The notes under the pieces are model-generated. The model was not told the DNA's origin and ran no database searches. It saw nothing but the letters and a program-made list of their open reading frames with translations. Source: Candidatus Anstonellales archaeon (lineage in GTDB: Archaea > Micrarchaeota > Micrarchaeia > Anstonellales > J096). Taken from it: 64,000 nucleotides of DNA. The position numbers and the translations under genes are program-made. Positions 1 to 64,000 of the stretch are shown piece by piece. Positions within the stretch are counted from its first letter, which is position 1. Every line of letters starts with the position of its first letter. The stretch spans positions 92,809 to 156,808 of the forward strand of contig JAWAFD010000001.1 in NCBI GenBank assembly GCA_038890745.1, written 5' to 3'.

Positions 1-1
1 A

Positions 2-2110
2 GCAGCTCTTGGCCATCTTGCTGTAATGAAAGAGGGCTACCTAAGTATTTTGGAGGAGATGGAGAACCAGAAGGAAGAGGCATACTCTGGAAGCATAATA
101 TGGACGTACTCAAAGGATTTTGAACCGGCACGTTTGGATGAAGAAAGCCATATCATAATGTATATATACGCTACAAACCCAAACGCATTCAAAGTTGCCG
201 GTGGGGAGAAAGTATTCGATTTCCCATTTGAGGTAATGCAAAGCGAAGTAAGCGGCGAGCTTGTTGGGATTATCTCTGATGGCCAAACCCTTACCCTCTA
301 CCCAAAAGACTTCGAACCATTCGAATCAAGAACATACACTGTAAGCACTTCACAGATAATTGCATCAACAACAAACCAAGAGGTTTACGCTGTTGGGTAT
401 GATGGAAAGGCGGATGTAACCGATAGCCGGCTTGTGGAGTTCTTAGGGCCAAGCCAGGGGCTTTACCTTCCAGATGAATGGGAAGGTGTAAGCATTGCCG
501 GGCAAACCTATGACGCAAAATCAGGATTCATAAACAAAAAATTCAATGCTGATTTCTATGAAATAGAAGGAAAGTACACTATTCTGGACGCATACGATTG
601 GGAGGAGAAAAACCACAACAGCATTACAATAGGAACGACAACTACGCTTAGTTATGATATAGAGATAGACTCAAATATACATATGGATGAAATGAAGTTT
701 GCGGTTGATGGAGAGAAGGTAAGCGCATACGCAGATGGAGGCGCGTCCGTTAAAGTTGTTGGGAAGGAAATTTTTGTATACGATGTTCCTAAAGGGAGCG
801 TAACAGTCCATGTAAAATATGAGATCAGCAATGCTAACGAGTATATAAATCAGAAGATAAAACAACTTAACAACGAAATTGATGGTGGGAAATGCCCGGA
901 TGCATGGCAGGCTCTGAATGACGCAACCCTCGCCTTCCAGAGGGGGGATATAAACACAGCAATGGAGAAACTGAAGGAGGCTGAAGCGCTTTGGGAGAAA
1001 TATTTAAGAGAAGCATCCAAGGCAGAAGGAGAGTATGAAAAGTATCTTGCTTATGTAAATGAGCAGCTTGAGCAGATAAAGAAGGCACTTGCAAGAGCAG
1101 ATGAGCTTGGATTGGAAGGGGGTTTTGTGGATAGCCTTAGAGAGAGGAAAAATAGTATAGAAAATTTCTTGGCCGGGCTTGAAAATTTGGGTTTGGAAGA
1201 AAAAGTTGCTCGGTTAAAAGAATTTGATAGGAATTGGTTGGAAAAAGAAGCCGGTAAGTTCCTGAAAGATGCATTCAATGAAGTTGGGAAAACTAAAAAG
1301 GAGTACTACGCGCTTGGTGTTGTTGACTCTTTGCTTGAGGGGTATTTCAATGAATTTGAAGCAAATTACAAGAAAGCAAGGGCAAGTGAAGGGGATTACA
1401 CACCACATGTTAATACCTATGCGAGCTTGCTTAAAATACAAAATGCTTTTGCTCAGACAACGGCGAGTAAGGATGGGAAATTAAAAGAAGCGCTCTCTCA
1501 ATTTGAGGGACTAAAGGAAGAAGTCAACGCACTTATAGCGAAATATACAAACGAGTATAATGATGGTAAAAAAACACCATACGAAACACTGTTCCAGTTC
1601 TTACCAAACTACTACTCTGAGAAGCTTTCAGGATTAGAAAAGGAGGTTAAAAAGACGAATAAGCCAGAGGAGATACTAAAAAGAGTTGAAAAATTAAAAG
1701 GATTAAAGGAGGAGCTTGAGAAAAAGATGGATGTTTTAAGAAAAAGTGCTGAAGAGATGCTTCAAACTGTAGAAATAGAATACGCAAAAGCAAAACCAAA
1801 TTTAGATGAAAAAACAAAGCAAAGCATAGAGGGCGCGATAGAAACAATAAAACAAAACATCGCAAACGGAAGGTATGTAAGCGCGATGAACACTGCAAAT
1901 AATGTTTTGATTACTTTAGGAAAAGTAAAGGGTGGTGGGATTAATTTTGTTCTTTGGTTTGGTGTTCTGCTTCTCATTCTCGCTGGTATTTTCTACTACC
2001 TCCGCTCTGGTGGAAAGATCAAGCTCGGTGGTTTTGGTGGGGTTGGTGGATTGTTTAAGGAGGAGAAAAAGGAGGCGAAACCGCTCAAAAAACTAGAGAG
2101 GGTTAAATGA
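2..2110 (+). CDS. Membrane-anchored coiled-coil protein, probably 5'-truncated by the window edge
   Basis: Frame is open from position 2. Long E/K-rich coiled-coil region, then a C-terminal TM helix (FVLWFGVLLLILAGIFYYL) and a basic tail. Confidence 0.7.
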   Translation, partial: AALGHLAVMKEGYLSILEEMENQKEEAYSGSIIWTYSKDFEPARLDEESHIIMYIYATNPNAFKVAGGEKVFDFPFEVMQSEVSGELVGIISDGQTLTLYPKDFEPFESRTYTVSTSQIIASTTNQEVYAVGYDGKADVTDSRLVEFLGPSQGLYLPDEWEGVSIAGQTYDAKSGFINKKFNADFYEIEGKYTILDAYDWEEKNHNSITIGTTTTLSYDIEIDSNIHMDEMKFAVDGEKVSAYADGGASVKVVGKEIFVYDVPKGSVTVHVKYEISNANEYINQKIKQLNNEIDGGKCPDAWQALNDATLAFQRGDINTAMEKLKEAEALWEKYLREASKAEGEYEKYLAYVNEQLEQIKKALARADELGLEGGFVDSLRERKNSIENFLAGLENLGLEEKVARLKEFDRNWLEKEAGKFLKDAFNEVGKTKKEYYALGVVDSLLEGYFNEFEANYKKARASEGDYTPHVNTYASLLKIQNAFAQTTASKDGKLKEALSQFEGLKEEVNALIAKYTNEYNDGKKTPYETLFQFLPNYYSEKLSGLEKEVKKTNKPEEILKRVEKLKGLKEELEKKMDVLRKSAEEMLQTVEIEYAKAKPNLDEKTKQSIEGAIETIKQNIANGRYVSAMNTANNVLITLGKVKGGGINFVLWFGVLLLILAGIFYYLRSGGKIKLGGFGGVGGLFKEEKKEAKPLKKLERVK

Positions 2111-3584
2111 GAAAATCAGAAATGGAGGTTTGCCCCTTCTTTTCTACTTTTTTCTCCATTTTTGGTTTTTTTAGATTAAAGTTTTTTAACAAAGAGAGCA
2201 TTTTTTTCTCTTTCCGTACAGCTGACCAGTAGAATGCTTCATCCCTAGTTTTTTTGGTCAAAAGGATGTAGATCTGTCCTTCCTTAATCCTCCCTACCCT
2301 ACCCCTACGCTGGATAGCCCTTATCTCGCTTGGGATGGGCTCGTAAAAAATAACAACATCCGCTGAAGGAATGTCAATCCCCTCTTCACCTATACTTGAG
2401 CACACCAAAATATTGAATTTGTCATTCCTAAAATCCTCAATTATCTGCTCTTGTTGTTTTTTTGTAAACCCTTCCCTCTTCCCAACAAATTTCTCAGCAG
2501 CATAGCCCTTACTCTTCAAAATTGAAAGAAGATAGTTTATCTGGTCTCTGTACTGGACGAATAAAAGTATTTTTTTGTTTTTTAGTTTTTCAAGAAGTTC
2601 TAAAAGAAGGGTTGTTTTTGGATGGTCTTCCTTAGCTATGGAGGCCTCTTGTATGATTTTTGCTGTTTCAGGTCTGCGGAGCAAGATTCTCGCGGATTTT
2701 GATTTTTCGGCCTTTTCCTTCAATTTAGAGATGTAATTCAAGAGCGCAGTAATTCCTTGTGTTTCAAGAAGCTCTGCCATATGGTTTAGATGGATGATGC
2801 AAGTATAATTTAGTAAGAGTTGGAATTTAATTGGGTGGTTTATTTTTATAAGCTCATGCCTTAACAAAAGCAGCTCGCCCTTCTTTTTTAATGGAACTGG
2901 GATATTGTGTTTTTTAAAAAGAGCAAGGTAATCATCCATCATTTTTTCAATTAGTTTTTTTATTTTCATCTGTGTTTGCGAAAGCTCTGTTTGAAGCCAG
3001 ATTATTTTTTTATCCATTACGTACTCCTTAACATCCGCATCTCTTTCTTCCCTTATTTCAACATTTTTTATACCTAAATTCATTACCACTTCGTTTATAC
3101 GCTCCTTCTCCCCACCAGGGGAAGCTGTAAGCCCGATGAGAAGGGCGTTTTTGCATTTTTTTGCTATCTTTGTGTATGCGTACTCCCCAACGGCCCTATG
3201 GGCTTCATCAAAAACAATTATGGAAACTTCCTCTGGTTTTAGGAAGGAAGAAAGGTCGTTTTTTATTGTTTGTGGGGTGGCAAAAATAATTTTCTTAGCA
3301 TACAACTCCTTTCTCTTTGTTTTTGGAAGCTCACCGGTGATCAAAACAGCTTCGCTACCCTTATCAGTTGTTTTTATAAAACTGTTTAAATGTTGGAGGG
3401 AAAGTGGTTTTGTTGGGGCTAGAAAAAGAAACTTTCCTTGTTTTTTATCAAAGAAAAAATCAAAAACCCCAAAAGCAATTAGGGTTTTGCCTAACCCAGT
3501 AGGAAGGACCACAAGGGTATTACTGTTATTTATTATTGATTTTATAATTGTTTTTTGGTATTCTCTAAGAGGAATTTTCAACAT
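2103..3584 (-). CDS. hef: Hef/FANCM-like SF2 helicase with no ERCC4 nuclease domain and a C-terminal PIP box
   Basis: Motifs LREYQ, LPTGLGKT, DEAHRA, GLTASPG, EEGIDIP, IQRRGRVGR; ends QTSISDFL (PIP-like). Start set at the ATG of MLKIPL. Confidence 0.88.
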   Translation of the reverse strand: MLKIPLREYQKTIIKSIINNSNTLVVLPTGLGKTLIAFGVFDFFFDKKQGKFLFLAPTKPLSLQHLNSFIKTTDKGSEAVLITGELPKTKRKELYAKKIIFATPQTIKNDLSSFLKPEEVSIIVFDEAHRAVGEYAYTKIAKKCKNALLIGLTASPGGEKERINEVVMNLGIKNVEIREERDADVKEYVMDKKIIWLQTELSQTQMKIKKLIEKMMDDYLALFKKHNIPVPLKKKGELLLLRHELIKINHPIKFQLLLNYTCIIHLNHMAELLETQGITALLNYISKLKEKAEKSKSARILLRRPETAKIIQEASIAKEDHPKTTLLLELLEKLKNKKILLFVQYRDQINYLLSILKSKGYAAEKFVGKREGFTKKQQEQIIEDFRNDKFNILVCSSIGEEGIDIPSADVVIFYEPIPSEIRAIQRRGRVGRIKEGQIYILLTKKTRDEAFYWSAVRKEKKMLSLLKNFNLKKPKMEKKVEKKGQTSISDFLI

Positions 3585-3636
3585 TGGGGCACCCCACACT
3601 TCCACTAATTTTTTTATGCAAAGAAATAAAAAAGTT

Positions 3637-3654
3637 ATGTAACTATAGTTACAT
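3637..3654. promoter_or_regulatory. Perfect 18-bp palindrome ATGTAACTATAGTTACAT, candidate operator
   Basis: Lies between divergent hef and the Cas2-like gene, 1 bp before the latter's ATG. Near-identical copy at 23208-23224. Confidence 0.6.
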
Positions 3655-3655
3655 C

Positions 3656-3898
3656 ATGATCGTGTATGTTTACGATTTGTTTGGAAGTAATTTAAAAGAG
3701 TATAACAGAACAAAACGTCGTTTTTATTATGAATTGAGAAAAATTTTGGATAGTAATAAACAAATAAATTGGAGGACAAAATCAATGCTCCTGGCACCTG
3801 ATAGTGAAGAGCAGAACCTTGATATGTTTTTTAAAAAATACGCTTCTAAAATCATAGTATACAAATTTAAACCACAAACCATAAACCAAATAACATAA
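3656..3898 (+). CDS. Small Cas2/VapD-like ferredoxin-fold protein (orphan)
   Basis: 80 aa. N-terminal MIVYVYDL strand with YD, a basic helix, and WRTKSMLL resembling the Cas2 xQxSVF motif. Confidence 0.5.
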   Translation: MIVYVYDLFGSNLKEYNRTKRRFYYELRKILDSNKQINWRTKSMLLAPDSEEQNLDMFFKKYASKIIVYKFKPQTINQIT

Positions 3899-3937
3899 AC
3901 TATTGATTAGCCTACTGATTAGGGGAAGTATGGGGGG

Positions 3938-5497
3938 TCATAGTTCAATCTCAAAGAAAACAACCGGCGTTTCTATTCCAAAAGAAACCAGAACATTAGG
4001 ATGGACTTCCCCAACATACCCAACCCCAACCCCATTTCTTACTATTTTTGCCGCGCGCCCATGAATAAAACCATCAACATCCTCTAACCACAATTCAAAA
4101 GAAAACCTACCCTCTTCCTTAAAAGAAAAAAGAATCGGAAGAATATTGTTTATACCAACCCGATCATCAGTAATGGCTGCGGCCAAAACCTCTTTCTCCT
4201 CCCCATCTTTGTATACCCTTCCAATCTCAAATATTTTTTGAGGCATCCCGGCCGTCTTATTCTCACTTATGATTTTAAGGAAAGAGACAAGGCATGTCGG
4301 TTTGAGCACGGTGTAATCCAAGCTTGCCGGGTTTTTTACTGTTTTTTTTGCCACCCACCCAGGACCGATTTTTTCAAGTTCGGTATTGTTTGTCAAATAA
4401 AATGTTTTTACTTCATTAAAACCAAACCCAACCATCAATTCAACAACCCAACCATTCCTTTCCTCCCCATATCCTTCATTGTATAATTCAGGAGGTTCTG
4501 GTTTGAATCTATTATACCCATACGCTATTGCAACATCCTCAACAATATCAACCTGGTCCAAAACATCTATTCTGTACGGTGGGATAAAAGCAACCCCGTG
4601 CTCATACCCTATCCCGGCCTTTTTTAGGAGTTTTTTTATCTCTTCCTCACTAAAACTACTCCCCAATACATTGTTTATGAACGTTCGCTTAATTTTTATT
4701 CTATTTTCTTCAAGCTTCGGGTACCACTCTCCATTAACATTCGTTTGTTCTATCCTCCCTCCTCTATCTGCAAGCGCGCAAACAATTATATTCAGAGCCT
4801 GCGAAACAGCATCAGCGTGTGTTCCAGTAACATCTATCACAAAATTCCTAGTCTCTGGTGTAAGTTTTGTTCTCTCGCTGTTTATTATTGGTGGGAATGA
4901 GATAACACCTTCTTGGTCTATGAGCATCGGATATTTTTTTTCCTTTACAAGATGGGCGTACATTTTTCCCTTCGGATGCACTTCTAAAATCTGCTTTGCG
5001 CTCATCTTTTTATCAAACTCAAGCGGAACAAACACAATATCCTCAACTGTTTTATACACAATCGGGAAAACAACCCTATCAGCATCATGGATTCCGATTG
5101 CAACCTTCTTCCTCTTTCTCCCAAGAGTATCGTGGAGCTTTTCCTGAAGCTGTATTAAGGAAAGGAACACCTCCTCGCTTGGTTTTACATCAACAACCTT
5201 TGCCATTACAACATATGGTCTTACATCCTTTACGCTTTTATCAACAATAACAAAATTCTCCTTTTTCTCAGCCGTATATTTTCTTAAGTCCTCTTTCTCA
5301 TAGTAATAGGAAAGGGCCCTTGCCAAACCCTCAACAGAAAGCAAATCCGGCCGGTTCGGTGTAACCTCGACATCCAACATCCTACCTTCAACTTCACTAC
5401 TCGGTGCACCGATTTCATTCAACCCATTGATTATCTCCTCTTTGCTCAGGCCCGTCATCCCTTTTATTTCCTCAATACCTACCCTTACTACAGCCAT
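3938..5497 (-). CDS. pheT: Phenylalanyl-tRNA synthetase beta subunit
   Basis: TPNRPDLLSVEGLARAL, QLQEKLH, SFPPIINS, PPYRIDVL..DIVEDVAIAYGY, GEVHP. Confidence 0.95.
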   Translation of the reverse strand: MAVVRVGIEEIKGMTGLSKEEIINGLNEIGAPSSEVEGRMLDVEVTPNRPDLLSVEGLARALSYYYEKEDLRKYTAEKKENFVIVDKSVKDVRPYVVMAKVVDVKPSEEVFLSLIQLQEKLHDTLGRKRKKVAIGIHDADRVVFPIVYKTVEDIVFVPLEFDKKMSAKQILEVHPKGKMYAHLVKEKKYPMLIDQEGVISFPPIINSERTKLTPETRNFVIDVTGTHADAVSQALNIIVCALADRGGRIEQTNVNGEWYPKLEENRIKIKRTFINNVLGSSFSEEEIKKLLKKAGIGYEHGVAFIPPYRIDVLDQVDIVEDVAIAYGYNRFKPEPPELYNEGYGEERNGWVVELMVGFGFNEVKTFYLTNNTELEKIGPGWVAKKTVKNPASLDYTVLKPTCLVSFLKIISENKTAGMPQKIFEIGRVYKDGEEKEVLAAAITDDRVGINNILPILFSFKEEGRFSFELWLEDVDGFIHGRAAKIVRNGVGVGYVGEVHPNVLVSFGIETPVVFFEIEL

Positions 5498-5501
5498 AGG
5501 A

Positions 5502-6824
5502 TCACTTATCCGGGTATTCTTTATTAAGGCATCCAGTGCATATATTTTTTCCCAAAACTTTTTTCAACCCTTCTATACTCATATACCCCAAGCTATCGAC
5601 ATTCAAAAACTTTTTTATTTCCTCAACAGACTTTTTTGCCGCTATCAACTCATCCTCAGTTTTCATATCTATTCCATAGTAACATGGCGCTTTAAGAGGC
5701 GGGCACGTGACCATAAGATGCACCTCCTTTACACCCAATTCTCTAAGCTTTTCTACCAATATTTTTGTAGTTGTTCCGCGCACTATGCTATCATCTATTA
5801 GAACTACTCTTTTTCCGTTTATAAATTGAGTTAGGAAAAAATATTTTTGTTTTGCAAGCTCCACCCGTTTTTCTTCATTCGGTTGGATGAATGTTCTCCC
5901 AACATACCTGTTTTTTACAATCGCTTCCTTAACAGGTATACCAGTTGCTTCCCCAAAACCCTCCGCGGCTGTTCTTGCGGTATCTGGGATTGGGATCACA
6001 AAATCCGCATCTACAGGATTCTCTTCAGCCAAACGTTTTCCAAGCTCAAACCTTGTTTTATAGACCCCCTCCCCAAAAACTTCTGATGCTGGGTTTGCAA
6101 AATAAACAAACTCAAACATACATCTTCTTTCCCCAATGTTTTTTAGTATCTGCTTTTTTCTTAGTTCTCCATTTTCTATTATATAAAGCTCCCCCGGTTT
6201 CACTTCTTCATAATTTAGTATGTTGAGCGGTTGGAAAGCGACCGTCTCGCTTGCAAAAGCATAAAAATACTCGTTCCATCCAAAAACAAGAGGCCTTATT
6301 CCATACATATCCTTTGTTGCGAATAGTTTGTTTTTCCATATCCCAACAAGAGCATAGCTTCCCTTTGCTTTTTTTGAAAGCTCAATAAGGGCGTTCTCTA
6401 TATCCTTTCCATTCTTCAACTCTTCATGCAGAATGGCTAATATCGCTTCCGAATCCGCCGATCCCTTGAAGGAATATTTCCCTCTAAAACTCTTTTTTAT
6501 TTCATCATAGTTATGAATATTTCCATTATGCGCAACCGCTAGCTCTCCAAGATGGGATGGCTGCGCATCTTTCTCTGTTTCTATTTTTTTGCTTGTTGTT
6601 GGGTATCTCACATGGAATATCCCAATCCTCCCAGTTCCGGACCCAACCTCAACCAACCCAACATGTTTTTTCGTTTTTATTCTATCCTCGTGCAGTATGC
6701 TATACCCCCATGCGTCCTCTCCTCTTGATTGAATGTTTTTTAACGCACGCGTTCCAGCATCAACTATATCGACATTCCCCTTTCTTGAGAATAAAGCAAC
6801 AACACCGCAAGAATGCCTGAGCAT
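5502..6824 (-). CDS. purF: Amidophosphoribosyltransferase
   Basis: Short propeptide then CGVV; HVRYPT, AHNGNI, CMFEFVYFA, DDSIVRGTT, PCYYGID, CTGC. Confidence 0.95.
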   Translation of the reverse strand: MLRHSCGVVALFSRKGNVDIVDAGTRALKNIQSRGEDAWGYSILHEDRIKTKKHVGLVEVGSGTGRIGIFHVRYPTTSKKIETEKDAQPSHLGELAVAHNGNIHNYDEIKKSFRGKYSFKGSADSEAILAILHEELKNGKDIENALIELSKKAKGSYALVGIWKNKLFATKDMYGIRPLVFGWNEYFYAFASETVAFQPLNILNYEEVKPGELYIIENGELRKKQILKNIGERRCMFEFVYFANPASEVFGEGVYKTRFELGKRLAEENPVDADFVIPIPDTARTAAEGFGEATGIPVKEAIVKNRYVGRTFIQPNEEKRVELAKQKYFFLTQFINGKRVVLIDDSIVRGTTTKILVEKLRELGVKEVHLMVTCPPLKAPCYYGIDMKTEDELIAAKKSVEEIKKFLNVDSLGYMSIEGLKKVLGKNICTGCLNKEYPDK

Positions 6825-6874
6825 GCTTTTCTTTCTCAATAATAGTTTAAAATGTTTTTTGTTATTCATTCTTT

Positions 6875-7726
6875 ATGTTTGATGCCCTTATCCCTATCTG
6901 TGATGCTGATAGATGCTTCCATTCACTAAGCGAGCAGAAAAATTATTTTAGAGTAAATACATTAAAAAATTCAGTAAAAGAATTCCTCTCCTCCTCTTCA
7001 ATTCAAGTCGAAAAAACTCCGCTTCCGTTCGCTTTTTCTTCCCCCAATCCAATCGGTAGAACAGTGGAAAATTTTCTTGGCTATATCCATATCCAATCCC
7101 TTTCTTCAATGCTTCCAGCGCTTGCGCTTTCTCCGCATAAAAATGACATTGTTTTAGATGCGTGCGCATCGCCAGGCTCAAAAACCACTCAAATGGCAGC
7201 CATGATGGGTAATGACGGCGCGATAGTTGCAAACGATAGAAAAAGTCGCCATCCTCCACTTCTTGCTAACATCTCCCGCTTAGGTGTTCTTAATACTGTT
7301 GTTGTTTCTTATGATGCAAAAAAATCAATAAAAGAAAATTATTTTACAAAAGCGCTTTTGGATGCCCCATGCACCGCACTTGGCGCGTGGCAGAGCGCCT
7401 GGAAAAGGTTTAAGCCAGATATAGCAAAATCCATGGCCAGGGTGCAAAAAGCGATGCTGCTCTCTTCTTTTGACTCCCTTAAACCTGGCGGAATTCTTGT
7501 ATATTCTACCTGCACCTATACAAAAGAAGAAAATGAAGAGGTTGTTAGATTTTTGCTGGAAAGAAGGGAGAATGCAAGGTTAGAAACGATCAACATTCCT
7601 TATGAAATTCCTCATGAAACAGGTTTGAGCGAGTTTGGGAATGAGTTTAGGAAGGTATGGAGGGTATACCCCTGGCATCTTAAAAGCGAGGGGTTTTTTA
7701 TTGCAAAGGTGAGAAGGGATGAATGA
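6875..7726 (+). CDS. RsmB/NOP2/NSUN RNA m5C methyltransferase (paralog 1)
   Basis: FRVNTLK, IQSLSSM, VLDACASPGSKTTQ, LLDAPC, VYSTCT, ENEEVV, EGFFIAK. Confidence 0.92.
   Translation: MFDALIPICDADRCFHSLSEQKNYFRVNTLKNSVKEFLSSSSIQVEKTPLPFAFSSPNPIGRTVENFLGYIHIQSLSSMLPALALSPHKNDIVLDACASPGSKTTQMAAMMGNDGAIVANDRKSRHPPLLANISRLGVLNTVVVSYDAKKSIKENYFTKALLDAPCTALGAWQSAWKRFKPDIAKSMARVQKAMLLSSFDSLKPGGILVYSTCTYTKEENEEVVRFLLERRENARLETINIPYEIPHETGLSEFGNEFRKVWRVYPWHLKSEGFFIAKVRRDE
7458..7712 (+). repeat. 255-bp inverted repeat, copy 1 (partner 20614-20868)
   Basis: The 3' third of the two m5C MTase paralogs. 5 mismatches in 255 bp by manual comparison. Confidence 0.95.
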
Positions 7727-8126
7727 ATTTGAGGGATACATAAAAGAGAGGTTTGGGATAGTTCTACCTGATTGGGTAGTTGTCGAAGAGGTTGGGGATA
7801 AATTTAGGATAATGAATAAAGAGATAAGCAAAGAAAAACCAAAAAATTTTGTTTCGCGCGGGATTGTTTGCGGGAAGAAAACAACTTTTGGGGTAAAGCC
7901 AACATCAGACTTCATTCAGCTTTTTGGCCATCTTGCAAGAAAAAATGTTGCTAAGATAAGCAGAGAAGAGATGCTCAATTATGCGAAGGGAATGGATTTG
8001 GAGAGAGAGTTCGATTTTGAAAATGGGTATGTTGTTTTGAGGTATGAAAAACATAGTGTAGGGGTTGGGCTTTGCATGAATAAAAAAATAAAAAATCAGG
8101 TGGCGAAAATTAAGCGGATCCAATAA
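7719..8126 (+). CDS. NIP7/RsmF-C-terminal (PUA-like) partner protein
   Basis: Overlaps the MTase stop. KPTSDFIQLFGHLARKNV and GYVVLRY..VGVG motifs. Confidence 0.7.
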   Translation: MNEFEGYIKERFGIVLPDWVVVEEVGDKFRIMNKEISKEKPKNFVSRGIVCGKKTTFGVKPTSDFIQLFGHLARKNVAKISREEMLNYAKGMDLEREFDFENGYVVLRYEKHSVGVGLCMNKKIKNQVAKIKRIQ

Positions 8127-9987
8127 TAGATGAAAGACGATTTATTGTTAGGTCATAATTCTTTTCATATGTAGAATCACCAACAGCTAATTTCTTTCCT
8201 CCAAGCTCTTCAATCCTTTTATTAAGCTCCTTTGCCCTTTCAGAAAGTTCTACCCGAACAGCCTTTGCTCTTATTTGCACGCTTTTAAAAGTTTTTTCAT
8301 CTTCAGGAGTTATTCCATTCTCTTCCATCGCTCTCTTAACAGCATATGCTAAGAAGGATTGGCCAACAGAACTTAAAATACCTATTGAAAATTCAAGCAA
8401 AATTTCGCCTTTTATTTTATTAAAATCATAGTTATTTTTCTTACACCATTCCTTCAGGTATTTCTCCCCTTTATCAGAAAGGCCAAGCTTTCCATTCTCA
8501 AATTTAAAAATACCGAAAAATACAAGCGTCGGTGTAACATTTTGGTTTAATCTCAAAACTTCTTTTGTTTCTGCTTTTACTAAATTCGAAAATTGCTCTA
8601 GTTTGTACCCAACATTGAGAAGGTCTGTTCTAGTAAAAAACTCTCCAATATCTTTGTTTTTTGAGAATAAAATAATGTTAATACCATAACCCGCTATTCT
8701 ATCAATTAATTCCAACCTCTTTGCCATTCCATCGATCTCATTTACGCTATCCGAAAGCTCGCGCATAAATCTTTTTAGAGCGGGTGGCTTTCTTGATTTT
8801 GCATACTCAAAAGCGGATTTCAAATCTGAAAATCTTTTCTTCCAGTATTCTTCTTGTTTTTCAACTATCATTGCAATGGTTGCGAGGTCTTTTCTCTCAG
8901 CACTTTGGGTTGCCCCTTTTGGGTTTGTTGTGTCATAGTTGGTTCTAATTTGTTCTAAATCAGAAGCGGATTGTGTAAGCAACATCCTCCACCTGAGTTC
9001 CTCCAACTTTTTATATACTTCATCTCTTCTTTTTTCAAGCAGTTTTATAGTCTTATCAAAACTTTTATCAGGCATCATTTCCTTCCACTCTCTTGCTTCT
9101 TCAGGACTTATTTCACCATCTCCAACCCATTCATCAATCAACGGCGGTGTTGTACCTGCGGCGGCTGCAGCTTCTCGCCTTGCAGAGTCGGAGGCATTGT
9201 TCCAGTCCCGTATTATCTGTGGGTCCACGGGTTGGGTCATGTTAGTCCTATCCGCTTCTTGTGCTAATTTGCAAAACCTCATAGCTGCGTTATATGCCTT
9301 TCCTAAGTCTTCTAGGTTTGCTTCTTCCAAAGTGATTATTTTTTCACCACTCTCACTTGTTTCGTCTGGAATCACAATAGTTGTTAATTCCCCTTTATCG
9401 TAAACCAAACGGGGCCCTTCATCGGCTCTTTTAACTATGACGCTGCCCTCCTCGGCTAGTTGCTTTCTTTCTTCAGGGGTCAGTCCTGCGGTGGCGGTTT
9501 CTCGTATTGCACCAAGATAAAACTTATGTAGGTCTTCCCTTAAATTTTTTACTCCTGCATTTTTGGGGTTATGAGGTTTACCTGGAAATAGTTTACTGAT
9601 TTCCTCCTCGCTGAAAACATCATCAAAATAACATACAAATTTATCATTCCACCAGTCTCGCTGCCCCTTTTTTGAGTCATACCATAGATTTGTTGCGAAC
9701 TGAACCGCCCAAAAAGCATAACCTCCGTCCTCACCGACCACTCTTTTCATACCCTCAAGCCAATATTCAGCTAAATCTTCGCTCAATCCTAATTTCACTA
9801 ATTCTCTTTTTGCATCTTCACGGGAGATATCATAGTGCTCTGGTAGCTTTCCACCCTTTACGTCGTTTAGTATCTCCCCAATGCTGCGTTTTCTAAGTAG
9901 CGGCTTTGCTGACGAATTTCTGTTATACGAATAGCCTTTTTTTTGTTCAGCAAACGGCATCTTCTCCTGAACCTGAAACACAAACAT
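8110..9987 (-). CDS. Hypothetical helical protein (625 aa)
   Basis: Long ORF with GGTGA SD-like site upstream; no recognised motif. Confidence 0.7.
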   Translation of the reverse strand: MFVFQVQEKMPFAEQKKGYSYNRNSSAKPLLRKRSIGEILNDVKGGKLPEHYDISREDAKRELVKLGLSEDLAEYWLEGMKRVVGEDGGYAFWAVQFATNLWYDSKKGQRDWWNDKFVCYFDDVFSEEEISKLFPGKPHNPKNAGVKNLREDLHKFYLGAIRETATAGLTPEERKQLAEEGSVIVKRADEGPRLVYDKGELTTIVIPDETSESGEKIITLEEANLEDLGKAYNAAMRFCKLAQEADRTNMTQPVDPQIIRDWNNASDSARREAAAAAGTTPPLIDEWVGDGEISPEEAREWKEMMPDKSFDKTIKLLEKRRDEVYKKLEELRWRMLLTQSASDLEQIRTNYDTTNPKGATQSAERKDLATIAMIVEKQEEYWKKRFSDLKSAFEYAKSRKPPALKRFMRELSDSVNEIDGMAKRLELIDRIAGYGINIILFSKNKDIGEFFTRTDLLNVGYKLEQFSNLVKAETKEVLRLNQNVTPTLVFFGIFKFENGKLGLSDKGEKYLKEWCKKNNYDFNKIKGEILLEFSIGILSSVGQSFLAYAVKRAMEENGITPEDEKTFKSVQIRAKAVRVELSERAKELNKRIEELGGKKLAVGDSTYEKNYDLTINRLSSIIGSA

Positions 9988-10012
9988 CCCTTCACCAGCA
10001 TTATTTACTCAT

Positions 10013-10528
10013 TTAATACTTAAATATCTTTTGTTCTTTACCCTTTTCAATATATACGGCCATCTCCTCTTTTTTCACTTTCAAAAAATCATATATGAAT
10101 TTCAAAAAGGCAATGGGATTGCCGATGACTATTGTTTTTCCTTTTCTCTTTGGTTTAAAACCAAGCCTTGAGAGGACCATCTCATCCTCCCCAAAACCTT
10201 CTATCGAAATTATTCCTTTTTCATCTATTTTGCCGCAGGCATCAAAGATTCCTGCCAAAAAATTCGCGGAATACTCATTCAGATATTTAAACCTCTCCAT
10301 CCTATCTTTCCAAACCTCTTGAAAAAACTTTCTCCATTTGGAATGGTAGAAATAAACAGAGTTTTCAGAATAAAGAAGCTTCCCGGATTCTGTGAGAGAT
10401 AATTTTATAACCTCATTCACAAAAGCAGGAATAACATCCTTTCCCTTAACCCCTATCCCTTCTTTTGTTCTCCTAATCCCCCACAAACCAATCACATAAG
10501 AAAGTTCTGGAGAAAGTTTTGGTTTCAT
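10013..10528 (-). CDS. LAGLIDADG-fold protein (degenerate, free-standing)
   Basis: LSPELSYVIGLW and NFLAGIFDACG helices. Confidence 0.6.
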   Translation of the reverse strand: MKPKLSPELSYVIGLWGIRRTKEGIGVKGKDVIPAFVNEVIKLSLTESGKLLYSENSVYFYHSKWRKFFQEVWKDRMERFKYLNEYSANFLAGIFDACGKIDEKGIISIEGFGEDEMVLSRLGFKPKRKGKTIVIGNPIAFLKFIYDFLKVKKEEMAVYIEKGKEQKIFKY

Positions 10529-11004
10529 ATTTTATACTCCCTTTTCTCCTCTTTTTTACCTTCCTCTTTTTTCTCCTCCTCAATAGGAATTGGTCTTATG
10601 CTTTCCTCCATTTCCTCTTTCTTCTCTCCACTCAACTGATTTTTCATTTCCATGCCAAGAAGCGCGTCGAACTCCATCACAAATTTGTCTGCGGATTTTT
10701 CTGATAGCCCGCACTTCAAGAAAATCTCCCTTAATTTTTTCTTCATCCCAAGGTCAAAGGCAGGTTTGCCTTCATTTATGTTTGCCTCTGCCTTCTCAAG
10801 CAGGTTTGCAAATTCATGAATATCCTCTTTCTTTGCACCCCCCGCATTCAAAGAAGAGAGAATGGCAGCTGCAAATATCTCATACCTCCTTTTTGTTTTT
10901 AGAAGGAGGGATTTTAAGCGGGAGATGTCCCTATCAGAAAGCTTTATACCTACAGTAACCGCATTCACAACCCTTCTCACAAATGATGAGAGCGAATCGA
11001 GCAT
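10525..11004 (-). CDS. Hypothetical protein
   Basis: 159-aa ORF with a 4-bp overlap to the next gene; charged tail. Confidence 0.65.
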   Translation of the reverse strand: MLDSLSSFVRRVVNAVTVGIKLSDRDISRLKSLLLKTKRRYEIFAAAILSSLNAGGAKKEDIHEFANLLEKAEANINEGKPAFDLGMKKKLREIFLKCGLSEKSADKFVMEFDALLGMEMKNQLSGEKKEEMEESIRPIPIEEEKKEEGKKEEKREYKI

Positions 11005-11058
11005 GATTCTGTTTTATTGGTGCGGTTTTTTAAACATTTCCCGATTTTATAAAGAACA

Positions 11059-11210
11059 GGGCCGGTAGCTCAGGCTGGTTAGAGCGATGGTCTTATATGA
11101 CGCGCTCTAATACATTCTAGGAAAGCCATAGGTCATGGGTTCGAAGAACCCTTTTTAGGTTGCCAAGAAAGGCTTCATCCAAAGAAGGTTCGGAAATCCC
11201 ATCCGGCCCA
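11059..11210 (+). tRNA. tRNA-Ile(UAU) with two introns: 37/38 (11098-11123) and 59/60 (11146-11196)
   Basis: Acceptor GGGCCGG/CCGGCCC+A; D arm GCTC..GAGC; anticodon stem ATGGT/GCCAT with loop CT-TAT-A^A; T arm ATGGG-TTCGAA^T-CCCAT. Both introns form bulge-helix-bulge motifs. TATA TTTTATAA upstream. Confidence 0.9.
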
Positions 11211-11212
11211 AA

Positions 11213-12208
11213 TTAATATATATTCTCCCTATTCAGCGGATAGTTTGTAACTATCCTTATGTCATTTACTCGGAGAACACTCTGGCTTATTCTGTTGAAA
11301 CCTATCCCACAACCAGAATGAAGAATCGGCTCTTTCTTTATTAAATTGAGATAGTCAGCAAAATCATCAATACTCTTCCCCCGTTCTTTAAGGATTCTGT
11401 ACATCGGGCTGTTTAGCAATCTCTCAACAAGCCTTTCATAGTTGTTCTCCCTTTCAGCAGAACCAACACTTTCACCACTAAAAGGCATTATCAAATCAGC
11501 GCTGTTCACTATACGGTCATCCTCTTCATTTACCCGCATGTTGAAGAATTTTATCTCCTTTGGGTAGTGTGTGATGAAAAGGGGCCTGCCGCCGAGGGCA
11601 TCAACCAAAAACAACTCATGCTTAGATTTTAAGTCATCCCCCCAGTTTATGTTAAAATCCGGCTTTAAAATCTCGATCGCTTCTGTGTATGTAATCCTGT
11701 TGAATTTTTTTGTGTATTCAAAAACATAGCCGGCATCAATCCCAAGAGAATTAAAATCTTCTTCGTTATTTTTTAGTGCATTCCGTATCATGTTCTTTAC
11801 TAGTTCTTCTATGTGAAAAAGAAGGGACTCAAAATCACCAACGTGCTCAAATTCAAGGAGCGTGAACTGGTTCAGATGCCTTCCATCAACCTCTTGCTCT
11901 GCCCTTGAACTTGTGATCACTGTCCAAACCTTTTTGTGTGATGGAATCTTTGCCTCTAGATAAAGCTGGCCTGTCTGCGCCAAGTATGCCTCCACACCAA
12001 AATGGTCAACGGCATAAAGGGTGTTTACATTCTCACACGCACCTGTTATTTTAGTAAGCGTTGGCACCTCAACCCAACAAAAACCATTCTTTATAAAGTA
12101 CCCGACTGCTCCAGTATACAGGCTGCTGTTTATCCTATCTATACATGCCATCTCTTCAGAATTTATTATCTCGAATCTATTTTTAGTTTCAACAAGCTGC
12201 CCCAACAT
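11213..12208 (-). CDS. AsnRS-like protein lacking the anticodon-binding domain (archaeal-type asparagine synthetase A)
   Basis: Class II motifs YLAQTGQLYLE, SRAE..RHLNQF, GESVGSAERE, GCGIGFNR; 331 aa with no OB domain. Confidence 0.8.
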   Translation of the reverse strand: MLGQLVETKNRFEIINSEEMACIDRINSSLYTGAVGYFIKNGFCWVEVPTLTKITGACENVNTLYAVDHFGVEAYLAQTGQLYLEAKIPSHKKVWTVITSSRAEQEVDGRHLNQFTLLEFEHVGDFESLLFHIEELVKNMIRNALKNNEEDFNSLGIDAGYVFEYTKKFNRITYTEAIEILKPDFNINWGDDLKSKHELFLVDALGGRPLFITHYPKEIKFFNMRVNEEDDRIVNSADLIMPFSGESVGSAERENNYERLVERLLNSPMYRILKERGKSIDDFADYLNLIKKEPILHSGCGIGFNRISQSVLRVNDIRIVTNYPLNRENIY

Positions 12209-12251
12209 CCAACCACCCCTTTCCCTAGCCGCTTATGATATATTTAAAAAT

Positions 12252-12275
12252 TTGTTGTAAAAATATTTACAACAA
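12252..12275. promoter_or_regulatory. Inverted repeat TTGTTGTAAA-N4-TTTACAACAA, probable TrmB-family operator
   Basis: Perfect 10-bp arms between the TATA-like TATTTAAA and the ATG of the regulator. Confidence 0.65.
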
Positions 12276-12276
12276 T

Positions 12277-12999
12277 ATGAAAGTAGAAGAAGTTTTGCAG
12301 AATTGCGGGCTCTCAAAAAATGAGGCAAAGATATACCTCGCCCTTCTTCAACTAGGCTCATCAAAAGCAGGAAAGATCTCAAAGCTGGCGCAGATAGACA
12401 GAACATCTACCTACAACTCGCTTAAGCTTCTAATAGAGAAAGGACTCGCAAGCTATGTGATTGTGGGGAAGGTTAGATGGTTTCAGCCGGCTTCTCCTGA
12501 AAAACTCCTTATACTCACTGATGAAAAAAGAGAAGGGTTAATGAAGGTCATGCCATTTTTGAATGCAGAGTATAAAGAAAAAAAACTTGAGGAGAATGTA
12601 AGGCTTTTTAAAGGATTGAGGGGGATAAGGACCGTTCTTGAAGATATCCTAAACGAAGGAAAACCAAACCTTGTTTTCGGGTCTGAGGGCCAGCTTGAAA
12701 AAAACATGCCTGCCTTTGCCCAAAGGTTTGTGCATATGCTGAAAAAAAGAAAAATAAAGGTAAAAAGTTTGGTGAGGGAAGGAAGGCGGGATGTTTCCTC
12801 AAAAACAGCAGAGGTAAGATTCGTTCCGAAAACAGTAAAATCAAATGTTGTTACGAATATTTACGGAAACAAAATTGCAATAGTGATATGGAGCAAGACA
12901 CCAGAAGCGATACTGATAGAAAACAAAACAGCCGCTGAAGCATACAGAAGCTATTTCTGGTTTATGTGGGAGAGGGCGAAAAGGAAACATGCCCATTAG
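12277..12999 (+). CDS. TrmB-family transcriptional regulator
   Basis: GLSKNEAKIYLALLQLG..RTSTYNSLKLLIEKGL wHTH; C-terminal IYGNKIAI..AEAYRSYFWFMW. Confidence 0.9.
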   Translation: MKVEEVLQNCGLSKNEAKIYLALLQLGSSKAGKISKLAQIDRTSTYNSLKLLIEKGLASYVIVGKVRWFQPASPEKLLILTDEKREGLMKVMPFLNAEYKEKKLEENVRLFKGLRGIRTVLEDILNEGKPNLVFGSEGQLEKNMPAFAQRFVHMLKKRKIKVKSLVREGRRDVSSKTAEVRFVPKTVKSNVVTNIYGNKIAIVIWSKTPEAILIENKTAAEAYRSYFWFMWERAKRKHAH

Positions 13000-13002
13000 T
13001 AT

Positions 13003-13058
13003 TTTTGTTGCCATATGGAAACAAAAATATAGCAATTTTATTTCCATTTGGAAACAAA
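13003..13058. repeat. Palindromic direct repeat A, copy downstream of the ATPase gene
   Basis: Two TTTRTTKCCA-NN-TGGAAACAAA boxes. A 25-bp core (13034-13058) is identical to 14314-14338. Abuts the ATPase stop codon. Confidence 0.85.
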
Positions 13059-14252
13059 TTAAAAAAGAAGACCGAAAATGTAGAGTGGGATTTCATCAGA
13101 TGCAACAGAAAGCGACTCTTTTACAATAAAAGACCACCCACTCCCACTGAGCTGGGAAGCACTTTTGCTTCTTCCCCCTATTTCAAAAATATACCCATCC
13201 ACATAATAATCTGGCACCTTTTTACCAGTTTCTCTGATGTACTGTGCATGCCCTACGTGATGGATGAAAAAGTCTTCTCTCAATGCCCCTTTTTCTATGG
13301 AAACTCCAAAATACTCCCCAAGAGAATTTCTGATGGAAAGCGGGAGCATAACCTTACTCTCTCCCAGTATAGATTTATGCCCACTACCGTGCGGGGGGAG
13401 TAATGTAATCAATCCACTTATGGAGAGTAAGCGCATGAGCTCTATTGTGAACTTTACTGAGCGGCCAATAGAGTTTGCAACCGAATTGTAGCTTATTTCT
13501 CCTGGTTTTGAGGATGCTATAAACTTTAGAAGCCTAAATGCACTATCTATATACCCAGTGTCTATACTTTTTAGGGAAAGAAGATCATGGTACACAACCC
13601 GCTCTATTATTCCTGGGTAAACGTCCTTTCCTTCAAAAAAAGCAGCAGGTAGACCGTAATGGTTGACAAACTCAGGATACAAACTAATGAATGGAGCCAC
13701 CTCCCTTGAAACCTCTACCCGTTCTTCAATAAGTTCCTTTATCGTTCTTTTTCTAAGCAGTGTTTTAGTTTTGAAATAGATATATTCCCGAAATGAAAAT
13801 GGCCTTAGCTCGCTTATACATATTCTCCTTGCTAAGTCCGAGGAGCGTGCAGCGATATCAATTGCAGAGGAACCGGTAATGATGATCTTTGTTCTGCTCT
13901 CATCATAGAAAAGTTTTATATCTTTAGGCCATTCTTTTATGACCTGTATCTCATCTATGCCAAAAGTAGTAAATCCCTGGGTGTATGCATATGAAAGGGT
14001 TTCGTAGAGATCATAACCATGCTTGAGAAGGAACTCTGCATTTATGTACATAGCTTTTTCATATTTCTTTAATATGTGTATGAGCAACGAGGATTTGCCG
14101 ACCCCCCTAAGCCCCTTTATCGCCGAGATAATTTTTTGTTTTTTTATGCTCTCTTCTAACTCCTGCGATGCAGGCCTGAGCACATCCACTGCCTTTTCCC
14201 TACAAACTTTTTCTGAGTAAGATAGGAGTCTCGTGAAATCGTTTTCGTCCAT
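13059..14252 (-). CDS. AAA+ ATPase (AAA_14/DUF4143-like) with wHTH and a C-terminal PD-(D/E)xK-like module
   Basis: Walker A GLRGVGKS, Walker B IDEIQ, ITGSSA, PFSFREY, PDYYV..FEIGG. Confidence 0.88.
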   Translation of the reverse strand: MDENDFTRLLSYSEKVCREKAVDVLRPASQELEESIKKQKIISAIKGLRGVGKSSLLIHILKKYEKAMYINAEFLLKHGYDLYETLSYAYTQGFTTFGIDEIQVIKEWPKDIKLFYDESRTKIIITGSSAIDIAARSSDLARRICISELRPFSFREYIYFKTKTLLRKRTIKELIEERVEVSREVAPFISLYPEFVNHYGLPAAFFEGKDVYPGIIERVVYHDLLSLKSIDTGYIDSAFRLLKFIASSKPGEISYNSVANSIGRSVKFTIELMRLLSISGLITLLPPHGSGHKSILGESKVMLPLSIRNSLGEYFGVSIEKGALREDFFIHHVGHAQYIRETGKKVPDYYVDGYIFEIGGRSKSASQLSGSGWSFIVKESLSVASDEIPLYIFGLLF

Positions 14253-14283
14253 ATAAAAATAATGGGCATTCTGCTTATAAATC

Positions 14284-14338
14284 TTTTGTTTTCTCTAGGA
14301 AATAAAAAACTTAAATTTTATTTCCATTTGGAAACAAA
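14284..14338. repeat. Palindromic direct repeat A, copy upstream of the ATPase TATA box
   Basis: Aligns with 13003-13058 and is adjacent to the TATA (minus-strand TTTATAAG, 14274-14281). Confidence 0.85.
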
Positions 14339-14353
14339 ATCCTGCAAGATGGC

Positions 14354-16735
14354 TCATACCTCCCAGTATTTTCTTGTTTTCAAAAATGTTTTTTGTGCCT
14401 CTATTAGATCAACCCAAAAACCAAACTCATCCTTATGTAGCCTTCTCAATATTCTATCTGCTGTTTTTGCGCCGACACCAAAAACAGTTAAAGCAATGAT
14501 CGCTTTTTTTCCATATGCACGTGTAAGGTTTGCGCGATATTCTAACTCTTCTTTGTCTGCTTTTTCTGAATAAAGGGTCAGAGGAGAACCGCACCTGTGG
14601 CATTTTGGCATTTCCTCAACCCTTAGGATCGTTGTAAATCTTGTCGCCCCGCAATTGACGCAAATAAGTTTTACATCCTGGCTTTCAACAGCATTTTTGA
14701 ACGCCTCTATCCTTGCGCTCTCTGGTAAAAACTCAATAGGAAGAGGCCTGGAGAACCTATCAACAATTTTTATATCTGGAACAAAATCAAAATTAAAATC
14801 AAAATACCTTTTTGCTTCTTTCACTGCCTCCTCATAAACAATCGACCCTTTAAAGAATTTTGCAAGCCTCGGGTTGAATGGCGTGTCCTCTTTCAAAATA
14901 CCAAACCTTCTTGCAACATGCGTGAATTTTATGGAAAAGATAAAGCTATCCTCTATTGATTTTTCTGCGAGAGCCCGGATGTTGTATTTCTTTATTTTAT
15001 GGATGTGCTCGCCAAGAGGAAAGGGAAGCTTTAGAATTATTCTATAAGCATCAGAAATTCCGTTTGCTTGCTCACCTGTAAGTTCCTCCACTGCTTTTTT
15101 TAAACCGGCCAGGATTGCGTTATTTGCGATCGTTCCTTGACAGGAGTAGTATACCAGGATATCTTCCTTCTCTTCTCCAAAAAGCTCTTTACACACTGTT
15201 TGGGCAACTTCTTTACTTACAGGAAGGTCTTCCCCTTTCCATACCGGAACGGTTAGGGCGGCTGAAGAGAGAGGGATTACCTTTATTTCTTCCTCTAAGC
15301 TCGCTACCTGCCACGGTCTTCCTTTTAATATGAATGAATCACCCTCGGATAGTTGGGATGCAAATTTTTCATCTACATGTCCGATTATTGTTCCGGTTTG
15401 AGCTTCTCTGACTGAAAAATATATCTCTTTTGGAATGGTTGAAACATTGTCAAAGTAGTACTTTTTTCCCTTTAAAGTGGCTTTTATTGTTCCATCCTCA
15501 TTTAAAAAAATTACATTATTTTCTTCTAAAAATTGTGCAATAATTTTACTTTTTTCAAATGAAAGAGTATAGATGTGCGATTTCTTGAGAATTTCATGAA
15601 CCTTAGTGAAGGGTATTTTTGAAAAAGCAAGCCCAACTATTTGATGGGCTATAACATCGAGCGGGGAGGTATATTCCTTTTCTTCTTCTATCCACCCTTC
15701 CCTTGCTTTTTTTATTATTCCCTCGCTTTCCTTCCTTTCCTCTTCATTCCTTGCGATTATTATTGCCCTTGAAACCTGCCTTAGGGAATGGCCGCTCCTT
15801 CCCATTCTTTGCAGGAATCTACTCACTTGTCTGGGCGAGCCGATCTGTACTACAAGGTCAACATCCCCTATATCTATTCCTAGTTCAAGGGAAGAGGTTG
15901 CGACAATGGCCTTTAACTCGCCCTTCTTAAACTTTCTTTCAGCCTCTTCTCTAATCTTTCTGGAGAGAGAGCCGTGATGAACAAAAGCAAAATCAGAGAA
16001 TAACGAACCGTAAAGCTCTGCCTCGCTTCTTGTGTTCACAAAAATCATTATTTTCTGTTTTTCTGCGAGCGATCGGACAAATTCTTTTATTTTTTCATCC
16101 CCGTATATTGGCTTTACCTCTGCTTTCCACTCTTTCTCCCCTCCTGAAACAACATCGTAATTTTTTCCGTTGAATATCAACTCTGCTTTTTTTGGGGAGG
16201 AGAGGGTTGCGCTAAGGCCGATGGTTTTGAAGTCTGCAAGCTCAGAAAGCCTGGCAAGCCCAAGGGATAGCTGGCTCCCCCTTTTACTGTCAACAAGCTC
16301 ATGTATCTCATCCACTATAACCCATCCAACATTCCTCAGATGCTCCTTGAATTGTGGAAGAACAAGAAGAATTTGAAGGGTTTCTGGGGTTGTTATGAGC
16401 ACATGTGGCGGGGATTTTGCCTGTTTTGTCTTTATTTTTGCCGGCGTGTCCCCATGCCTAACCTCTATTCTTATTCCGGCAGCATTCCCCCAATAAATAA
16501 GCCTTTCTTCCATATCTCTATTCAGGGCTCTTAATGGGGTTATGTACAGTGCTGAAATGGGTTGCTTCTTTTGGATTGCTATTTGCTCAAAAACAGGCAG
16601 AACCGCGGCCTCTGTTTTTCCTGCTCCTGTAGGTGCTACGATTAAAACATTCCTTCCACTAAGAATAAGCGGGATGGCTTTTTTTTGTACCTCTGTTGGC
16701 TCTTTAAATCTCTCAAGGAATGCTTTTTCTAACAT
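14354..16735 (-). CDS. lhr: Lhr-family DEAD/DEAH helicase with C-terminal Zn ribbon
   Basis: PTEVQ, APTGAGKT, DEIHEL..KRG, LSAT, TSSLELGIDIG, QRMGRSGH, CxxC...CxxC, GVGAKTA. Confidence 0.9.
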   Translation of the reverse strand: MLEKAFLERFKEPTEVQKKAIPLILSGRNVLIVAPTGAGKTEAAVLPVFEQIAIQKKQPISALYITPLRALNRDMEERLIYWGNAAGIRIEVRHGDTPAKIKTKQAKSPPHVLITTPETLQILLVLPQFKEHLRNVGWVIVDEIHELVDSKRGSQLSLGLARLSELADFKTIGLSATLSSPKKAELIFNGKNYDVVSGGEKEWKAEVKPIYGDEKIKEFVRSLAEKQKIMIFVNTRSEAELYGSLFSDFAFVHHGSLSRKIREEAERKFKKGELKAIVATSSLELGIDIGDVDLVVQIGSPRQVSRFLQRMGRSGHSLRQVSRAIIIARNEEERKESEGIIKKAREGWIEEEKEYTSPLDVIAHQIVGLAFSKIPFTKVHEILKKSHIYTLSFEKSKIIAQFLEENNVIFLNEDGTIKATLKGKKYYFDNVSTIPKEIYFSVREAQTGTIIGHVDEKFASQLSEGDSFILKGRPWQVASLEEEIKVIPLSSAALTVPVWKGEDLPVSKEVAQTVCKELFGEEKEDILVYYSCQGTIANNAILAGLKKAVEELTGEQANGISDAYRIILKLPFPLGEHIHKIKKYNIRALAEKSIEDSFIFSIKFTHVARRFGILKEDTPFNPRLAKFFKGSIVYEEAVKEAKRYFDFNFDFVPDIKIVDRFSRPLPIEFLPESARIEAFKNAVESQDVKLICVNCGATRFTTILRVEEMPKCHRCGSPLTLYSEKADKEELEYRANLTRAYGKKAIIALTVFGVGAKTADRILRRLHKDEFGFWVDLIEAQKTFLKTRKYWEV

Positions 16736-16751
16736 AAAAATAAAAAATAAA

Positions 16752-17417
16752 TTATGAGAGAAGCCTCTCTATTGTTCTTTGCTTCTTTTTTGCAATTGTT
16801 GAGATCGTATCCTTCAGCCCAAGCCCTAACGCAAGCCCTGCACCAATAGCAAACGCGATTGCAAACGCCCCGAGCACGATCATGAATGCGTCCTTAAGCA
16901 GGCTTGTATCTGCGGATGGCATGAGCGCAGGAAGGGAAAGGACAACACCATTGTAAACTATGAATACCTCAACAACAATCGCCAATGCATTCGCAAACAT
17001 AACCTTACTCTTGTTTATCCTGTTTGCTATGTAGTCAGCTACAAAAAGGGTTGCGATAAGGAGGATTATTCCCTGCACAGCACTGTGTATGTATCCCAGA
17101 GCACCAAACCCCCACATCTCAAGGGCCGGTACACCGGAAACATCCCCAGCTATCGTCAGTGCAAGCAGGTATATGTAAAGTTTGATGAGTAGGACAACAA
17201 TACCGGTTAGCGTGAAACCAAGTAAGGCATTCTCAAGACCGGCATCTTTTATTCTTTTTTCTACTCTTAGGTTCTCAGAAATTTTCCATACTACCCCTGA
17301 GAATATTCTCTCAACAATCCATGCAACTATAAAAACGAGTAGAATTTTCAGCGCAGCAAAAAATCCGTCCAAAAGCCCAGGCACAACGACATCATACACA
17401 AGTGTTGTCCAATCCAT
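16752..17417 (-). CDS. Multi-pass membrane protein (MscS TM/CmpX-like)
   Basis: About 5 hydrophobic helices; AFAIAFAIGAGLALGLG..KD. Confidence 0.65.
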   Translation of the reverse strand: MDWTTLVYDVVVPGLLDGFFAALKILLVFIVAWIVERIFSGVVWKISENLRVEKRIKDAGLENALLGFTLTGIVVLLIKLYIYLLALTIAGDVSGVPALEMWGFGALGYIHSAVQGIILLIATLFVADYIANRINKSKVMFANALAIVVEVFIVYNGVVLSLPALMPSADTSLLKDAFMIVLGAFAIAFAIGAGLALGLGLKDTISTIAKKKQRTIERLLS

Positions 17418-17455
17418 ATCACCACCGGAATAAAGATGAAAAGAAAGGTTAATAA

Positions 17456-18583
17456 TTATTGTGTTTGGTTCGAGGCAGGGCTTTCAGTAAATGATGCGAT
17501 GCAATCCTGCGAAAGGCTTTTGTTTTCTATCAAGCCGCACATGGTCTGGTTTTTTGTACTGAGCGCTATGGTGTAGAAGCAGTCGTCTTTCATCGGGGGC
17601 TCAAACTTTTCGCAGAGCGCAGGGTCAAATGTGAATGAAACATATCCTGAATAGCATGCTGTTTTGTTCTCAGCGTATTCGCACATGCTCGACATGCGGT
17701 TGTGCACAGCAACAGTAAGGATGCATTTATCTTTTTTATTGGATTGCAAGCATGTAAAGTACTCATCAAATATATTGTAGTGGCGCTGGAATAAATACGA
17801 GAGGCTTGTAAATTCAGTTGGGATGGGCGGAATGTTTGAGGTTTCGTAGTTTGAGTCGACAACCACAAACCCTTCTTCTATGTATTGGCCCGAATAATAG
17901 TAGGAAAACTGCTTTGAGAGCGTCTCCCCGGTTTCTGCTATGCATGAAGTAATGTTTTGTGTTTTTACGATCGAGACGAGCGGGTCTGATGGAGAAAGCC
18001 CAATGGGTTCAAGATCGTTTATGGAGAGTTTTGTGTAATCAACGCTGTATCTAATCAATGTGCATCGTCTTCCATTGATTTCGCTTTCTTCCACAGAATG
18101 CATACTCAACCCACCTCTTTTCTCAAGGAGTTCTAATCTTTTTTTCTCTTTTTCTGCCCTCTCATCAGAAAAAAGCGCTTTCTTGAATCCATCAACTATG
18201 AGCATTTCGTTTGTTTCGTTTGCAATGTCACAGTATCTTTCTCCAGAAAAATCAAAGCAAAGTATTTTCTGGTTCGGTATAACAAAAACCTCCCTTGAAA
18301 TCCCCATTATTGTCTCTTTTATGTAAGCGTTCTCGTTATCCTGTGTTATGAAAAATGTTTTCTCAACATCACCAGATTTTTCCTTGACTGTGAATTGGTA
18401 TGTTGTTTTTCCTTTCATGAACTCAGCTGACTTGAGAAGAAGCTCAAGGTTTTTGTCTGTTTCTGTTTTGTTCTCCTCTTTATGCTCCGGGACTAGAGGC
18501 ATGACTATGTTGTAGACAGCAAAACCAGCAATTAGGATAAACAAAACTACAGCCAATACAATTAACAATTCATTTTTTTTCAT
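17456..18583 (-). CDS. Membrane-anchored exported protein with C-terminal Cys repeats
   Basis: N-terminal TM helix; repeated C-x(~11)-C units (KDKCIL..MCEY..ACY..LCEK..DDCFY..MCGL..QDC). Confidence 0.75.
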   Translation of the reverse strand: MKKNELLIVLAVVLFILIAGFAVYNIVMPLVPEHKEENKTETDKNLELLLKSAEFMKGKTTYQFTVKEKSGDVEKTFFITQDNENAYIKETIMGISREVFVIPNQKILCFDFSGERYCDIANETNEMLIVDGFKKALFSDERAEKEKKRLELLEKRGGLSMHSVEESEINGRRCTLIRYSVDYTKLSINDLEPIGLSPSDPLVSIVKTQNITSCIAETGETLSKQFSYYYSGQYIEEGFVVVDSNYETSNIPPIPTEFTSLSYLFQRHYNIFDEYFTCLQSNKKDKCILTVAVHNRMSSMCEYAENKTACYSGYVSFTFDPALCEKFEPPMKDDCFYTIALSTKNQTMCGLIENKSLSQDCIASFTESPASNQTQ

Positions 18584-18616
18584 AGAATCACCATAGAAAA
18601 GAAAAAGGCCTAAGAA

Positions 18617-18769
18617 CTACCCGCAGCATGTGCATTTCTTTTTACCGGCCTTTTTCTTTTTTGTTTCTTTCTTTTTTGCCATATGTTCAACCTCCATGAG
18701 CGTATCTGGTTCTGGTTTTAACGATTTTTCTTCTTTTCTTCTAAAAATCTTTTTTATAAAATCAAGCAC
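18617..18769 (-). CDS. Small basic protein ending CTCCG (50 aa from GTG, or 21 aa from ATG 18682)
   Basis: MLDFIKKIFRR...MAKKKETKKKKAGKKKCTCCG*. GGAGGT SD before the internal ATG. Not in the ORF track. Confidence 0.5.
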   Translation of the reverse strand: MLDFIKKIFRRKEEKSLKPEPDTLMEVEHMAKKKETKKKKAGKKKCTCCG

Positions 18770-18851
18770 TCCCAAACAAACCCCTGAAATAATTGGGCGG
18801 TTAGGTTTTTAAATATTTATATTCATTCGAGCGCTCTCTCCTCAAATTAAT

Positions 18852-20180
18852 TTATAAAAACTTCTCCATGTCCTTTAAATCAAAAAGCAGAATGCCAGGT
18901 TCTTTGAATTTTTCTTTAAAGCTTTTTGCGAATATAACATAGGTTTGTTTTTTACTTGGCCAATCAACGCACCTTGCCTTCTCCTTCAACTCGGTAAAAA
19001 TAATCCTCGCATTAACCCGTTCCTGCCACTTGCACTCTGCAAAAAGGATCTCTCGTGTCCGCTCATTTAACCCAACGATATCTATCTCTTTGTCTTTATG
19101 CCACCACTTTCCAATCTTTGTTAGATTAAACATTCTCATTTCCAATAGGAAGTCCTTACACACATCCTCAAAAGATTTGCTGGTATATGTGTTGAGCTCC
19201 TGTTTAACTAAATTTAAAACTTCTTTCTGTAAGCCCTGTTCCAGCATAGATCTGTTTTTGAAAATAAATTTGAACCAAAACTTGTAGAAATTATCCTTGA
19301 TTTTGTATCTGGTTGTTTTTGCTTTTAGTTTCTTTTCAGTTACCGGGATCTCCTTTTCTATGAGACCTACTCTTTCCAAAATCAACAAGTATTTTGGTAA
19401 TTTATAAGTTTGGATTTTACTGAATCCAGCTATTTCAGCAAATTTTACATACCCATTTGTTATAGCTGAAAGTATGGAGGCGTAGGGTGCAGGGGCCCTA
19501 AACTCTTCAAACAGAAGATTGAATGGTTCGTGGTATAAAAAAGAGGTTCTATCCAAGATCTTCCTTTTAATATTCTCCTCAATACTTAATTTTGAGTCGA
19601 ATTCTTCCAGGTATCTAGGAATCCCACCTAAGATTGAGTAAACTTCACCAAGCTGCTTAGCGTTGTACCCTGGAAAAAAGTCTTTTATGAACTTAAATCT
19701 TAGCGGTAGGATATGCATTTCTGCAGTCTTTCTGCCATAGAGAGGAGAACCATAACCCATCGCAATCTTGTATATCGTTGAGATTATCGAACCGCAAAGA
19801 ATTATTTTTTTGTCAGTCTCCTTTATCTTTTCCTACCATCTCTGTGCTATCGTAGGCCAGGCTTTATTGACCTGGTACAAATACTGGAACTCATCAATAA
19901 TTATGACCTTGTGCTTACTCCTATAAAGAAACTCAAAAAAATCATCCCAAGTGTTGAATCTTACAAATTCTCCTCTTATTTGATCTGAAAGAACATCTAG
20001 TATGTTTTCTGATACATCCGCCAGCAGATAGAGCGCACCTGTTTTTTTAGCAAATTCAACCAAGAGTCTACTTTTTCCAACCCTACGCCTACCATAAAGC
20101 AAAACAAGCTCAGCCTTCTTTGATGTCGCAAGCTCTAGCAACCTACCAAGCTCTTCCTCCCTATCAATAAACATTATCAT
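18852..20180 (-). pseudogene. Archaeal ATPase (ATPase_2 + DUF234) interrupted by an in-frame TAG at 19833-19835
   Basis: FIDREEEL, YGRRRVGKS, IIDEFQY, QRW*EKIK..IILCGS, SPLYGR, GGIPRYL, EIDIV..FAECKW. Both halves are in the same frame. Confidence 0.85.
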
Positions 20181-20249
20181 AATAATCATTATCGTAATCC
20201 TGTTTTTAAAACTTTGGGTTTGGGCCCCTCGCATAAAAGACTCTTTCTA

Positions 20250-20609
20250 CTATGACCTGTTATTGTATCCAAAAGCAACACCGACCGGTCTGGCATTAAA
20301 AAAAGCAATGTAATACTCACCGATTACGCGATTTTTCATTTTTATTTTCTTGTTTTTGATAATTTTTCTCGCCTCCTCTTCTGAAATATTGATCCTGTTT
20401 TTTGTAGCCAGATGACCAAATGTTCTTGCGAAAGAATGTGTTGGTTTGTTTGTGTAAACCAAAATCCCGCGCCTACCTTTGATGTCTATTGACATTAATG
20501 ATTTTGAAAACGCCCTTATCCCTTCTTTCTTTTCCTCAAAAACAATGTTTTTTGGAAAAACGATTCCGAATTTTTCATAAACAAATTTTTTGAATTCATT
20601 TACTCGCAC
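20250..20609 (-). CDS. NIP7/RsmF-C-terminal-like partner protein (paralog of 7719-8126)
   Basis: NEFKKFVYEKFGI, KPTHSFARTFGHLATKNRI. Confidence 0.7.
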   Translation of the reverse strand: MRVNEFKKFVYEKFGIVFPKNIVFEEKKEGIRAFSKSLMSIDIKGRRGILVYTNKPTHSFARTFGHLATKNRINISEEEARKIIKNKKIKMKNRVIGEYYIAFFNARPVGVAFGYNNRS

Positions 20610-21475
20610 CTGATCACCTTTGCAATAAAAAACCCCTCGCTTTTAAGATGCCAGGGGTATACCCTCCATACCTTCCTAAACTCATTCCCAAACTCGCTCA
20701 AACCTGTTTCATGAGGAATTTCATAAGGAATGTTGATTGTTTCTAACCTTGCATTCTCCCTTCTTTCCAGCAAAAATCTAATAACCTCTTCATTTTCTTC
20801 TTTTGTATAGGTGCAGGTAGAATACACAAGAACCCCGCCAGGTTTAAGGGAGTCAAAAGAAGAGAGCAAAATCTGTTTTTGCAAACCAGAAATTTTTAAA
20901 CTATCCTTAACCTGCCATTTTGCGTAAGCATATGGAGAAGAGCCCAGACCAGAGCATGGTGCATCAACCAAAACAAAATCAAAATACCCTGGCTTCAAAA
21001 GTTTTGTTCCGCTTCTTTGCGTTATTATTGTATTCAGTACCCCAAGCCGGTTTATATTATTTACAAGCGCGCTTATCCTCTCGATCCTCACATCGTTTGC
21101 ATAAATAATCCCGGTATTCTTCATCATCGCAGCCATCTGGGTTGTTTTTGAGCCTGGCGCTGCGCAAACATCATAAACCTTAGAGCCAGGTCTAGGGTTC
21201 AAAACGACGGGCGGAAGCATGGACCCTAAACTCTGAGTATGTATGTATCCTAAAAAATACTCTATCGTGTTCCCAAGCTTTATGTTTTCATCAAAAACAT
21301 AGAAAGCATTCTCAAAAACAGCCCTTTCCAATTTCAACCGGCTGAATTCCAAAAATTCATACACGTTTGTTTTTATTTCATTCACCCGGATTGTTGGTTT
21401 TATGTTGAGCAAAAATTCATTTGCATCCTCTCTTGTAAAGCCCGAAAGCCAACCTTTGTATTCAGAATATTCCAT
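20600..21475 (-). CDS. RsmB/NOP2/NSUN RNA m5C methyltransferase (paralog 2)
   Basis: IRVNEIK, VYDVCAAPGSKTTQ, VLVDAPCSG, VYSTCT; start at MEYSEY. Confidence 0.92.
   Translation of the reverse strand: MEYSEYKGWLSGFTREDANEFLLNIKPTIRVNEIKTNVYEFLEFSRLKLERAVFENAFYVFDENIKLGNTIEYFLGYIHTQSLGSMLPPVVLNPRPGSKVYDVCAAPGSKTTQMAAMMKNTGIIYANDVRIERISALVNNINRLGVLNTIITQRSGTKLLKPGYFDFVLVDAPCSGLGSSPYAYAKWQVKDSLKISGLQKQILLSSFDSLKPGGVLVYSTCTYTKEENEEVIRFLLERRENARLETINIPYEIPHETGLSEFGNEFRKVWRVYPWHLKSEGFFIAKVIRCE
20614..20868 (-). repeat. 255-bp inverted repeat, copy 2 (partner 7458-7712)
   Basis: Reverse complement matches 7458-7712 with 5 mismatches. Confidence 0.95.
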
Positions 21476-21526
21476 AAGAATAGAATAAAAACAAAAAATT
21501 AAAAACAATCTGTAGCATGTTCTTTT

Positions 21527-21904
21527 ATGAAAGAGTTTTTTGTTCAAACAAAAAAACAGGTTGAGGCAATCGATATAACGCACGAAATAGAGGCAAGAAT
21601 AGAAAAGAATGCAAAAGCATGTTTGGTTTTTGTCCCGCACGCAACCGCGGCTATAATACTAAATGAGTATGAACCAAACATAAAAAGCGACTACGAGAAA
21701 TTCTATTCCGAGCTTGCGAAGGGGGATTGGAGGCATAACTCCATAGACAATAACGCAGAGGCTCATCTCCTCTCCTCGCTCGTGAAGCCATTCGCGCTAA
21801 TTCCATGCGAAAACGGAAAACTTATGCTCGGAACATGGCAGAGGGTTATGCTTCTTGAGTTAGATGGGCCGAGAAGAAGAAAGATTACACTAACCACGCT
21901 GTAG
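21527..21904 (+). CDS. yjbQ: YjbQ/UPF0047 family protein
   Basis: VPHATAAIILNE, HNSIDNNAEAH, LGTWQRVMLLELDGPR. Confidence 0.92.
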   Translation: MKEFFVQTKKQVEAIDITHEIEARIEKNAKACLVFVPHATAAIILNEYEPNIKSDYEKFYSELAKGDWRHNSIDNNAEAHLLSSLVKPFALIPCENGKLMLGTWQRVMLLELDGPRRRKITLTTL

Positions 21905-21907
21905 GTC

Positions 21908-22861
21908 CTAATATCTTTCTATTCCATAGTTGGTTAGTTTGTGGTATTTCCCGTTGTTTAGGTATATCAGGGACAGCTCGGTAGAGATTTCAACAAAAAA
22001 ATTTTCATACACAATAGGTGAGGCGATATCTTTCAACGTTATCAATGCTTCCTGTAAATCGTTGTTTTTCACAATTTCCTCTATAAACCACTTTCTATGT
22101 TGCGTGGTCGTGAATACATCCCTCAAGCTAAAAATTATTGAGCTGTTCGCAAAATTTTTTATGCAAACAGGAGAAAAGATAAAGTTGTATGATTGAATTC
22201 CCGCGCTGGTTAAAAAAATATATTTACCCTGTCTGTTTAGAAGGAAAAGAAAAGGAAAGAGAGCAGAGAGATGTTCCTCACTCAAAAATCTAACTATGCT
22301 ATCTTTCTGCTCTGTATATGTTTTTGCTATGTTTTCTAAACTTGATTCAAGCAAAAACCTGAATTCATAGAGATACCCGACATTTTCTGTATGCCTATTT
22401 ATTAAATGGACAAAAAGAGGGGAGAGGCCAAGAAGGCTTGTGGGATAATCCTCATCAACTGAGAATTTCCCATCTTTTAGTCCCATCCCTAGCGGGAAAT
22501 TAAGAATAAAACTACTTATCTTTAGTGGATAAGCAGCCCTTTCTGCTTTTTTGCTGAACTTCTCAGCAACCGAAAGTATCTCATCCTCATCTGCCTCAAA
22601 AATATTTGAGTTAAAGATGTATATTTTTTCAAGCAAACCTACTCTCTCTTCATTAGTTAAGTTAGGTAAATGGTAGTAGGCTATGAGAGAGGAAAGGATA
22701 TGCTCCTTTATCCTTTTTTCCAATGGCTCCTCCTCCAAAATATAAGAGAGATTCGCTAAATAGTGCCATTTATTTCTATCAGGGATAACATGAGAAATTG
22801 ATCTGCTTATAATACCATCCACTCTTGCTTTATTTAGTGCTCTAAGCATGGTTAAGCCCAT
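21908..22861 (-). CDS. Hypothetical protein
   Basis: 317-aa ORF; no motif recognised. Confidence 0.65.
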   Translation of the reverse strand: MGLTMLRALNKARVDGIISRSISHVIPDRNKWHYLANLSYILEEEPLEKRIKEHILSSLIAYYHLPNLTNEERVGLLEKIYIFNSNIFEADEDEILSVAEKFSKKAERAAYPLKISSFILNFPLGMGLKDGKFSVDEDYPTSLLGLSPLFVHLINRHTENVGYLYEFRFLLESSLENIAKTYTEQKDSIVRFLSEEHLSALFPFLFLLNRQGKYIFLTSAGIQSYNFIFSPVCIKNFANSSIIFSLRDVFTTTQHRKWFIEEIVKNNDLQEALITLKDIASPIVYENFFVEISTELSLIYLNNGKYHKLTNYGIERY

Positions 22862-22915
22862 GGTTATAATTTATATACTATAAAGGTTTTTATTCTTTGC
22901 TTCTCTATTCTACCC

Positions 22916-23212
22916 ATGGGACCATCAGAAAGGCTTAAGCGCCACTTAACATCAGAAAACCTTTGGTTATATATTCTGAGTTTAGCAAGCAAAAAACCAG
23001 TGTACGCATATGCGATGAGAAAGGAGATAAAAAGGTTTGGGTTTGAGCCTAGTTTAGTTATGCTTTACTTGGTTCTTCCTAGATTGGAGCTGGCGGGGTA
23101 CATAAGAAGTGAAATGAGAGGAAGGAGGAAGTACTATATTATAACGAAAAAGGGGAAGGAAGAGCTTGAAAAAGGAAAAAGCGAGATGCGAAGGGTTTTG
23201 GGCCTATTGTAA
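22916..23212 (+). CDS. PadR-family transcriptional regulator
   Basis: LYILSL..PVYAYAM..LYLVLPRLELAGYI..RKYYIITKKG. Confidence 0.88.
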   Translation: MGPSERLKRHLTSENLWLYILSLASKKPVYAYAMRKEIKRFGFEPSLVMLYLVLPRLELAGYIRSEMRGRRKYYIITKKGKEELEKGKSEMRRVLGLL

Positions 23213-23224
23213 CTATGGTTACAT
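23208..23224. promoter_or_regulatory. Palindrome TGTAACTATGGTTACAT, candidate operator upstream of nreA
   Basis: 16/17 identical to 3638-3654. Overlaps the padR stop codon and precedes the nreA TATA-like TTTTAA. Confidence 0.55.
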
Positions 23225-23277
23225 CTGTCCCCAGGCCTGCAAACCTATTTTAACCCCTTCAAATAAACTATTCTCAT

Positions 23278-24444
23278 ATGGTCAAGCCCAATGTTAGCAT
23301 GGAGGAGCATAGAAGATGGCTCCGCTCCTCTCATCTATTGGAAAAACTTTCCATAAATTTTGATGAGATAGAGAAAAAGCTTGGTGAGAGAATTTTTGGC
23401 CCGAGCATTGATTTTTTTGTTGGTTCTACCGGCTGGCCTAATATAAATGCCGGTCCTCTCATCTCATTGGGCGAAGCAACAGAAACAAAACATTTATTTG
23501 GTATGGGATATGAAGGGATCATAGCTTCCCGGTTGGCTACAACAAGAGGAAAAAAATTTACTTCTGTTTACTCCCCAAGAATTACAGAAAGCATGAAGGA
23601 AATAGCGATGAGCATAAAACCCATAGATGTTGAGGCGCATTTCTCAAAAAAACCATTCTTTGAACTTCATCTTTCGCCAATCGTTCAACCAATGGGTCCT
23701 TCAGCCCCACTAAAAATGCTGATAGAAGCAGAAAACCCAATAATTCCAAGAAAGGTTTATTCGCTTTATGAAGAAAAAATAAAAGCGATAGATGCTATCT
23801 CTGAGCTTCTTTCTCATGGATTTGACAACTATTACATTTCAAAAATTCTTTCAGCCGGGGTTTTGGGTGAGGAAAAGCGCCTTGTTCCTACGCGGTGGAG
23901 CATAACAGCGAGCGATGATATGATCGGAAAAATCCTCATAAATAAAATAAAAGAGTATAAAGAAAACAACGAAATCCTTGTTTTTACAAGCTATTACCTG
24001 TTCAATCAGTTTGTTATCCTTCTCCTTCCCGGAAGATGGGAGTTTGAGAATTTTGAAGCCTGGGCTCCAAAAACAAGCTGTGGCTTGAACCAAAAAGAGT
24101 ACACAATACTAGAGGAATACGAGGGGTGGAGGGGAAGATGGAGATATGCAGAGCAGGCAGGCGGATATTATGCCTCCCGGCTCGCTGTTTTAGAATACTT
24201 AAACAAAATGAAAATGCAAAGCAGGGTTGTTGTTTTTCGGGAAGTTTATGAAGGTTTTTATCTACCTGTTGGCGTTTGGCAGGTAAGGGAAAACGTAAGA
24301 AACGCGCTTAAACAAAAACCAAAAAAATTCTCAACAATAAATGAAGCGCTCGAAGAAATTAAAAAATACCTTCGCCTTTCATTACAAGAGTACAGAAAAA
24401 GGAGCAGGATTTTAGGGCAGCTTGGGCTTAAAGATTTTTTTTAA
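23278..24444 (+). CDS. nreA: Nre-family archaeal DNA repair protein with PIP box
   Basis: FVGSTGWPNI..GP, RLVPTRWSITASDD, GGYYASRL, PVGVWQVRENVR; C-terminal QLGLKDFF. Confidence 0.9.
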   Translation: MVKPNVSMEEHRRWLRSSHLLEKLSINFDEIEKKLGERIFGPSIDFFVGSTGWPNINAGPLISLGEATETKHLFGMGYEGIIASRLATTRGKKFTSVYSPRITESMKEIAMSIKPIDVEAHFSKKPFFELHLSPIVQPMGPSAPLKMLIEAENPIIPRKVYSLYEEKIKAIDAISELLSHGFDNYYISKILSAGVLGEEKRLVPTRWSITASDDMIGKILINKIKEYKENNEILVFTSYYLFNQFVILLLPGRWEFENFEAWAPKTSCGLNQKEYTILEEYEGWRGRWRYAEQAGGYYASRLAVLEYLNKMKMQSRVVVFREVYEGFYLPVGVWQVRENVRNALKQKPKKFSTINEALEEIKKYLRLSLQEYRKRSRILGQLGLKDFF

Positions 24445-25047
24445 TGCCTTCACAATACTTGTTGCTGGTCTTACAAAAGGATTCGTGCTTCCAAATATTT
24501 TTGATTTTTTCAATGCTTTAAGCATTTCTTTCGGGCTATCCAGATCAAACCCTTCGACTTCGGTATATGCATTGCCAAATTCAAAAAGAAAATGAGCATC
24601 GCTTCCAGCAGCCTTTAGTTTTTTGTTTTTTTCAGCAAACTCTTCTGCAATTTTATTATACTTTTCAAGGGCTCTTCCATTTAGAACCTCTATTATATCC
24701 GCCTTTTCTCCCAACTCCGCTGCTCCCTTCCTAGTTTTATCGAACATATGCGGAAGATAAACAATCCCGCCCTGCTCCTTTATTCTATCTATAGCTTCAT
24801 ACCCATCTATTCCTCGAGGGATTTCCTCTTCAATGTACAGCCCTATTACATCCCCATGCGCTGTTAATATTTCCTCACCCGGAATAAAACTCTTTGTGAT
24901 CTCTCTCATCTTTTCATTCGCCTTTATACTATTATGGTCGGTAATAGCCGGGACAATTCCTATTTTCTCGCTTTTCTTAGCCAGGTCTTCCAATCTCGTC
25001 ATGGAATCCTTGGAGTAGATCGTGTGAACATGAAAATCTATTTTCAT
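24412..25047 (-). CDS. PHP-domain phosphoesterase
   Basis: DFHVHTIYSKD, AITDHN, GEEI, PHMF, AGSDAH. Confidence 0.9.
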   Translation of the reverse strand: MKIDFHVHTIYSKDSMTRLEDLAKKSEKIGIVPAITDHNSIKANEKMREITKSFIPGEEILTAHGDVIGLYIEEEIPRGIDGYEAIDRIKEQGGIVYLPHMFDKTRKGAAELGEKADIIEVLNGRALEKYNKIAEEFAEKNKKLKAAGSDAHFLFEFGNAYTEVEGFDLDSPKEMLKALKKSKIFGSTNPFVRPATSIVKALKKIFKPKLP

Positions 25048-25098
25048 GACTATTTCAGCAACGCCATCGTTTTTAAACATTTAGTAAGAAACACATCC

Positions 25099-25881
25099 AT
25101 GCAACCTCTTAAAAATTCATACCGTTTATTTTCCCAAAAAGCACTCCAGTTCCTATACTTAATGGTTCTCCAACCGATATTCACAGGTTCGGTGTTGTTC
25201 ACATTTGCTGGTATCGTTTTTTTCTTGCTCATCCTAGTAAATGCTTTTGGTTATCTTAACCCATCAAACGGAGTGTATGTTGTTGGTGCATTCGTAGGGG
25301 TTATGCTTGCCATAAGCTTCTATTTCTACTCTGCATTCAAGGGTGCTCTTGTAAAAGGTTTCTCTCAGATTGCATTTGCGCACGGAATGGATTTGGAAGA
25401 CTTTCTTGTCTATTCCATGGTAAGAGGGATGAAATTTTTTGGAATCTCTATTCTTAAAATATTCCTTTACATAATCATATTGGCGCCTCTTGCCATTACC
25501 TATTACTTCCGGCCAGACTTTTTTTCAGCAGAGTACATCCCGATAGTTCTTGCCGCAATATACATCCCATTGTTTTTTATAATTGAGTATGGTTTCTGTC
25601 TTTCATACATAGGGGTTGCGTTGAGGGATTTTGGTGTCAGGGATGCGATAAAAGCTTCATTAAAGATGACATTCAAATCAATAGCCGACTTTTTTCCTCT
25701 CTACCTTGTGTACGCTATAGTATGGTGGGCAAGGCTCATCCCCCTTGTTGGCATAGCCATCCACTTTGTCCTCTACCCAGTTGTGTACACCGCCCTAATC
25801 TTTCAGTTCCAAGAAAGTGTAGGGAGGTCATACCGCCCTACCTATCGTGAAGAAAAAGACATAGATATAATTATTGGCTAG
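25099..25881 (+). CDS. Integral membrane protein
   Basis: About 6 hydrophobic helices; start at MQPLKNSY. Confidence 0.7.
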   Translation: MQPLKNSYRLFSQKALQFLYLMVLQPIFTGSVLFTFAGIVFFLLILVNAFGYLNPSNGVYVVGAFVGVMLAISFYFYSAFKGALVKGFSQIAFAHGMDLEDFLVYSMVRGMKFFGISILKIFLYIIILAPLAITYYFRPDFFSAEYIPIVLAAIYIPLFFIIEYGFCLSYIGVALRDFGVRDAIKASLKMTFKSIADFFPLYLVYAIVWWARLIPLVGIAIHFVLYPVVYTALIFQFQESVGRSYRPTYREEKDIDIIIG

Positions 25882-26824
25882 CGCCCCGAACGTATCTGTA
25901 CGCAGAAACAGCAGCAAGAGCCCCCTCCCCGGCAGCCCAAACAACCTGTTTTATCCTGTTTTTTCTCACATCCCCAGCGGCGAATATCCCTTCCCCAGCC
26001 ATAAGCGAATCGTCCGTGATTATGTATCCGTGTTCATCTGTTTTTACAATTTTTTTGAAAGGTTCGCTGTTCGGCTCCATTCCTATGTAAATAAAAACCC
26101 CATCAATTTTTTTCTCATAACTTTTGTTTTTTTCTTTATCTAAAAGTATAACACTCTCTACTTTTTCTTTACCCCTTATTTCCCTTGTCTCCGTGTTAAA
26201 GATAAATTCTATTTTTTTGTTGGCGAATGCGCGGTCTATTAAAACTTTTTCAGCCTTAAGGTTATCCTTGTTTTTTCGGTATACAACATAAACTTTTTTA
26301 GCAAAGTTTGTTAGGTAGTTTGCTTCTTCGATGGCCGAGTTTCCTCCACCAACAACCATGACCTCTTTATCCTTAAAAAATGGGCCATCGCACGTTGCGC
26401 AATAGCTTATCCCCTTTCCCTTTAGCTCCTTTTCACCCGGAACATTAAGCATTTTCTCCTTCTCACCGGTTGCTATTATCACCGCCTTTGCTTTCAGCTC
26501 GCCAGCGCTCGTTTCCAACACCACCCAACCCCCTTCTTTTTTTGCATTCTTAACCTCAACAAAATTCCTAAGCTCCGCACCTGCTTTTTTTGCATGCTCG
26601 GCAAACCTTTCAGCAAGTTCGCTTCCCTTTATGCTTTCTATTCCCGGATAGTTCTCAACATTGTTTGTATTTGAAATCTGCCCACCGAAAACACCCTTTT
26701 CAAGAACGAGAACATCCAAACCAGCCCTTGCTGCGTATATAGCGGCAGAAAGCCCTGCAGGCCCGCCACCAACGATTATCAACTCATACTCTTTTTTTCT
26801 GGATTTTGATGGCAGAGTAAACAT
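25871..26824 (-). CDS. trxB: Thioredoxin-disulfide reductase
   Basis: GGGPAGLSAAIY, ENYPG, SYCATCDG, VGGGNSA, FAAGD. Confidence 0.95.
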   Translation of the reverse strand: MFTLPSKSRKKEYELIIVGGGPAGLSAAIYAARAGLDVLVLEKGVFGGQISNTNNVENYPGIESIKGSELAERFAEHAKKAGAELRNFVEVKNAKKEGGWVVLETSAGELKAKAVIIATGEKEKMLNVPGEKELKGKGISYCATCDGPFFKDKEVMVVGGGNSAIEEANYLTNFAKKVYVVYRKNKDNLKAEKVLIDRAFANKKIEFIFNTETREIRGKEKVESVILLDKEKNKSYEKKIDGVFIYIGMEPNSEPFKKIVKTDEHGYIITDDSLMAGEGIFAAGDVRKNRIKQVVWAAGEGALAAVSAYRYVRGASQ

Positions 26825-26885
26825 GCTTTTTCTATTGCAGAGAATGTTTAAATATCTTGTTCAGAGAAGCAAAAGTGTGGAATGA

Positions 26886-26935
26886 TTCCGCTCTACCGAC
26901 CAAAATCAAATAAAAATGGTCGCTGGAGCGGAATT
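26886..26935. repeat. Palindromic direct repeat B (50 bp), copy overlapping the ATPase stop
   Basis: TTCCGCTCTACCGACCA-N14-TGGTCGCTGGAGCGGAA-TT; identical to 28232-28281. Confidence 0.95.
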
Positions 26936-28199
26936 AAACCGAAAGCGCAAACAAAGGAATGGGGATTCGCTCCTTCGATATTGTTTCATCCATGCTGAGT
27001 GTGAGTATGCCTTCTCTTGATTTCTTTCCTTTCCCTCCAACCTCTATTCGCAGCCCGTTGGCTATAAAATCTACTTCATGGCTGTAGAAAATCGCGCCAG
27101 ATAGCGATAAGAGATGCCGAAATACTGAATCCTCTCTAAGATTTCCTGTTATCTCTGCGCTGCTTACTATGGGTAAAGCAAGGATATACCGCATAGATGG
27201 TGAATAAAAAAACCATTTCTTTGGCTTCTTGAACATCCTACCCCTTCCTTGGTATTCTATCCCTTTGATTATCATCCCATTTTCAAATACCTCAAGCAGC
27301 TTTCCAATACTTTCTTTTGATACACCTACAACTTCAGAAAGGGTAGTCAGCTTAACAGCATCCGCAGGAATGGTTGAAAGATACTTTATCAGCCTCTCTG
27401 CTGCGGTCAGCATCCTTGTTTCAAATTTTTCATATCTGGAAAAATCTTCATATATAGTTCTTTTCACGATTTTATTTATTCCATCAGCATACGCATGCTC
27501 ATCAAGTCTGAGTGCGGCCGGTAGGTCATGGCGCATGTATTCATCATACAGCGCAAGAAGATTATATGGGCCAAGTAAAGAAAGTACTCTCAGGTATTCC
27601 TCATCAAGATTTTTTTTCCCGAGATTTTTCCGTATGCTTTTGGATATCTCATCAGGTATTACTATTCCATATCTAAGCATTAGGTATTCTCTGAAAGAGA
27701 GGGGGTGTACCTGAAGCTCGTATGCCCTTCTGGTTAGCTCTGTTGTTTTTCTGAGCGGAAGGGCGGATGAAGAGGTTGCGATTATAACAAGGTTTGGCCT
27801 TCTATCATGAAGGACTTTAAGGTGGATATCCCATTCAGGAAGATAGGTTATTTCATCCAGGAGGAGTAGAAATTTTTTGCCTAACCCGACCCTCTCCTTT
27901 TTTATATAATCTAACGCTTCGAGAGCATGGTTGAGTGTTATCCCGCGCGATATAAGCTCATCGCATGAAAAATAAGCCTTTTCCCCTGCTGTTTCATTGA
28001 AAAGCTGGTATAACCCCGTAGTCTTTCCTGTACCCCGTAAACCAGTGAGAATAAATACACGTTGCCCGCTTCTCGCAACTGCCGCTCTTAGTTCATTAAC
28101 AAAGCATCTTTTGGACTTCACATTTTTAAGCTCTTCGGCGATTATTTTTGGAGTTTCTGCCAGTGTGTTCAACACAAACCTCTTTATTATTTCGGTCAT
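26934..28199 (-). CDS. AAA+ ATPase (AAA_14/DUF4143-like) with wHTH and PD-(D/E)xK-like tail
   Basis: GLRGTGKT, LLLDEIT, ATSSSA, PLSFREY, EVDFI..IEVGG. Start is ATG 28199 or GTG 28220. Confidence 0.88.
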   Translation of the reverse strand: MTEIIKRFVLNTLAETPKIIAEELKNVKSKRCFVNELRAAVARSGQRVFILTGLRGTGKTTGLYQLFNETAGEKAYFSCDELISRGITLNHALEALDYIKKERVGLGKKFLLLLDEITYLPEWDIHLKVLHDRRPNLVIIATSSSALPLRKTTELTRRAYELQVHPLSFREYLMLRYGIVIPDEISKSIRKNLGKKNLDEEYLRVLSLLGPYNLLALYDEYMRHDLPAALRLDEHAYADGINKIVKRTIYEDFSRYEKFETRMLTAAERLIKYLSTIPADAVKLTTLSEVVGVSKESIGKLLEVFENGMIIKGIEYQGRGRMFKKPKKWFFYSPSMRYILALPIVSSAEITGNLREDSVFRHLLSLSGAIFYSHEVDFIANGLRIEVGGKGKKSREGILTLSMDETISKERIPIPLFALSV

Positions 28200-28231
28200 A
28201 GGAGTATTTTGGAGTACCACCTTTATAAGGT

Positions 28232-28281
28232 TTCCGCTCTACCGACCAAAATCAAATAAAAATGGTCGCTGGAGCGGAATT
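28232..28281. repeat. Palindromic direct repeat B, copy upstream of the ATPase TATA box
   Basis: Identical to 26886-26935; adjacent to the TATA-like CTTATAAAG (minus strand, 28221-28229). Confidence 0.95.
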
Positions 28282-28292
28282 CTCTGGAGAAA

Positions 28293-28574
28293 TTACTGCT
28301 TATTTTTCCATCTTTCATCAATTTTTTTATCATATATAACTAACTCATACCCTCCGTTTTCTTTGCTTATGATCTCTGCTTTAGTATTTCCATAGGTCCT
28401 TTTCTCACCCTCATAAAAAAATATCCTATCAAGCGTTTTCCACTGCGAGCCCTGTGCGTATTTATATCTTACTTCCATTTTAAGCTTCATAGAAAATGCA
28501 ATGGATTCAAGATCCTCTATCTCCTTTTCAGAAATACCATAGGACACCAGCCATCTATTTATTTTGTATTTCAC
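28293..28574 (-). CDS. Hypothetical protein
   Basis: 93-aa ORF filling the gap. Confidence 0.5.
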   Translation of the reverse strand: MKYKINRWLVSYGISEKEIEDLESIAFSMKLKMEVRYKYAQGSQWKTLDRIFFYEGEKRTYGNTKAEIISKENGGYELVIYDKKIDERWKNKQ

Positions 28575-28598
28575 AACCTACTTTTCTCTTACTTGTTT

Positions 28599-29222
28599 TT
28601 AATGCTTTTCGCTCATCATACCTCTCAGTATTTCGTACGCTCTTGCGGTGTCTGCTTGTCTCACTACCAGCATTGTGTCGGTGTAGCATGAAATTATTTC
28701 AACAACATTTATTCCCTCCATCGCAAGCGCGCTGAGGAGGGATGCTATCACGCCCGGTGTTTCTTCGAGCTCAGGGCCGCTTTCTATTACCACTAGATCA
28801 AGGTTTTCTTCTATTTTTACAATTCCTCGCATTCTTTTTATTTTTTCAACTACTCTCTCATCGACAACATAGGTATAAAACCTACTTCTTGCATATGTAA
28901 TATAACTCATGTCTAATTTCCTATCTGAGATGACAACCGCGACCTTTGTTTTTATACTAAGAGAACTTCTTCTCAGCAACCTTAGAATTTTTTCTTCAAG
29001 TCCCTCCTCAATCCTTTCAAGCTTTTTTCCCAGCCTTATGAGTGCGGCCTTTACCGCCTGTTCCTTTTTGATATTTCCATACATCTCCAGGCATATCCTC
29101 CTAGCTAGACCGCTGTAGTTTGCTACCCCCTCCCGCAAAAGTTCATACACAAAAGGCCTTCTTTTTATGTATAGCCAGACGAGCTCGGATATTTTTGTTC
29201 TATTTGGAACATTCTTTGCCAT
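28599..29222 (-). CDS. ACT-domain protein with N-terminal HTH
   Basis: GVANYSGLARRI; ETPGVIASLLSALAMEGINVVEIISCYTD. Confidence 0.85.
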   Translation of the reverse strand: MAKNVPNRTKISELVWLYIKRRPFVYELLREGVANYSGLARRICLEMYGNIKKEQAVKAALIRLGKKLERIEEGLEEKILRLLRRSSLSIKTKVAVVISDRKLDMSYITYARSRFYTYVVDERVVEKIKRMRGIVKIEENLDLVVIESGPELEETPGVIASLLSALAMEGINVVEIISCYTDTMLVVRQADTARAYEILRGMMSEKH

Positions 29223-29300
29223 ATTTGTAACAAATGCACCGAAAGATTTAAATCCTTTTTTCCAACCTAGTATTTACAAAATGGAAAAAGGTGATAAAAA

Positions 29301-29531
29301 ATGGATAAAAAGGTAGAACTGAAACACAACCCAACTGCGCTTTGGTTTAAGCAGAATGCAAATGGGTTTGCTAAGAAAGAGGTGGTTGAGGAGGCGATTA
29401 ATAAAACTAAAAAAGAGGTAGTAGTCATGCCCCGTGGGCTTACAGAGGCCCAACGCGAGCTTTTCTTATTCACAGCCGCGCTCAATGGAAAATTGGTTAT
29501 TGAGGAGGAGTGGCCTCCACACAGGGGTTAA
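29301..29531 (+). CDS. Small hypothetical protein
   Basis: AGGTGA SD before the ATG. Confidence 0.55.
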   Translation: MDKKVELKHNPTALWFKQNANGFAKKEVVEEAINKTKKEVVVMPRGLTEAQRELFLFTAALNGKLVIEEEWPPHRG

Positions 29532-29570
29532 CTATTTTTAAACACTTTCCTCCATATATTTTTTGGGAGA

Positions 29571-30182
29571 ATGGAAAGGAAAATGCTTGCAGTAAAATTT
29601 CAGATCCATGCTTGTTTAGATGAGCTAAGAAAACTACCAGAATTAAGTGAGGTTAAGGGAGGATGGGTAAAAAGAAAGCTTCGAGTATTCCAGCTTTATG
29701 GAGCTCTTAAAGAAGCGGCATGTGGACTTTGCCAGCATCGCGAGGAATATGCTCAAGCAAAACTTCTTGATGCAAAAGAGATCGCGCGGGAATTAGGAAT
29801 GAGTAACGTAGAAGAAAGAGTTTCTTCTTCTCTTGCTTCTCTTCTTTCTCCGCTTATTGAAGAGCCAACCTACACATTTGAAGAACTTATTGAAATACTG
29901 AGAAAAACTGGTAATGCGAAGTTTAACCGGATCATTAGTTTACTCCATAAGATACCGGAAAAGCATGAGTTATATTTTGGATTATTCTCGCTTCCAGCAG
30001 ATGAACAGAGATACTACCGCGGGGTCTTTTCCAACATACTCTCAGAATGTGACAACATACCCGCATGCAACCAAAAAGAAAAAGACCTCCTAAATAAAAT
30101 CAAAAAAAGAATAGAAGAATGCGTAAATGTTTTGAATCAAAACATAAAAAGAAAAGAGCCTATTTTTATAAGTTCTCCCTGA
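29571..30182 (+). CDS. Hypothetical protein
   Basis: 203-aa ORF with TATA-like TTTTTAAA upstream. Confidence 0.6.
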   Translation: MERKMLAVKFQIHACLDELRKLPELSEVKGGWVKRKLRVFQLYGALKEAACGLCQHREEYAQAKLLDAKEIARELGMSNVEERVSSSLASLLSPLIEEPTYTFEELIEILRKTGNAKFNRIISLLHKIPEKHELYFGLFSLPADEQRYYRGVFSNILSECDNIPACNQKEKDLLNKIKKRIEECVNVLNQNIKRKEPIFISSP

Positions 30183-30678
30183 GTTTAACCAAACCCGCAG
30201 AAATGAGCACAAACCCAACAATTCCGCTTAAGATTCTAACAAAATCACCACCGCCGCTCTCCTCATAAACTAACTCCTCGCCAGCTCCATCCATTGCTTT
30301 TAATGCCATCCCACTACTCTCTTGTTTAACACTTGCGCTCGGGAAAACAAAGAGTGCGTACCATATGAAAAGCAGACCTACCGCAAGCATGATTATCGCA
30401 CTTATTGGCTTTCTTTCAGGAGAGATAAGCTTTCTCCCCTTTGCCGTAAGCTCATAATACTTCCACTTCCTTCCCTCCTCAATCCTTTTCACAAGCCCCG
30501 CCCTTTCCAATTTCTCTACATGCTCAAGAACAGTTGGAGGAGAGAGTTTCAGCTCCTCTGAAAGCTCACTCTGCGTTTTTCTTCTCTTATAAAGCGACTT
30601 AAGTATGTTTATTCTAGTATCAGCATCTATAGCCCTGAGAAGCTCCCTATCCACTATTACCTCATCGCCCATAAACAT
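30166..30678 (-). CDS. ArsR-like wHTH regulator with two C-terminal TM helices
   Basis: DTRINILKSL..TQSELSEEL..PTVLEHVEKLERAGLV..YYELT. Confidence 0.85.
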   Translation of the reverse strand: MFMGDEVIVDRELLRAIDADTRINILKSLYKRRKTQSELSEELKLSPPTVLEHVEKLERAGLVKRIEEGRKWKYYELTAKGRKLISPERKPISAIIMLAVGLLFIWYALFVFPSASVKQESSGMALKAMDGAGEELVYEESGGGDFVRILSGIVGFVLISAGLVKLRENL

Positions 30679-30767
30679 ATTTTTACTCCTAGATATAAAA
30701 ATAAATCGGTTTGTAAAAAATTAGGCAAAAAACTAACATTTTTAATTCTTCCAACAAATTAGTAAAC

Positions 30768-31820
30768 ATGCTTTACGGTCAGAATCTTTTTTCTGCGATA
30801 GAGAAAGAAAAAAATAGCGGAAAAACAATCGTTGCTCAACTTGCGCCCGCCGTGAGGGTCTCGATAGGAGAGGAGTTTGGTTTTCCTCCTGGAACGGAGC
30901 TTACAGCAAAAACAATTTCTCTTCTAAAATTATTGGGTTTCGATGAGGTCATAGACACCCCAATCGGTGCGGATTTGATAACGCTGGAAGAAGCAAAATT
31001 TTTTGTAGAAACAAAACTCGCGTTCAAGCCACTCCTAAACTCCTGTTGTGTTGGGTGGAGGGAGTATTGCAAAGCGAACCACAAAAATCTTCTACCGTAC
31101 ATAAGCAACGTGGTTTCTCCTATGATGGCAACCGGCTTCCTCACAAAAACCTATCTGGCAGAGAGAATGGGTGTTAAACCAGAAAACATTATTTCGGTTG
31201 GTATAATGCCATGCACAATAAAAAAACTTGAAACAAAGTACAAAATGCGTTCAGGGCTGAAATATGTTGATTATGTTGTGACTACGCAGGAGCTTGGCCA
31301 GTGGGCAAGAAACAAAAACCTAAACATAAAAGACATGAAAGATGGCGAATTCTCAAAGTTCCTTCCAACAAGCTCAAAGGATGGGACAATATTCGGCGTA
31401 ACCGGTGGTATAAGCGAGGCATTCATAACTACAATGGCAAAGCTTCTGGGTGAGGAGAGCGAGCTCCTTTTTTTCAGAAAAAACGAAGCAGTAAGAGAGT
31501 ATGATTTTGCGATCGGCGGGATAAAACTAAAAACAGCAGTTTTACATGGAATCGCAAACTTCCCTTCCCTTCTTTCAAGGATAACCCAATTCAACTTTAT
31601 AGAAATAATGTTCTGCCCGTACGGTTGCGTCGGGGGTCCAGGTCAGCCAGCCCCTCAAACAGAAGAAAAATTAAGGGCGAGGGCAGAAGCATTGAGAAAA
31701 TTTTCAGATACTAAAAAACAAAGGACCCCTCTAGAAAACAGACCGCTCCTGGAAGCAGTGGAATGGCTAAGGGAAAAAAATATTAATCTTTTTGATGAAC
31801 TTACATGGTGGGGTGAGTAA
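30768..31820 (+). CDS. Minimal monomeric [FeFe]-hydrogenase (H-cluster domain only)
   Basis: QLAPAVRV; L1 NSCCVGW; L2 IMPCTIKKLE; FGVTGG; L3 EIMFCPYGCVGGPGQP; no accessory FeS domain. Confidence 0.85.
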   Translation: MLYGQNLFSAIEKEKNSGKTIVAQLAPAVRVSIGEEFGFPPGTELTAKTISLLKLLGFDEVIDTPIGADLITLEEAKFFVETKLAFKPLLNSCCVGWREYCKANHKNLLPYISNVVSPMMATGFLTKTYLAERMGVKPENIISVGIMPCTIKKLETKYKMRSGLKYVDYVVTTQELGQWARNKNLNIKDMKDGEFSKFLPTSSKDGTIFGVTGGISEAFITTMAKLLGEESELLFFRKNEAVREYDFAIGGIKLKTAVLHGIANFPSLLSRITQFNFIEIMFCPYGCVGGPGQPAPQTEEKLRARAEALRKFSDTKKQRTPLENRPLLEAVEWLREKNINLFDELTWWGE

Positions 31821-32126
31821 GTGATAGTTTTGTATGTGCCGTTTCCGAGCAAAAAGGAAGCAGTAAAATCTGCAAAGCACCTTCTGAGAAAGAAGCTTAT
31901 TGCATGCGCGAACATTCTTTCGTGCGACAGCATTTACGAGTGGAAGAAGAAGAAAAAAGCCACAAGGGAGTATATCGTTTTGTTTAAAACAACAGAGAAA
32001 AACGAAAACAAGCTCAGAAAGGAGATAGAAAAAACACACAGTTACGAGGTGCCTGCAATAATAAAATTCAATTGCTATGCAAATGCCTCCTTTGAGGAAT
32101 GGTTGAGAAAACAGACAAAAATTTAA
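31821..32126 (+). CDS. cutA: CutA divalent-cation tolerance protein
   Basis: LIACANI..SIYEW..E..KT..HSYEVPAI. Confidence 0.92.
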   Translation: MIVLYVPFPSKKEAVKSAKHLLRKKLIACANILSCDSIYEWKKKKKATREYIVLFKTTEKNENKLRKEIEKTHSYEVPAIIKFNCYANASFEEWLRKQTKI

Positions 32127-32521
32127 ACTATATTTTTTTCTCTTATGAAATACGGAACATCACGCGCATTGTAGCATAGGTTCATGAACTCCAATTCAGA
32201 AGCATTCACCCATTTTGCTTCCACATGCTCACCAGAAATTCTAACCTCTTGGGAATCAACCTTCCCTGCAAACACAACATATATTGAATGTTTTGTATCC
32301 CCGTTTTTCTCATAAACCGCCGAGGTTACTGTTAAAAGAACAAGCCCCCTTGCTCTCAGTCCTGTTTCTTCCTCACACTCCCGCACAGCCGATATCTCGG
32401 GCATCTCCCCAAACTCTATTTTCCCTCCGGGAAACTCCCAGCACCCATCCCTTCTTTTCAGAACAAGAACCTTCCCATTATTTACTGGAACCAGATAAGA
32501 ATTAATCTCTTGAATTTTCAT
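32123..32521 (-). CDS. NUDIX hydrolase
   Basis: WEFPGGKIEFGE..AVRECEEETGL. Confidence 0.92.
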   Translation of the reverse strand: MKIQEINSYLVPVNNGKVLVLKRRDGCWEFPGGKIEFGEMPEISAVRECEEETGLRARGLVLLTVTSAVYEKNGDTKHSIYVVFAGKVDSQEVRISGEHVEAKWVNASELEFMNLCYNARDVPYFIREKNIV

Positions 32522-33197
32522 TCTTTATCAGCTTCTCCATTTTCTCCTCATCCAGAAGCTCCATTGCAGTACTGCATTTTGGGCATTTGAAATTATAGTC
32601 TGCCGCTTCCTCAAATTTCATAAGCATTCCTATATCATTGCATCTTGGGCAGAAATAGTGCTCGCCCTCCCTCATTTTCGCAAGCACAAATTCTCTGTTT
32701 GCGTTCATTTTTTCCTCTATCCATTTGTTTAGCCGCTCCATGTTCAGCTTCCAGTTGTAATAATACCATCCCGTTTCCTCGTCCTTTGTTCTTTCATACT
32801 CAACTATCCCTTCGTTATGAAACTTGTTCAGCACAGACCTTACATCACTTACTTTTACATTCAATTTTTCAGCTATTTTTTCATCCTCACCGTACTGGGT
32901 TAGCAATCTTACAATTTCCATTGCGTTTTCTCCACCAACATCTATGAAAAGTTTTCTAATATCCGGCCTTTTCAGCATTTCTATTACTGGTGTGATTCTT
33001 TTCCTCTCTTCAGCTTCCTTAGCAGCCTTTTCCTTTTCTTCTCTACCCGCTTTTTTTGCTGCTATTTTTGTTTTTTTTGTTTTTGCATCTATTTTTAATT
33101 TTTTGATTTTTCCAGCTACTTTTTTTTGTTTAATTTTTGTTTTTTTTGCTTTTTTTAAGGGCTTACTTTTTCCACTAGTTCTTTTTTTACCCATCAA
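32502..33197 (-). CDS. tfe: Transcription factor E alpha with Lys-rich N-terminal extension
   Basis: DEKIAEKL..VRSVLNKF, DEETGWYYYNW, FCPRC..FEEA..FKCPKC. Confidence 0.9.
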   Translation of the reverse strand: MMGKKRTSGKSKPLKKAKKTKIKQKKVAGKIKKLKIDAKTKKTKIAAKKAGREEKEKAAKEAEERKRITPVIEMLKRPDIRKLFIDVGGENAMEIVRLLTQYGEDEKIAEKLNVKVSDVRSVLNKFHNEGIVEYERTKDEETGWYYYNWKLNMERLNKWIEEKMNANREFVLAKMREGEHYFCPRCNDIGMLMKFEEAADYNFKCPKCSTAMELLDEEKMEKLIKNENSRD

Positions 33198-33261
33198 ACC
33201 ACCAGCGATTAATTTACGCAGTTTAAATATTTAAACTTTTCCCGTCTTACAGAGATTGCAA

Positions 33262-33978
33262 CTATCTACCAAATTTTCTCATTCTTTTTGCATACTCTTT
33301 TAGTGCATTCTCAAAATCCCTCCTACTAAAATCCGGCCAGAGCGTATCGCAGAAATAGAACTCACTGTACGCTGTATGCCAAGGCATAAAGCCAGAAAGC
33401 CTTTTCGCGCCGCTTGTCCTTATTACCAGATCAACCGGGGGCAGCTCGCCAGTAGGCAGAAACTTCAAAAAGCTTTTTTCATCAACCTTCCTTATCCCAC
33501 CTCTGATAGCTCGGTTCACTCCATCCACAATTTCGGCTTGCCCACCGTATGCAAGAAGGAGATTGAGCTGGTATGGTTTGTTTTTTTCAGTTCTCCTTTC
33601 AACCTCCCTTATCATTCTTTGTATCTCATCAGGGAGAAGTTCTATCCTTCCAAAAAATCTAACTTTTACCTCATTTTTCTCTTTTCTTGTCTCCCTATCC
33701 ATTCTTTCCAATCCTTCAAAAAGAAACTTTCTAAAAAGTGAAAATAGCTTTTCAACCTCGTTTCTATCCCGCTGAAAATTTTCTGTGCTGAACCCCCACA
33801 TCGTCAGCATTTTTATTTTATGCTTCCTGCACCACTTTGCGACATCCCCTATTTTCCTGATTCCTTTTTCGTATGCTTCTTCCAGACTTGTATTATTTTT
33901 TCTTGCCCATGTTCTATTCCCATCAGGTATTATGGCTATATGCCGTGGTATTTTTTTGCTATTTCTTTTACTGACCAT
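33262..33978 (-). CDS. uppS: cis-prenyltransferase (undecaprenyl-PP synthase family)
   Basis: PRHIAIIPDGNR, FSTENF, YGGQAEI, DLVIRTSG, LWPDF. Confidence 0.95.
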   Translation of the reverse strand: MVSKRNSKKIPRHIAIIPDGNRTWARKNNTSLEEAYEKGIRKIGDVAKWCRKHKIKMLTMWGFSTENFQRDRNEVEKLFSLFRKFLFEGLERMDRETRKEKNEVKVRFFGRIELLPDEIQRMIREVERRTEKNKPYQLNLLLAYGGQAEIVDGVNRAIRGGIRKVDEKSFLKFLPTGELPPVDLVIRTSGAKRLSGFMPWHTAYSEFYFCDTLWPDFSRRDFENALKEYAKRMRKFGR

Positions 33979-34975
33979 GTTTCTTCAGCCATCCCAAGAA
34001 TTTCGCAAGCCTGAATGCATACCCATACTCATTATCGTACCATGAGAATATTTTTACAAGGTTTCCTTTTGCTTGGGTAAGTTGTCCATCAACAATCCCG
34101 GCATATGGCATCCTTATGATATCGCTTGAAACAATGGGTTCTTCTGTGTAGAAAAGAACGCCCTTTAGTTGTCCTTCGCTTGCTTTTTTCAGTGCTTCGT
34201 TTACTTCTTCTCTCGTAACCTCTTTTTTCAGAACAAAACTACAGTCGGTGATGCTTCCATCCACAACAGGCACCCTCATAGCCACCCCATCCAATTTTCC
34301 ATTCAATTCAGGGAAGATCTCACCTATTGCTTTTGCGGCGCCCGTGCTTGTTGGCACAATGTTTACAGCAGCCGCCCTGGCCCGCCGTATATCTTTCTTA
34401 TGGCTTCCATCCATTAGATTCTGGTCCGCAGTATACGCATGAATGGTTGTTATAAACCCCTTCTCTATGCCAAATTTTTCATGAATAACTTTCACAACCG
34501 GTGCCAAGCTGTTTGTTGTGCATGAAGCCATGGAAATTATTTTATGTTCCTTTTTGTATGCGCTATCATTTATTCCCGGCACGATTGTGCAGTCAACCCC
34601 CTTTCCAGGCGCAGATATCACAACCTTTTTCGCACCTGCTTTCAGATGTTTTTCGGCATCCTCTCTTTTTCTGAACTCCCCGCTCGCCTCTACTACAACA
34701 TCAATTTTTAGTTCTTTCCACGGAAGCTTTTCCGGGTCTGTTTCATTTATCCATTTTATCATCTTCCCATTCACGACCAAATTCCCATCCTTGACCCCAA
34801 CGCTTCCATTCCACTTTCCGTATACAGTATCGTATTTTAGAAGATGCGCGTGCATCTGCACATCACTTCGGGTGTTTATTGCAACAAGCTCTATTTCATT
34901 TATAATACCGGAATCGAACAATGCCCTGAGCAATCCTTTACCTATTCTTCCAAATCCAGAAATAGCTACTCTCAT
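33968..34975 (-). CDS. gap: Class I (bacterial-type) glyceraldehyde-3-phosphate dehydrogenase
   Basis: GFGRIG, ASCTTNSLAP, TTIHAYT, PTSTGAAKA, WYDNE. Confidence 0.95.
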   Translation of the reverse strand: MRVAISGFGRIGKGLLRALFDSGIINEIELVAINTRSDVQMHAHLLKYDTVYGKWNGSVGVKDGNLVVNGKMIKWINETDPEKLPWKELKIDVVVEASGEFRKREDAEKHLKAGAKKVVISAPGKGVDCTIVPGINDSAYKKEHKIISMASCTTNSLAPVVKVIHEKFGIEKGFITTIHAYTADQNLMDGSHKKDIRRARAAAVNIVPTSTGAAKAIGEIFPELNGKLDGVAMRVPVVDGSITDCSFVLKKEVTREEVNEALKKASEGQLKGVLFYTEEPIVSSDIIRMPYAGIVDGQLTQAKGNLVKIFSWYDNEYGYAFRLAKFLGWLKKHGQ

Positions 34976-35080
34976 GTTGTTTATTTTTGGTTAAGATTTT
35001 AAATACTTACTTTTGCGCTCTGAACCGCGGCTGCAAAAAATTTTTAAATAGCGAATGCGCAATATTAGCGTTATACTGAG

Positions 35081-35575
35081 GTGGTTAGGATGAGTAATCG
35101 AAAAAGAAGATGGTTTGATGATGATTTTTTCTTTCCGTTTGAGCATATAAGAGAAGAGATGGAAAGGATGATTGAGGAGATGATGCGCGAGGATGAGGAG
35201 TTTTTCAGAGAGGCGAGAAAAACAACAGGGCCAAAGGTTTATGGTGTCTCCATACGCATAGGTCCTGATGGAAAACCAACGATACAGGAGTTTGGGGATA
35301 TAAGGCCGAAAGAGAAAAAAGTAAGCGAAGAAAGAGAGCCCCTCGTTGATGTCATACGAGAGGGAGATGAGATTGTTGTGGTTGCCGAGGTTCCGGGTGT
35401 TGAGAAAGAGGACATAAAAATATCTGGAGAGGGACGCTTTCTTGAAATAAAGGTCGATACCCCACAGAGAAAATACTACAAAGAGCTTGAGCTTCCGGCA
35501 AAGGTTGACCATAAAAAAGCTAAAATGAATTACAAAAATGGAATTTTGGAATTAAGACTGCCCATAGTAGAATAA
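35081..35575 (+). CDS. Small heat-shock protein Hsp20
   Basis: VYGVSIRIGPDGKP, EPLVDV, AEVPGV, YKNGILE. Confidence 0.92.
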   Translation: MVRMSNRKRRWFDDDFFFPFEHIREEMERMIEEMMREDEEFFREARKTTGPKVYGVSIRIGPDGKPTIQEFGDIRPKEKKVSEEREPLVDVIREGDEIVVVAEVPGVEKEDIKISGEGRFLEIKVDTPQRKYYKELELPAKVDHKKAKMNYKNGILELRLPIVE

Positions 35576-35657
35576 TATCAGAGCTCCAGGCCCAAGCCCT
35601 TTTCTTTTGTGAAAAGAAAAGGTCTAGGGATCACCCCAAAAGAAAACCGGCTAGTAT

Positions 35658-35714
35658 TTTATCAGAGCTCCAGGTTCTCATCACTGATCAGAAAACCTGC
35701 ATCTCATCACAAAG
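35658..35714 (-). ncRNA. Box C/D sRNA
   Basis: Minus strand GTGATGA-12nt-CTGA-tca-GTGATGA-12nt-CTGA (C 35710-35704, D' 35691-35688, C' 35684-35678, D 35665-35662). TATA TTATATAC lies about 20 nt upstream. Confidence 0.85.
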
Positions 35715-35758
35715 AATTTTCTGCTGAAAAGTATATAATGTTTATGAAATAAGAAAAA

Positions 35759-38086
35759 TTATTTTTTTCTTATCGGCGGGCGTATTGGTTTGCGAGAGAG
35801 AATATAGTACAAAATTCCGCCGCCCAAGACAAGAACAGCCAAGGCGAGCAATACAAGGCCCCAAACGTCAGCAGGATGCTCTTGCTGTTCTTCCTGGGCC
35901 GTCTCAGTTTTTTCCTCTTTACTAGACCCTTCAGGAACAGACTTTTCTTCTTTTTCACCCAATTCGCTTTCTACCTCTTCCTCAACCACCCCTCCTTCTT
36001 TTTTCTCCTTAGGTTTTTCCTCCGGTGGGGTCTCTTCCTGAATTTCTTCCTTAGAGACTTCAGGACAAAGCTGGCTTATGAAATACGCCCTATTCTCATC
36101 ACTGTACCCTTCTTTCATTGTTAAAACATAATACCATCCGCTTGAGGAGAGCGCGAAAGAAACCTTACCGTTACTATCTGTTCTCTTTGACGCAATCAGC
36201 CCAGCGCTTGTTGAAAGCTGCACTTCTGCACCATCTATCGGGGTTCCATCCGTTTGAGTTACAGTAATCACAAGTTCATTTCCGGGGCATTTAAATTCAC
36301 GCGCAACAACCATAGATTCCAGCCCTCTACCCTCGCTTTCTTTCATTACTAGAGGGAGCAAGTCTTGGTTGTTCGACCCATGAATATCATAAGGCGTTTC
36401 GCCTATTCCATCCCCGTTTGTGTCGATTCCTCTGTAGTCAGAATAATAGTTCCCTCCTTTACAGAGCCCGCCAACTATGTTTCTTGAATCGCAGTTGTAT
36501 GAACCGTTCCAGATGTTGGTGTTTAACTCTTCGAAAGCTGGTGTTGTAGCAACAAATTTATTATTCCATATATTATTTCCACTTGAAAGACTATCTATGC
36601 GTATTCCAAAATCCGCAGCCCTTACTACATTATCGAAAATGTTGTTTGAACTTGACGATTCTACTAAAAATCCATAATCAGAGTATCGTATACTGTTTCC
36701 CCATACATCTGCGGAATTAGTGTTGCTTATCCATACTCCTGTATCTGCACTTGCTATGCGGTTCGAATTTACATTGCTAGAATCAGCGCCCCACAATACT
36801 ATACCATAAGAGGGATCGTTGCTCAGTATATTCCCTAAAATATCAGCAGTTGTAGACTCAATATATATGTGATAGGAGTTTTTAACTGGTGTTGGGTCCC
36901 AACTGCAACGAGCTTGCCTCTCGCAAAAAAACTGTGTTGTGAAACTGTCGCATGGCCACGCACTACCCACACACTCTCCGGGAGGAGGGAAGGGAAGCCA
37001 AAAACAACCTATTTGGTTTTGACAGGCTATTTTGTTTAAAAAAATATCGCATGGTAAGGCCTTCCCTGTGCACGTACCAGCCAGCCAAAACTGCGAACTT
37101 ATCCGGTTGTTTTCTATGATGGCATCCCCTGTGCAAGAACCTAAACCAATTCCATATTGAATATTTCCATCTATAATATTGTTGTTTATGTATGTATCAC
37201 TTGACCCATCTACCCATATACCGTATGAATAAGTATCATGAATATAGTTATCATACAAAAGGGTTCCTGCCGATGAGTCAAAAACATATATCCCTCCGTG
37301 AGTTGTGGAATAAATATCATTCGAATAAACATTGTTATAATCGCACGATTGTATGGTTATACCAATACCATCCGATGTATCAACCCTATTACTGTAAATA
37401 TCTGCAGTAGTTACTTCGTAGTTGTAAATCCCCCATAAAGAGTACTCAAGTGAATTGTTATATATGTATATATGATTCCCTGATTCAGTATATATCCCCT
37501 GCGAATACCTCAACTCATTACCATATATAAGACCATTATTAGAATAACTTGTATAGATATACCCCATACCAAAAGACTGATCATCAAGCGTGTTATCAAA
37601 TATTTCAAATCCATCTATGCCTGAAAGATAAATGCTTCCGTATGTGTCATCTAAATTGTCATGTATTAGATTATTATTTACCACCATATCCGAGCCTGTG
37701 GTGGCGTATATTATAGTGTTCGCGTGATGGAGGTCGTTGTTTCTTATTGTAACATTGTTCGAATCCATGGTTTGTATGTTTATTGTATAGTTTGATATGT
37801 TGCAGTTTAAAATCGTGAATCCATCAGTTGAATCTACATAAACACCCGGCGTAGTGTAATCTCCAATTATTTTATACCCATTACAGTTAACTGTAATGTC
37901 ATCTTCGCTTACATAAAGACAGGCTCCAGTTGCAGCATCAAATCCGTATAGATCAGAGCCGAGCACATATGTTTCTCCCGGCGTATTAAGTTCTTGGCAG
38001 GAGTTTATAACCGTTAAACCGCTTTGAATCGAAAGAAGGGATAACCATACAAAGAACACCGAGAAAACTTTCTGCATGTTTTTCAT
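35759..38086 (-). CDS. Secreted right-handed beta-helix (NosD/CASH-like) surface protein with C-terminal TM anchor
   Basis: Signal peptide, GIY/NN repeats, GGNYYSDY..DTNGDGIG, E-rich linker, TM helix plus basic tail. Confidence 0.85.
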   Translation of the reverse strand: MKNMQKVFSVFFVWLSLLSIQSGLTVINSCQELNTPGETYVLGSDLYGFDAATGACLYVSEDDITVNCNGYKIIGDYTTPGVYVDSTDGFTILNCNISNYTINIQTMDSNNVTIRNNDLHHANTIIYATTGSDMVVNNNLIHDNLDDTYGSIYLSGIDGFEIFDNTLDDQSFGMGYIYTSYSNNGLIYGNELRYSQGIYTESGNHIYIYNNSLEYSLWGIYNYEVTTADIYSNRVDTSDGIGITIQSCDYNNVYSNDIYSTTHGGIYVFDSSAGTLLYDNYIHDTYSYGIWVDGSSDTYINNNIIDGNIQYGIGLGSCTGDAIIENNRISSQFWLAGTCTGKALPCDIFLNKIACQNQIGCFWLPFPPPGECVGSAWPCDSFTTQFFCERQARCSWDPTPVKNSYHIYIESTTADILGNILSNDPSYGIVLWGADSSNVNSNRIASADTGVWISNTNSADVWGNSIRYSDYGFLVESSSSNNIFDNVVRAADFGIRIDSLSSGNNIWNNKFVATTPAFEELNTNIWNGSYNCDSRNIVGGLCKGGNYYSDYRGIDTNGDGIGETPYDIHGSNNQDLLPLVMKESEGRGLESMVVAREFKCPGNELVITVTQTDGTPIDGAEVQLSTSAGLIASKRTDSNGKVSFALSSSGWYYVLTMKEGYSDENRAYFISQLCPEVSKEEIQEETPPEEKPKEKKEGGVVEEEVESELGEKEEKSVPEGSSKEEKTETAQEEQQEHPADVWGLVLLALAVLVLGGGILYYILSRKPIRPPIRKK

Positions 38087-38173
38087 AAAATACACCAAAG
38101 AAAAGTATTGCCTAAAGTTTTTAATGTTTGCGTTTCCTTCATTTTGCAAAATACTACAACGAAAGCAGAAACT

Positions 38174-39439
38174 TTATTTTTCCATAATTTTATACGCCAC
38201 TAGTCCGAGAATAAGCATTATCCCTCCATAGAATATTGCATCCCATCCTACATTTGTTATCATAAATAGGGTTGTAATTATTGCGATAGCAGGAAGGACA
38301 GGGAACCAACCAATATTTATCGGAACCATAAACGGCCTTTTTATTTTCGGCTTGTCATGCCTTAATTTTATGAGAGAAGCATTTATCATTATAAAAGTTA
38401 TGAATACAGAAAAGTTTGTAATGTTGGCGATTGTTTCAATCCCGCCAACAAAAAAGAAAATACATGTTATTATGCCCGCTGCTAGTATAGCCGTCCATGG
38501 TGTCTGCCTTGAGGGATGGATGTAAGCAAGAATTTTTGGGAGAGAGCCTGCCCTTGCCATCCCATACATTATTCTTGATGCGGCAAGCAGTATAAGAAGA
38601 ACTGTGTTTCCGGTTGCAAAAAGAGCAATTACCGAAAAATAAAAGAAAGCACTCTCGCCTATGGTTTTTGAAACAACATCAGCAAGAGGGGAATTTGAGG
38701 AAGCAAGCTTTTCAGGCTCGACAACGCTTATTGCTGAGACCGCAACAAGAATGTAAAGAATTGTTGTTATTGCAATGGCCAGGATCAAACCAAGCGGCAC
38801 ATTCCTCTCCGGATTTTTCACTTCTTCAGCCATCCTGGTCATTTCCTCAAAACCTATGTATGCGAAAAAAACGAGAGCGGCGGCTGCAAAAATACCGCCC
38901 CATGAGGAGGATGGCATCTCAAAATAATCAATCCCGCCTAAATACGGAATTGCAGTTCCGATAACTATCAGCAATCCGCCCGCCTCAAACAATGTCCCAA
39001 CCATCGCAAACCAAGCAGATTCCTTCACACCATAGAGCATTATGATAGAGACCAATGCAACTATTCCAATCGCAGTTAAGGTAATTGGTGTGCCAAAGAT
39101 CGCATTAAAATATCCACTGAACCCAAGGGCGACGGTGGATGCACCGACAATTCCGCTCACTATGATCATCCACCCTACAAGAAAAGCGATTTTTTTTCCG
39201 AAAGCGCTCTTTGTATACTCATACTCTGCTCCTGCTTTTGGGAATATTGAGGAAAGCTCGGCATAGCTAAGCCCGCTCAATCCGGCAACAATCGCAGCAA
39301 TTATAAAAGAAATCCATACTCCGTTCCCAGCCATTCCTGCTGCTTTTCCTACTAGTGCATATATTCCTGCACCCAAAATTATCCCAACTCCGCACAGTGT
39401 AATCTCCAGCAAACCAAGGGCTCTTTTTAGTTTTGCCAT
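38174..39439 (-). CDS. APC-family amino acid permease
   Basis: GIILGAGIY, SYAELSS..P.AG, FFAYIGFE..AEE. Confidence 0.92.
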   Translation of the reverse strand: MAKLKRALGLLEITLCGVGIILGAGIYALVGKAAGMAGNGVWISFIIAAIVAGLSGLSYAELSSIFPKAGAEYEYTKSAFGKKIAFLVGWMIIVSGIVGASTVALGFSGYFNAIFGTPITLTAIGIVALVSIIMLYGVKESAWFAMVGTLFEAGGLLIVIGTAIPYLGGIDYFEMPSSSWGGIFAAAALVFFAYIGFEEMTRMAEEVKNPERNVPLGLILAIAITTILYILVAVSAISVVEPEKLASSNSPLADVVSKTIGESAFFYFSVIALFATGNTVLLILLAASRIMYGMARAGSLPKILAYIHPSRQTPWTAILAAGIITCIFFFVGGIETIANITNFSVFITFIMINASLIKLRHDKPKIKRPFMVPINIGWFPVLPAIAIITTLFMITNVGWDAIFYGGIMLILGLVAYKIMEK

Positions 39440-39507
39440 GGCGTTATTGCAAAACTATAATATTTTTAAATGTTTTTTTTCAATGCCTAAAAGATAGAGG
39501 TGTTTAT

Positions 39508-42500
39508 ATGAACAAAAAAATAGTATTTTTGCTTTTTTTTGCAGTGTTCTCGCTCTCTTGGGCTGATACCTGCACATGTACAACCTGCGGTACATGTACT
39601 GATGCATTGAATAATGACTCTTGCGGTCTAGTTCAACTTACAGCCGATATTGCAGATGAGCCATCCACTTGTATAAACAATCCAGAAAACTTTACAAACA
39701 AAATATTTGACTGTCAAGGGCATATGATTGATGGAATAGGCGATAATAATGCGGTATATCTGAGTAGTAAACTCAATAATACAATAAAAAATTGTTTAAT
39801 CCGCGAGTTTGCTCGAGGAATCTACCTTGAAGCAGAGTCAAATAATACTAATATACTAAACAATACAGTCACCCAATGTTCACAAGGCGGGATTTTCGTT
39901 GCTGGTTCATTCTATAATGCGATAATGTACAATAATGCTAGCGATAATTCTGGTTCTTCAGGCATTTATATATTTGGTTCTAATAATAATTTAATAGCAA
40001 ATAACACAGCCAATTCCAACCTGAGAGGCATCCATCTTGACAGCGGTTCAGAAAATAATCTTATAGAAAATAATACTGTATATAACAACACAGAAGATGG
40101 CTTTTATCTAGATTCAGATTCAAATAACAACAATCTCACTGACAACACAGCATACAACAACCAACAATGGGATATAAACATCACTGACTCCGCAGGCAAT
40201 GTTTTCATAAACCAAACATTAGCAGGAGATTCCTTAACAACCTACCCAACAGTAATAAGCTTTACATACACAGGAGATGTTTCTCTTAAGGGCGTTTCAA
40301 CCCCACCCGAAGATCCAGCAAACTACATAAACATAACAAAATATGTAAATGCAACTGGAACAGGAACCCTCTTCTTAAACTTCTCCTATTCTGATGGAGA
40401 CCTAGGAAGTATTGCAGAAGCTAGCCTAAGAGTTTCAAGAAACAACGGGGCATGGGAAACAGACCCAAGCGTTTTTGCAACGACATATGGAGTAGATACA
40501 ACAAACAACATAGTCTATGCAGACATAAATAACTTTGGAAGTGTATTTGCTCCTCTGGGGCAAGAAGCTTTATGCACATGTACAACCTGCGGTACATGTA
40601 CTGATGCATTGAATAATGACTCTTGCGGTCTAGTTCAACTTACAGCCGATATTGTAGATGAGCCATCCACTTGTATAAACAATCCAAAAAACTTTACAAA
40701 CAAAATATTTGATTGCCAAGGGCATACGATAGATGGCGATAGTTATAATGGTTCTGGAATTAATCTCAACGTTCCTGGTAAACAAAACAATATAATAAGA
40801 AATTGTATAATTACTGATTTCAACTATGGGATTTATTTGGCTTATTCTACAAATATTACCATTATAAACAACAGCATACATTCAAACAATGTGAGCGGAA
40901 TTTATGTATTTTGGTCCCAAAAAAACAATATTACAGAGAATAATGTAAGTTCAAATGTGTGGTGGGGGATTTATCTGTCCTCTTCCTCAAGCAATACCAT
41001 TACAAACAATACTGTAGAATTGAATAGGGAGGGGATTTATATATTGACTTCCTCAAACAATAATAGATTAATAGATAACAATGTAAATTTTAATAATGGT
41101 ATTACTGTATGGGGCTTTGGTATTTATATGGCCTCTTCCTCAAACAACACCTTAATAAATAATAATGTAAGTTCTAATATTGATTATGGAATTTATCTAG
41201 AGTCAAGCTCCAACAACACCCTCTATAACAACGTAGCATATAATAACTCTCGACATGGTTTCTCCCTCTCCTCAAGCTCCAACAACACCCTCTATAACAA
41301 CGTAGCATATAATAACTCTCGACATGGTTTCCTTCTCTCAAACGCCGCAAATAACACTCTATCCGGTAACGATGCTTACATGAATGGCTTCGCTGGTTTT
41401 ATGTTAGATAATTCAAATTTTAATACCCTTATAAACAATAATGCGTCAAGTAATACGTGGGGCATCCACCTATCTGGTTCAAATTATAATAATATAACAG
41501 ACAATGTCGCTTACAATAACACAGGCAGCGTATATAGTAGTGGTATATACATATACCCAGACTCAAACAACACTCTCTTGATCAACAACGTAGTATATGA
41601 AAATACTAATGGAATCTATGTATGGCGTTCACATAACAATACACTTATTTCCAATAATGCATATAATAATTCACGTTATGGTTTTATGATTGATAGCGGC
41701 CGATATAACAATTTAACAAACAACCATGCGTATGAAAATGATCTACATGGTGTAGTTGTGTCATTTTCAGACTATAATAATTTCGAAAACAACTTTGTTT
41801 ATGATAATTCCAAGCATGGGTTTTACATTTATGATGACTCTGATGGTAACAGGTACCTTAACAACACAGCATACAACAACCAACAATGGGATATAAACAT
41901 CACTGACTCCGCAGGCAATGTTTTCATAAACCAAACATTAGCAGGAGATTCCTTAACAACCTACCCAACAGTAATAAGCTTTACATACACAGGAGATGTT
42001 CTTCTCAGAGGAGTTTCAACCCCACCCGAAGATCCAGCAAACTACATAAACATAACAAAATATGTAAATGCAACTGGAACAGGAACCCTCTTCTTAAACT
42101 TCTCCTATTCTGATGCAGAATTAGGAGATGTCGAAGAGATTAGTTTGAGGGTCTCACGCTACAATGGCACGTGGTTAACTAACCCAGCATTTTTTGCATC
42201 CGAGGCAGGAGTGCATCTTCTCTACAACTTTGTTTATGTCAATATAAATAACTTTGGGAGCATTTTCGCGCCTCTAGGAAAGAATAACACTGCTCCTTCT
42301 ATTGATTTGGATGAACCAGCTAATAATACACAAATAAACAATACTCATACAGTAACATTTACATTTACAGCTTCAGATGATTTTAGTACTACGCTAAACT
42401 GCAGCCTGTATTTAAATGATACATTAACTCAGACTAACGAATCTGTTCAGAATAATATATTAACTCCTTTTGTCATAACAGGCTTGGAATATGGAGACTA

Positions 42501-43668
42501 CACGTGGTATATAAACTGCAGCGATGGCGTGTTGATCAATGTTTCTGAAACGAGGAATTTCTCATTAAGGGATACGCTCCCACCAGTTATTACAATCGTA
42601 AACCCATCGAATAACGCTCAGCTTCCAGCCGGAACAACATTTGTTTTAGTAGAAATAGCAACTAATGAGAATGCAACATGCGAGTATAATATAAGTGGAG
42701 ATTTTGTTTTTGGAACAGGCTCTCTGTTCAATGAAACGGGAAACACAACACATATATTAAACTTTACAAATCTTACAAATGGAACAACATACACACTATA
42801 CTATAGATGCAGTGATACTTACGGAAACATAGGTGGGCCTGTTATTCATGTGTTTAGGGTTGCATCCCCACGCAGACCAGGTGGTGGAGGTGGTGGAGGG
42901 GATCACGAGCTATACATCTTCCCGATAAACAACCAATACTCAAAACTTGGAGAAACAATTAATGTTTTATTTACTGTTGAGAACACAGGAGACTATTCCG
43001 AGACAAACGTAAGACTTACCCTTACCTGTCCTTCTTCTTTCTCATGCGGAAGCGCAACCTTAGGAACAATAGCAGAAGGAGGAAAGAAAAATGCGAGCAT
43101 TCCAATAACAGGTAACTCTTTGGGAACATTCACGCTGAGGGTGTATGCAAATAGCGAGGATGCAAGCGCATACAGAGAATTCCTATTCACAGTTTCTCCA
43201 GAATGTACTAAAGATTCTGAATGCGGAGCTGATGAAAGATGCATGAACTCAAGATGTGTTGAGAAAGAAGAAGTTTCCGGATGCGAGAGGAACACAGATT
43301 GCGAGGAGGATGAGAAATGTGTTGATGGTAGATGCGTAGAAATTGTTTGCGAATGCGGAGAGGTAAAGAATCATGAATGCGTTCCTTATGAATGCTGCTC
43401 AGATAACGAGTGCTTCGGAGGAAAGGTTTGCGTGAGCAACAAATGCGTCGAACCAACTCCTCCTAAGGAAGAAGGGAAACCGTCAGAAGGCGCTCCTTCT
43501 CAGAAACCCACCAAAAAACCACCATCTGAAGAAGCAAAAGGAGAAGAACAAAAACCGCCGGCGGGAGGAGGGCAGCCACCAGCAAACTGGATTTGGATAC
43601 TGCTTATACTCTTAGGTGTAGTTATTTTGGGTGCGGTTTATTTCTTGATGGCGAAGAAGAGAAGATAA
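39508..43668 (+). CDS. Large beta-helix (NosD-like) cell-surface glycoprotein with Ig-like and Cys-rich domains and a TM anchor
   Basis: Signal peptide, many N-x-S/T sequons, 22-23 aa beta-helix repeats, PGGGGGG linker, C-x3-D/E-C repeats, C-terminal TM helix; GAGGTG SD. Confidence 0.88.
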   Translation: MNKKIVFLLFFAVFSLSWADTCTCTTCGTCTDALNNDSCGLVQLTADIADEPSTCINNPENFTNKIFDCQGHMIDGIGDNNAVYLSSKLNNTIKNCLIREFARGIYLEAESNNTNILNNTVTQCSQGGIFVAGSFYNAIMYNNASDNSGSSGIYIFGSNNNLIANNTANSNLRGIHLDSGSENNLIENNTVYNNTEDGFYLDSDSNNNNLTDNTAYNNQQWDINITDSAGNVFINQTLAGDSLTTYPTVISFTYTGDVSLKGVSTPPEDPANYINITKYVNATGTGTLFLNFSYSDGDLGSIAEASLRVSRNNGAWETDPSVFATTYGVDTTNNIVYADINNFGSVFAPLGQEALCTCTTCGTCTDALNNDSCGLVQLTADIVDEPSTCINNPKNFTNKIFDCQGHTIDGDSYNGSGINLNVPGKQNNIIRNCIITDFNYGIYLAYSTNITIINNSIHSNNVSGIYVFWSQKNNITENNVSSNVWWGIYLSSSSSNTITNNTVELNREGIYILTSSNNNRLIDNNVNFNNGITVWGFGIYMASSSNNTLINNNVSSNIDYGIYLESSSNNTLYNNVAYNNSRHGFSLSSSSNNTLYNNVAYNNSRHGFLLSNAANNTLSGNDAYMNGFAGFMLDNSNFNTLINNNASSNTWGIHLSGSNYNNITDNVAYNNTGSVYSSGIYIYPDSNNTLLINNVVYENTNGIYVWRSHNNTLISNNAYNNSRYGFMIDSGRYNNLTNNHAYENDLHGVVVSFSDYNNFENNFVYDNSKHGFYIYDDSDGNRYLNNTAYNNQQWDINITDSAGNVFINQTLAGDSLTTYPTVISFTYTGDVLLRGVSTPPEDPANYINITKYVNATGTGTLFLNFSYSDAELGDVEEISLRVSRYNGTWLTNPAFFASEAGVHLLYNFVYVNINNFGSIFAPLGKNNTAPSIDLDEPANNTQINNTHTVTFTFTASDDFSTTLNCSLYLNDTLTQTNESVQNNILTPFVITGLEYGDYTWYINCSDGVLINVSETRNFSLRDTLPPVITIVNPSNNAQLPAGTTFVLVEIATNENATCEYNISGDFVFGTGSLFNETGNTTHILNFTNLTNGTTYTLYYRCSDTYGNIGGPVIHVFRVASPRRPGGGGGGGDHELYIFPINNQYSKLGETINVLFTVENTGDYSETNVRLTLTCPSSFSCGSATLGTIAEGGKKNASIPITGNSLGTFTLRVYANSEDASAYREFLFTVSPECTKDSECGADERCMNSRCVEKEEVSGCERNTDCEEDEKCVDGRCVEIVCECGEVKNHECVPYECCSDNECFGGKVCVSNKCVEPTPPKEEGKPSEGAPSQKPTKKPPSEEAKGEEQKPPAGGGQPPANWIWILLILLGVVILGAVYFLMAKKRR
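39571..40726 (+). repeat. Intragenic direct repeat, 154 bp (39571-39724 / 40573-40726)
   Basis: Encodes CTCTTCGTCTDALNNDSCG... twice; 4 mismatches. Confidence 0.9.
40142..42115 (+). repeat. Intragenic direct repeat, 255 bp (40142-40396 / 41861-42115)
   Basis: Identical except for one short mismatch cluster. Confidence 0.9.
41203..41331 (+). repeat. Tandem repeat with 69-bp period (one beta-helix coil)
   Basis: SSSNNTLYNNVAYNNSRHGF encoded twice by identical DNA. Confidence 0.9.
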
Positions 43669-43756
43669 CCCCATTTATCTTTAATCTCTTTTCTATTTTT
43701 TTATAAAAACAAAAATAAAAATTAAGAATAAAAATTCCAAAAACATGCAAATGTAA

Positions 43757-43948
43757 TTATGCTTTTTTTACATTCACAGCTTTTGGTCCTTTTTCTCCTT
43801 CTTCAACGTCGAAGGTTACCTTGTCTCCATCGTGGATGAAAGTTCCCTTTTCTATCCCACTCAGGTGGACAAAGTAGTCCTTTCCGTCTTCACCAGTTAT
43901 AAAACCAAACCTCTTCTTCGCGTTGAAGAATTTTACTGTACCTTCCAT
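43757..43948 (-). CDS. Cold-shock protein (CspA family)
   Basis: GTVKFFN..FGFI..DYFVH.S..KGPKAVNV. Confidence 0.93.
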   Translation of the reverse strand: MEGTVKFFNAKKRFGFITGEDGKDYFVHLSGIEKGTFIHDGDKVTFDVEEGEKGPKAVNVKKA

Positions 43949-44003
43949 TTTTTTCAACTCCTTTTTGTTTCGTGGAATAACTTAGCCATCAAAATATTTA
44001 AAA

Positions 44004-44438
44004 ATGTTCCCTAATAAACCTTCCAACAGCGACCAGGTGAAAAGAATGCCCCAAATAGAAGCAAGGCGTATCAGCAACATATATGTTATGCGCGAACCGC
44101 CGGCGCCGATACGAAAAAGCAGTTTTCATGAAACCACCGTTGAGGTTCTTGTTGCAGAAGCATACAAAGACAAGAAGCGAGCGTTGGCTTACTTAGGAGC
44201 TGCAGAAAGGATTTTGGATAAATTAAACAACCCAGCATTCATCGCGGAGTATAAGAAAAAAATAGAAAATTGCAGGATGCAGATATTAACTCAGTCCGAG
44301 CTGCAGTCAGAACCATTTTTCCCTCCACGCATTGCAAAACCAAAACAACAAGAAACCAGCAAACCAGAAGAGGTATTGGTTGAGGGATTTGGCAAATCCA
44401 TCGAGCCTCCTCTAAAACTTATGCCGGTGCCTGCATAA
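44004..44438 (+). CDS. Hypothetical protein
   Basis: ORF; likely starts at the internal ATG after AGGTGA (MPQIEA). Confidence 0.55.
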   Translation: MFPNKPSNSDQVKRMPQIEARRISNIYVMREPPAPIRKSSFHETTVEVLVAEAYKDKKRALAYLGAAERILDKLNNPAFIAEYKKKIENCRMQILTQSELQSEPFFPPRIAKPKQQETSKPEEVLVEGFGKSIEPPLKLMPVPA

Positions 44439-44488
44439 CAAAAAATTTATAAACATACCCACACAGAAAATTTGTACATGGTGCGAAA

Positions 44489-44707
44489 ATGATGCCATTA
44501 ACCTCCCTTGAAAAAAGAATTGCAGTTACGAAGTTTACAATTGAGTATTTGAGAGGAAGAACTTTTTTTGAACCACCCCGTAAAGCAAAAGCTTTTTTAA
44601 GGGCGGCGGATGTTCTTGAAGAAAATTTGATAAAGATGAATGAGAGATACAACTTCATAAGACCTTTAGTTTTAAATCAGCAACTAAATGGGATGCGTAT
44701 CCAATAA
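44489..44707 (+). CDS. Small hypothetical protein
   Basis: 72-aa ORF; TTTATAAA and GGTG upstream. Confidence 0.4.
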   Translation: MMPLTSLEKRIAVTKFTIEYLRGRTFFEPPRKAKAFLRAADVLEENLIKMNERYNFIRPLVLNQQLNGMRIQ

Positions 44708-45083
44708 AAAACAAAATACCTGCAGTAAGCGAAAACATGAAATAAATTATTATTGAAACTACCAATGCAAAAATAAAAGTATGCGTAATCCCTCTATGCC
44801 TTGGCTTTAAGTAGGTAATTATGATATGATAAATTCCGATTAACGCAAGCGTGTAGATAAATAACATTTCGTTTATGTTTTTTAAATATGAATACGTCAT
44901 AAAAAAAGCAAGAATAGGAAAACTAAAATCTATTATCTTTCTTATTTTGCTTGAATCATGGTCTATATCAGGGGCAAGCGCCCCAAGTACAGAAAAAACA
45001 ACTAAAAGATAATCAAAATTAAAAAAATAGGCAGCAACCCCACCAGCAACCAACCCGAAAAAAACATGCGCAGGCCAGTTCAT
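44655..45083 (-). CDS. Membrane-bound metal-dependent hydrolase (YdjM/YbcI-like)
   Basis: AH, LAPDIDH, HRGITHT, GYASHLVAD. Confidence 0.88.
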   Translation of the reverse strand: MNWPAHVFFGLVAGGVAAYFFNFDYLLVVFSVLGALAPDIDHDSSKIRKIIDFSFPILAFFMTYSYLKNINEMLFIYTLALIGIYHIIITYLKPRHRGITHTFIFALVVSIIIYFMFSLTAGILFFIGYASHLVADLKLKVL

Positions 45084-45134
45084 AAAAAATTGTTTTCATA
45101 AATGTATTTAAATGTTTCCAAATAAAATAGGATT

Positions 45135-45605
45135 ATGGTTGTTCAAAAAATACGTTGCTATAAAGATTTAGAAATTCTTAACCATTATACAAAATTCGGC
45201 CCAGAAACAAGACGGGCAACCAAGGATGCAATAGAATATCTGAAGGATGTTGAGATAAGGTATGGTGGATTGATAGATAGAAATGGAATGAGAGGCACGA
45301 TAGCTTTCCAGCTTGATAGGATTAGACCATTGATAAAATCCGACCTTGAGGCCTATGCAAAAAAAGCAGAGAGAACAGCAGAGTATGAAGAGAAAGAAGG
45401 AAAAAAACTTAAAGTAATTGCTGATGGATTCCTTATTGCTTCTGGTCTTTTGTTTATGGCAACCAACTTCAATCCAGAAATTGCAATCGCAGGCCTACTG
45501 TTTTCAGGAATAGTTTATTTAGAAGCTTTTTTATGCGAGGGAAGAGCGCTTGTGAAAAAAGATGAGGCAAGGCTTCTAAGAGAATCCGATATTGAAGCCG
45601 AGTGA
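45135..45605 (+). CDS. Hypothetical protein with two TM helices
   Basis: 156-aa ORF with a hydrophobic hairpin. Confidence 0.6.
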   Translation: MVVQKIRCYKDLEILNHYTKFGPETRRATKDAIEYLKDVEIRYGGLIDRNGMRGTIAFQLDRIRPLIKSDLEAYAKKAERTAEYEEKEGKKLKVIADGFLIASGLLFMATNFNPEIAIAGLLFSGIVYLEAFLCEGRALVKKDEARLLRESDIEAE

Positions 45606-45607
45606 TC

Positions 45608-45919
45608 TCATAACCCCAATTTTTTCCTTGCTTCTGGCTTCATCCTCTCAGGGCTCCATGGAGGCTCCCAGACAACATCAACATAAAAATCCCATCCCTT
45701 TATCTCTTCAAGCTTTCTTTTTACACTATCCAGAATAAAACCAAGCAGAGGACAGGCGGGTGTTGTAAAGGTTATTTTTACATCAGCCTTTTTGTTTTTC
45801 TCATCTATTTCAACTCCATAAACCAGCCCTAAGCTTACAATATCTATCCCAAGCTCTGGGTCCTTTACTTCTGATAGTTTTTTGAGAACCATTTCCTTCA
45901 TGCCATTACTTTTTGGCAT
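45608..45919 (-). CDS. DUF59/SufT-like Fe-S cluster assembly protein
   Basis: VKDPELGIDIVSLGLVY, TTPACP, WEPPWSPERM. Confidence 0.92.
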   Translation of the reverse strand: MPKSNGMKEMVLKKLSEVKDPELGIDIVSLGLVYGVEIDEKNKKADVKITFTTPACPLLGFILDSVKRKLEEIKGWDFYVDVVWEPPWSPERMKPEARKKLGL

Positions 45920-46457
45920 ATCTCTTCAGCATCTCCCGCGCCAGATTTAAAGAGGTTCTTATTTCAGATTCTTTTTTTGCCCCTGCGATTATTACCTTCC
46001 CGTTTTTGAAGAGGAGAAGAGAAACTTTCGGTTTTTTGAATTTCAAAATAGCACCCGGAAACTGCTCCGGCTCATATTCCACATCCCTCTCTTTGTACGC
46101 AATTGTAAAAAGGTCAAGCTCTATGTTCAGATTTGCGGCAGCAACGATATTCGTAACCTCGTACTCCGGAATCTTCATTCTTTTCATTATTATTTTTGCT
46201 TTTGGGAGAAGAATCTTCAGCGCTTTTTTAAGCGTCGATTCAATCTCCTCTTCGCTCCTGCACCCAACGCAGACTACCTTTCCATTCTTGAAAACTAGCA
46301 GGGTTGCTTTTGGTTTATCAAATTTCAAAATAGCACCCGGAAACTGCTCCGGCTCATATTCTATAGAAGGCATCGTCAGCGAGAGCCTATACAAATCTAA
46401 AGAAATGCCAAGGTTGCCTGCAGCAACCATATTCGTAATAACATATCCCTTGGCCAT
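45906..46457 (-). CDS. tbp: TATA-box binding protein
   Basis: Two repeats of N(M/I)VA..EYEPEQFPGAILK..L.FKNGKV. Confidence 0.96.
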   Translation of the reverse strand: MAKGYVITNMVAAGNLGISLDLYRLSLTMPSIEYEPEQFPGAILKFDKPKATLLVFKNGKVVCVGCRSEEEIESTLKKALKILLPKAKIIMKRMKIPEYEVTNIVAAANLNIELDLFTIAYKERDVEYEPEQFPGAILKFKKPKVSLLLFKNGKVIIAGAKKESEIRTSLNLAREMLKRYAKK

Positions 46458-46531
46458 CGCACCACCTTTTAAACCTTTTCATACAAATTTAAAAAGGCAA
46501 GGTTTATAAATGAGTATACAGGGGTGTTCGT

Positions 46532-46810
46532 ATGAAAAGACCACGAGGAGCATTAAGCAAGGGTACAAAAAAACTTAGGAAAGAAAAAAAGTTTACTACG
46601 AGCGATTTCAATAAAATATTTAAGGTAGGGGATAAAGTGGCTCTTGACCCGAAACCGTATTTCGAAAGCGGGATTCCACACCACAGGTACAGAGGGAGAA
46701 ACGGAATAATTGTTGGGAAAAGAGGAAGCTCATATGAAGTAGAAATCCTTGATGGAGGAAAGAAAAAACGCTTTATAGTTCTTCCGTTACATCTAAATAA
46801 AATAGGGTGA
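46532..46810 (+). CDS. rpl21e: 50S ribosomal protein L21e
   Basis: FKVGDKV, GIPHHRYRGRNG, DGGKKK..PLHL. Confidence 0.93.
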   Translation: MKRPRGALSKGTKKLRKEKKFTTSDFNKIFKVGDKVALDPKPYFESGIPHHRYRGRNGIIVGKRGSSYEVEILDGGKKKRFIVLPLHLNKIG

Positions 46811-46814
46811 TAGA

Positions 46815-47138
46815 ATGAAAATAAAATCTAATGAACCATATACAGTTGCCAGTGTTTATGAGGCGATATCCGCTCGGGATAGGGAGCAGATGGATTTCAA
46901 CACTCAGATTGCGTATGACCACGGCTCAAAATACAAGCTGAAAAAGAACGAAGCGCTTTCGCTTAAGAAAAAAATACTGGCTGTTGATAAAAGCATTACA
47001 GAGGATATAGCAACAAAAATAGTTGATATTCTTCCAAGATACCCGGAAACCCTTGATGCCATTCTAGTTCCTTACAAATTAAAGTTGGATGAAGGCGTAA
47101 AGGAAAAGATCATCTCTCTTGTGAAGGAGGTTGTGTGA
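46815..47138 (+). CDS. rpo4: RNA polymerase subunit Rpo4 (F)
   Basis: Conserved rpl21e-rpoF-DUF655 gene order; IATKIVDILP. Confidence 0.82.
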   Translation: MKIKSNEPYTVASVYEAISARDREQMDFNTQIAYDHGSKYKLKKNEALSLKKKILAVDKSITEDIATKIVDILPRYPETLDAILVPYKLKLDEGVKEKIISLVKEVV

Positions 47139-47689
47139 TGGAGGAGTACGCGTACGTTATAGATTATCTTCCGTATGGCGCTTCCGGCTCATATTCCCGG
47201 GAGCCGAAGGTCCAGCTTGTAGGAGAGAGTTTTTTTACTCTTTTAGAAGCAACAGTTAAGCAAAACTCCAACCCATCTGTTGGCATGAGGGTTTATGTTG
47301 GGAAGGATTCAAGGGATGTTGTGGAGAAGATTAAGAGAAGGATACCGTTTAGCGAGCTTACAACCTCTGCAAAGGAAAATCTGAGAACAGTTTTAAGGCA
47401 GATAATAATGGCTCGGGAGAAGGATTTTGTGAAATTTGTGAATTCTGCCGGTCCGATTTCCATCCGGGTTCATCAGCTTGACCTGATCCCAGGAATAGGG
47501 AAAAAGAACATGGAAATACTCCTTGAAGAAAGAGTGAAAAAGCCATTTGAGGATTTTGCTGAGATCAAAAAAAGGGTCCCAACATGGCTAGACCCTGTTG
47601 GTTCGTTTGTTGAAAGAATAATGAGCGAGTTAGAAGGTAAAGAAAAGCATTATTTCTTTGCGAAGCCTTTTATTGAGCATCCGCACTAG
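47135..47689 (+). CDS. DUF655 putative RNA-binding protein
   Basis: EEYAYVIDYLP, FTLLE, HQLDLIPGIGKK. Confidence 0.9.
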   Translation: MMEEYAYVIDYLPYGASGSYSREPKVQLVGESFFTLLEATVKQNSNPSVGMRVYVGKDSRDVVEKIKRRIPFSELTTSAKENLRTVLRQIIMAREKDFVKFVNSAGPISIRVHQLDLIPGIGKKNMEILLEERVKKPFEDFAEIKKRVPTWLDPVGSFVERIMSELEGKEKHYFFAKPFIEHPH

Positions 47690-48437
47690 ATAGAATTCCA
47701 TTTGCCTTCTCAAAAAATTCTTTCTTCCGTGCATCTATCGTGCTCTTTGAATATCCTACCTCAGCCATGATTATTTTCAATTCCGTCATGGTTATGTTTC
47801 TTATCTTTGCTCTTTTCAGTGCTTCAATCTTTTCAAAAAACATCTTTCTTTTATTTTTATTTGTTTTTGGTTCTACTATCTGGCTTCTTGTTACGTACCC
47901 ACGCTCTATAAGTTCATCCTTCAATTTCTGGTAATCTTTTTTTATACGCGTTTTTCCGACCTTTTTGTAGATTTCAATTATCTGCTCTTTTGTTATGTAA
48001 CCTTGCTTACGGATAGTTTTATGAATCTTGACCCCAACTTTATCCATCAATTCCAGTTCTTCACGGTCTTTAATACTTCCAAAAAGCTCCTGTTTTAATG
48101 TAGTTGGTATTGACCAGCCTAATATTTCTTTCTTCCATCTCTTTGATTTTTTTATTATGGTTTTTAATGCGGGAACGCATGCCCAACCATACTGCCCACC
48201 GCTTTCCACCCAACCCTTTATTTCCTCAGGGTTGTATTCTAGGAGATAAAAAACAATCCCCTTTTTCTCTATCTGAGGTGTTTTCTCACCCACAAGCTTC
48301 AAAACCATTTTTTTAAGATAGCCATCAATCCCATACGGATGTAATGGAAGTATACCCTCCTCTATAAGCTTTTGAAAAACACTCCTTTTAGGTCCTGCAG
48401 GTTTTAACATTTTTAATTTTTTCACATTATTATTCAT
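47670..48437 (-). CDS. Hypothetical basic protein
   Basis: 255-aa Lys-rich ORF. Confidence 0.6.
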   Translation of the reverse strand: MNNNVKKLKMLKPAGPKRSVFQKLIEEGILPLHPYGIDGYLKKMVLKLVGEKTPQIEKKGIVFYLLEYNPEEIKGWVESGGQYGWACVPALKTIIKKSKRWKKEILGWSIPTTLKQELFGSIKDREELELMDKVGVKIHKTIRKQGYITKEQIIEIYKKVGKTRIKKDYQKLKDELIERGYVTRSQIVEPKTNKNKRKMFFEKIEALKRAKIRNITMTELKIIMAEVGYSKSTIDARKKEFFEKANGILSSADAQ

Positions 48438-48491
48438 ATTAAAACAATTTAAAAAGCATAGTTTTAAATATTTTGAATCCGTAATTTTTTC

Positions 48492-48857
48492 ATGTTCATT
48501 CCACCATACAGGAAAGATGAGCTTGATTTTGCCAATAAAAAGCTAAAAAGAAAAATAGAGAAGTATCAGCACATAGCTAAGTCAAATCTTCCGATTGATT
48601 ATTCAGACATACCTGAGAAAAAGTATGATGCATCGGCAAGGAAGCTGTATGATTTGAAGAAAGCTGGAAAATACGAAGAGATCGCTAGGATTGCTTTGGA
48701 GTACTTCAAGAATGGAGATGAAAGGAATGGAGAAAAATACTTGGCCACCCTATATACAAATAGCCCAGAGCATTTCTACGCCGCTTCAAAAAAACTTCAG
48801 CAATGTGGAATCCACTACCCTGTTTTTGAGGGCAAAGAACCGCTTATTAGGGTATGA
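48492..48857 (+). CDS. Hypothetical protein
   Basis: 121-aa ORF divergent from the previous gene. Confidence 0.6.
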   Translation: MFIPPYRKDELDFANKKLKRKIEKYQHIAKSNLPIDYSDIPEKKYDASARKLYDLKKAGKYEEIARIALEYFKNGDERNGEKYLATLYTNSPEHFYAASKKLQQCGIHYPVFEGKEPLIRV

Positions 48858-48888
48858 TTTTAAACTTTTTGTAGAATATAAATCTTCA

Positions 48889-49000
48889 GGGCCCGTAGTC
48901 GAGAGCCTTGCTTCAAGCGATATTTGTTGGCCAAGGCCGACAATGGTAAGACGTTACCCTGACACGGTAAAGATCCCCAGTTCGATCCTGGGCGGGCCCA
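48889..49000 (+). tRNA. tRNA-Val(GAC) with a 40-nt D-loop intron at 15/16 (48904-48943)
   Basis: GGGCCCG/CGGGCCC+A; anticodon arm TTACC-CTGACAC-GGTAA; T arm CCCAG-TTCGATC-CTGGG. Intron junction has a GTCG:CGAC helix with AG^A and AA^T bulges. Confidence 0.9.
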
Positions 49001-49012
49001 TGCGAGCTTTTA

Positions 49013-49301
49013 GGAGACTAGGGGGTACTTTAACTTATTCTCAGACCCCCTTACTCTACTACCCCCTTTCTTTTTCTAACCTCCTTGCTCCTAATAAGAT
49101 AGGGGGTGGAAGAGGCAGGGGGTCTGAGGCATGTTTAATTACCCCCTGGTCTCCCTTACTCTACTACCCCCCCGAACCCAGGGGGGAAGTGTCCCCCCTA
49201 GGTTTGAGGCTCCTCCGTAACCCCCCTCATTTTTGCTCGTATAAGATAGGGGGTGGAAGAGGCAGGGGGTCTGAGGCATGTTTAATTACCCCCTGGTCTC
49301 C
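49013..49301. repeat. G5/C5-rich repeat block: 61-bp perfect direct repeat (49094-49154 / 49241-49301) plus an imperfect inverted copy (49013-49067)
   Basis: Direct reading; nine exact AGGGGGT/ACCCCCT motifs. Confidence 0.9.
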
Positions 49302-49327
49302 TGATGCGGCGAAACAAGTCTGGCGGT

Positions 49328-49474
49328 CGGAATTTTTGATGCGCATGCAGAAACGTTTGAATAACCAATAATTCAGATGATGTCAATTTATTTTTAAACA
49401 TTCCTTCTCATTTATTCTTATGCATCGCATAGAGATAAAAATGAAAGACGGAATTTTTGATGCGCATGCAGAAA
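49328..49474 (+). repeat. 26-bp perfect direct repeat (49328-49353 / 49449-49474) bracketing the purL promoter and start
   Basis: CGGAATTTTTGATGCGCATGCAGAAA twice; the second copy is inside purL. Confidence 0.9.
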
Positions 49475-52275
49475 GCATAAGAAAAAAACTTAGCTCAAAG
49501 GGGTTTAACATCCAAAAGGTGATATTTATCCGCGTGTTCAATATAGGGGATGAGCTGAGCGAGGCCGAGTTACAGAAATTGGGTGAGGCGTTTTCGGATA
49601 GAGTGGCCGAGGAATTCTCTTTCAAATCCAACTTTGCTGTTTATGGATGGAGGGTTGAGGTTGGCTACCTTCCTGGGGTAACTGATAATCCTGCCCGGGT
49701 TGCAAAGGAGGCTGCAAAAAAAACAATAGGGAAGGAAATAGAAATTTACTCTTCGCGCGTTTACTCTTTTATTGGAAATGTTGGGGAAAAGCAGATGAGA
49801 GAGATTGTGAAAATTTTGCACAACCCACTGATCGAAAGATATAGAACCTCCCTCCCTTTAGAAGAAAATTTCTCCCCCTTTTTAGCTAGGGTGGAGCTTA
49901 AGGAAAAGCCAGAGGTTAAGGTTTTTGAGCCGGATTTTAATGTTCTGAAAAAGGCGAATGAGGAGGGTGCGCTTGCGCTCAGCGAAAAAGAGATATCTGC
50001 AATAGTTGAGTTTTTCAGCAGACCAGAAGTAAAGGTTGAGAGGGAGGATGTAGGATTAAAAGGGATTACTGATGTTGAACTGGAAGCGATAGCACAAACT
50101 TGGAGTGAGCACTGTAAGCACAAAATATTCAATGCAATAATAGAATATGAGGACGAGAATGGAAAAACGGAAAACATAAACTCTCTTTTCAAAACATACA
50201 TTGTTGGCGCAACAAACATCATTCCTTCCTCGTCGATTGTTTCTGTTTTCAAGGATAATGGGGGTGTTGTTTGGTTTGACGAGTACCATTACATAGTAGC
50301 AAAGGTTGAGACCCATAATGCTCCATCTGCTTTGGACCCTTACGGTGGGGCGCTTACAGGAATTCTAGGAGTGCAGAGGGATGTTTTGGGAACTGGTTTG
50401 GGCGCAAAACCATTTGCGAATATTGATGTTCTTTGCTTCGCGCCTCTCAACGAAAAACCCTATCCAGGTGCAAAATCCCCGGGCGAGCTTTTTGAAGGGG
50501 TTGTTTCGGGTATAAGAGACGGAGGAAACAAAACAGGAATCCCAACCGTGAATGGTTCTGTTGTTTTTGAGAGCTGCTTCAATGGTAGGCCTCTTGTGTA
50601 TGCAGGAACATTCGGAATTATGCCGTCCAGGATTGTTGATAGAAAGAGCGAAAAAAAGGAGATAAAGCCAGGGTACTTGGCAGTAATGGTTGGGGGAAGG
50701 GTTGGGAAGGACGGGGTTCATGGAGCAACAGCTTCGAGTATGGAGATAAGCAAAAAAACCCCAATGGGAATGGTCCAGCTTGGGGATGCATTCATGCAGA
50801 AAAAAGTAATAGATTTTGTTCTTGAGGCGAGAGACAGGCGGCTTTATGAAGGGATTACGGATAATGGAGCAGGAGGGCTGAGCTCGAGCATCGGAGAGCT
50901 TGGAGTGGAAGGATGCGAAATCTGGCTGGATAAAGTTCCTCTCAAATACCCTGGTCTGCATCCATGGGAAATTCTTGTTTCAGAGAGCCAGGAGAGAATG
51001 ACACTGGCAGTTAAGGAAGAAGCCATACCAGAGTTGGAGGAGCTTGCAAAAAAGCACGATGTTGAGATTTCGGTGGTTGGAAAGTTTACGAATACCGGAA
51101 AATTTGTTGTAAAATACAAAGAGAGTATTGTTGCTTATCTACCATCCAGTTTCCTCCACCACCCGCCAAGGATGGTTTTGAAGGCAAAGTGGAAAAGAAA
51201 AAATTTTGAGGAAAAGAAAGTATACCTAGATGACTATTCTAGGGTTCTTTTTGACCTTCTAAAAATGCCGAATATTGTGAGTAAGGAATACGTAATCAGA
51301 CAGTACGACCATGAGGTTCAGGGAGGAAGCGTGATAAAGCCATTGGTTGGTTTCGATGGCCCGGGTGATGCAGCAGTCATCCGGCCTTTGCTGCATAAAA
51401 AAGACGCAGTTGTGATCGGCCATGGTATCTGCCCAAAATACATCCAGGACCCCTACGACATGGCGGCCATGGCTTTTGATGAGGCGGTTAGGAATGTTGT
51501 ATGCGCAGGTTCCTATCCAATAGCAGCATTAGATAATTTTTGCTGGCCAAACCCTCTTGAGGATGAGGAAAAGCTTGGCGCTCTTGTGAGAGCAAACAAA
51601 GCTCTTTACGATGCCGCTGTTGAGTTTGGGGTTCCTTTTATTTCCGGAAAGGATAGCATGAAGAATGATTTTGTGGATAGGAATGGAGTAAAACACTCAA
51701 TCAACCCAACCATTCTTATTACTGCTATAGGAATTATGGATGATGCATCAAAAGCAATAGGGTCTGATTTTAAGGAGGCCGGGGATCTGATATATGTTGC
51801 TGGAATTACGAAAGATGAGCTCGGGGGAAGCGAGCTGTACAAACTATTCGGAATAGTCGGAAACAAAAACCCAAAAGTAAACTTTTCGCTAAACAAAAAA
51901 ACATATAAAGCCATTCACAATGCTTGTGTTCGTGAGCTCTTAAGGAGCATGCATGATGTGAGCGATGGGGGGCTGGCCATTGCGCTTGCTGAGTGCGCTA
52001 TAGCCGGGTGGATAGGGATAGATGTTGATGTTAGCAGGGTCGAGAATGAAACAGACAAACTTGAAGCATTGCTATTCAGCGAGAGCGCAGGGAGGGTAGT
52101 GTTCTCCATCCATCCGGAGGATAAAGAGGAGGTTGAGAAACTTCTTGGGGGTATCCCATATGCTCTTATTGGCAGGGTGAGGGGCGACAGCAGGTTTGTA
52201 ATAAGGGCATGGGGGAGGCAGGTTCTAAACGAGGATATCGAAAAGCTTGCGGGAGTTTGGAGGGAATTTCCATGA
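49420..52275 (+). CDS. purL: FGAM synthase PurL with fused N-terminal PurS-like domains
   Basis: AQTWSEHCKHK, KVETHN, DNGAGG, SESQERM, QYDHEVQ, FISGKDS, HDVSDGG; N-terminal GIFDAHAESI and PGVTDN PurS-like units. Confidence 0.95.
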   Translation: MHRIEIKMKDGIFDAHAESIRKKLSSKGFNIQKVIFIRVFNIGDELSEAELQKLGEAFSDRVAEEFSFKSNFAVYGWRVEVGYLPGVTDNPARVAKEAAKKTIGKEIEIYSSRVYSFIGNVGEKQMREIVKILHNPLIERYRTSLPLEENFSPFLARVELKEKPEVKVFEPDFNVLKKANEEGALALSEKEISAIVEFFSRPEVKVEREDVGLKGITDVELEAIAQTWSEHCKHKIFNAIIEYEDENGKTENINSLFKTYIVGATNIIPSSSIVSVFKDNGGVVWFDEYHYIVAKVETHNAPSALDPYGGALTGILGVQRDVLGTGLGAKPFANIDVLCFAPLNEKPYPGAKSPGELFEGVVSGIRDGGNKTGIPTVNGSVVFESCFNGRPLVYAGTFGIMPSRIVDRKSEKKEIKPGYLAVMVGGRVGKDGVHGATASSMEISKKTPMGMVQLGDAFMQKKVIDFVLEARDRRLYEGITDNGAGGLSSSIGELGVEGCEIWLDKVPLKYPGLHPWEILVSESQERMTLAVKEEAIPELEELAKKHDVEISVVGKFTNTGKFVVKYKESIVAYLPSSFLHHPPRMVLKAKWKRKNFEEKKVYLDDYSRVLFDLLKMPNIVSKEYVIRQYDHEVQGGSVIKPLVGFDGPGDAAVIRPLLHKKDAVVIGHGICPKYIQDPYDMAAMAFDEAVRNVVCAGSYPIAALDNFCWPNPLEDEEKLGALVRANKALYDAAVEFGVPFISGKDSMKNDFVDRNGVKHSINPTILITAIGIMDDASKAIGSDFKEAGDLIYVAGITKDELGGSELYKLFGIVGNKNPKVNFSLNKKTYKAIHNACVRELLRSMHDVSDGGLAIALAECAIAGWIGIDVDVSRVENETDKLEALLFSESAGRVVFSIHPEDKEEVEKLLGGIPYALIGRVRGDSRFVIRAWGRQVLNEDIEKLAGVWREFP

Positions 52276-53045
52276 TGCTTAAAGCCCTTATTCTCTGCGG
52301 AGAAGGGATAAATACTGAATACGAAATGGCGCATGCGGTTAAAACAGTTGGGGGGGTTGCAAACATCATTCATGTAAACCATCTTATAAAAAACAAAAAG
52401 CTTCTCCACGATTACAGTCTCCTGATATTTCCGGGAGGGTTTAGCTTTGGGGATGAATTGGGAAGCGGAAAGGTACTCGCAAACATTTTTGCAAAAGAGA
52501 TGTGGAATGATATTATGACATTCATAAGTCAGAAAAAGCTTATTCTAGGGGTTTGTAATGGTTTTCAGGTTCTTGTAAAAATGGGTCTTCTCCCAGATCT
52601 GAGCGGAGAACAAAAGGCAACACTTACGTATAATGATACTGGAAGGTTTGAGGACAGATGGGTCCATCTTAAGATAAATCCGCTCTCTCCCTGCATTTTC
52701 ACAAAAGGTCTTGATGCTCTTTATCTTCCTGTTAGGCATGGAGAAGGGAAATTCATTTCGGATGAAAAGACGCTTGGGTATATTGCTGAAAAAAACCTTT
52801 ATGCAATGCAGTACGTGGATGCAAACGGAAACCTTGCGGGCTATCCCCACAACCCAAACGGTTCAGTTATGAACATCGCAGGAATATGCAATGAGAGTGG
52901 CCAGGTTTTCGGCTTAATGCCTCACCCAGAGGCATACACCCATTTTACAAATCATCCAAGATGGACAAGGCTGGAAGGTTTGCTTAAACCAAATGGGTTG
53001 AGCATTTTTGAAAATGCAAAAAAATATATAGAAAAAAATCTATAG
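52272..53045 (+). CDS. purQ: FGAM synthase glutaminase subunit
   Basis: PGGFSFGD, GVCNGFQ, HGEGK, NPNGS, GLMPHPE. Confidence 0.95.
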   Translation: MMLKALILCGEGINTEYEMAHAVKTVGGVANIIHVNHLIKNKKLLHDYSLLIFPGGFSFGDELGSGKVLANIFAKEMWNDIMTFISQKKLILGVCNGFQVLVKMGLLPDLSGEQKATLTYNDTGRFEDRWVHLKINPLSPCIFTKGLDALYLPVRHGEGKFISDEKTLGYIAEKNLYAMQYVDANGNLAGYPHNPNGSVMNIAGICNESGQVFGLMPHPEAYTHFTNHPRWTRLEGLLKPNGLSIFENAKKYIEKNL

Positions 53046-53058
53046 CCATTATTCCTTC

Positions 53059-53907
53059 TTACTTGTTTTTCGTTGCCTCTTTCCATGTAAGGTATGAGAC
53101 TGGCTTGAATAGCACATCTATGATTATAGTGATACCTAGAGCCATCACTGCCGAAACAAAAAGACCCACAACTACCCAAATCCCAAAGAGCGGGAAGATG
53201 TTGCTAACATCACCCCCACTTATAGAGGGCGTACTGCCAACGACTGCCGCTAGTACAAACATAGTCACTATCACAGCCAGTATTATATAGAATACCGCAA
53301 GTATAATTGCCATCAGCATCCCAACTACAATGTCCATTCCAAGCACAAACCCAAAGTTCTTCATCACAGCAGAGTAAGAACCCTTTATGCTTTCAACTAT
53401 CCCTTTCCTTCCTACAACATACTCCCACTGTACAAACTGTATGATAAAGATCCATGCAAGATATATCAGCCAGCCGATTAAGATTAGTAGCAACCCAGCG
53501 ATGCCCCCAACAAACTCACCAATTATTCTTGGTATACTCACCCCGATCCCGAACAAACCCATCACAATAACAAAAACTGAATTCCTTATCCAGTCTTTTT
53601 TTATTGTCTTAATAAGCTCAAATTCTTTTTCATCTGCAACATTGTCAACGAGCGTGTTTGAGCTTAGCGCGATCCCACCCGCAATTATTAAGATTGGGAT
53701 CATAAGGATAAGACCGAGTAGTATAAGAATCTCAGAAAGCATGGCAAGCAGAATCATAACTACGAATCCAACAAGGAAAAAAGCAACAACACTACCGTAG
53801 ACTTTTCCAAACCCGACCAAAAGCTCTTTCCATTTTTTTAAGGTCATCCCAAATCCTGCTTTAATTGTTGCACTCATTCTATCCAATACGTTCATGGTAT
53901 CACGCAT
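53059..53907 (-). CDS. Integral membrane protein
   Basis: About 6 hydrophobic helices. Confidence 0.75.
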   Translation of the reverse strand: MRDTMNVLDRMSATIKAGFGMTLKKWKELLVGFGKVYGSVVAFFLVGFVVMILLAMLSEILILLGLILMIPILIIAGGIALSSNTLVDNVADEKEFELIKTIKKDWIRNSVFVIVMGLFGIGVSIPRIIGEFVGGIAGLLLILIGWLIYLAWIFIIQFVQWEYVVGRKGIVESIKGSYSAVMKNFGFVLGMDIVVGMLMAIILAVFYIILAVIVTMFVLAAVVGSTPSISGGDVSNIFPLFGIWVVVGLFVSAVMALGITIIIDVLFKPVSYLTWKEATKNK

Positions 53908-53953
53908 TTTTTTCTGTATAAAAATTTATAAATTTGCTATTTCTATTAAATTC

Positions 53954-54718
53954 ATGAAAGTTGTTCTCTCATATAAAAAGAGCGTTCATGAGAATGCAGC
54001 CTATTATTATGAGTTGGCAAAAAAATACAGAAAAAAGGCGCATGCCGCAAGGGAAGCGCTGAAAGAGCTTGAAAAAAAACTTGAGGAAGCAAAAAAGAAA
54101 AAAGAAAGGGAAAAACCGACCGTTAGGGTTTTGCGGGAAAAGGAATGGTACGAGAAATTTCACTGGTTTTTTACCTCTTCCGGAAAGCTTGTAATTGGAG
54201 GGAAGGATGCGCAGCAGAACGATCTGATCTACTCAAAACACATCGAGCCCAACGATTTGTTTTTTCATGCAGACATCCAAGGCGGAAGCGTTGTTATTCT
54301 AAAAGATGGAAAGAATGCAGAAGAGCAGGAAAGGCTGGAGGCTGCGCAGTTTGCAGCCTGTTTCTCAAAAGCATGGTCATCAGGATTCTCCTATGTTGAT
54401 GTTTACTCGGCAGCTCCTGAACAGCTTACAAAACATTCTGCCGGTGAGTATGTTGCAAAGGGAGCGATAGTAGTAAGAGGGGAAAAGGAATGGTATAAAA
54501 GAACACCTCTTAAGCTGCGGTTAGGAATCGATGAAAGAGGAAGGGTTGCAGTCATTCCGGCATTCTCAAAAACAAAACTAAAAAATGAAATAACGATAAT
54601 TCCTGGAAAAGAAGAGAAAGGGGTAGTCGCAAAAAAGCTTGCAAAAATTCTAAACATCCATCCAGATGAGCTTCTTCAGATACTACCGAGCGGAAAAACG
54701 AGTGTAGTGAGAGAATGA
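53954..54718 (+). CDS. NFACT-R (DUF814) RNA-binding protein, Rqc2/RqcH-related, short form
   Basis: ENAAYYYELAKK, WYEKFHWF..GGKDAQQND, FFHADIQG, SKAW. Confidence 0.88.
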   Translation: MKVVLSYKKSVHENAAYYYELAKKYRKKAHAAREALKELEKKLEEAKKKKEREKPTVRVLREKEWYEKFHWFFTSSGKLVIGGKDAQQNDLIYSKHIEPNDLFFHADIQGGSVVILKDGKNAEEQERLEAAQFAACFSKAWSSGFSYVDVYSAAPEQLTKHSAGEYVAKGAIVVRGEKEWYKRTPLKLRLGIDERGRVAVIPAFSKTKLKNEITIIPGKEEKGVVAKKLAKILNIHPDELLQILPSGKTSVVRE

Positions 54719-55848
54719 AAATTTCTCTAAATTATGAACTCGGAAAGTATTTTACATTCGATCCAAGCAAATCCAAACCCATATACAATTGGTTTTATTA
54801 TAAGGAAGCATTCAGCCCGGAGTTGGTTTTTTACTTTATTAAAAAATTTAATCCGAACAAAATTCTCGATCCATTCTGCGGGATAGGAACGACTTTACTT
54901 GCTGCAAAGGAAAAAAACATTCCTGCCTTTGGAATGGATATTTCTCCATTAGCGGTTTTTGTGAGTAGGGTAAAGACAGAGTTCTACACTGAAAGTGATT
55001 GCAAAGAGGGAGAAAAAATTTTGCACAGATTCTTTGAAGATCGCTTCGTCCCTTCCTTTGAGTGGGGATTTGAGCTTTTTTCTCCAAAAAAATTCTTCCC
55101 TCCGCGGAATTATAATGACATTGTTTTCATCCGTGAAAAGATAGAAGAAATAGAAAACAAAAAAATTCAAAACCTATTCCTTCTCGCCCTTCTTTCCATC
55201 ATCCCACAATGCGGGCTTTTCATAAAGGATGGGGGTGTTTTGAAGTTTGCTAAGGAGAAAAGGGCCATGCCGGCTAAGGAGGCTTTTAGGAGAAAGGTCA
55301 AGAGAATGCTAAAAGAGGCAAGAGGGACAAAACCAGGGAAGGTTTTTGTTTCTGAAGGGGATGCAAGATTTATGGAGTTTGAAGAAGAGTTCGATGGAAT
55401 AATAACCTCCCCGCCCTATCTAAACAACATTGATTACACAAAAGTATATGGGCTTGAGCTTTCCCTCCTTACCATGGATGAGGGTATAACAAAAAGGATA
55501 AGGGAAAAAAGCTTCCGCTCTTTCATAACAAAGGAAACGAAAGCAAGCGAGATCCTTCCCGAGGTTGAGGAGTATTCCGCTCTACCCATACTACCGGCTT
55601 ATTTTGCGGACAGCAAAAAAGTTTTTGAGAATTTTTATAAAGTGCTCAAAAAAGGCGGAAGGGCCGCGTATGTTGTTGGGAATGCAGTGATACATGAAAC
55701 TTACATTCCTGTTGATGAGATCCTTTGCAGGATTGCTGAAAAAATGGGTTTTGAAACCGAGATCGTTGTTGGTCTTGAAAGATGGGCAGATGTAAGGCCG
55801 GCCAGGATAAAAACAAGGGAAAGTGTTGTTTTGCTTGAGAAAATCTAA
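54715..55848 (+). CDS. Orphan N4C/N6A DNA methyltransferase
   Basis: WFYYKEAFS, LDPFCGIGTT (motif I), ITSPPYLN (motif IV); no adjacent restriction endonuclease. Confidence 0.82.
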   Translation: MKISLNYELGKYFTFDPSKSKPIYNWFYYKEAFSPELVFYFIKKFNPNKILDPFCGIGTTLLAAKEKNIPAFGMDISPLAVFVSRVKTEFYTESDCKEGEKILHRFFEDRFVPSFEWGFELFSPKKFFPPRNYNDIVFIREKIEEIENKKIQNLFLLALLSIIPQCGLFIKDGGVLKFAKEKRAMPAKEAFRRKVKRMLKEARGTKPGKVFVSEGDARFMEFEEEFDGIITSPPYLNNIDYTKVYGLELSLLTMDEGITKRIREKSFRSFITKETKASEILPEVEEYSALPILPAYFADSKKVFENFYKVLKKGGRAAYVVGNAVIHETYIPVDEILCRIAEKMGFETEIVVGLERWADVRPARIKTRESVVLLEKI

Positions 55849-56933
55849 CAAATAACCTCAACATTTCTCACTTTTTCATCAACAACATTCCAGTCTATTT
55901 TTTTCTCTTCTTCCTCAACATCAGAAAGCTTTGCGGCCGTTGCCGGCTTCTTCTTTGTGAATGCGCAGAATTCTGGAATGTGAGCAGATAGTTCATACGT
56001 ACCTATCTTTTTTGCCATATCAGTAATCTCCTGTTTATCTAATCCTACCAAAGGCCTGAGAACAATCCTTTCGCTTGCTTTATCTATCACGCCTAGGTTT
56101 TTCAATGTCTGGGAAGAAACCTGTCCTATACTTTCACCAGTCACTATTCCATCATATCCTGGAATGGAGTTGGCAATTCTGTAAAGTACCCTCTTAAAAA
56201 TAACCTGTCTGTATCTCTCTTCGCATTCAGCAATCTGTTTGTTTATTTCTCTTCCATCAAAAATGAATAGTTTTCCACCGAGAAACCAACCATCATTAAG
56301 TTTTCTGAAAACGCCAACAACATTTTCTTTAATGCTTTCGTTGAAAGAGTAGAAAAGAAAATCAACCCTCACCCCTCTTTTTGCAACCATCCACGCTGCA
56401 ACTGGCGAGTCTATTCCACCTGAGAAAAGGGCGAGCGCATTTCCACCTGTTCCATAAGGCATCCCGCCCGGACCTTTTCTCTCATCAAACAGAACGTACG
56501 CTCCACCCTCCCTTATCTCTATGACAATTTTTTCATCGTATGATTTTACACCCAATCTCATTCCTCTGTTTTCAATCCTCTCAACCATTATTTTTGTTAT
56601 CTCTGGAGCAGTTAATGGAAAATTTTTATCCGTTCTGTTTACTTCTATTTTGTATTTTTTATTTTTTTCCATCGATTCAGAGACCTCATTAGCAATTTTC
56701 TCTATATCTTTTTCGCAAACAATCGCCTTGCAATAGCTGGATACTCCAAAAATTTTTTCTAATATCTCCCCGTTTTTCCCATCCACAGTTATCCTTCCAT
56801 CTTTTTTTCTAACCTTCACATCGATTTTATTTTTTTTGTATGCGTTTCTTATATTCTCCATCAAGACATTTTCCATTCTAGCCCTTACGGCCCTGCTCTT
56901 TACACCCAACTCAGAATATTTTACAACAAACAT
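55845..56933 (-). CDS. thiI: tRNA 4-thiouridine synthase
   Basis: KYSELGVKS, THUMP domain, GPGGMP, SGGIDSPVA, TGESIGQVSSQT, RPLVGLDK. Confidence 0.93.
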   Translation of the reverse strand: MFVVKYSELGVKSRAVRARMENVLMENIRNAYKKNKIDVKVRKKDGRITVDGKNGEILEKIFGVSSYCKAIVCEKDIEKIANEVSESMEKNKKYKIEVNRTDKNFPLTAPEITKIMVERIENRGMRLGVKSYDEKIVIEIREGGAYVLFDERKGPGGMPYGTGGNALALFSGGIDSPVAAWMVAKRGVRVDFLFYSFNESIKENVVGVFRKLNDGWFLGGKLFIFDGREINKQIAECEERYRQVIFKRVLYRIANSIPGYDGIVTGESIGQVSSQTLKNLGVIDKASERIVLRPLVGLDKQEITDMAKKIGTYELSAHIPEFCAFTKKKPATAAKLSDVEEEEKKIDWNVVDEKVRNVEVIC

Positions 56934-58061
56934 TCACTCAAACCTTTTGTTCCACATCTCGCTTGCCAGTTTTCCGTTGTACATAAACTTTTTTAGAAGC
57001 CCGCGAGCCCGCTCCCGGTTTTTTCTATGCTCTTTTAAAAATTCATTCACCTTGTCAATAAGGATCTGCTTTAGCTCACCCGTAAGCATCCTCCCGCTTC
57101 TGTACTCATCCTCTATCCTTTTCAGTTTTTCATCATCAGGCTCGAAGAATATCTTTAGCCATTGGAAAGAAACATCTATATCGGGATTTCCACCTTTTTT
57201 TCTATGCTCCTCAACAGTTGCCTGACCCCCGCTGAATGCATATTTCATTATTTTATTTTTTACTGTTCTCTCATCATCATTAAGCCATATTGCACTCTCT
57301 GCCTGGCTTGAACTCATCTTTCCCGTTATCCCCTGCAATGGGGGGAAGAATTTTGAATGTATTGCGGCTGTCTTGTAATACCCAAGGCTTTCTGCAATAT
57401 CTCTCTGGATTCTCCAATAAGGGTCCTGGTCTATGGCTGCGGGGATGAGACAGATTTTTTTCTCAAACATGGTTGGGAATACCTGGTATGCAGGATAGAA
57501 TATCATTCCTATGTTCGTTTCATTCGTAAATCCAAAAACTGCCTTTGCTGTGCTGAATGTTATTTTTTTCGCTATTTTTAGTATGAGCGGGTATGCATTC
57601 GCTATGTACTCTGAATCCCGGAAAATGAATGTTTTATCGGGGTCAAACCCAACCGCAGCGATATCAAGAATGTTATCCATGGTATATTTTTCAATCTCGC
57701 TCCATTCCGCCTCTTTTTTGTACAGGAACTTCTCATCATCCGTAACCTCGATATATGCATTAACCCCAAATCTCTCCTGAAGCCATTTTGTAAATAGCAT
57801 TGGTATGAGATGGCCGAGATGCATAGGCCCGGATGGCCCCCTTCCTGTATAAAGAAAGAACCCTTTCCCTTCCTCATAATGCTTAAGAACTACATCCATA
57901 TCTCTGTGGGAGTAGAAATACCCCCTTCTAAGCATTACGTTGTCCCCGGCGATCTTCATTATTCTGTTTTTTATTTCAGGCGTCAGCGGTGAGGTTCCGA
58001 ATTCTTTAATCAGTTTAGTGTAGTCTATCTCTCCGCTTACCTCCCATGGGGTTACTTTCAT
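56934..58061 (-). CDS. trpS: Tryptophanyl-tRNA synthetase
   Basis: VTPWEV, YTGRGPS..HLGH, AIDQDPY, KMSSS, AFSGG. Confidence 0.96.
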   Translation of the reverse strand: MKVTPWEVSGEIDYTKLIKEFGTSPLTPEIKNRIMKIAGDNVMLRRGYFYSHRDMDVVLKHYEEGKGFFLYTGRGPSGPMHLGHLIPMLFTKWLQERFGVNAYIEVTDDEKFLYKKEAEWSEIEKYTMDNILDIAAVGFDPDKTFIFRDSEYIANAYPLILKIAKKITFSTAKAVFGFTNETNIGMIFYPAYQVFPTMFEKKICLIPAAIDQDPYWRIQRDIAESLGYYKTAAIHSKFFPPLQGITGKMSSSQAESAIWLNDDERTVKNKIMKYAFSGGQATVEEHRKKGGNPDIDVSFQWLKIFFEPDDEKLKRIEDEYRSGRMLTGELKQILIDKVNEFLKEHRKNRERARGLLKKFMYNGKLASEMWNKRFE

Positions 58062-58095
58062 AATTGGAATTGAAAACAAAAGTTTTTTATTAATG

Positions 58096-58830
58096 CTATT
58101 TTAGAATCATGGCCGGTTTGTTGCCAAACCCTCTTTCTAAATCTCTCACATACCTAGTTGCTCTTATTCTACTATCATCAGTTTTTGTGCTTCTTACGTT
58201 TTCCTTTATTCTTGCCCAATCCAGCGCCCTACCGCTTATTCTCACGCTTTCAATAAGATTTTGTACATCTACATAGTCCTTATCTCTTCCAGCAGTAATC
58301 TTTGTTGCAATCAAATCTTCTATTCTTAAAACCCTTACTTTCAATTCAGAAAGAGTGCGTGAGTGTTTTATTTTTATCTCAACAGCATCGCCATACATAA
58401 ATTCTGCCCTTTTCGGATATATATGGTTTAAGTCATCTGATTTCGTGGATATATTCACATGAATCTCCTCGTTTTTAATCTCGCCTTCACTGTTCAAATA
58501 CTCAACTTTCAGAACAGGTCTCTTTGCTCCATTTCTTTGAACAGTTATTAAAAAAGCTGCATTCTCAGTTGCAAAGTAAGAACCGTTAAGCGTATTTATA
58601 ACATCTCTAACTTCCTCATCGTTTATGCCAAATATAACCATATCGTAATCATCTGTTTTTCTCAGATACTCCTCTGCGTTTTCAAAACCAACAAGGTCGA
58701 TAAGGTGTATCTGAACAGCTGCACCGCCTACAAGAATCGGGTTATAACCGGCGTTTTGAAATGCCTCAACAACTACCCTGAGCACATCAAAATAGTAATC
58801 CTCCAATAGTGTATGCCTATGTTCTTTCAT
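58096..58830 (-). CDS. Pol-beta-superfamily nucleotidyltransferase (DUF6036/AbiEii-like)
   Basis: LVGGAAV, RKTDDYD, EDLIATK..GRDKDYVD. Confidence 0.75.
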   Translation of the reverse strand: MKEHRHTLLEDYYFDVLRVVVEAFQNAGYNPILVGGAAVQIHLIDLVGFENAEEYLRKTDDYDMVIFGINDEEVRDVINTLNGSYFATENAAFLITVQRNGAKRPVLKVEYLNSEGEIKNEEIHVNISTKSDDLNHIYPKRAEFMYGDAVEIKIKHSRTLSELKVRVLRIEDLIATKITAGRDKDYVDVQNLIESVRISGRALDWARIKENVRSTKTDDSRIRATRYVRDLERGFGNKPAMILK

Positions 58831-58937
58831 GATAATATAGGGCAGGGAAGGATTTTTAAATGTATCTCTTTTATCCAAAAACTATAACATATCCAACCAT
58901 GGGCATTAATTTAAAATATTTGTTTTCAAAACTTATC

Positions 58938-59384
58938 ATGGCAAAAATGACAGTGTACATGTCCCCAAGAAAATACATCGCGATAATACTGCTTATAACC
59001 TTTGCCCTTTTTTTCATGCTTGCGGGGGTTTCGTTAGTTTTTGAAATGCCGTTTTGGTTGTATGCTTTTGTCGCTATCTTTGCAGGCATCTCAACCATTT
59101 TTGCGGTCTTTTATGCAAGAATGACAAGCCTTGATATAGATGAGTATGGTGTGGTTTTGCAGAGTGGAATTCTTATCAGGAACAAAACAACAATCCCGTT
59201 CAGCAGAATAGATAACATAAAAACTTTGAGAGGCATCTTTGATAGGCTCCTAGGACTTGGAAGCTTGGAGATAGATACCCCTGGGAAGGCCGGCGCAGAG
59301 GTGGTGATAAAAAGCCTTACTATGAATGACATACATAAGATAGAAGAGATTTTTAGAGAAAGGGTTGAGAAGAAATTATGGTAG
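58938..59384 (+). CDS. Membrane protein with bacterial PH (bPH_2) domain
   Basis: Two TM helices, then SGILIR..IPFSRI..DRLLGLGSLEIDT. Confidence 0.85.
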   Translation: MAKMTVYMSPRKYIAIILLITFALFFMLAGVSLVFEMPFWLYAFVAIFAGISTIFAVFYARMTSLDIDEYGVVLQSGILIRNKTTIPFSRIDNIKTLRGIFDRLLGLGSLEIDTPGKAGAEVVIKSLTMNDIHKIEEIFRERVEKKLW

Positions 59385-59821
59385 TGTTGAAAGGAAAGGA
59401 CGCTGAAAAAGTAGTCCAGCTAGGAATCGGAAGAGAAACAGAAAAAGGTCTTGAGCTGCATGAGATCGAGGCAGCCTATCTTGTGAAAAAAGGAAAGATA
59501 AAGTTGAAAAAAAGTTTTGAAAAGCTGATAGAAGGAAATGAAGAAAAATACCGAGTGTACGAGGATTTGCGAGAAAGAGGGTATGTAATCCGGCTTAGTA
59601 AAGAGAGCGAGTGGTTCAGGATAAATAGAAAAGGCTTCAGGAGAAACGAGGATAGGACAGTATATGTTCTGAAAGTTATGAAAGCACCATTTAAACTAAC
59701 TGATAAGGAGATTTTTGAGGATGTTTCTTTTTCTGCAAAACTTAGAAAGCAATTGGTTTATGCAATAGTCCATGAAAAAGAAATAAAATATCTTACTATT
59801 GGGAGGATGACGTTTCCTTAG
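59378..59821 (+). CDS. tRNA-intron endonuclease-like subunit, probably non-catalytic
   Basis: LHEIEAAYL, YRVYEDLRERGY, LRKQLVYAIV; catalytic Tyr/His not evident. Confidence 0.75.
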   Translation: MVVLKGKDAEKVVQLGIGRETEKGLELHEIEAAYLVKKGKIKLKKSFEKLIEGNEEKYRVYEDLRERGYVIRLSKESEWFRINRKGFRRNEDRTVYVLKVMKAPFKLTDKEIFEDVSFSAKLRKQLVYAIVHEKEIKYLTIGRMTFP

Positions 59822-60632
59822 CAATTCTTTCAGCAACTTTTTTTAATTCTGGTGGGAAGACAACTGTCCATCCACCCCTATCTAGCGTTTCCATCCCACT
59901 AATAGTCCATAGATCAACCCTTTGGAAGTTTGTTAATTCAAAATAAAACTCATGTGAAGTGTCGAATTCCACAATCTGGGTTTCGTCCCAAGGTTTTTCT
60001 CTCAACGTGAAAAGAAATATTGCAGACTCCCACCCTCTTTTTCTCGCTCGCTCTCCGTAATCTGAGGGTTTTGGAATATTATATTGCTCTAGCAGTGCAA
60101 CCCCGTTGTTATCGTATACACTATCCCCTAAAACAACGAATGCGTGTCCAGTAAAAAACCCGGTCTTAAAAACAACCAGACTGTCCGTATCCCCGCTTTC
60201 TTTAAATGCGCCCTTCAAGATTTCAACATACTTTGCATCTAAGCCGTAATTTACCATCATAGTATAAAGGCTTATACCCATCCCCCAGCATATTGACGAC
60301 CCATTAATAGCTTTTTCAAAAGTTATTATTTCTTCCTCTGCATCTACATCTTTTCTCATATCTGCATCTTTCAAAGCTTTCGCAACTTGGCTCCAATTAT
60401 TTTCATTTTCGTCATATCCTAACAACGCCGCAAGACATCTTACTTTTTTTGATTTTATTATTTCAACTTTTTTTGGAAGCCCCCCGCCTTCTTGATAAAG
60501 GTTCGGCCTGTAAAGCGTATCCACTCTCTCTGCTCTTTCTTTGAAATCCTGGCCCGCAGATCCAAAAATTGTTTCTGGTTTTGCTTGATTAAAAGAAAGA
60601 AGGAAAATTGTTGCGAACATAAGTTTTTTCAT
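59796..60632 (-). CDS. Secreted protein, possible transglutaminase-like Cys protease fold
   Basis: Signal peptide; ICW...GHAFV..VYD spacing suggests a C-H-D triad. Confidence 0.5.
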   Translation of the reverse strand: MKKLMFATIFLLSFNQAKPETIFGSAGQDFKERAERVDTLYRPNLYQEGGGLPKKVEIIKSKKVRCLAALLGYDENENNWSQVAKALKDADMRKDVDAEEEIITFEKAINGSSICWGMGISLYTMMVNYGLDAKYVEILKGAFKESGDTDSLVVFKTGFFTGHAFVVLGDSVYDNNGVALLEQYNIPKPSDYGERARKRGWESAIFLFTLREKPWDETQIVEFDTSHEFYFELTNFQRVDLWTISGMETLDRGGWTVVFPPELKKVAERIAKETSSSQ

Positions 60633-60684
60633 GTGTTATATTATGTGAGTAAATATTTAAAAATAATACCACACTTATACTATC

Positions 60685-61506
60685 ATGTCCAAATTAGATC
60701 TAACGCCAAAGTTGGAAAATGAAGAGAGATATAAACCATTCTACCTACCTTTCTCTATAAATGGATATTTCAACGCTCGAGCCGGCTATTATCTTGATAA
60801 AAATACCGGCGAGTATTATAAATTTGTTCAATTGAATCTTGGCAGTCCTGCTTTTTTCAATGAATCTATACCAAAGGATCTAGTTGGCGAAACAGTATCT
60901 CAACTTAAGAATTCCAGGATCGAGCTCTCCGCAAAACTGGCCGTAAAAGACAAGAATCCAGATGAGTACTGTAAGTATTTTAACAACATAGTTTTGGATT
61001 CAAAATCCGGTAAAAAAATTAACCTAGAAAAGAAAAATTTCAGCCTTGTGCTTTCTGCAAGCAATTTGAGCGAAGAGCATATAATAAATCTTGGCGATTT
61101 TTATCTTCTTGATGTTTCTTCATTAGAAGGCGACCGGGTTAAAATACGTGCTATGAGTAATGAAATAAAACAAATGAGTGAACAAAAGGACAAATATTAT
61201 TTTGTATGCAAACCAGAGAGGGCAGAGTTGGGCGGTATGGTTCTTTCGATACTTGGAATGTATAGAGAAGATGAGAAAGGCAAAGCTGATGTTATGTTTT
61301 TTGCTCAGCCAGAAGAAAGCGCTGTATGGCAGGATGTTGTTCAATTCTGGATAGATGTGGGTAATTATGTTTCTGCTCAACTATTAATTTCAGATTTTTC
61401 CTATCCTAAAATGTTAGATTTAATCAGCGCAGTTAATCAATTTATGCAGATAAGACCATCCTGGTTTGACCATCCAGAAAGGTCCATAATTTTTTCAACC
61501 CGCTAA
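60685..61506 (+). CDS. Hypothetical protein
   Basis: 273-aa ORF with TATA-like TATTTAAA upstream. Confidence 0.65.
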   Translation: MSKLDLTPKLENEERYKPFYLPFSINGYFNARAGYYLDKNTGEYYKFVQLNLGSPAFFNESIPKDLVGETVSQLKNSRIELSAKLAVKDKNPDEYCKYFNNIVLDSKSGKKINLEKKNFSLVLSASNLSEEHIINLGDFYLLDVSSLEGDRVKIRAMSNEIKQMSEQKDKYYFVCKPERAELGGMVLSILGMYREDEKGKADVMFFAQPEESAVWQDVVQFWIDVGNYVSAQLLISDFSYPKMLDLISAVNQFMQIRPSWFDHPERSIIFSTR

Positions 61507-61538
61507 TATTTTAAACTTCCTCCATCTTAATTATTTCA

Positions 61539-61672
61539 GGGCCCGTAGCTCAACCAGGATAGAGCGACTGGCTTCGGATGCACTCTCCTGAAAGCAGGAG
61601 CGACCAGTAGGTTGGGGGTTCAAAGAGCCCTTTTTGCTGGTGGAAAAGGGTTTGGAAATCCCCTCGGGCTCG
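61539..61672 (+). tRNA. tRNA-Arg(UCG) with two introns: 37/38 (61578-61602) and 59/60 (61625-61658)
   Basis: GGGCCCG/CGGGCTC+G; anticodon stem ACTGG/CCAGT with loop CT-TCG-G^A; T arm GGGGG-TTCAAA^T-CCCCT. Both introns form BHB motifs. Confidence 0.9.
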
Positions 61673-61673
61673 T

Positions 61674-61940
61674 ATGCAAAAAACAGAGAAGGAAAGGGCG
61701 AAAAAAGATATCGAGATGCTTTCAAAGCTTGTGGAGTATTTTGGAGAATCAGGGCTGGCGGAAAAATACAAAAGCTCTTTTGAGTGGGCAAAAAACTATC
61801 TTGCTGATGCAAAACATTACTATGAAAAGAAGGACTATTTTTCTTCCTTCGGATGCGCAAATTATGGGTATGGAATTTTGGATGGAATTTTAATAAATGA
61901 AGGAATAAAGGAAAGAGTTTTGAAGGAGCTTGGGCTCTAG
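61674..61940 (+). CDS. DUF357 family protein
   Basis: AKNYLADAKHYYEKKDYFSSFGCANYGYGILDG. Confidence 0.88.
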   Translation: MQKTEKERAKKDIEMLSKLVEYFGESGLAEKYKSSFEWAKNYLADAKHYYEKKDYFSSFGCANYGYGILDGILINEGIKERVLKELGL

Positions 61941-63334
61941 ACCTCCCAGACCTTTCTCATGTACCCCATTCCCTTCGCGCTCATCTCCTCCAAAACTTTT
62001 TTATCATAGCTTAAAACTTCCCTAACTGGGCTTCTGTACTCCCCCCAAGTTCTTAGTGCATCACGAAGTTCTGGATGGTTTTTTGCATACTCCTCAAGCG
62101 ATTTTCTATTCATAACAGCATCAACAGCCTGCCTCATAGCCATCGCGCCATAGTACGTTCCTTTTGGATGTCCATGTACCCCTCCTCCTGCCTGAATTGT
62201 AACATCCTTTCCGAAAAGCTCAATCAAAGCCGGGACTCTTGTTGGGTCCAGCCCTCCGCTTGCAACCGGCATAACCGGTTTTATCTCCCGAGCCCACTCA
62301 AACCCAAGAGAACCCAAAAACTCTGCAGGTTCGCCTTTTCTTTCTGTGATTATATCTCTCATTCTTTTTATGCGGAGGATTCCCCCCTCCATCTTTCCTA
62401 CCCCAGTTCCAACATGCAACTGGTCTATGCCTATCAACCTGTAAAATTTCTCATAAACATAAAAACTTACCCCAAAATTTCCCCTTTCATGAGCAGCATA
62501 CCCGGCCCTGTGCCCATGTATGGCTATTCCTGCCCTCTCAAGCTCCTGTTTTATCTCCATAAGAGCGCTTAATCCAAGGATGTATACATCAAGCATCGCC
62601 ATTTTCCATCCATGCTCCTTCAGATAATCCACCCTTTCCACCATCCTCGAAACCTTGTCTGTAATGTTTGTTGCGTAAAGAACCTTTCTCCCGCTCTCTT
62701 TCTCCACCTTCTCCACGACCCTCATCATTTCATCAAACCTTTCCCTCCATTTGCAGAAATTCTGGTCAACAAGGTTCTCATCATCCTTTACTAAATCAAG
62801 CCCGCCCGCGTATGCCTGGTAGGCAACGTGCGCAAACTCTTTTGGGCTGAGCCCAACCTTAGGTTTTACTATTGTTCCTATGTGCGGCCTTCTGTTTTTT
62901 TCAGTCCCAACCATTTTTCTTATTCCTTCTATCCCGAACCGTGGCCCAGTGAAAATTTTCTGCCATTTCAATGGGAAAGAAATATCTAGGATATAAAGTT
63001 CCTCAAGCTCCTTCAATCCGAATATGTTCCCCATAACAGATGCCTGAAACTGGAGGGGGTTTTTCCAGTCAAAATGCCTAAACGGATATGCAATCTTTAT
63101 GTATCCGGAGTACTCGCTAGCTTTTTTTATCTCAAAAACCCTTGCCTTTAATTTCTGAAACATATGTTGTTTTACTGTTGAAAGTTTTGTCCATGTTCCC
63201 ACAGAACTTTCAGCGGCTATCGCCTCTGCTATCTTTTCGATGTTGAACTTTCCCTTCGCCCAGAGAAGAACTACAAAATCATCCTCCTCAGGCTTGTAAT
63301 CCGGCTCTAGATAAGAATATCCACCATATGGCAT
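61937..63334 (-). CDS. rbcL: RuBisCO large subunit, form III or III-like
   Basis: AAESSVGTW, GTIVKPKVGL, DLVKDDENL, HGHRAG, GVGKMEG, VASGG, QAGGGVHGHP; catalytic residues are present. Confidence 0.93.
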   Translation of the reverse strand: MPYGGYSYLEPDYKPEEDDFVVLLWAKGKFNIEKIAEAIAAESSVGTWTKLSTVKQHMFQKLKARVFEIKKASEYSGYIKIAYPFRHFDWKNPLQFQASVMGNIFGLKELEELYILDISFPLKWQKIFTGPRFGIEGIRKMVGTEKNRRPHIGTIVKPKVGLSPKEFAHVAYQAYAGGLDLVKDDENLVDQNFCKWRERFDEMMRVVEKVEKESGRKVLYATNITDKVSRMVERVDYLKEHGWKMAMLDVYILGLSALMEIKQELERAGIAIHGHRAGYAAHERGNFGVSFYVYEKFYRLIGIDQLHVGTGVGKMEGGILRIKRMRDIITERKGEPAEFLGSLGFEWAREIKPVMPVASGGLDPTRVPALIELFGKDVTIQAGGGVHGHPKGTYYGAMAMRQAVDAVMNRKSLEEYAKNHPELRDALRTWGEYRSPVREVLSYDKKVLEEMSAKGMGYMRKVWEV

Positions 63335-63361
63335 ACCATCACCAAAGAAGATGGGGGTGCG

Positions 63362-63964
63362 ATGTTTAAAAATTTAATGGGAAAAATACCAAGCATGATA
63401 AACATTCCGTTAGTGTTGCAGATATTCGCACTCATAAACCCATTCTCTTCATTACCGGTGCTCGCATCGGCTTATACAAAAAAAATGAATCTAAAAGAGA
63501 TCGCCATGCAGTCGACATTCATCGCTCTTGTTGTTGCGATTGCAATGATATTCATCGGTCCTTTTCTTTTCGATGTTTTTAATGTTAGCATATCTGCATT
63601 CAGGGTTGCTGGGGGGATAATAATTCTTCTCTTAGGCATAAGCACAGCCCGCGCGAGTACCGAATCATCAAAAGTAGATACTGTGGAGGTTTTGGTCTCT
63701 CTCATCGCCACCCCTCTTCTAACCGGTCCTGCTACAATCTCATTCCTAACAATAAAAACATATGAATTGGGGATTTTCACCGCCCTCGTGAATACTATTG
63801 TTTCGTTTATTCTTGTAGGCGTAGTATTCTTTTTGTTCGCTTCTTTCATACCGAAAATAAGCATGAAAATAGTTGGTATTATCTCGAGGGTTCTTGGTCT
63901 TTTTTTAACTGCGGTTGCAATAGAGATGCTCGCTGCAGGTATAAAAGGCATGTTTTTTGTTTAA
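63362..63964 (+). CDS. MarC family membrane protein
   Basis: INPFSSLP, FRVAGGIIILL, ATPLLTGPATI, RVLGLFLTAVAIEM. Confidence 0.92.
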   Translation: MFKNLMGKIPSMINIPLVLQIFALINPFSSLPVLASAYTKKMNLKEIAMQSTFIALVVAIAMIFIGPFLFDVFNVSISAFRVAGGIIILLLGISTARASTESSKVDTVEVLVSLIATPLLTGPATISFLTIKTYELGIFTALVNTIVSFILVGVVFFLFASFIPKISMKIVGIISRVLGLFLTAVAIEMLAAGIKGMFFV

Positions 63965-64000
63965 GCCCGCACTCAGCAGGAATAAGCGCCAGGGGGGTAT

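Follow-up and report, generated by a model that had tools for sequence, protein, structure and literature searches.

RAYT transposase genes are bracketed by cognate, lineage-specific REP/REPIN palindromes; the RAYTs are HUH enzymes, and REPs occur in tens to hundreds of copies. Integron cassettes carry a single attC site, are usually promoterless and lie in arrays beside the integrase gene, and their attC sites, which directly follow the stop codons, are conserved in structure and not in sequence. Mobile restriction-modification units have been described as recombinase-free and as carrying a nuclease gene between direct repeats of 26-65+ bp (Furuta, Abe and Kobayashi 2010, PMC2853133). Among the ATPase families considered below, DUF4143 is listed among the PD-(D/E)XK families as one whose function is unknown (PMC3424549), while PDC-S01 was put forward by 'guilt-by-embedding' as a single-gene phage-defence candidate that is abundant in Archaea (PMC12988326). 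In the available text of the latter report, COG1373/PDC-S01 genes are some of the most frequent defence candidates of prokaryotes. The literature on DUF4143, AAA_14, COG1373, COG1672, PF01637, PF13173 and PDC-S01, as covered by main texts published mostly outside subscription journals, describes neither flanking repeats nor operators for these genes.

Here we describe a locus in a window of 64,000 nucleotides (the whole stretch of DNA that was analysed) from a Candidatus Anstonellales archaeon, in which a gene with the PDC-S01 label and its flanking sequences form a unit termed cassette A. The host is a tiny hot-spring archaeon with a genome of 0.99 Mb (989,524 bp; G000 below, with G001 and G002 as its congeners). 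The locus comprises the following features:

12235..12999, plus strand: trmB-family regulator gene of the host, left flank, outside cassette A (Pfam TrmB; congener synteny)
13000..14353, minus strand: cassette A, the inserted unit of 1354 bp between the stop codons of trmB and lhr
13059..14252, minus strand: cassette A gene, 397 aa, COG1373 / PADLOC candidate PDC-S01 (Pfam AAA_14, PADLOC)
14275-14282, minus strand: TATA box ATTTATAA of cassette A, 22 nt before the ATG
14354..16735, minus strand: lhr-type helicase gene of the host, right flank, outside cassette A (Pfam DEAD, Helicase_C, WH_Lhr, DEAD_assoc; congener synteny)

We read cassette A, with a probability of roughly 55%, as a compact 1.35-kb mobile or excisable single-gene accessory cassette that has its own promoter and whose flanking repeats are its own operator. 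It is probably a defence-type gene, a candidate role that derives from the database label of a candidate system.

The ATPase gene is the sole ORF of cassette A, and no match to a transposase family was found in the cassette with Pfam. The gene product, protein A (P0001), matches AAA_14 only among Pfam families (77.4 bits against a cut-off of 27; residues 42-157), with no Cdc6_C domain, and is matched by seven PADLOC models of PDC-S01, for which no curated cut-off is given (best E = 7.4e-24, residues 26-334). A sequence search of solved structures returned no match; Foldseek with the AF2 model (pLDDT 92) returned CED-4, Orc1/Cdc6, PAB2304 and SSO1545. Among 80 aligned homologues, the Walker A residue K53 and the Walker B residues D100/E101 are invariant, as are R142, R143, E326, D348 (in the 'PD' motif) and E357, and K363 is conserved at 90% or above. 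Protein A itself has no significant DUF4143 match (E <= 0.01), and 54 of the 80 homologues have one, the best at 1.5e-9; the nuclease assignment is based on these matches and on the conserved residues. Protein A is predicted to have three parts, namely an AAA+ (STAND/Orc-like) ATPase domain, a winged helix and, at its C terminus, a PD-(D/E)xK-like domain. With only 22 nt between the end of the TATA box and the ATG, the leader of the mRNA is probably very short or missing. Six orthologous promoters retain the TATA element, either as TTTATAAA or as TTTAAAAA.

The gene lies between two palindromic units of ~56 bp with two boxes each, one of which adjoins the stop codon and the other the TATA box:

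13001..13025: stop-side second box TTGCCATATGGAAAC, an intact palindrome (93%), 84% identical to the core and reaching the trmB stop codon
13034..13058: stop-side core box of 25 nt, palindrome TTTCCAnnnGGAAA, directly after the stop codon
14284..14307: promoter-side box next to the TATA box, TTTCCTAGAGAAAAC, degenerate in this genome and intact in orthologues
14314..14338: promoter-side core box of 25 nt, the box farther from the TATA box

The initial annotation had reported these as an imperfect repeat with a 25-bp identical core, and so they were found: the core AATTTTATTTCCATTTGGAAACAAA is 100% identical at 13034-13058 and 14314-14338, and the left and right copies of the whole unit agree at 43 of 56 positions. 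The left copy stops one base before the stop codon (13059-13061) and the right copy one base before the TATA box. Genome-wide, the core occurs exactly twice, even when 3 mismatches are allowed, and a reversed control pattern gave no occurrence. A loose 15-mer box pattern (<=3 mismatches) had 10 matches in the window where 6.8 were expected, and thus was not enriched; six of the ten are three good boxes counted on both strands.

A second cassette in the window, previously noted as having the same layout with a different repeat, served for comparison:

26886..28281, minus strand: cassette B, with a 428-aa AAA_14/DUF4143 gene at 26934-28220

Its repeat is a separate, exact direct repeat of 50 nt (26886-26935 and 28232-28281), and its sequence is indeed unrelated to that of repeat A. 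The centres of the two boxes lie 33 bp (left copy) and 32 bp (right copy) apart in cassette A and 32 bp apart in cassette B, in line with the ~32 bp (A) and ~31 bp (B) estimated before. The predicted proteins are 25% identical (E = 1e-21) and share the motifs that had been listed for them (GLRGxGK, SFREY, LRED, ExGG and IP..F.L). Repeats A and B are each present in the genome as one pair only. A dispersed repeat family was considered and rejected, core A being found twice only and the B-type pattern only as pairs and one solo copy.

The repeats might act as nucleic-acid hairpins and not as operators, either as a 3' terminator or stabiliser of the mRNA or as an attC- or REP-like single-strand site for a recombinase encoded elsewhere. 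Each repeat folds into a single long hairpin, with z = -5.6 (-20.2 kcal/mol) for the stop-side copy of A and z = -6.6 (-25.1 kcal/mol) and -5.0 for the two copies of B; the stop-side copy belongs to the 3' untranslated region and has T-runs, and the position after a stop codon and the primacy of structure over sequence recall the integron attC sites. Covariation beyond the palindrome was, however, not significant, since a score of 0.115 against 0.100 for shuffled alignments was reached in 90 of 500 shuffles, and covariation cannot tell a hairpin from a protein-binding site. The box centres are unpaired in 9/10 and 5/10 of the alignment rows. Moreover, with its place upstream of the TATA box, the promoter-side copy is probably not transcribed from the cassette's own promoter, the repeats have no Rfam match, and their sequence differs from cassette to cassette, so that a single trans-acting recombinase would need to tolerate them all. 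We consider the hairpin explanation quite improbable. A known RNA family was likewise rejected, an Rfam search of window positions 12000-29000 having returned only one chance sRNA match far below the cut-off.

Orthologues of protein A provide the evidence that the boxes belong to the gene. The proteins of L017, L019 (identical to L021) and L022 are 70-79% identical to protein A, and in each of their genes one pair of boxes precedes the TATA box and another immediately follows the stop codon. At L018 and L004, only the promoter copy is kept. The neighbours differ at every locus (tRNA and DUF72, a beta-helix protein, an ABC ATPase and a rhomboid protein, and others), and across these five contexts the orthologous cassettes share no sequence past the outer edges of the repeats. 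At L017, ARAGORN found no tRNA, and Rfam reported an intron-containing tRNA that ends at the cassette edge. In 10 copies of the repeat the half-sites TTTCC and GG.AA are invariant, and the box centres and spacers vary. Because the orthologues keep the boxes in the same two places in other surroundings, the boxes belong to the gene, with which they travel, and not to its target. A strict two-box A pattern matched in only three of 81 genomes (G000, G004 and G058), beside or paired around A-type genes, and a control pattern gave 1 match.

The predicted recognition helix of the winged helix (residues ~259-276) ranks with the best-conserved segments within the clade that shares the A boxes, with an identity of 0.81-0.84 against 0.64 for the overall sequence, and with the more divergent segments in comparison with the next clade (0.34-0.39, against 0.44 overall). 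Given their position and conservation, we infer that the boxes are a putative operator for the protein's own winged helix.

Two other binders had been proposed: Orc1/Cdc6, for which the boxes would be ORB-like sites of a replication origin, and the neighbouring TrmB. The box has TTCC...GGAA like the Pyrococcus mini-ORB TTCCAGTGGAACT, and the Thermococcales cdc6 gene lies between two ORB clusters (PMC1904270, available text). The fold of protein A resembles Orc1/Cdc6, and trmB adjoins cassette A. The likeness, however, is confined to a short TTCC/GGAA palindrome with another spacing, TTCC-N5-GGAA being one base longer than the mini-ORB. The A box is found only at the cassette A gene, and at least eight cassettes with unrelated boxes occur in this ~1-Mb genome. 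The sole Cdc6_C gene (C1:165.9-167.1 kb, ~59 kb away; a single PF09079 match in the genome, at C1:165856-166155) has no such boxes within 1.5 kb, and neither the congeners nor a sister strain have the cassette. The cumulative GC skew of contig C1, which is noisy and shows nothing at cassette A, is uninformative. A replication origin at cassette A was accordingly rejected, on the uniqueness of the box, its spacing and the distant, box-less orc1. TrmB as the binder cannot account for the layout, since orthologues without a trmB gene next to them are flanked by the same boxes, and congeners that have trmB lack the boxes. Taken together, these two proposals are very improbable.

The layout of cassette A proved to be a property of the family, as had been suggested from cassettes A and B. 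Among 272 ORFs of 300-500 aa in G000, used as a control set in which the longest exact flank-to-flank match was recorded, 264 had matches of 7-13 nt; the remaining eight had flank repeats of 23-54 nt, and all eight are ATPase genes with AAA_14 matches. In each of these eight cassettes the repeat is exactly the segment at the stop-to-TATA junction, and each has its own repeat sequence. The repeat layout was also found at 21 of 34 homologous loci in relatives (~60%; 4/10, 14/20 and 3/4 distinct orthologue loci), and in every family promoter examined a palindrome particular to the gene sits at the TATA box. The cassettes are scattered singly among other genes of G000. The nuclease, in contrast to what the initial annotation had assumed, is not a common part of them: three repeat-flanked cassettes in G000 encode ATPase_2 and a winged helix without a nuclease domain. 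One of this type, at C2:218601, is missing from its syntenic site in congeners. For the cassettes at C2:191776 and C5:10325/11672, the congener contigs end or are rearranged at the corresponding sites.

Comparison of the trmB-lhr region in relatives, another check that had been proposed, shows that cassette A is an insertion or indel. In both G001 and G002, trmB (88-89% aa identity) directly adjoins lhr (82-83%), with no ATPase gene and no box between them; the gap between their stop codons is 6 nt in G001 and ~90-110 nt in G002. Cassette B is also absent from its syntenic site in both congeners, and no box is present there. A different gene-less allele was found in the sister strain of run X4. 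There, contig record 11 (5094 nt, depth 10), with flanks 93-97% identical to the window, joins position 13033 to 14314, so that 1280 nt are skipped and 25 letters fit both sides, and the cassette A gene has no cover. Strain X4 thus carries a precise deletion between the two repeat copies that has left one solo repeat, although this solo repeat could in principle also be a pre-insertion site. In run X2, a joint of 14392 to 14900 (sides of 21 nt) was taken as an unrelated contig.

The repeats are, however, not needed for gain or loss. All four repeat-less AAA_14 paralogues examined are absent from the syntenic sites in the congeners; as these are gained and lost equally, the repeats do not explain the gain. 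That the cassettes are mobile or excisable, and that repeat-less paralogues are equally variable, are two points that go beyond the initial annotation.

These alleles bear on the question as to whether the repeats could have arisen through host processes without any action of the protein, by Campbell-type integration of a circle at a resident solo copy or by 'insertion with long target duplication' as in restriction-modification genes, in which case the boxes would simply be the duplicated segment. The X4 allele, with one repeat at an empty site, is the arrangement used to define that class (PMC2853133, available text). Three wHTH-nucleotidyltransferase cassettes in G000 also have flanking repeats, and in the one with a readable empty site the 32-nt repeat corresponds to the end of a host gene and occurs once in G001; since this repeat derives from the target, a host route to long flanking repeats exists in this genome. 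Furthermore, one intergenic site shows three states in three species: in G001 a solo B-type palindrome directly follows a stop codon, the same site holds a full B-like cassette in G002, and a different cassette occupies it in G000. Against this explanation, the flanking repeat is single-copy in the gene-less allele of X4 but not in those of G001 and G002, where neither the A site nor the B site has a box. Orthologues in unrelated contexts have the same boxes at their flanks and as part of their promoters, and for this reason the duplicated segment belongs to the element; moreover, the repeats begin and end where the operator does in 8/8 cassettes. A purely host-driven origin of the repeats therefore appears doubtful to us.

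The opposite possibility is a self-moving element, in which the ATPase-winged-helix-nuclease protein would bind the boxes at both ends and cut at the box edges. The ends of A and B, direct repeats that are also 71% self-complementary, can be read as inverted repeats too, the boxes being palindromic. A possible route would be staggered, cos-like cuts on a circle or concatemer, followed by fill-in, with the resulting terminally redundant operator-gene-operator copy being joined to a new site. Several features are in keeping with such a process. The homology of orthologous A cassettes in the five contexts stops at the outer repeat edges, and a B-like cassette elsewhere in G002 is homologous to cassette B from repeat to repeat. 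A repeat that equals the stop-to-TATA junction, as in all eight cassettes, would be expected if the intermediate were a circle or joined head to tail. The two copies in a genome usually resemble each other more closely (88-98% in L017, L019 and L022; 100% in B) than do copies taken from separate genomes (mean 70%), the PD-(D/E)xK residues are conserved, and the empty sites of A and B are without a repeat.

However, the ATPase_2-type cassettes are flanked by repeats without having a nuclease domain, and repeat-less paralogues are inserted and lost as often. No target-site duplication is readable for A or B, whose empty sites are ~20% diverged, and cassette B has 27 and 17 nt of extra filler beyond its repeats. 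With each repeat occurring only twice in the genome, there are no recent transposed copies. Finally, no circle or tandem joint was present among the assembled contigs of four runs, which is weak evidence as contigs drop rare forms. A self-moving element is, on balance, unlikely, if worth keeping in mind.

We return, therefore, to the reading of cassette A as an accessory gene framed by its own operator. The operator at the TATA box would allow autoregulation of the gene, and the stop-side copy would be a duplicate of the operator, with looping or the insulation of tightly packed neighbours as possible roles. Since the two copies are direct repeats, they would make the gene excisable. Gain at new sites would occur by host recombination or repair, with no encoded transposase; this is suggested by the repeat-less paralogues that come and go and by the nuclease-less versions that carry repeats. 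On another, more speculative reading, to which we attach little confidence, each cassette would be a novel minimal selfish element composed of an Orc/STAND-like ATPase and a winged helix, often with a PD-(D/E)xK nuclease, with the operator palindrome as both of its ends. The protein would recognise these private ends, the element would cycle between an integrated, terminally redundant operator-gene-operator form and a single-operator circle, and the pairing of protein and ends would be lineage-specific.

The locus and its relatives reveal a private promoter palindrome for each gene, and many genes have it again downstream of the stop codon. Between species of one genus entire cassettes come and go, and one natural strain has a repeat-to-repeat deletion. 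In genomes of ~1 Mb with at least 13 such genes, these account for a considerable part of the DNA, and one that changes fast. Should the proteins recognise their own ends, the family would be a set of orthogonal protein-DNA pairs and might represent gene movement that is free of a transposase.

The cassettes can be compared with RAYT genes in that a single gene is bracketed by palindromes specific to the gene lineage; in contrast to REPs, the cassette repeat occurs only as a pair or a solo remnant, and the protein is a predicted ATPase-nuclease. With integron cassettes they share an imperfect palindrome of ~50-60 nt after the stop codon, structure over sequence and the single gene, whereas the ATPase cassettes have a palindrome on both sides and their own TATA box, and lie singly among housekeeping genes. 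Orc1/Cdc6 likewise combines AAA+ and a winged helix in a similar fold, and a TTCC/GAA palindromic core is found in both sites (Matsunaga et al. 2007, PMC1904270, available text). Cassette A, however, has neither the cluster of sites nor the AT-rich unwinding region; it is dispensable and strain-variable, and has many paralogues with unrelated boxes. In domain order and length, COG1373 / AAA_14 + DUF4143 (PDC-S01) is the same as predicted for protein A; the available text of the PDC-S01 report mentions neither flanking repeats nor promoter palindromes nor mobility (PMC12988326). Mobile restriction-modification units resemble the cassettes in forming indels between related genomes and in allelic substitution at one site, and their repeat is described as target DNA that is present once in the empty genome (PMC2853133, available text). 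The repeat of cassette A, in contrast, is the element's promoter palindrome, shared with orthologues and absent from the empty sites of two congeners.

The repeat that the initial annotation had reported around the ATPase gene of cassette A was confirmed, with an identical 25-nt core and with box centres separated by 32-33 bp; cassette B, which holds an AAA_14/DUF4143 gene in the same window, has a like spacing. The components of cassette A, in window coordinates, are the following.

13001-13025: second box of repeat A, stop side; intact
13034-13058: 25-nt core of repeat A, stop side; identical to 14314-14338
13059-14252, minus strand: sole ORF of the region 13000-14353; 397 aa (P0001)
14284-14307: second box of repeat A, promoter side; degenerate
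14314-14338: 25-nt core of repeat A, promoter side; identical to 13034-13058

Each box is palindromic by itself (TTTCCAnnnGGAAA), and its likeness to the ORB core, pointed out earlier, is superficial. Over its full length, the unit is the same in the two copies at 43 of 56 positions. The first copy begins right after the stop codon and the other finishes right before the TATA box; the core has no further occurrence in the genome. Separately, a 10-nt inverted repeat (ATGCCCATTA / TAATGGGCAT, at 12989-12998 and 14258-14267) has one arm in the altered 3' end of trmB and the other in the ATPase gene's 5' leader region, and the TrmB C-terminus in the window is unlike that of either congener (G001 and G002).

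The flanking-repeat layout is specific to these ATPase genes. The source genome has 13 ORFs of 401-440 aa with a strong AAA_14 match; five of them, including A and B, lie between exact direct repeats (25-54 nt). Repeats of 23-39 nt likewise flank three ATPase genes that encode 350-360 aa. When every ORF of 300-500 aa in this genome (n=272) was scored identically as a control, the longest flank-to-flank match was 7-13 nt in 264, and the only eight to exceed this were the repeat-flanked ATPase genes. The three shorter proteins combine ATPase_2 (PF01637) with an MCM_C-like winged helix and have no nuclease domain, and the nuclease that had been proposed as part of the common layout is therefore not essential to it. 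Each cassette has a private repeat sequence with inverted boxes inside it. In all eight, the copy on the stop side touches the stop codon or runs into it, and the copy on the promoter side extends as far as the TATA box, so that in a circular or head-to-tail form the repeat would be the exact segment from gene end to promoter. Each repeat can also be folded into one long hairpin, and covariation analysis did not tell a hairpin from a protein-binding site. Exact flanking repeats of at least 19 nt were found at 4/10 loci of relatives (the locus in the window and the truncated L007 are not counted), at 14/20 further loci of relatives, where two more are marginal (13 and 16 nt), and at three of four distinct loci of close orthologues. 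A gene-specific palindrome at the TATA box is also present in family members devoid of flanking repeats.

Orthologues of A (L017, L018, L019, which equals L021, and L022) are 70-79% identical, and their neighbours differ among loci. L017, L019 and L022 carry both boxes twice, upstream of the TATA box and behind the stop codon, and the promoter copy alone is retained in L018 and in L004, a 59% orthologue. Over ten copies the half-sites are invariant, with variable box centres and inter-box spacer, and no similarity was found past the outer repeat edges among the orthologous A cassettes compared. Identity between the copies in one genome is 88-98% for L017, L019 and L022 and 77% for the window, against a mean of 70% between genomes. 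Furthermore, among 81 genomes searched, the strict two-box A pattern matched in only three (the source genome, G004 and G058), in each case adjoining or pairing around A-type genes, and a control pattern gave one match. Judged from these sequences, the boxes come with the gene. The proposal of cognate protein-site pairs thus gains comparative support from gene-specific boxes that travel with orthologues, short of proof. TrmB, previously considered as a box binder, is a bystander, since the same boxes occur at orthologues with other neighbours. Two local arrangements were also observed: a tandem pair of A-type two-box units, 138 nt apart (G004:C21:13279-13324 and 13417-13462), lies upstream of the 59% orthologue, which has no stop-side copy, and the upstream repeat of the L017 cassette starts at the 3' end of an intron-containing tRNA of 116 nt (L017:2795-2910; detected by Rfam, missed by ARAGORN).

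The synteny check suggested earlier showed that trmB adjoins lhr in both congeners, which have neither the ATPase gene nor a box there. Cassette B is absent from the syntenic site of both as well (14-19 nt versus 1444 nt). A B-like cassette, similar to B from repeat to repeat, sits elsewhere in G002, between the same gene pair that flanks an ATPase_2-type cassette in the source genome; at that site G001 has only a solo B-type palindrome of ~43 nt directly after the stop codon (G001:C11:9339-9381; L053/L055), and no cognate ATPase with this repeat was found in the G001 genome (82% complete). In sequencing run X4, position 13033 is linked directly to 14314 by a 5094-nt contig whose strain shows 93-97% identity in the flanks; across the 25-nt core, this contig leaves out exactly 1280 nt. 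Gene A has no cover in X4. Since Logan contigs are assembled from 31-mers, this join should not arise from the 25-nt repeat alone. Because orthologues show that the boxes arrive with the gene, we take the solo copies to be footprints left by deletion between the repeats.

All seven ATPase loci with a resolvable syntenic site are indels (two other loci lie outside this count). The four repeat-less AAA_14 paralogues tested are absent from syntenic sites of G001 and/or G002, with 1-226 nt in place of 1.37-2.5 kb; as these are gained or lost too, repeats are not needed for gain or loss. One repeat-less AAA_14 gene (L061, G000:C1:75268-76581) is inserted exactly between one stop codon and the next start codon, where the flanking genes overlap in G001 (ATGA); a 9-nt GAAGGGGAT at both junctions is within chance expectation.

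Long repeats derived from the target also arise in the source genome. Three two-gene cassettes of ~1 kb, all outside the window, are bounded by exact direct repeats of 28-32 nt.

G000:C5:84005-85072: wHTH-nucleotidyltransferase cassette
G000:C4:2274-3253: wHTH-nucleotidyltransferase cassette
G000:C5:51347-52338: wHTH-nucleotidyltransferase cassette

Besides a wHTH-nucleotidyltransferase gene of 174-189 aa, each has a second, small ORF: 63-69 aa in one cassette and 141-145 aa in the other two. In two cassettes the repeat starts at or immediately past the stop codon of the last gene; in the remaining one, the last ORF continues through the repeat. The C5:84005 repeat, the only one so checked, constitutes the end of a host gene, with a single copy in G001, which by sequence makes this cassette one of the target-duplication type. 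Elsewhere, a 302-aa ORF (window 18852-19760, minus strand) matches DUF234 and retains no more than the tail of an ATPase_2 domain; together with an AAA_14 match just upstream that contains an in-frame TAG (G000:C1:112500-112919; region to ~20100), it appears to be a broken COG1672-type ATPase gene. A CRISPR-like array (G000:C3:~34400-35500, outside the window) has a ~37-nt repeat (ATTGAACATGTTTACTCTATGTAAAGAGGACTGAGAC) with a period of ~75-80 nt.

The best-supported reading is that cassette A is a single-gene, probably defence-type cassette with its own putative operator at both ends. Recombinase-free insertion would account for its gain, and recombination between its two repeats for its loss; a bolder and less likely reading is that the ATPase protein processes its own cassette ends. 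A literature search on these ATPase families found no account of the flanking-repeat layout. The source archaeon has a genome of 0.99 Mb, and the sequencing runs containing window DNA are hot-spring metagenomes.

Across an alignment of 80 homologues, the Walker A lysine, Walker B D100/E101, R142/R143 and a C-terminal E326...D348 ('PD')...E357 pattern are invariant, and K363 is kept in at least 90%. Within the A clade, the predicted recognition helix (residues 259-276) equals the Walker A motif in conservation, and against the next clade it falls below average. Such a pattern fits a specificity determinant but is weak evidence for one, because shared descent predicts it as well. The only Pfam match of P0001 is AAA_14 (77.4 bits versus a cut-off of 27); DUF4143 is matched by 54 of the 80 aligned homologues and not by P0001 itself. 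In PADLOC, P0001 matches PDC-S01 (E = 7e-24). Its confident AlphaFold model (pLDDT 92) comprises an ATPase, a helical region, a helix-turn-helix with wing (~232-302) and a C-terminal alpha/beta domain, and is matched by Foldseek to CED-4, archaeal Orc1/Cdc6, PAB2304, SSO1545, DnaA and MuB.
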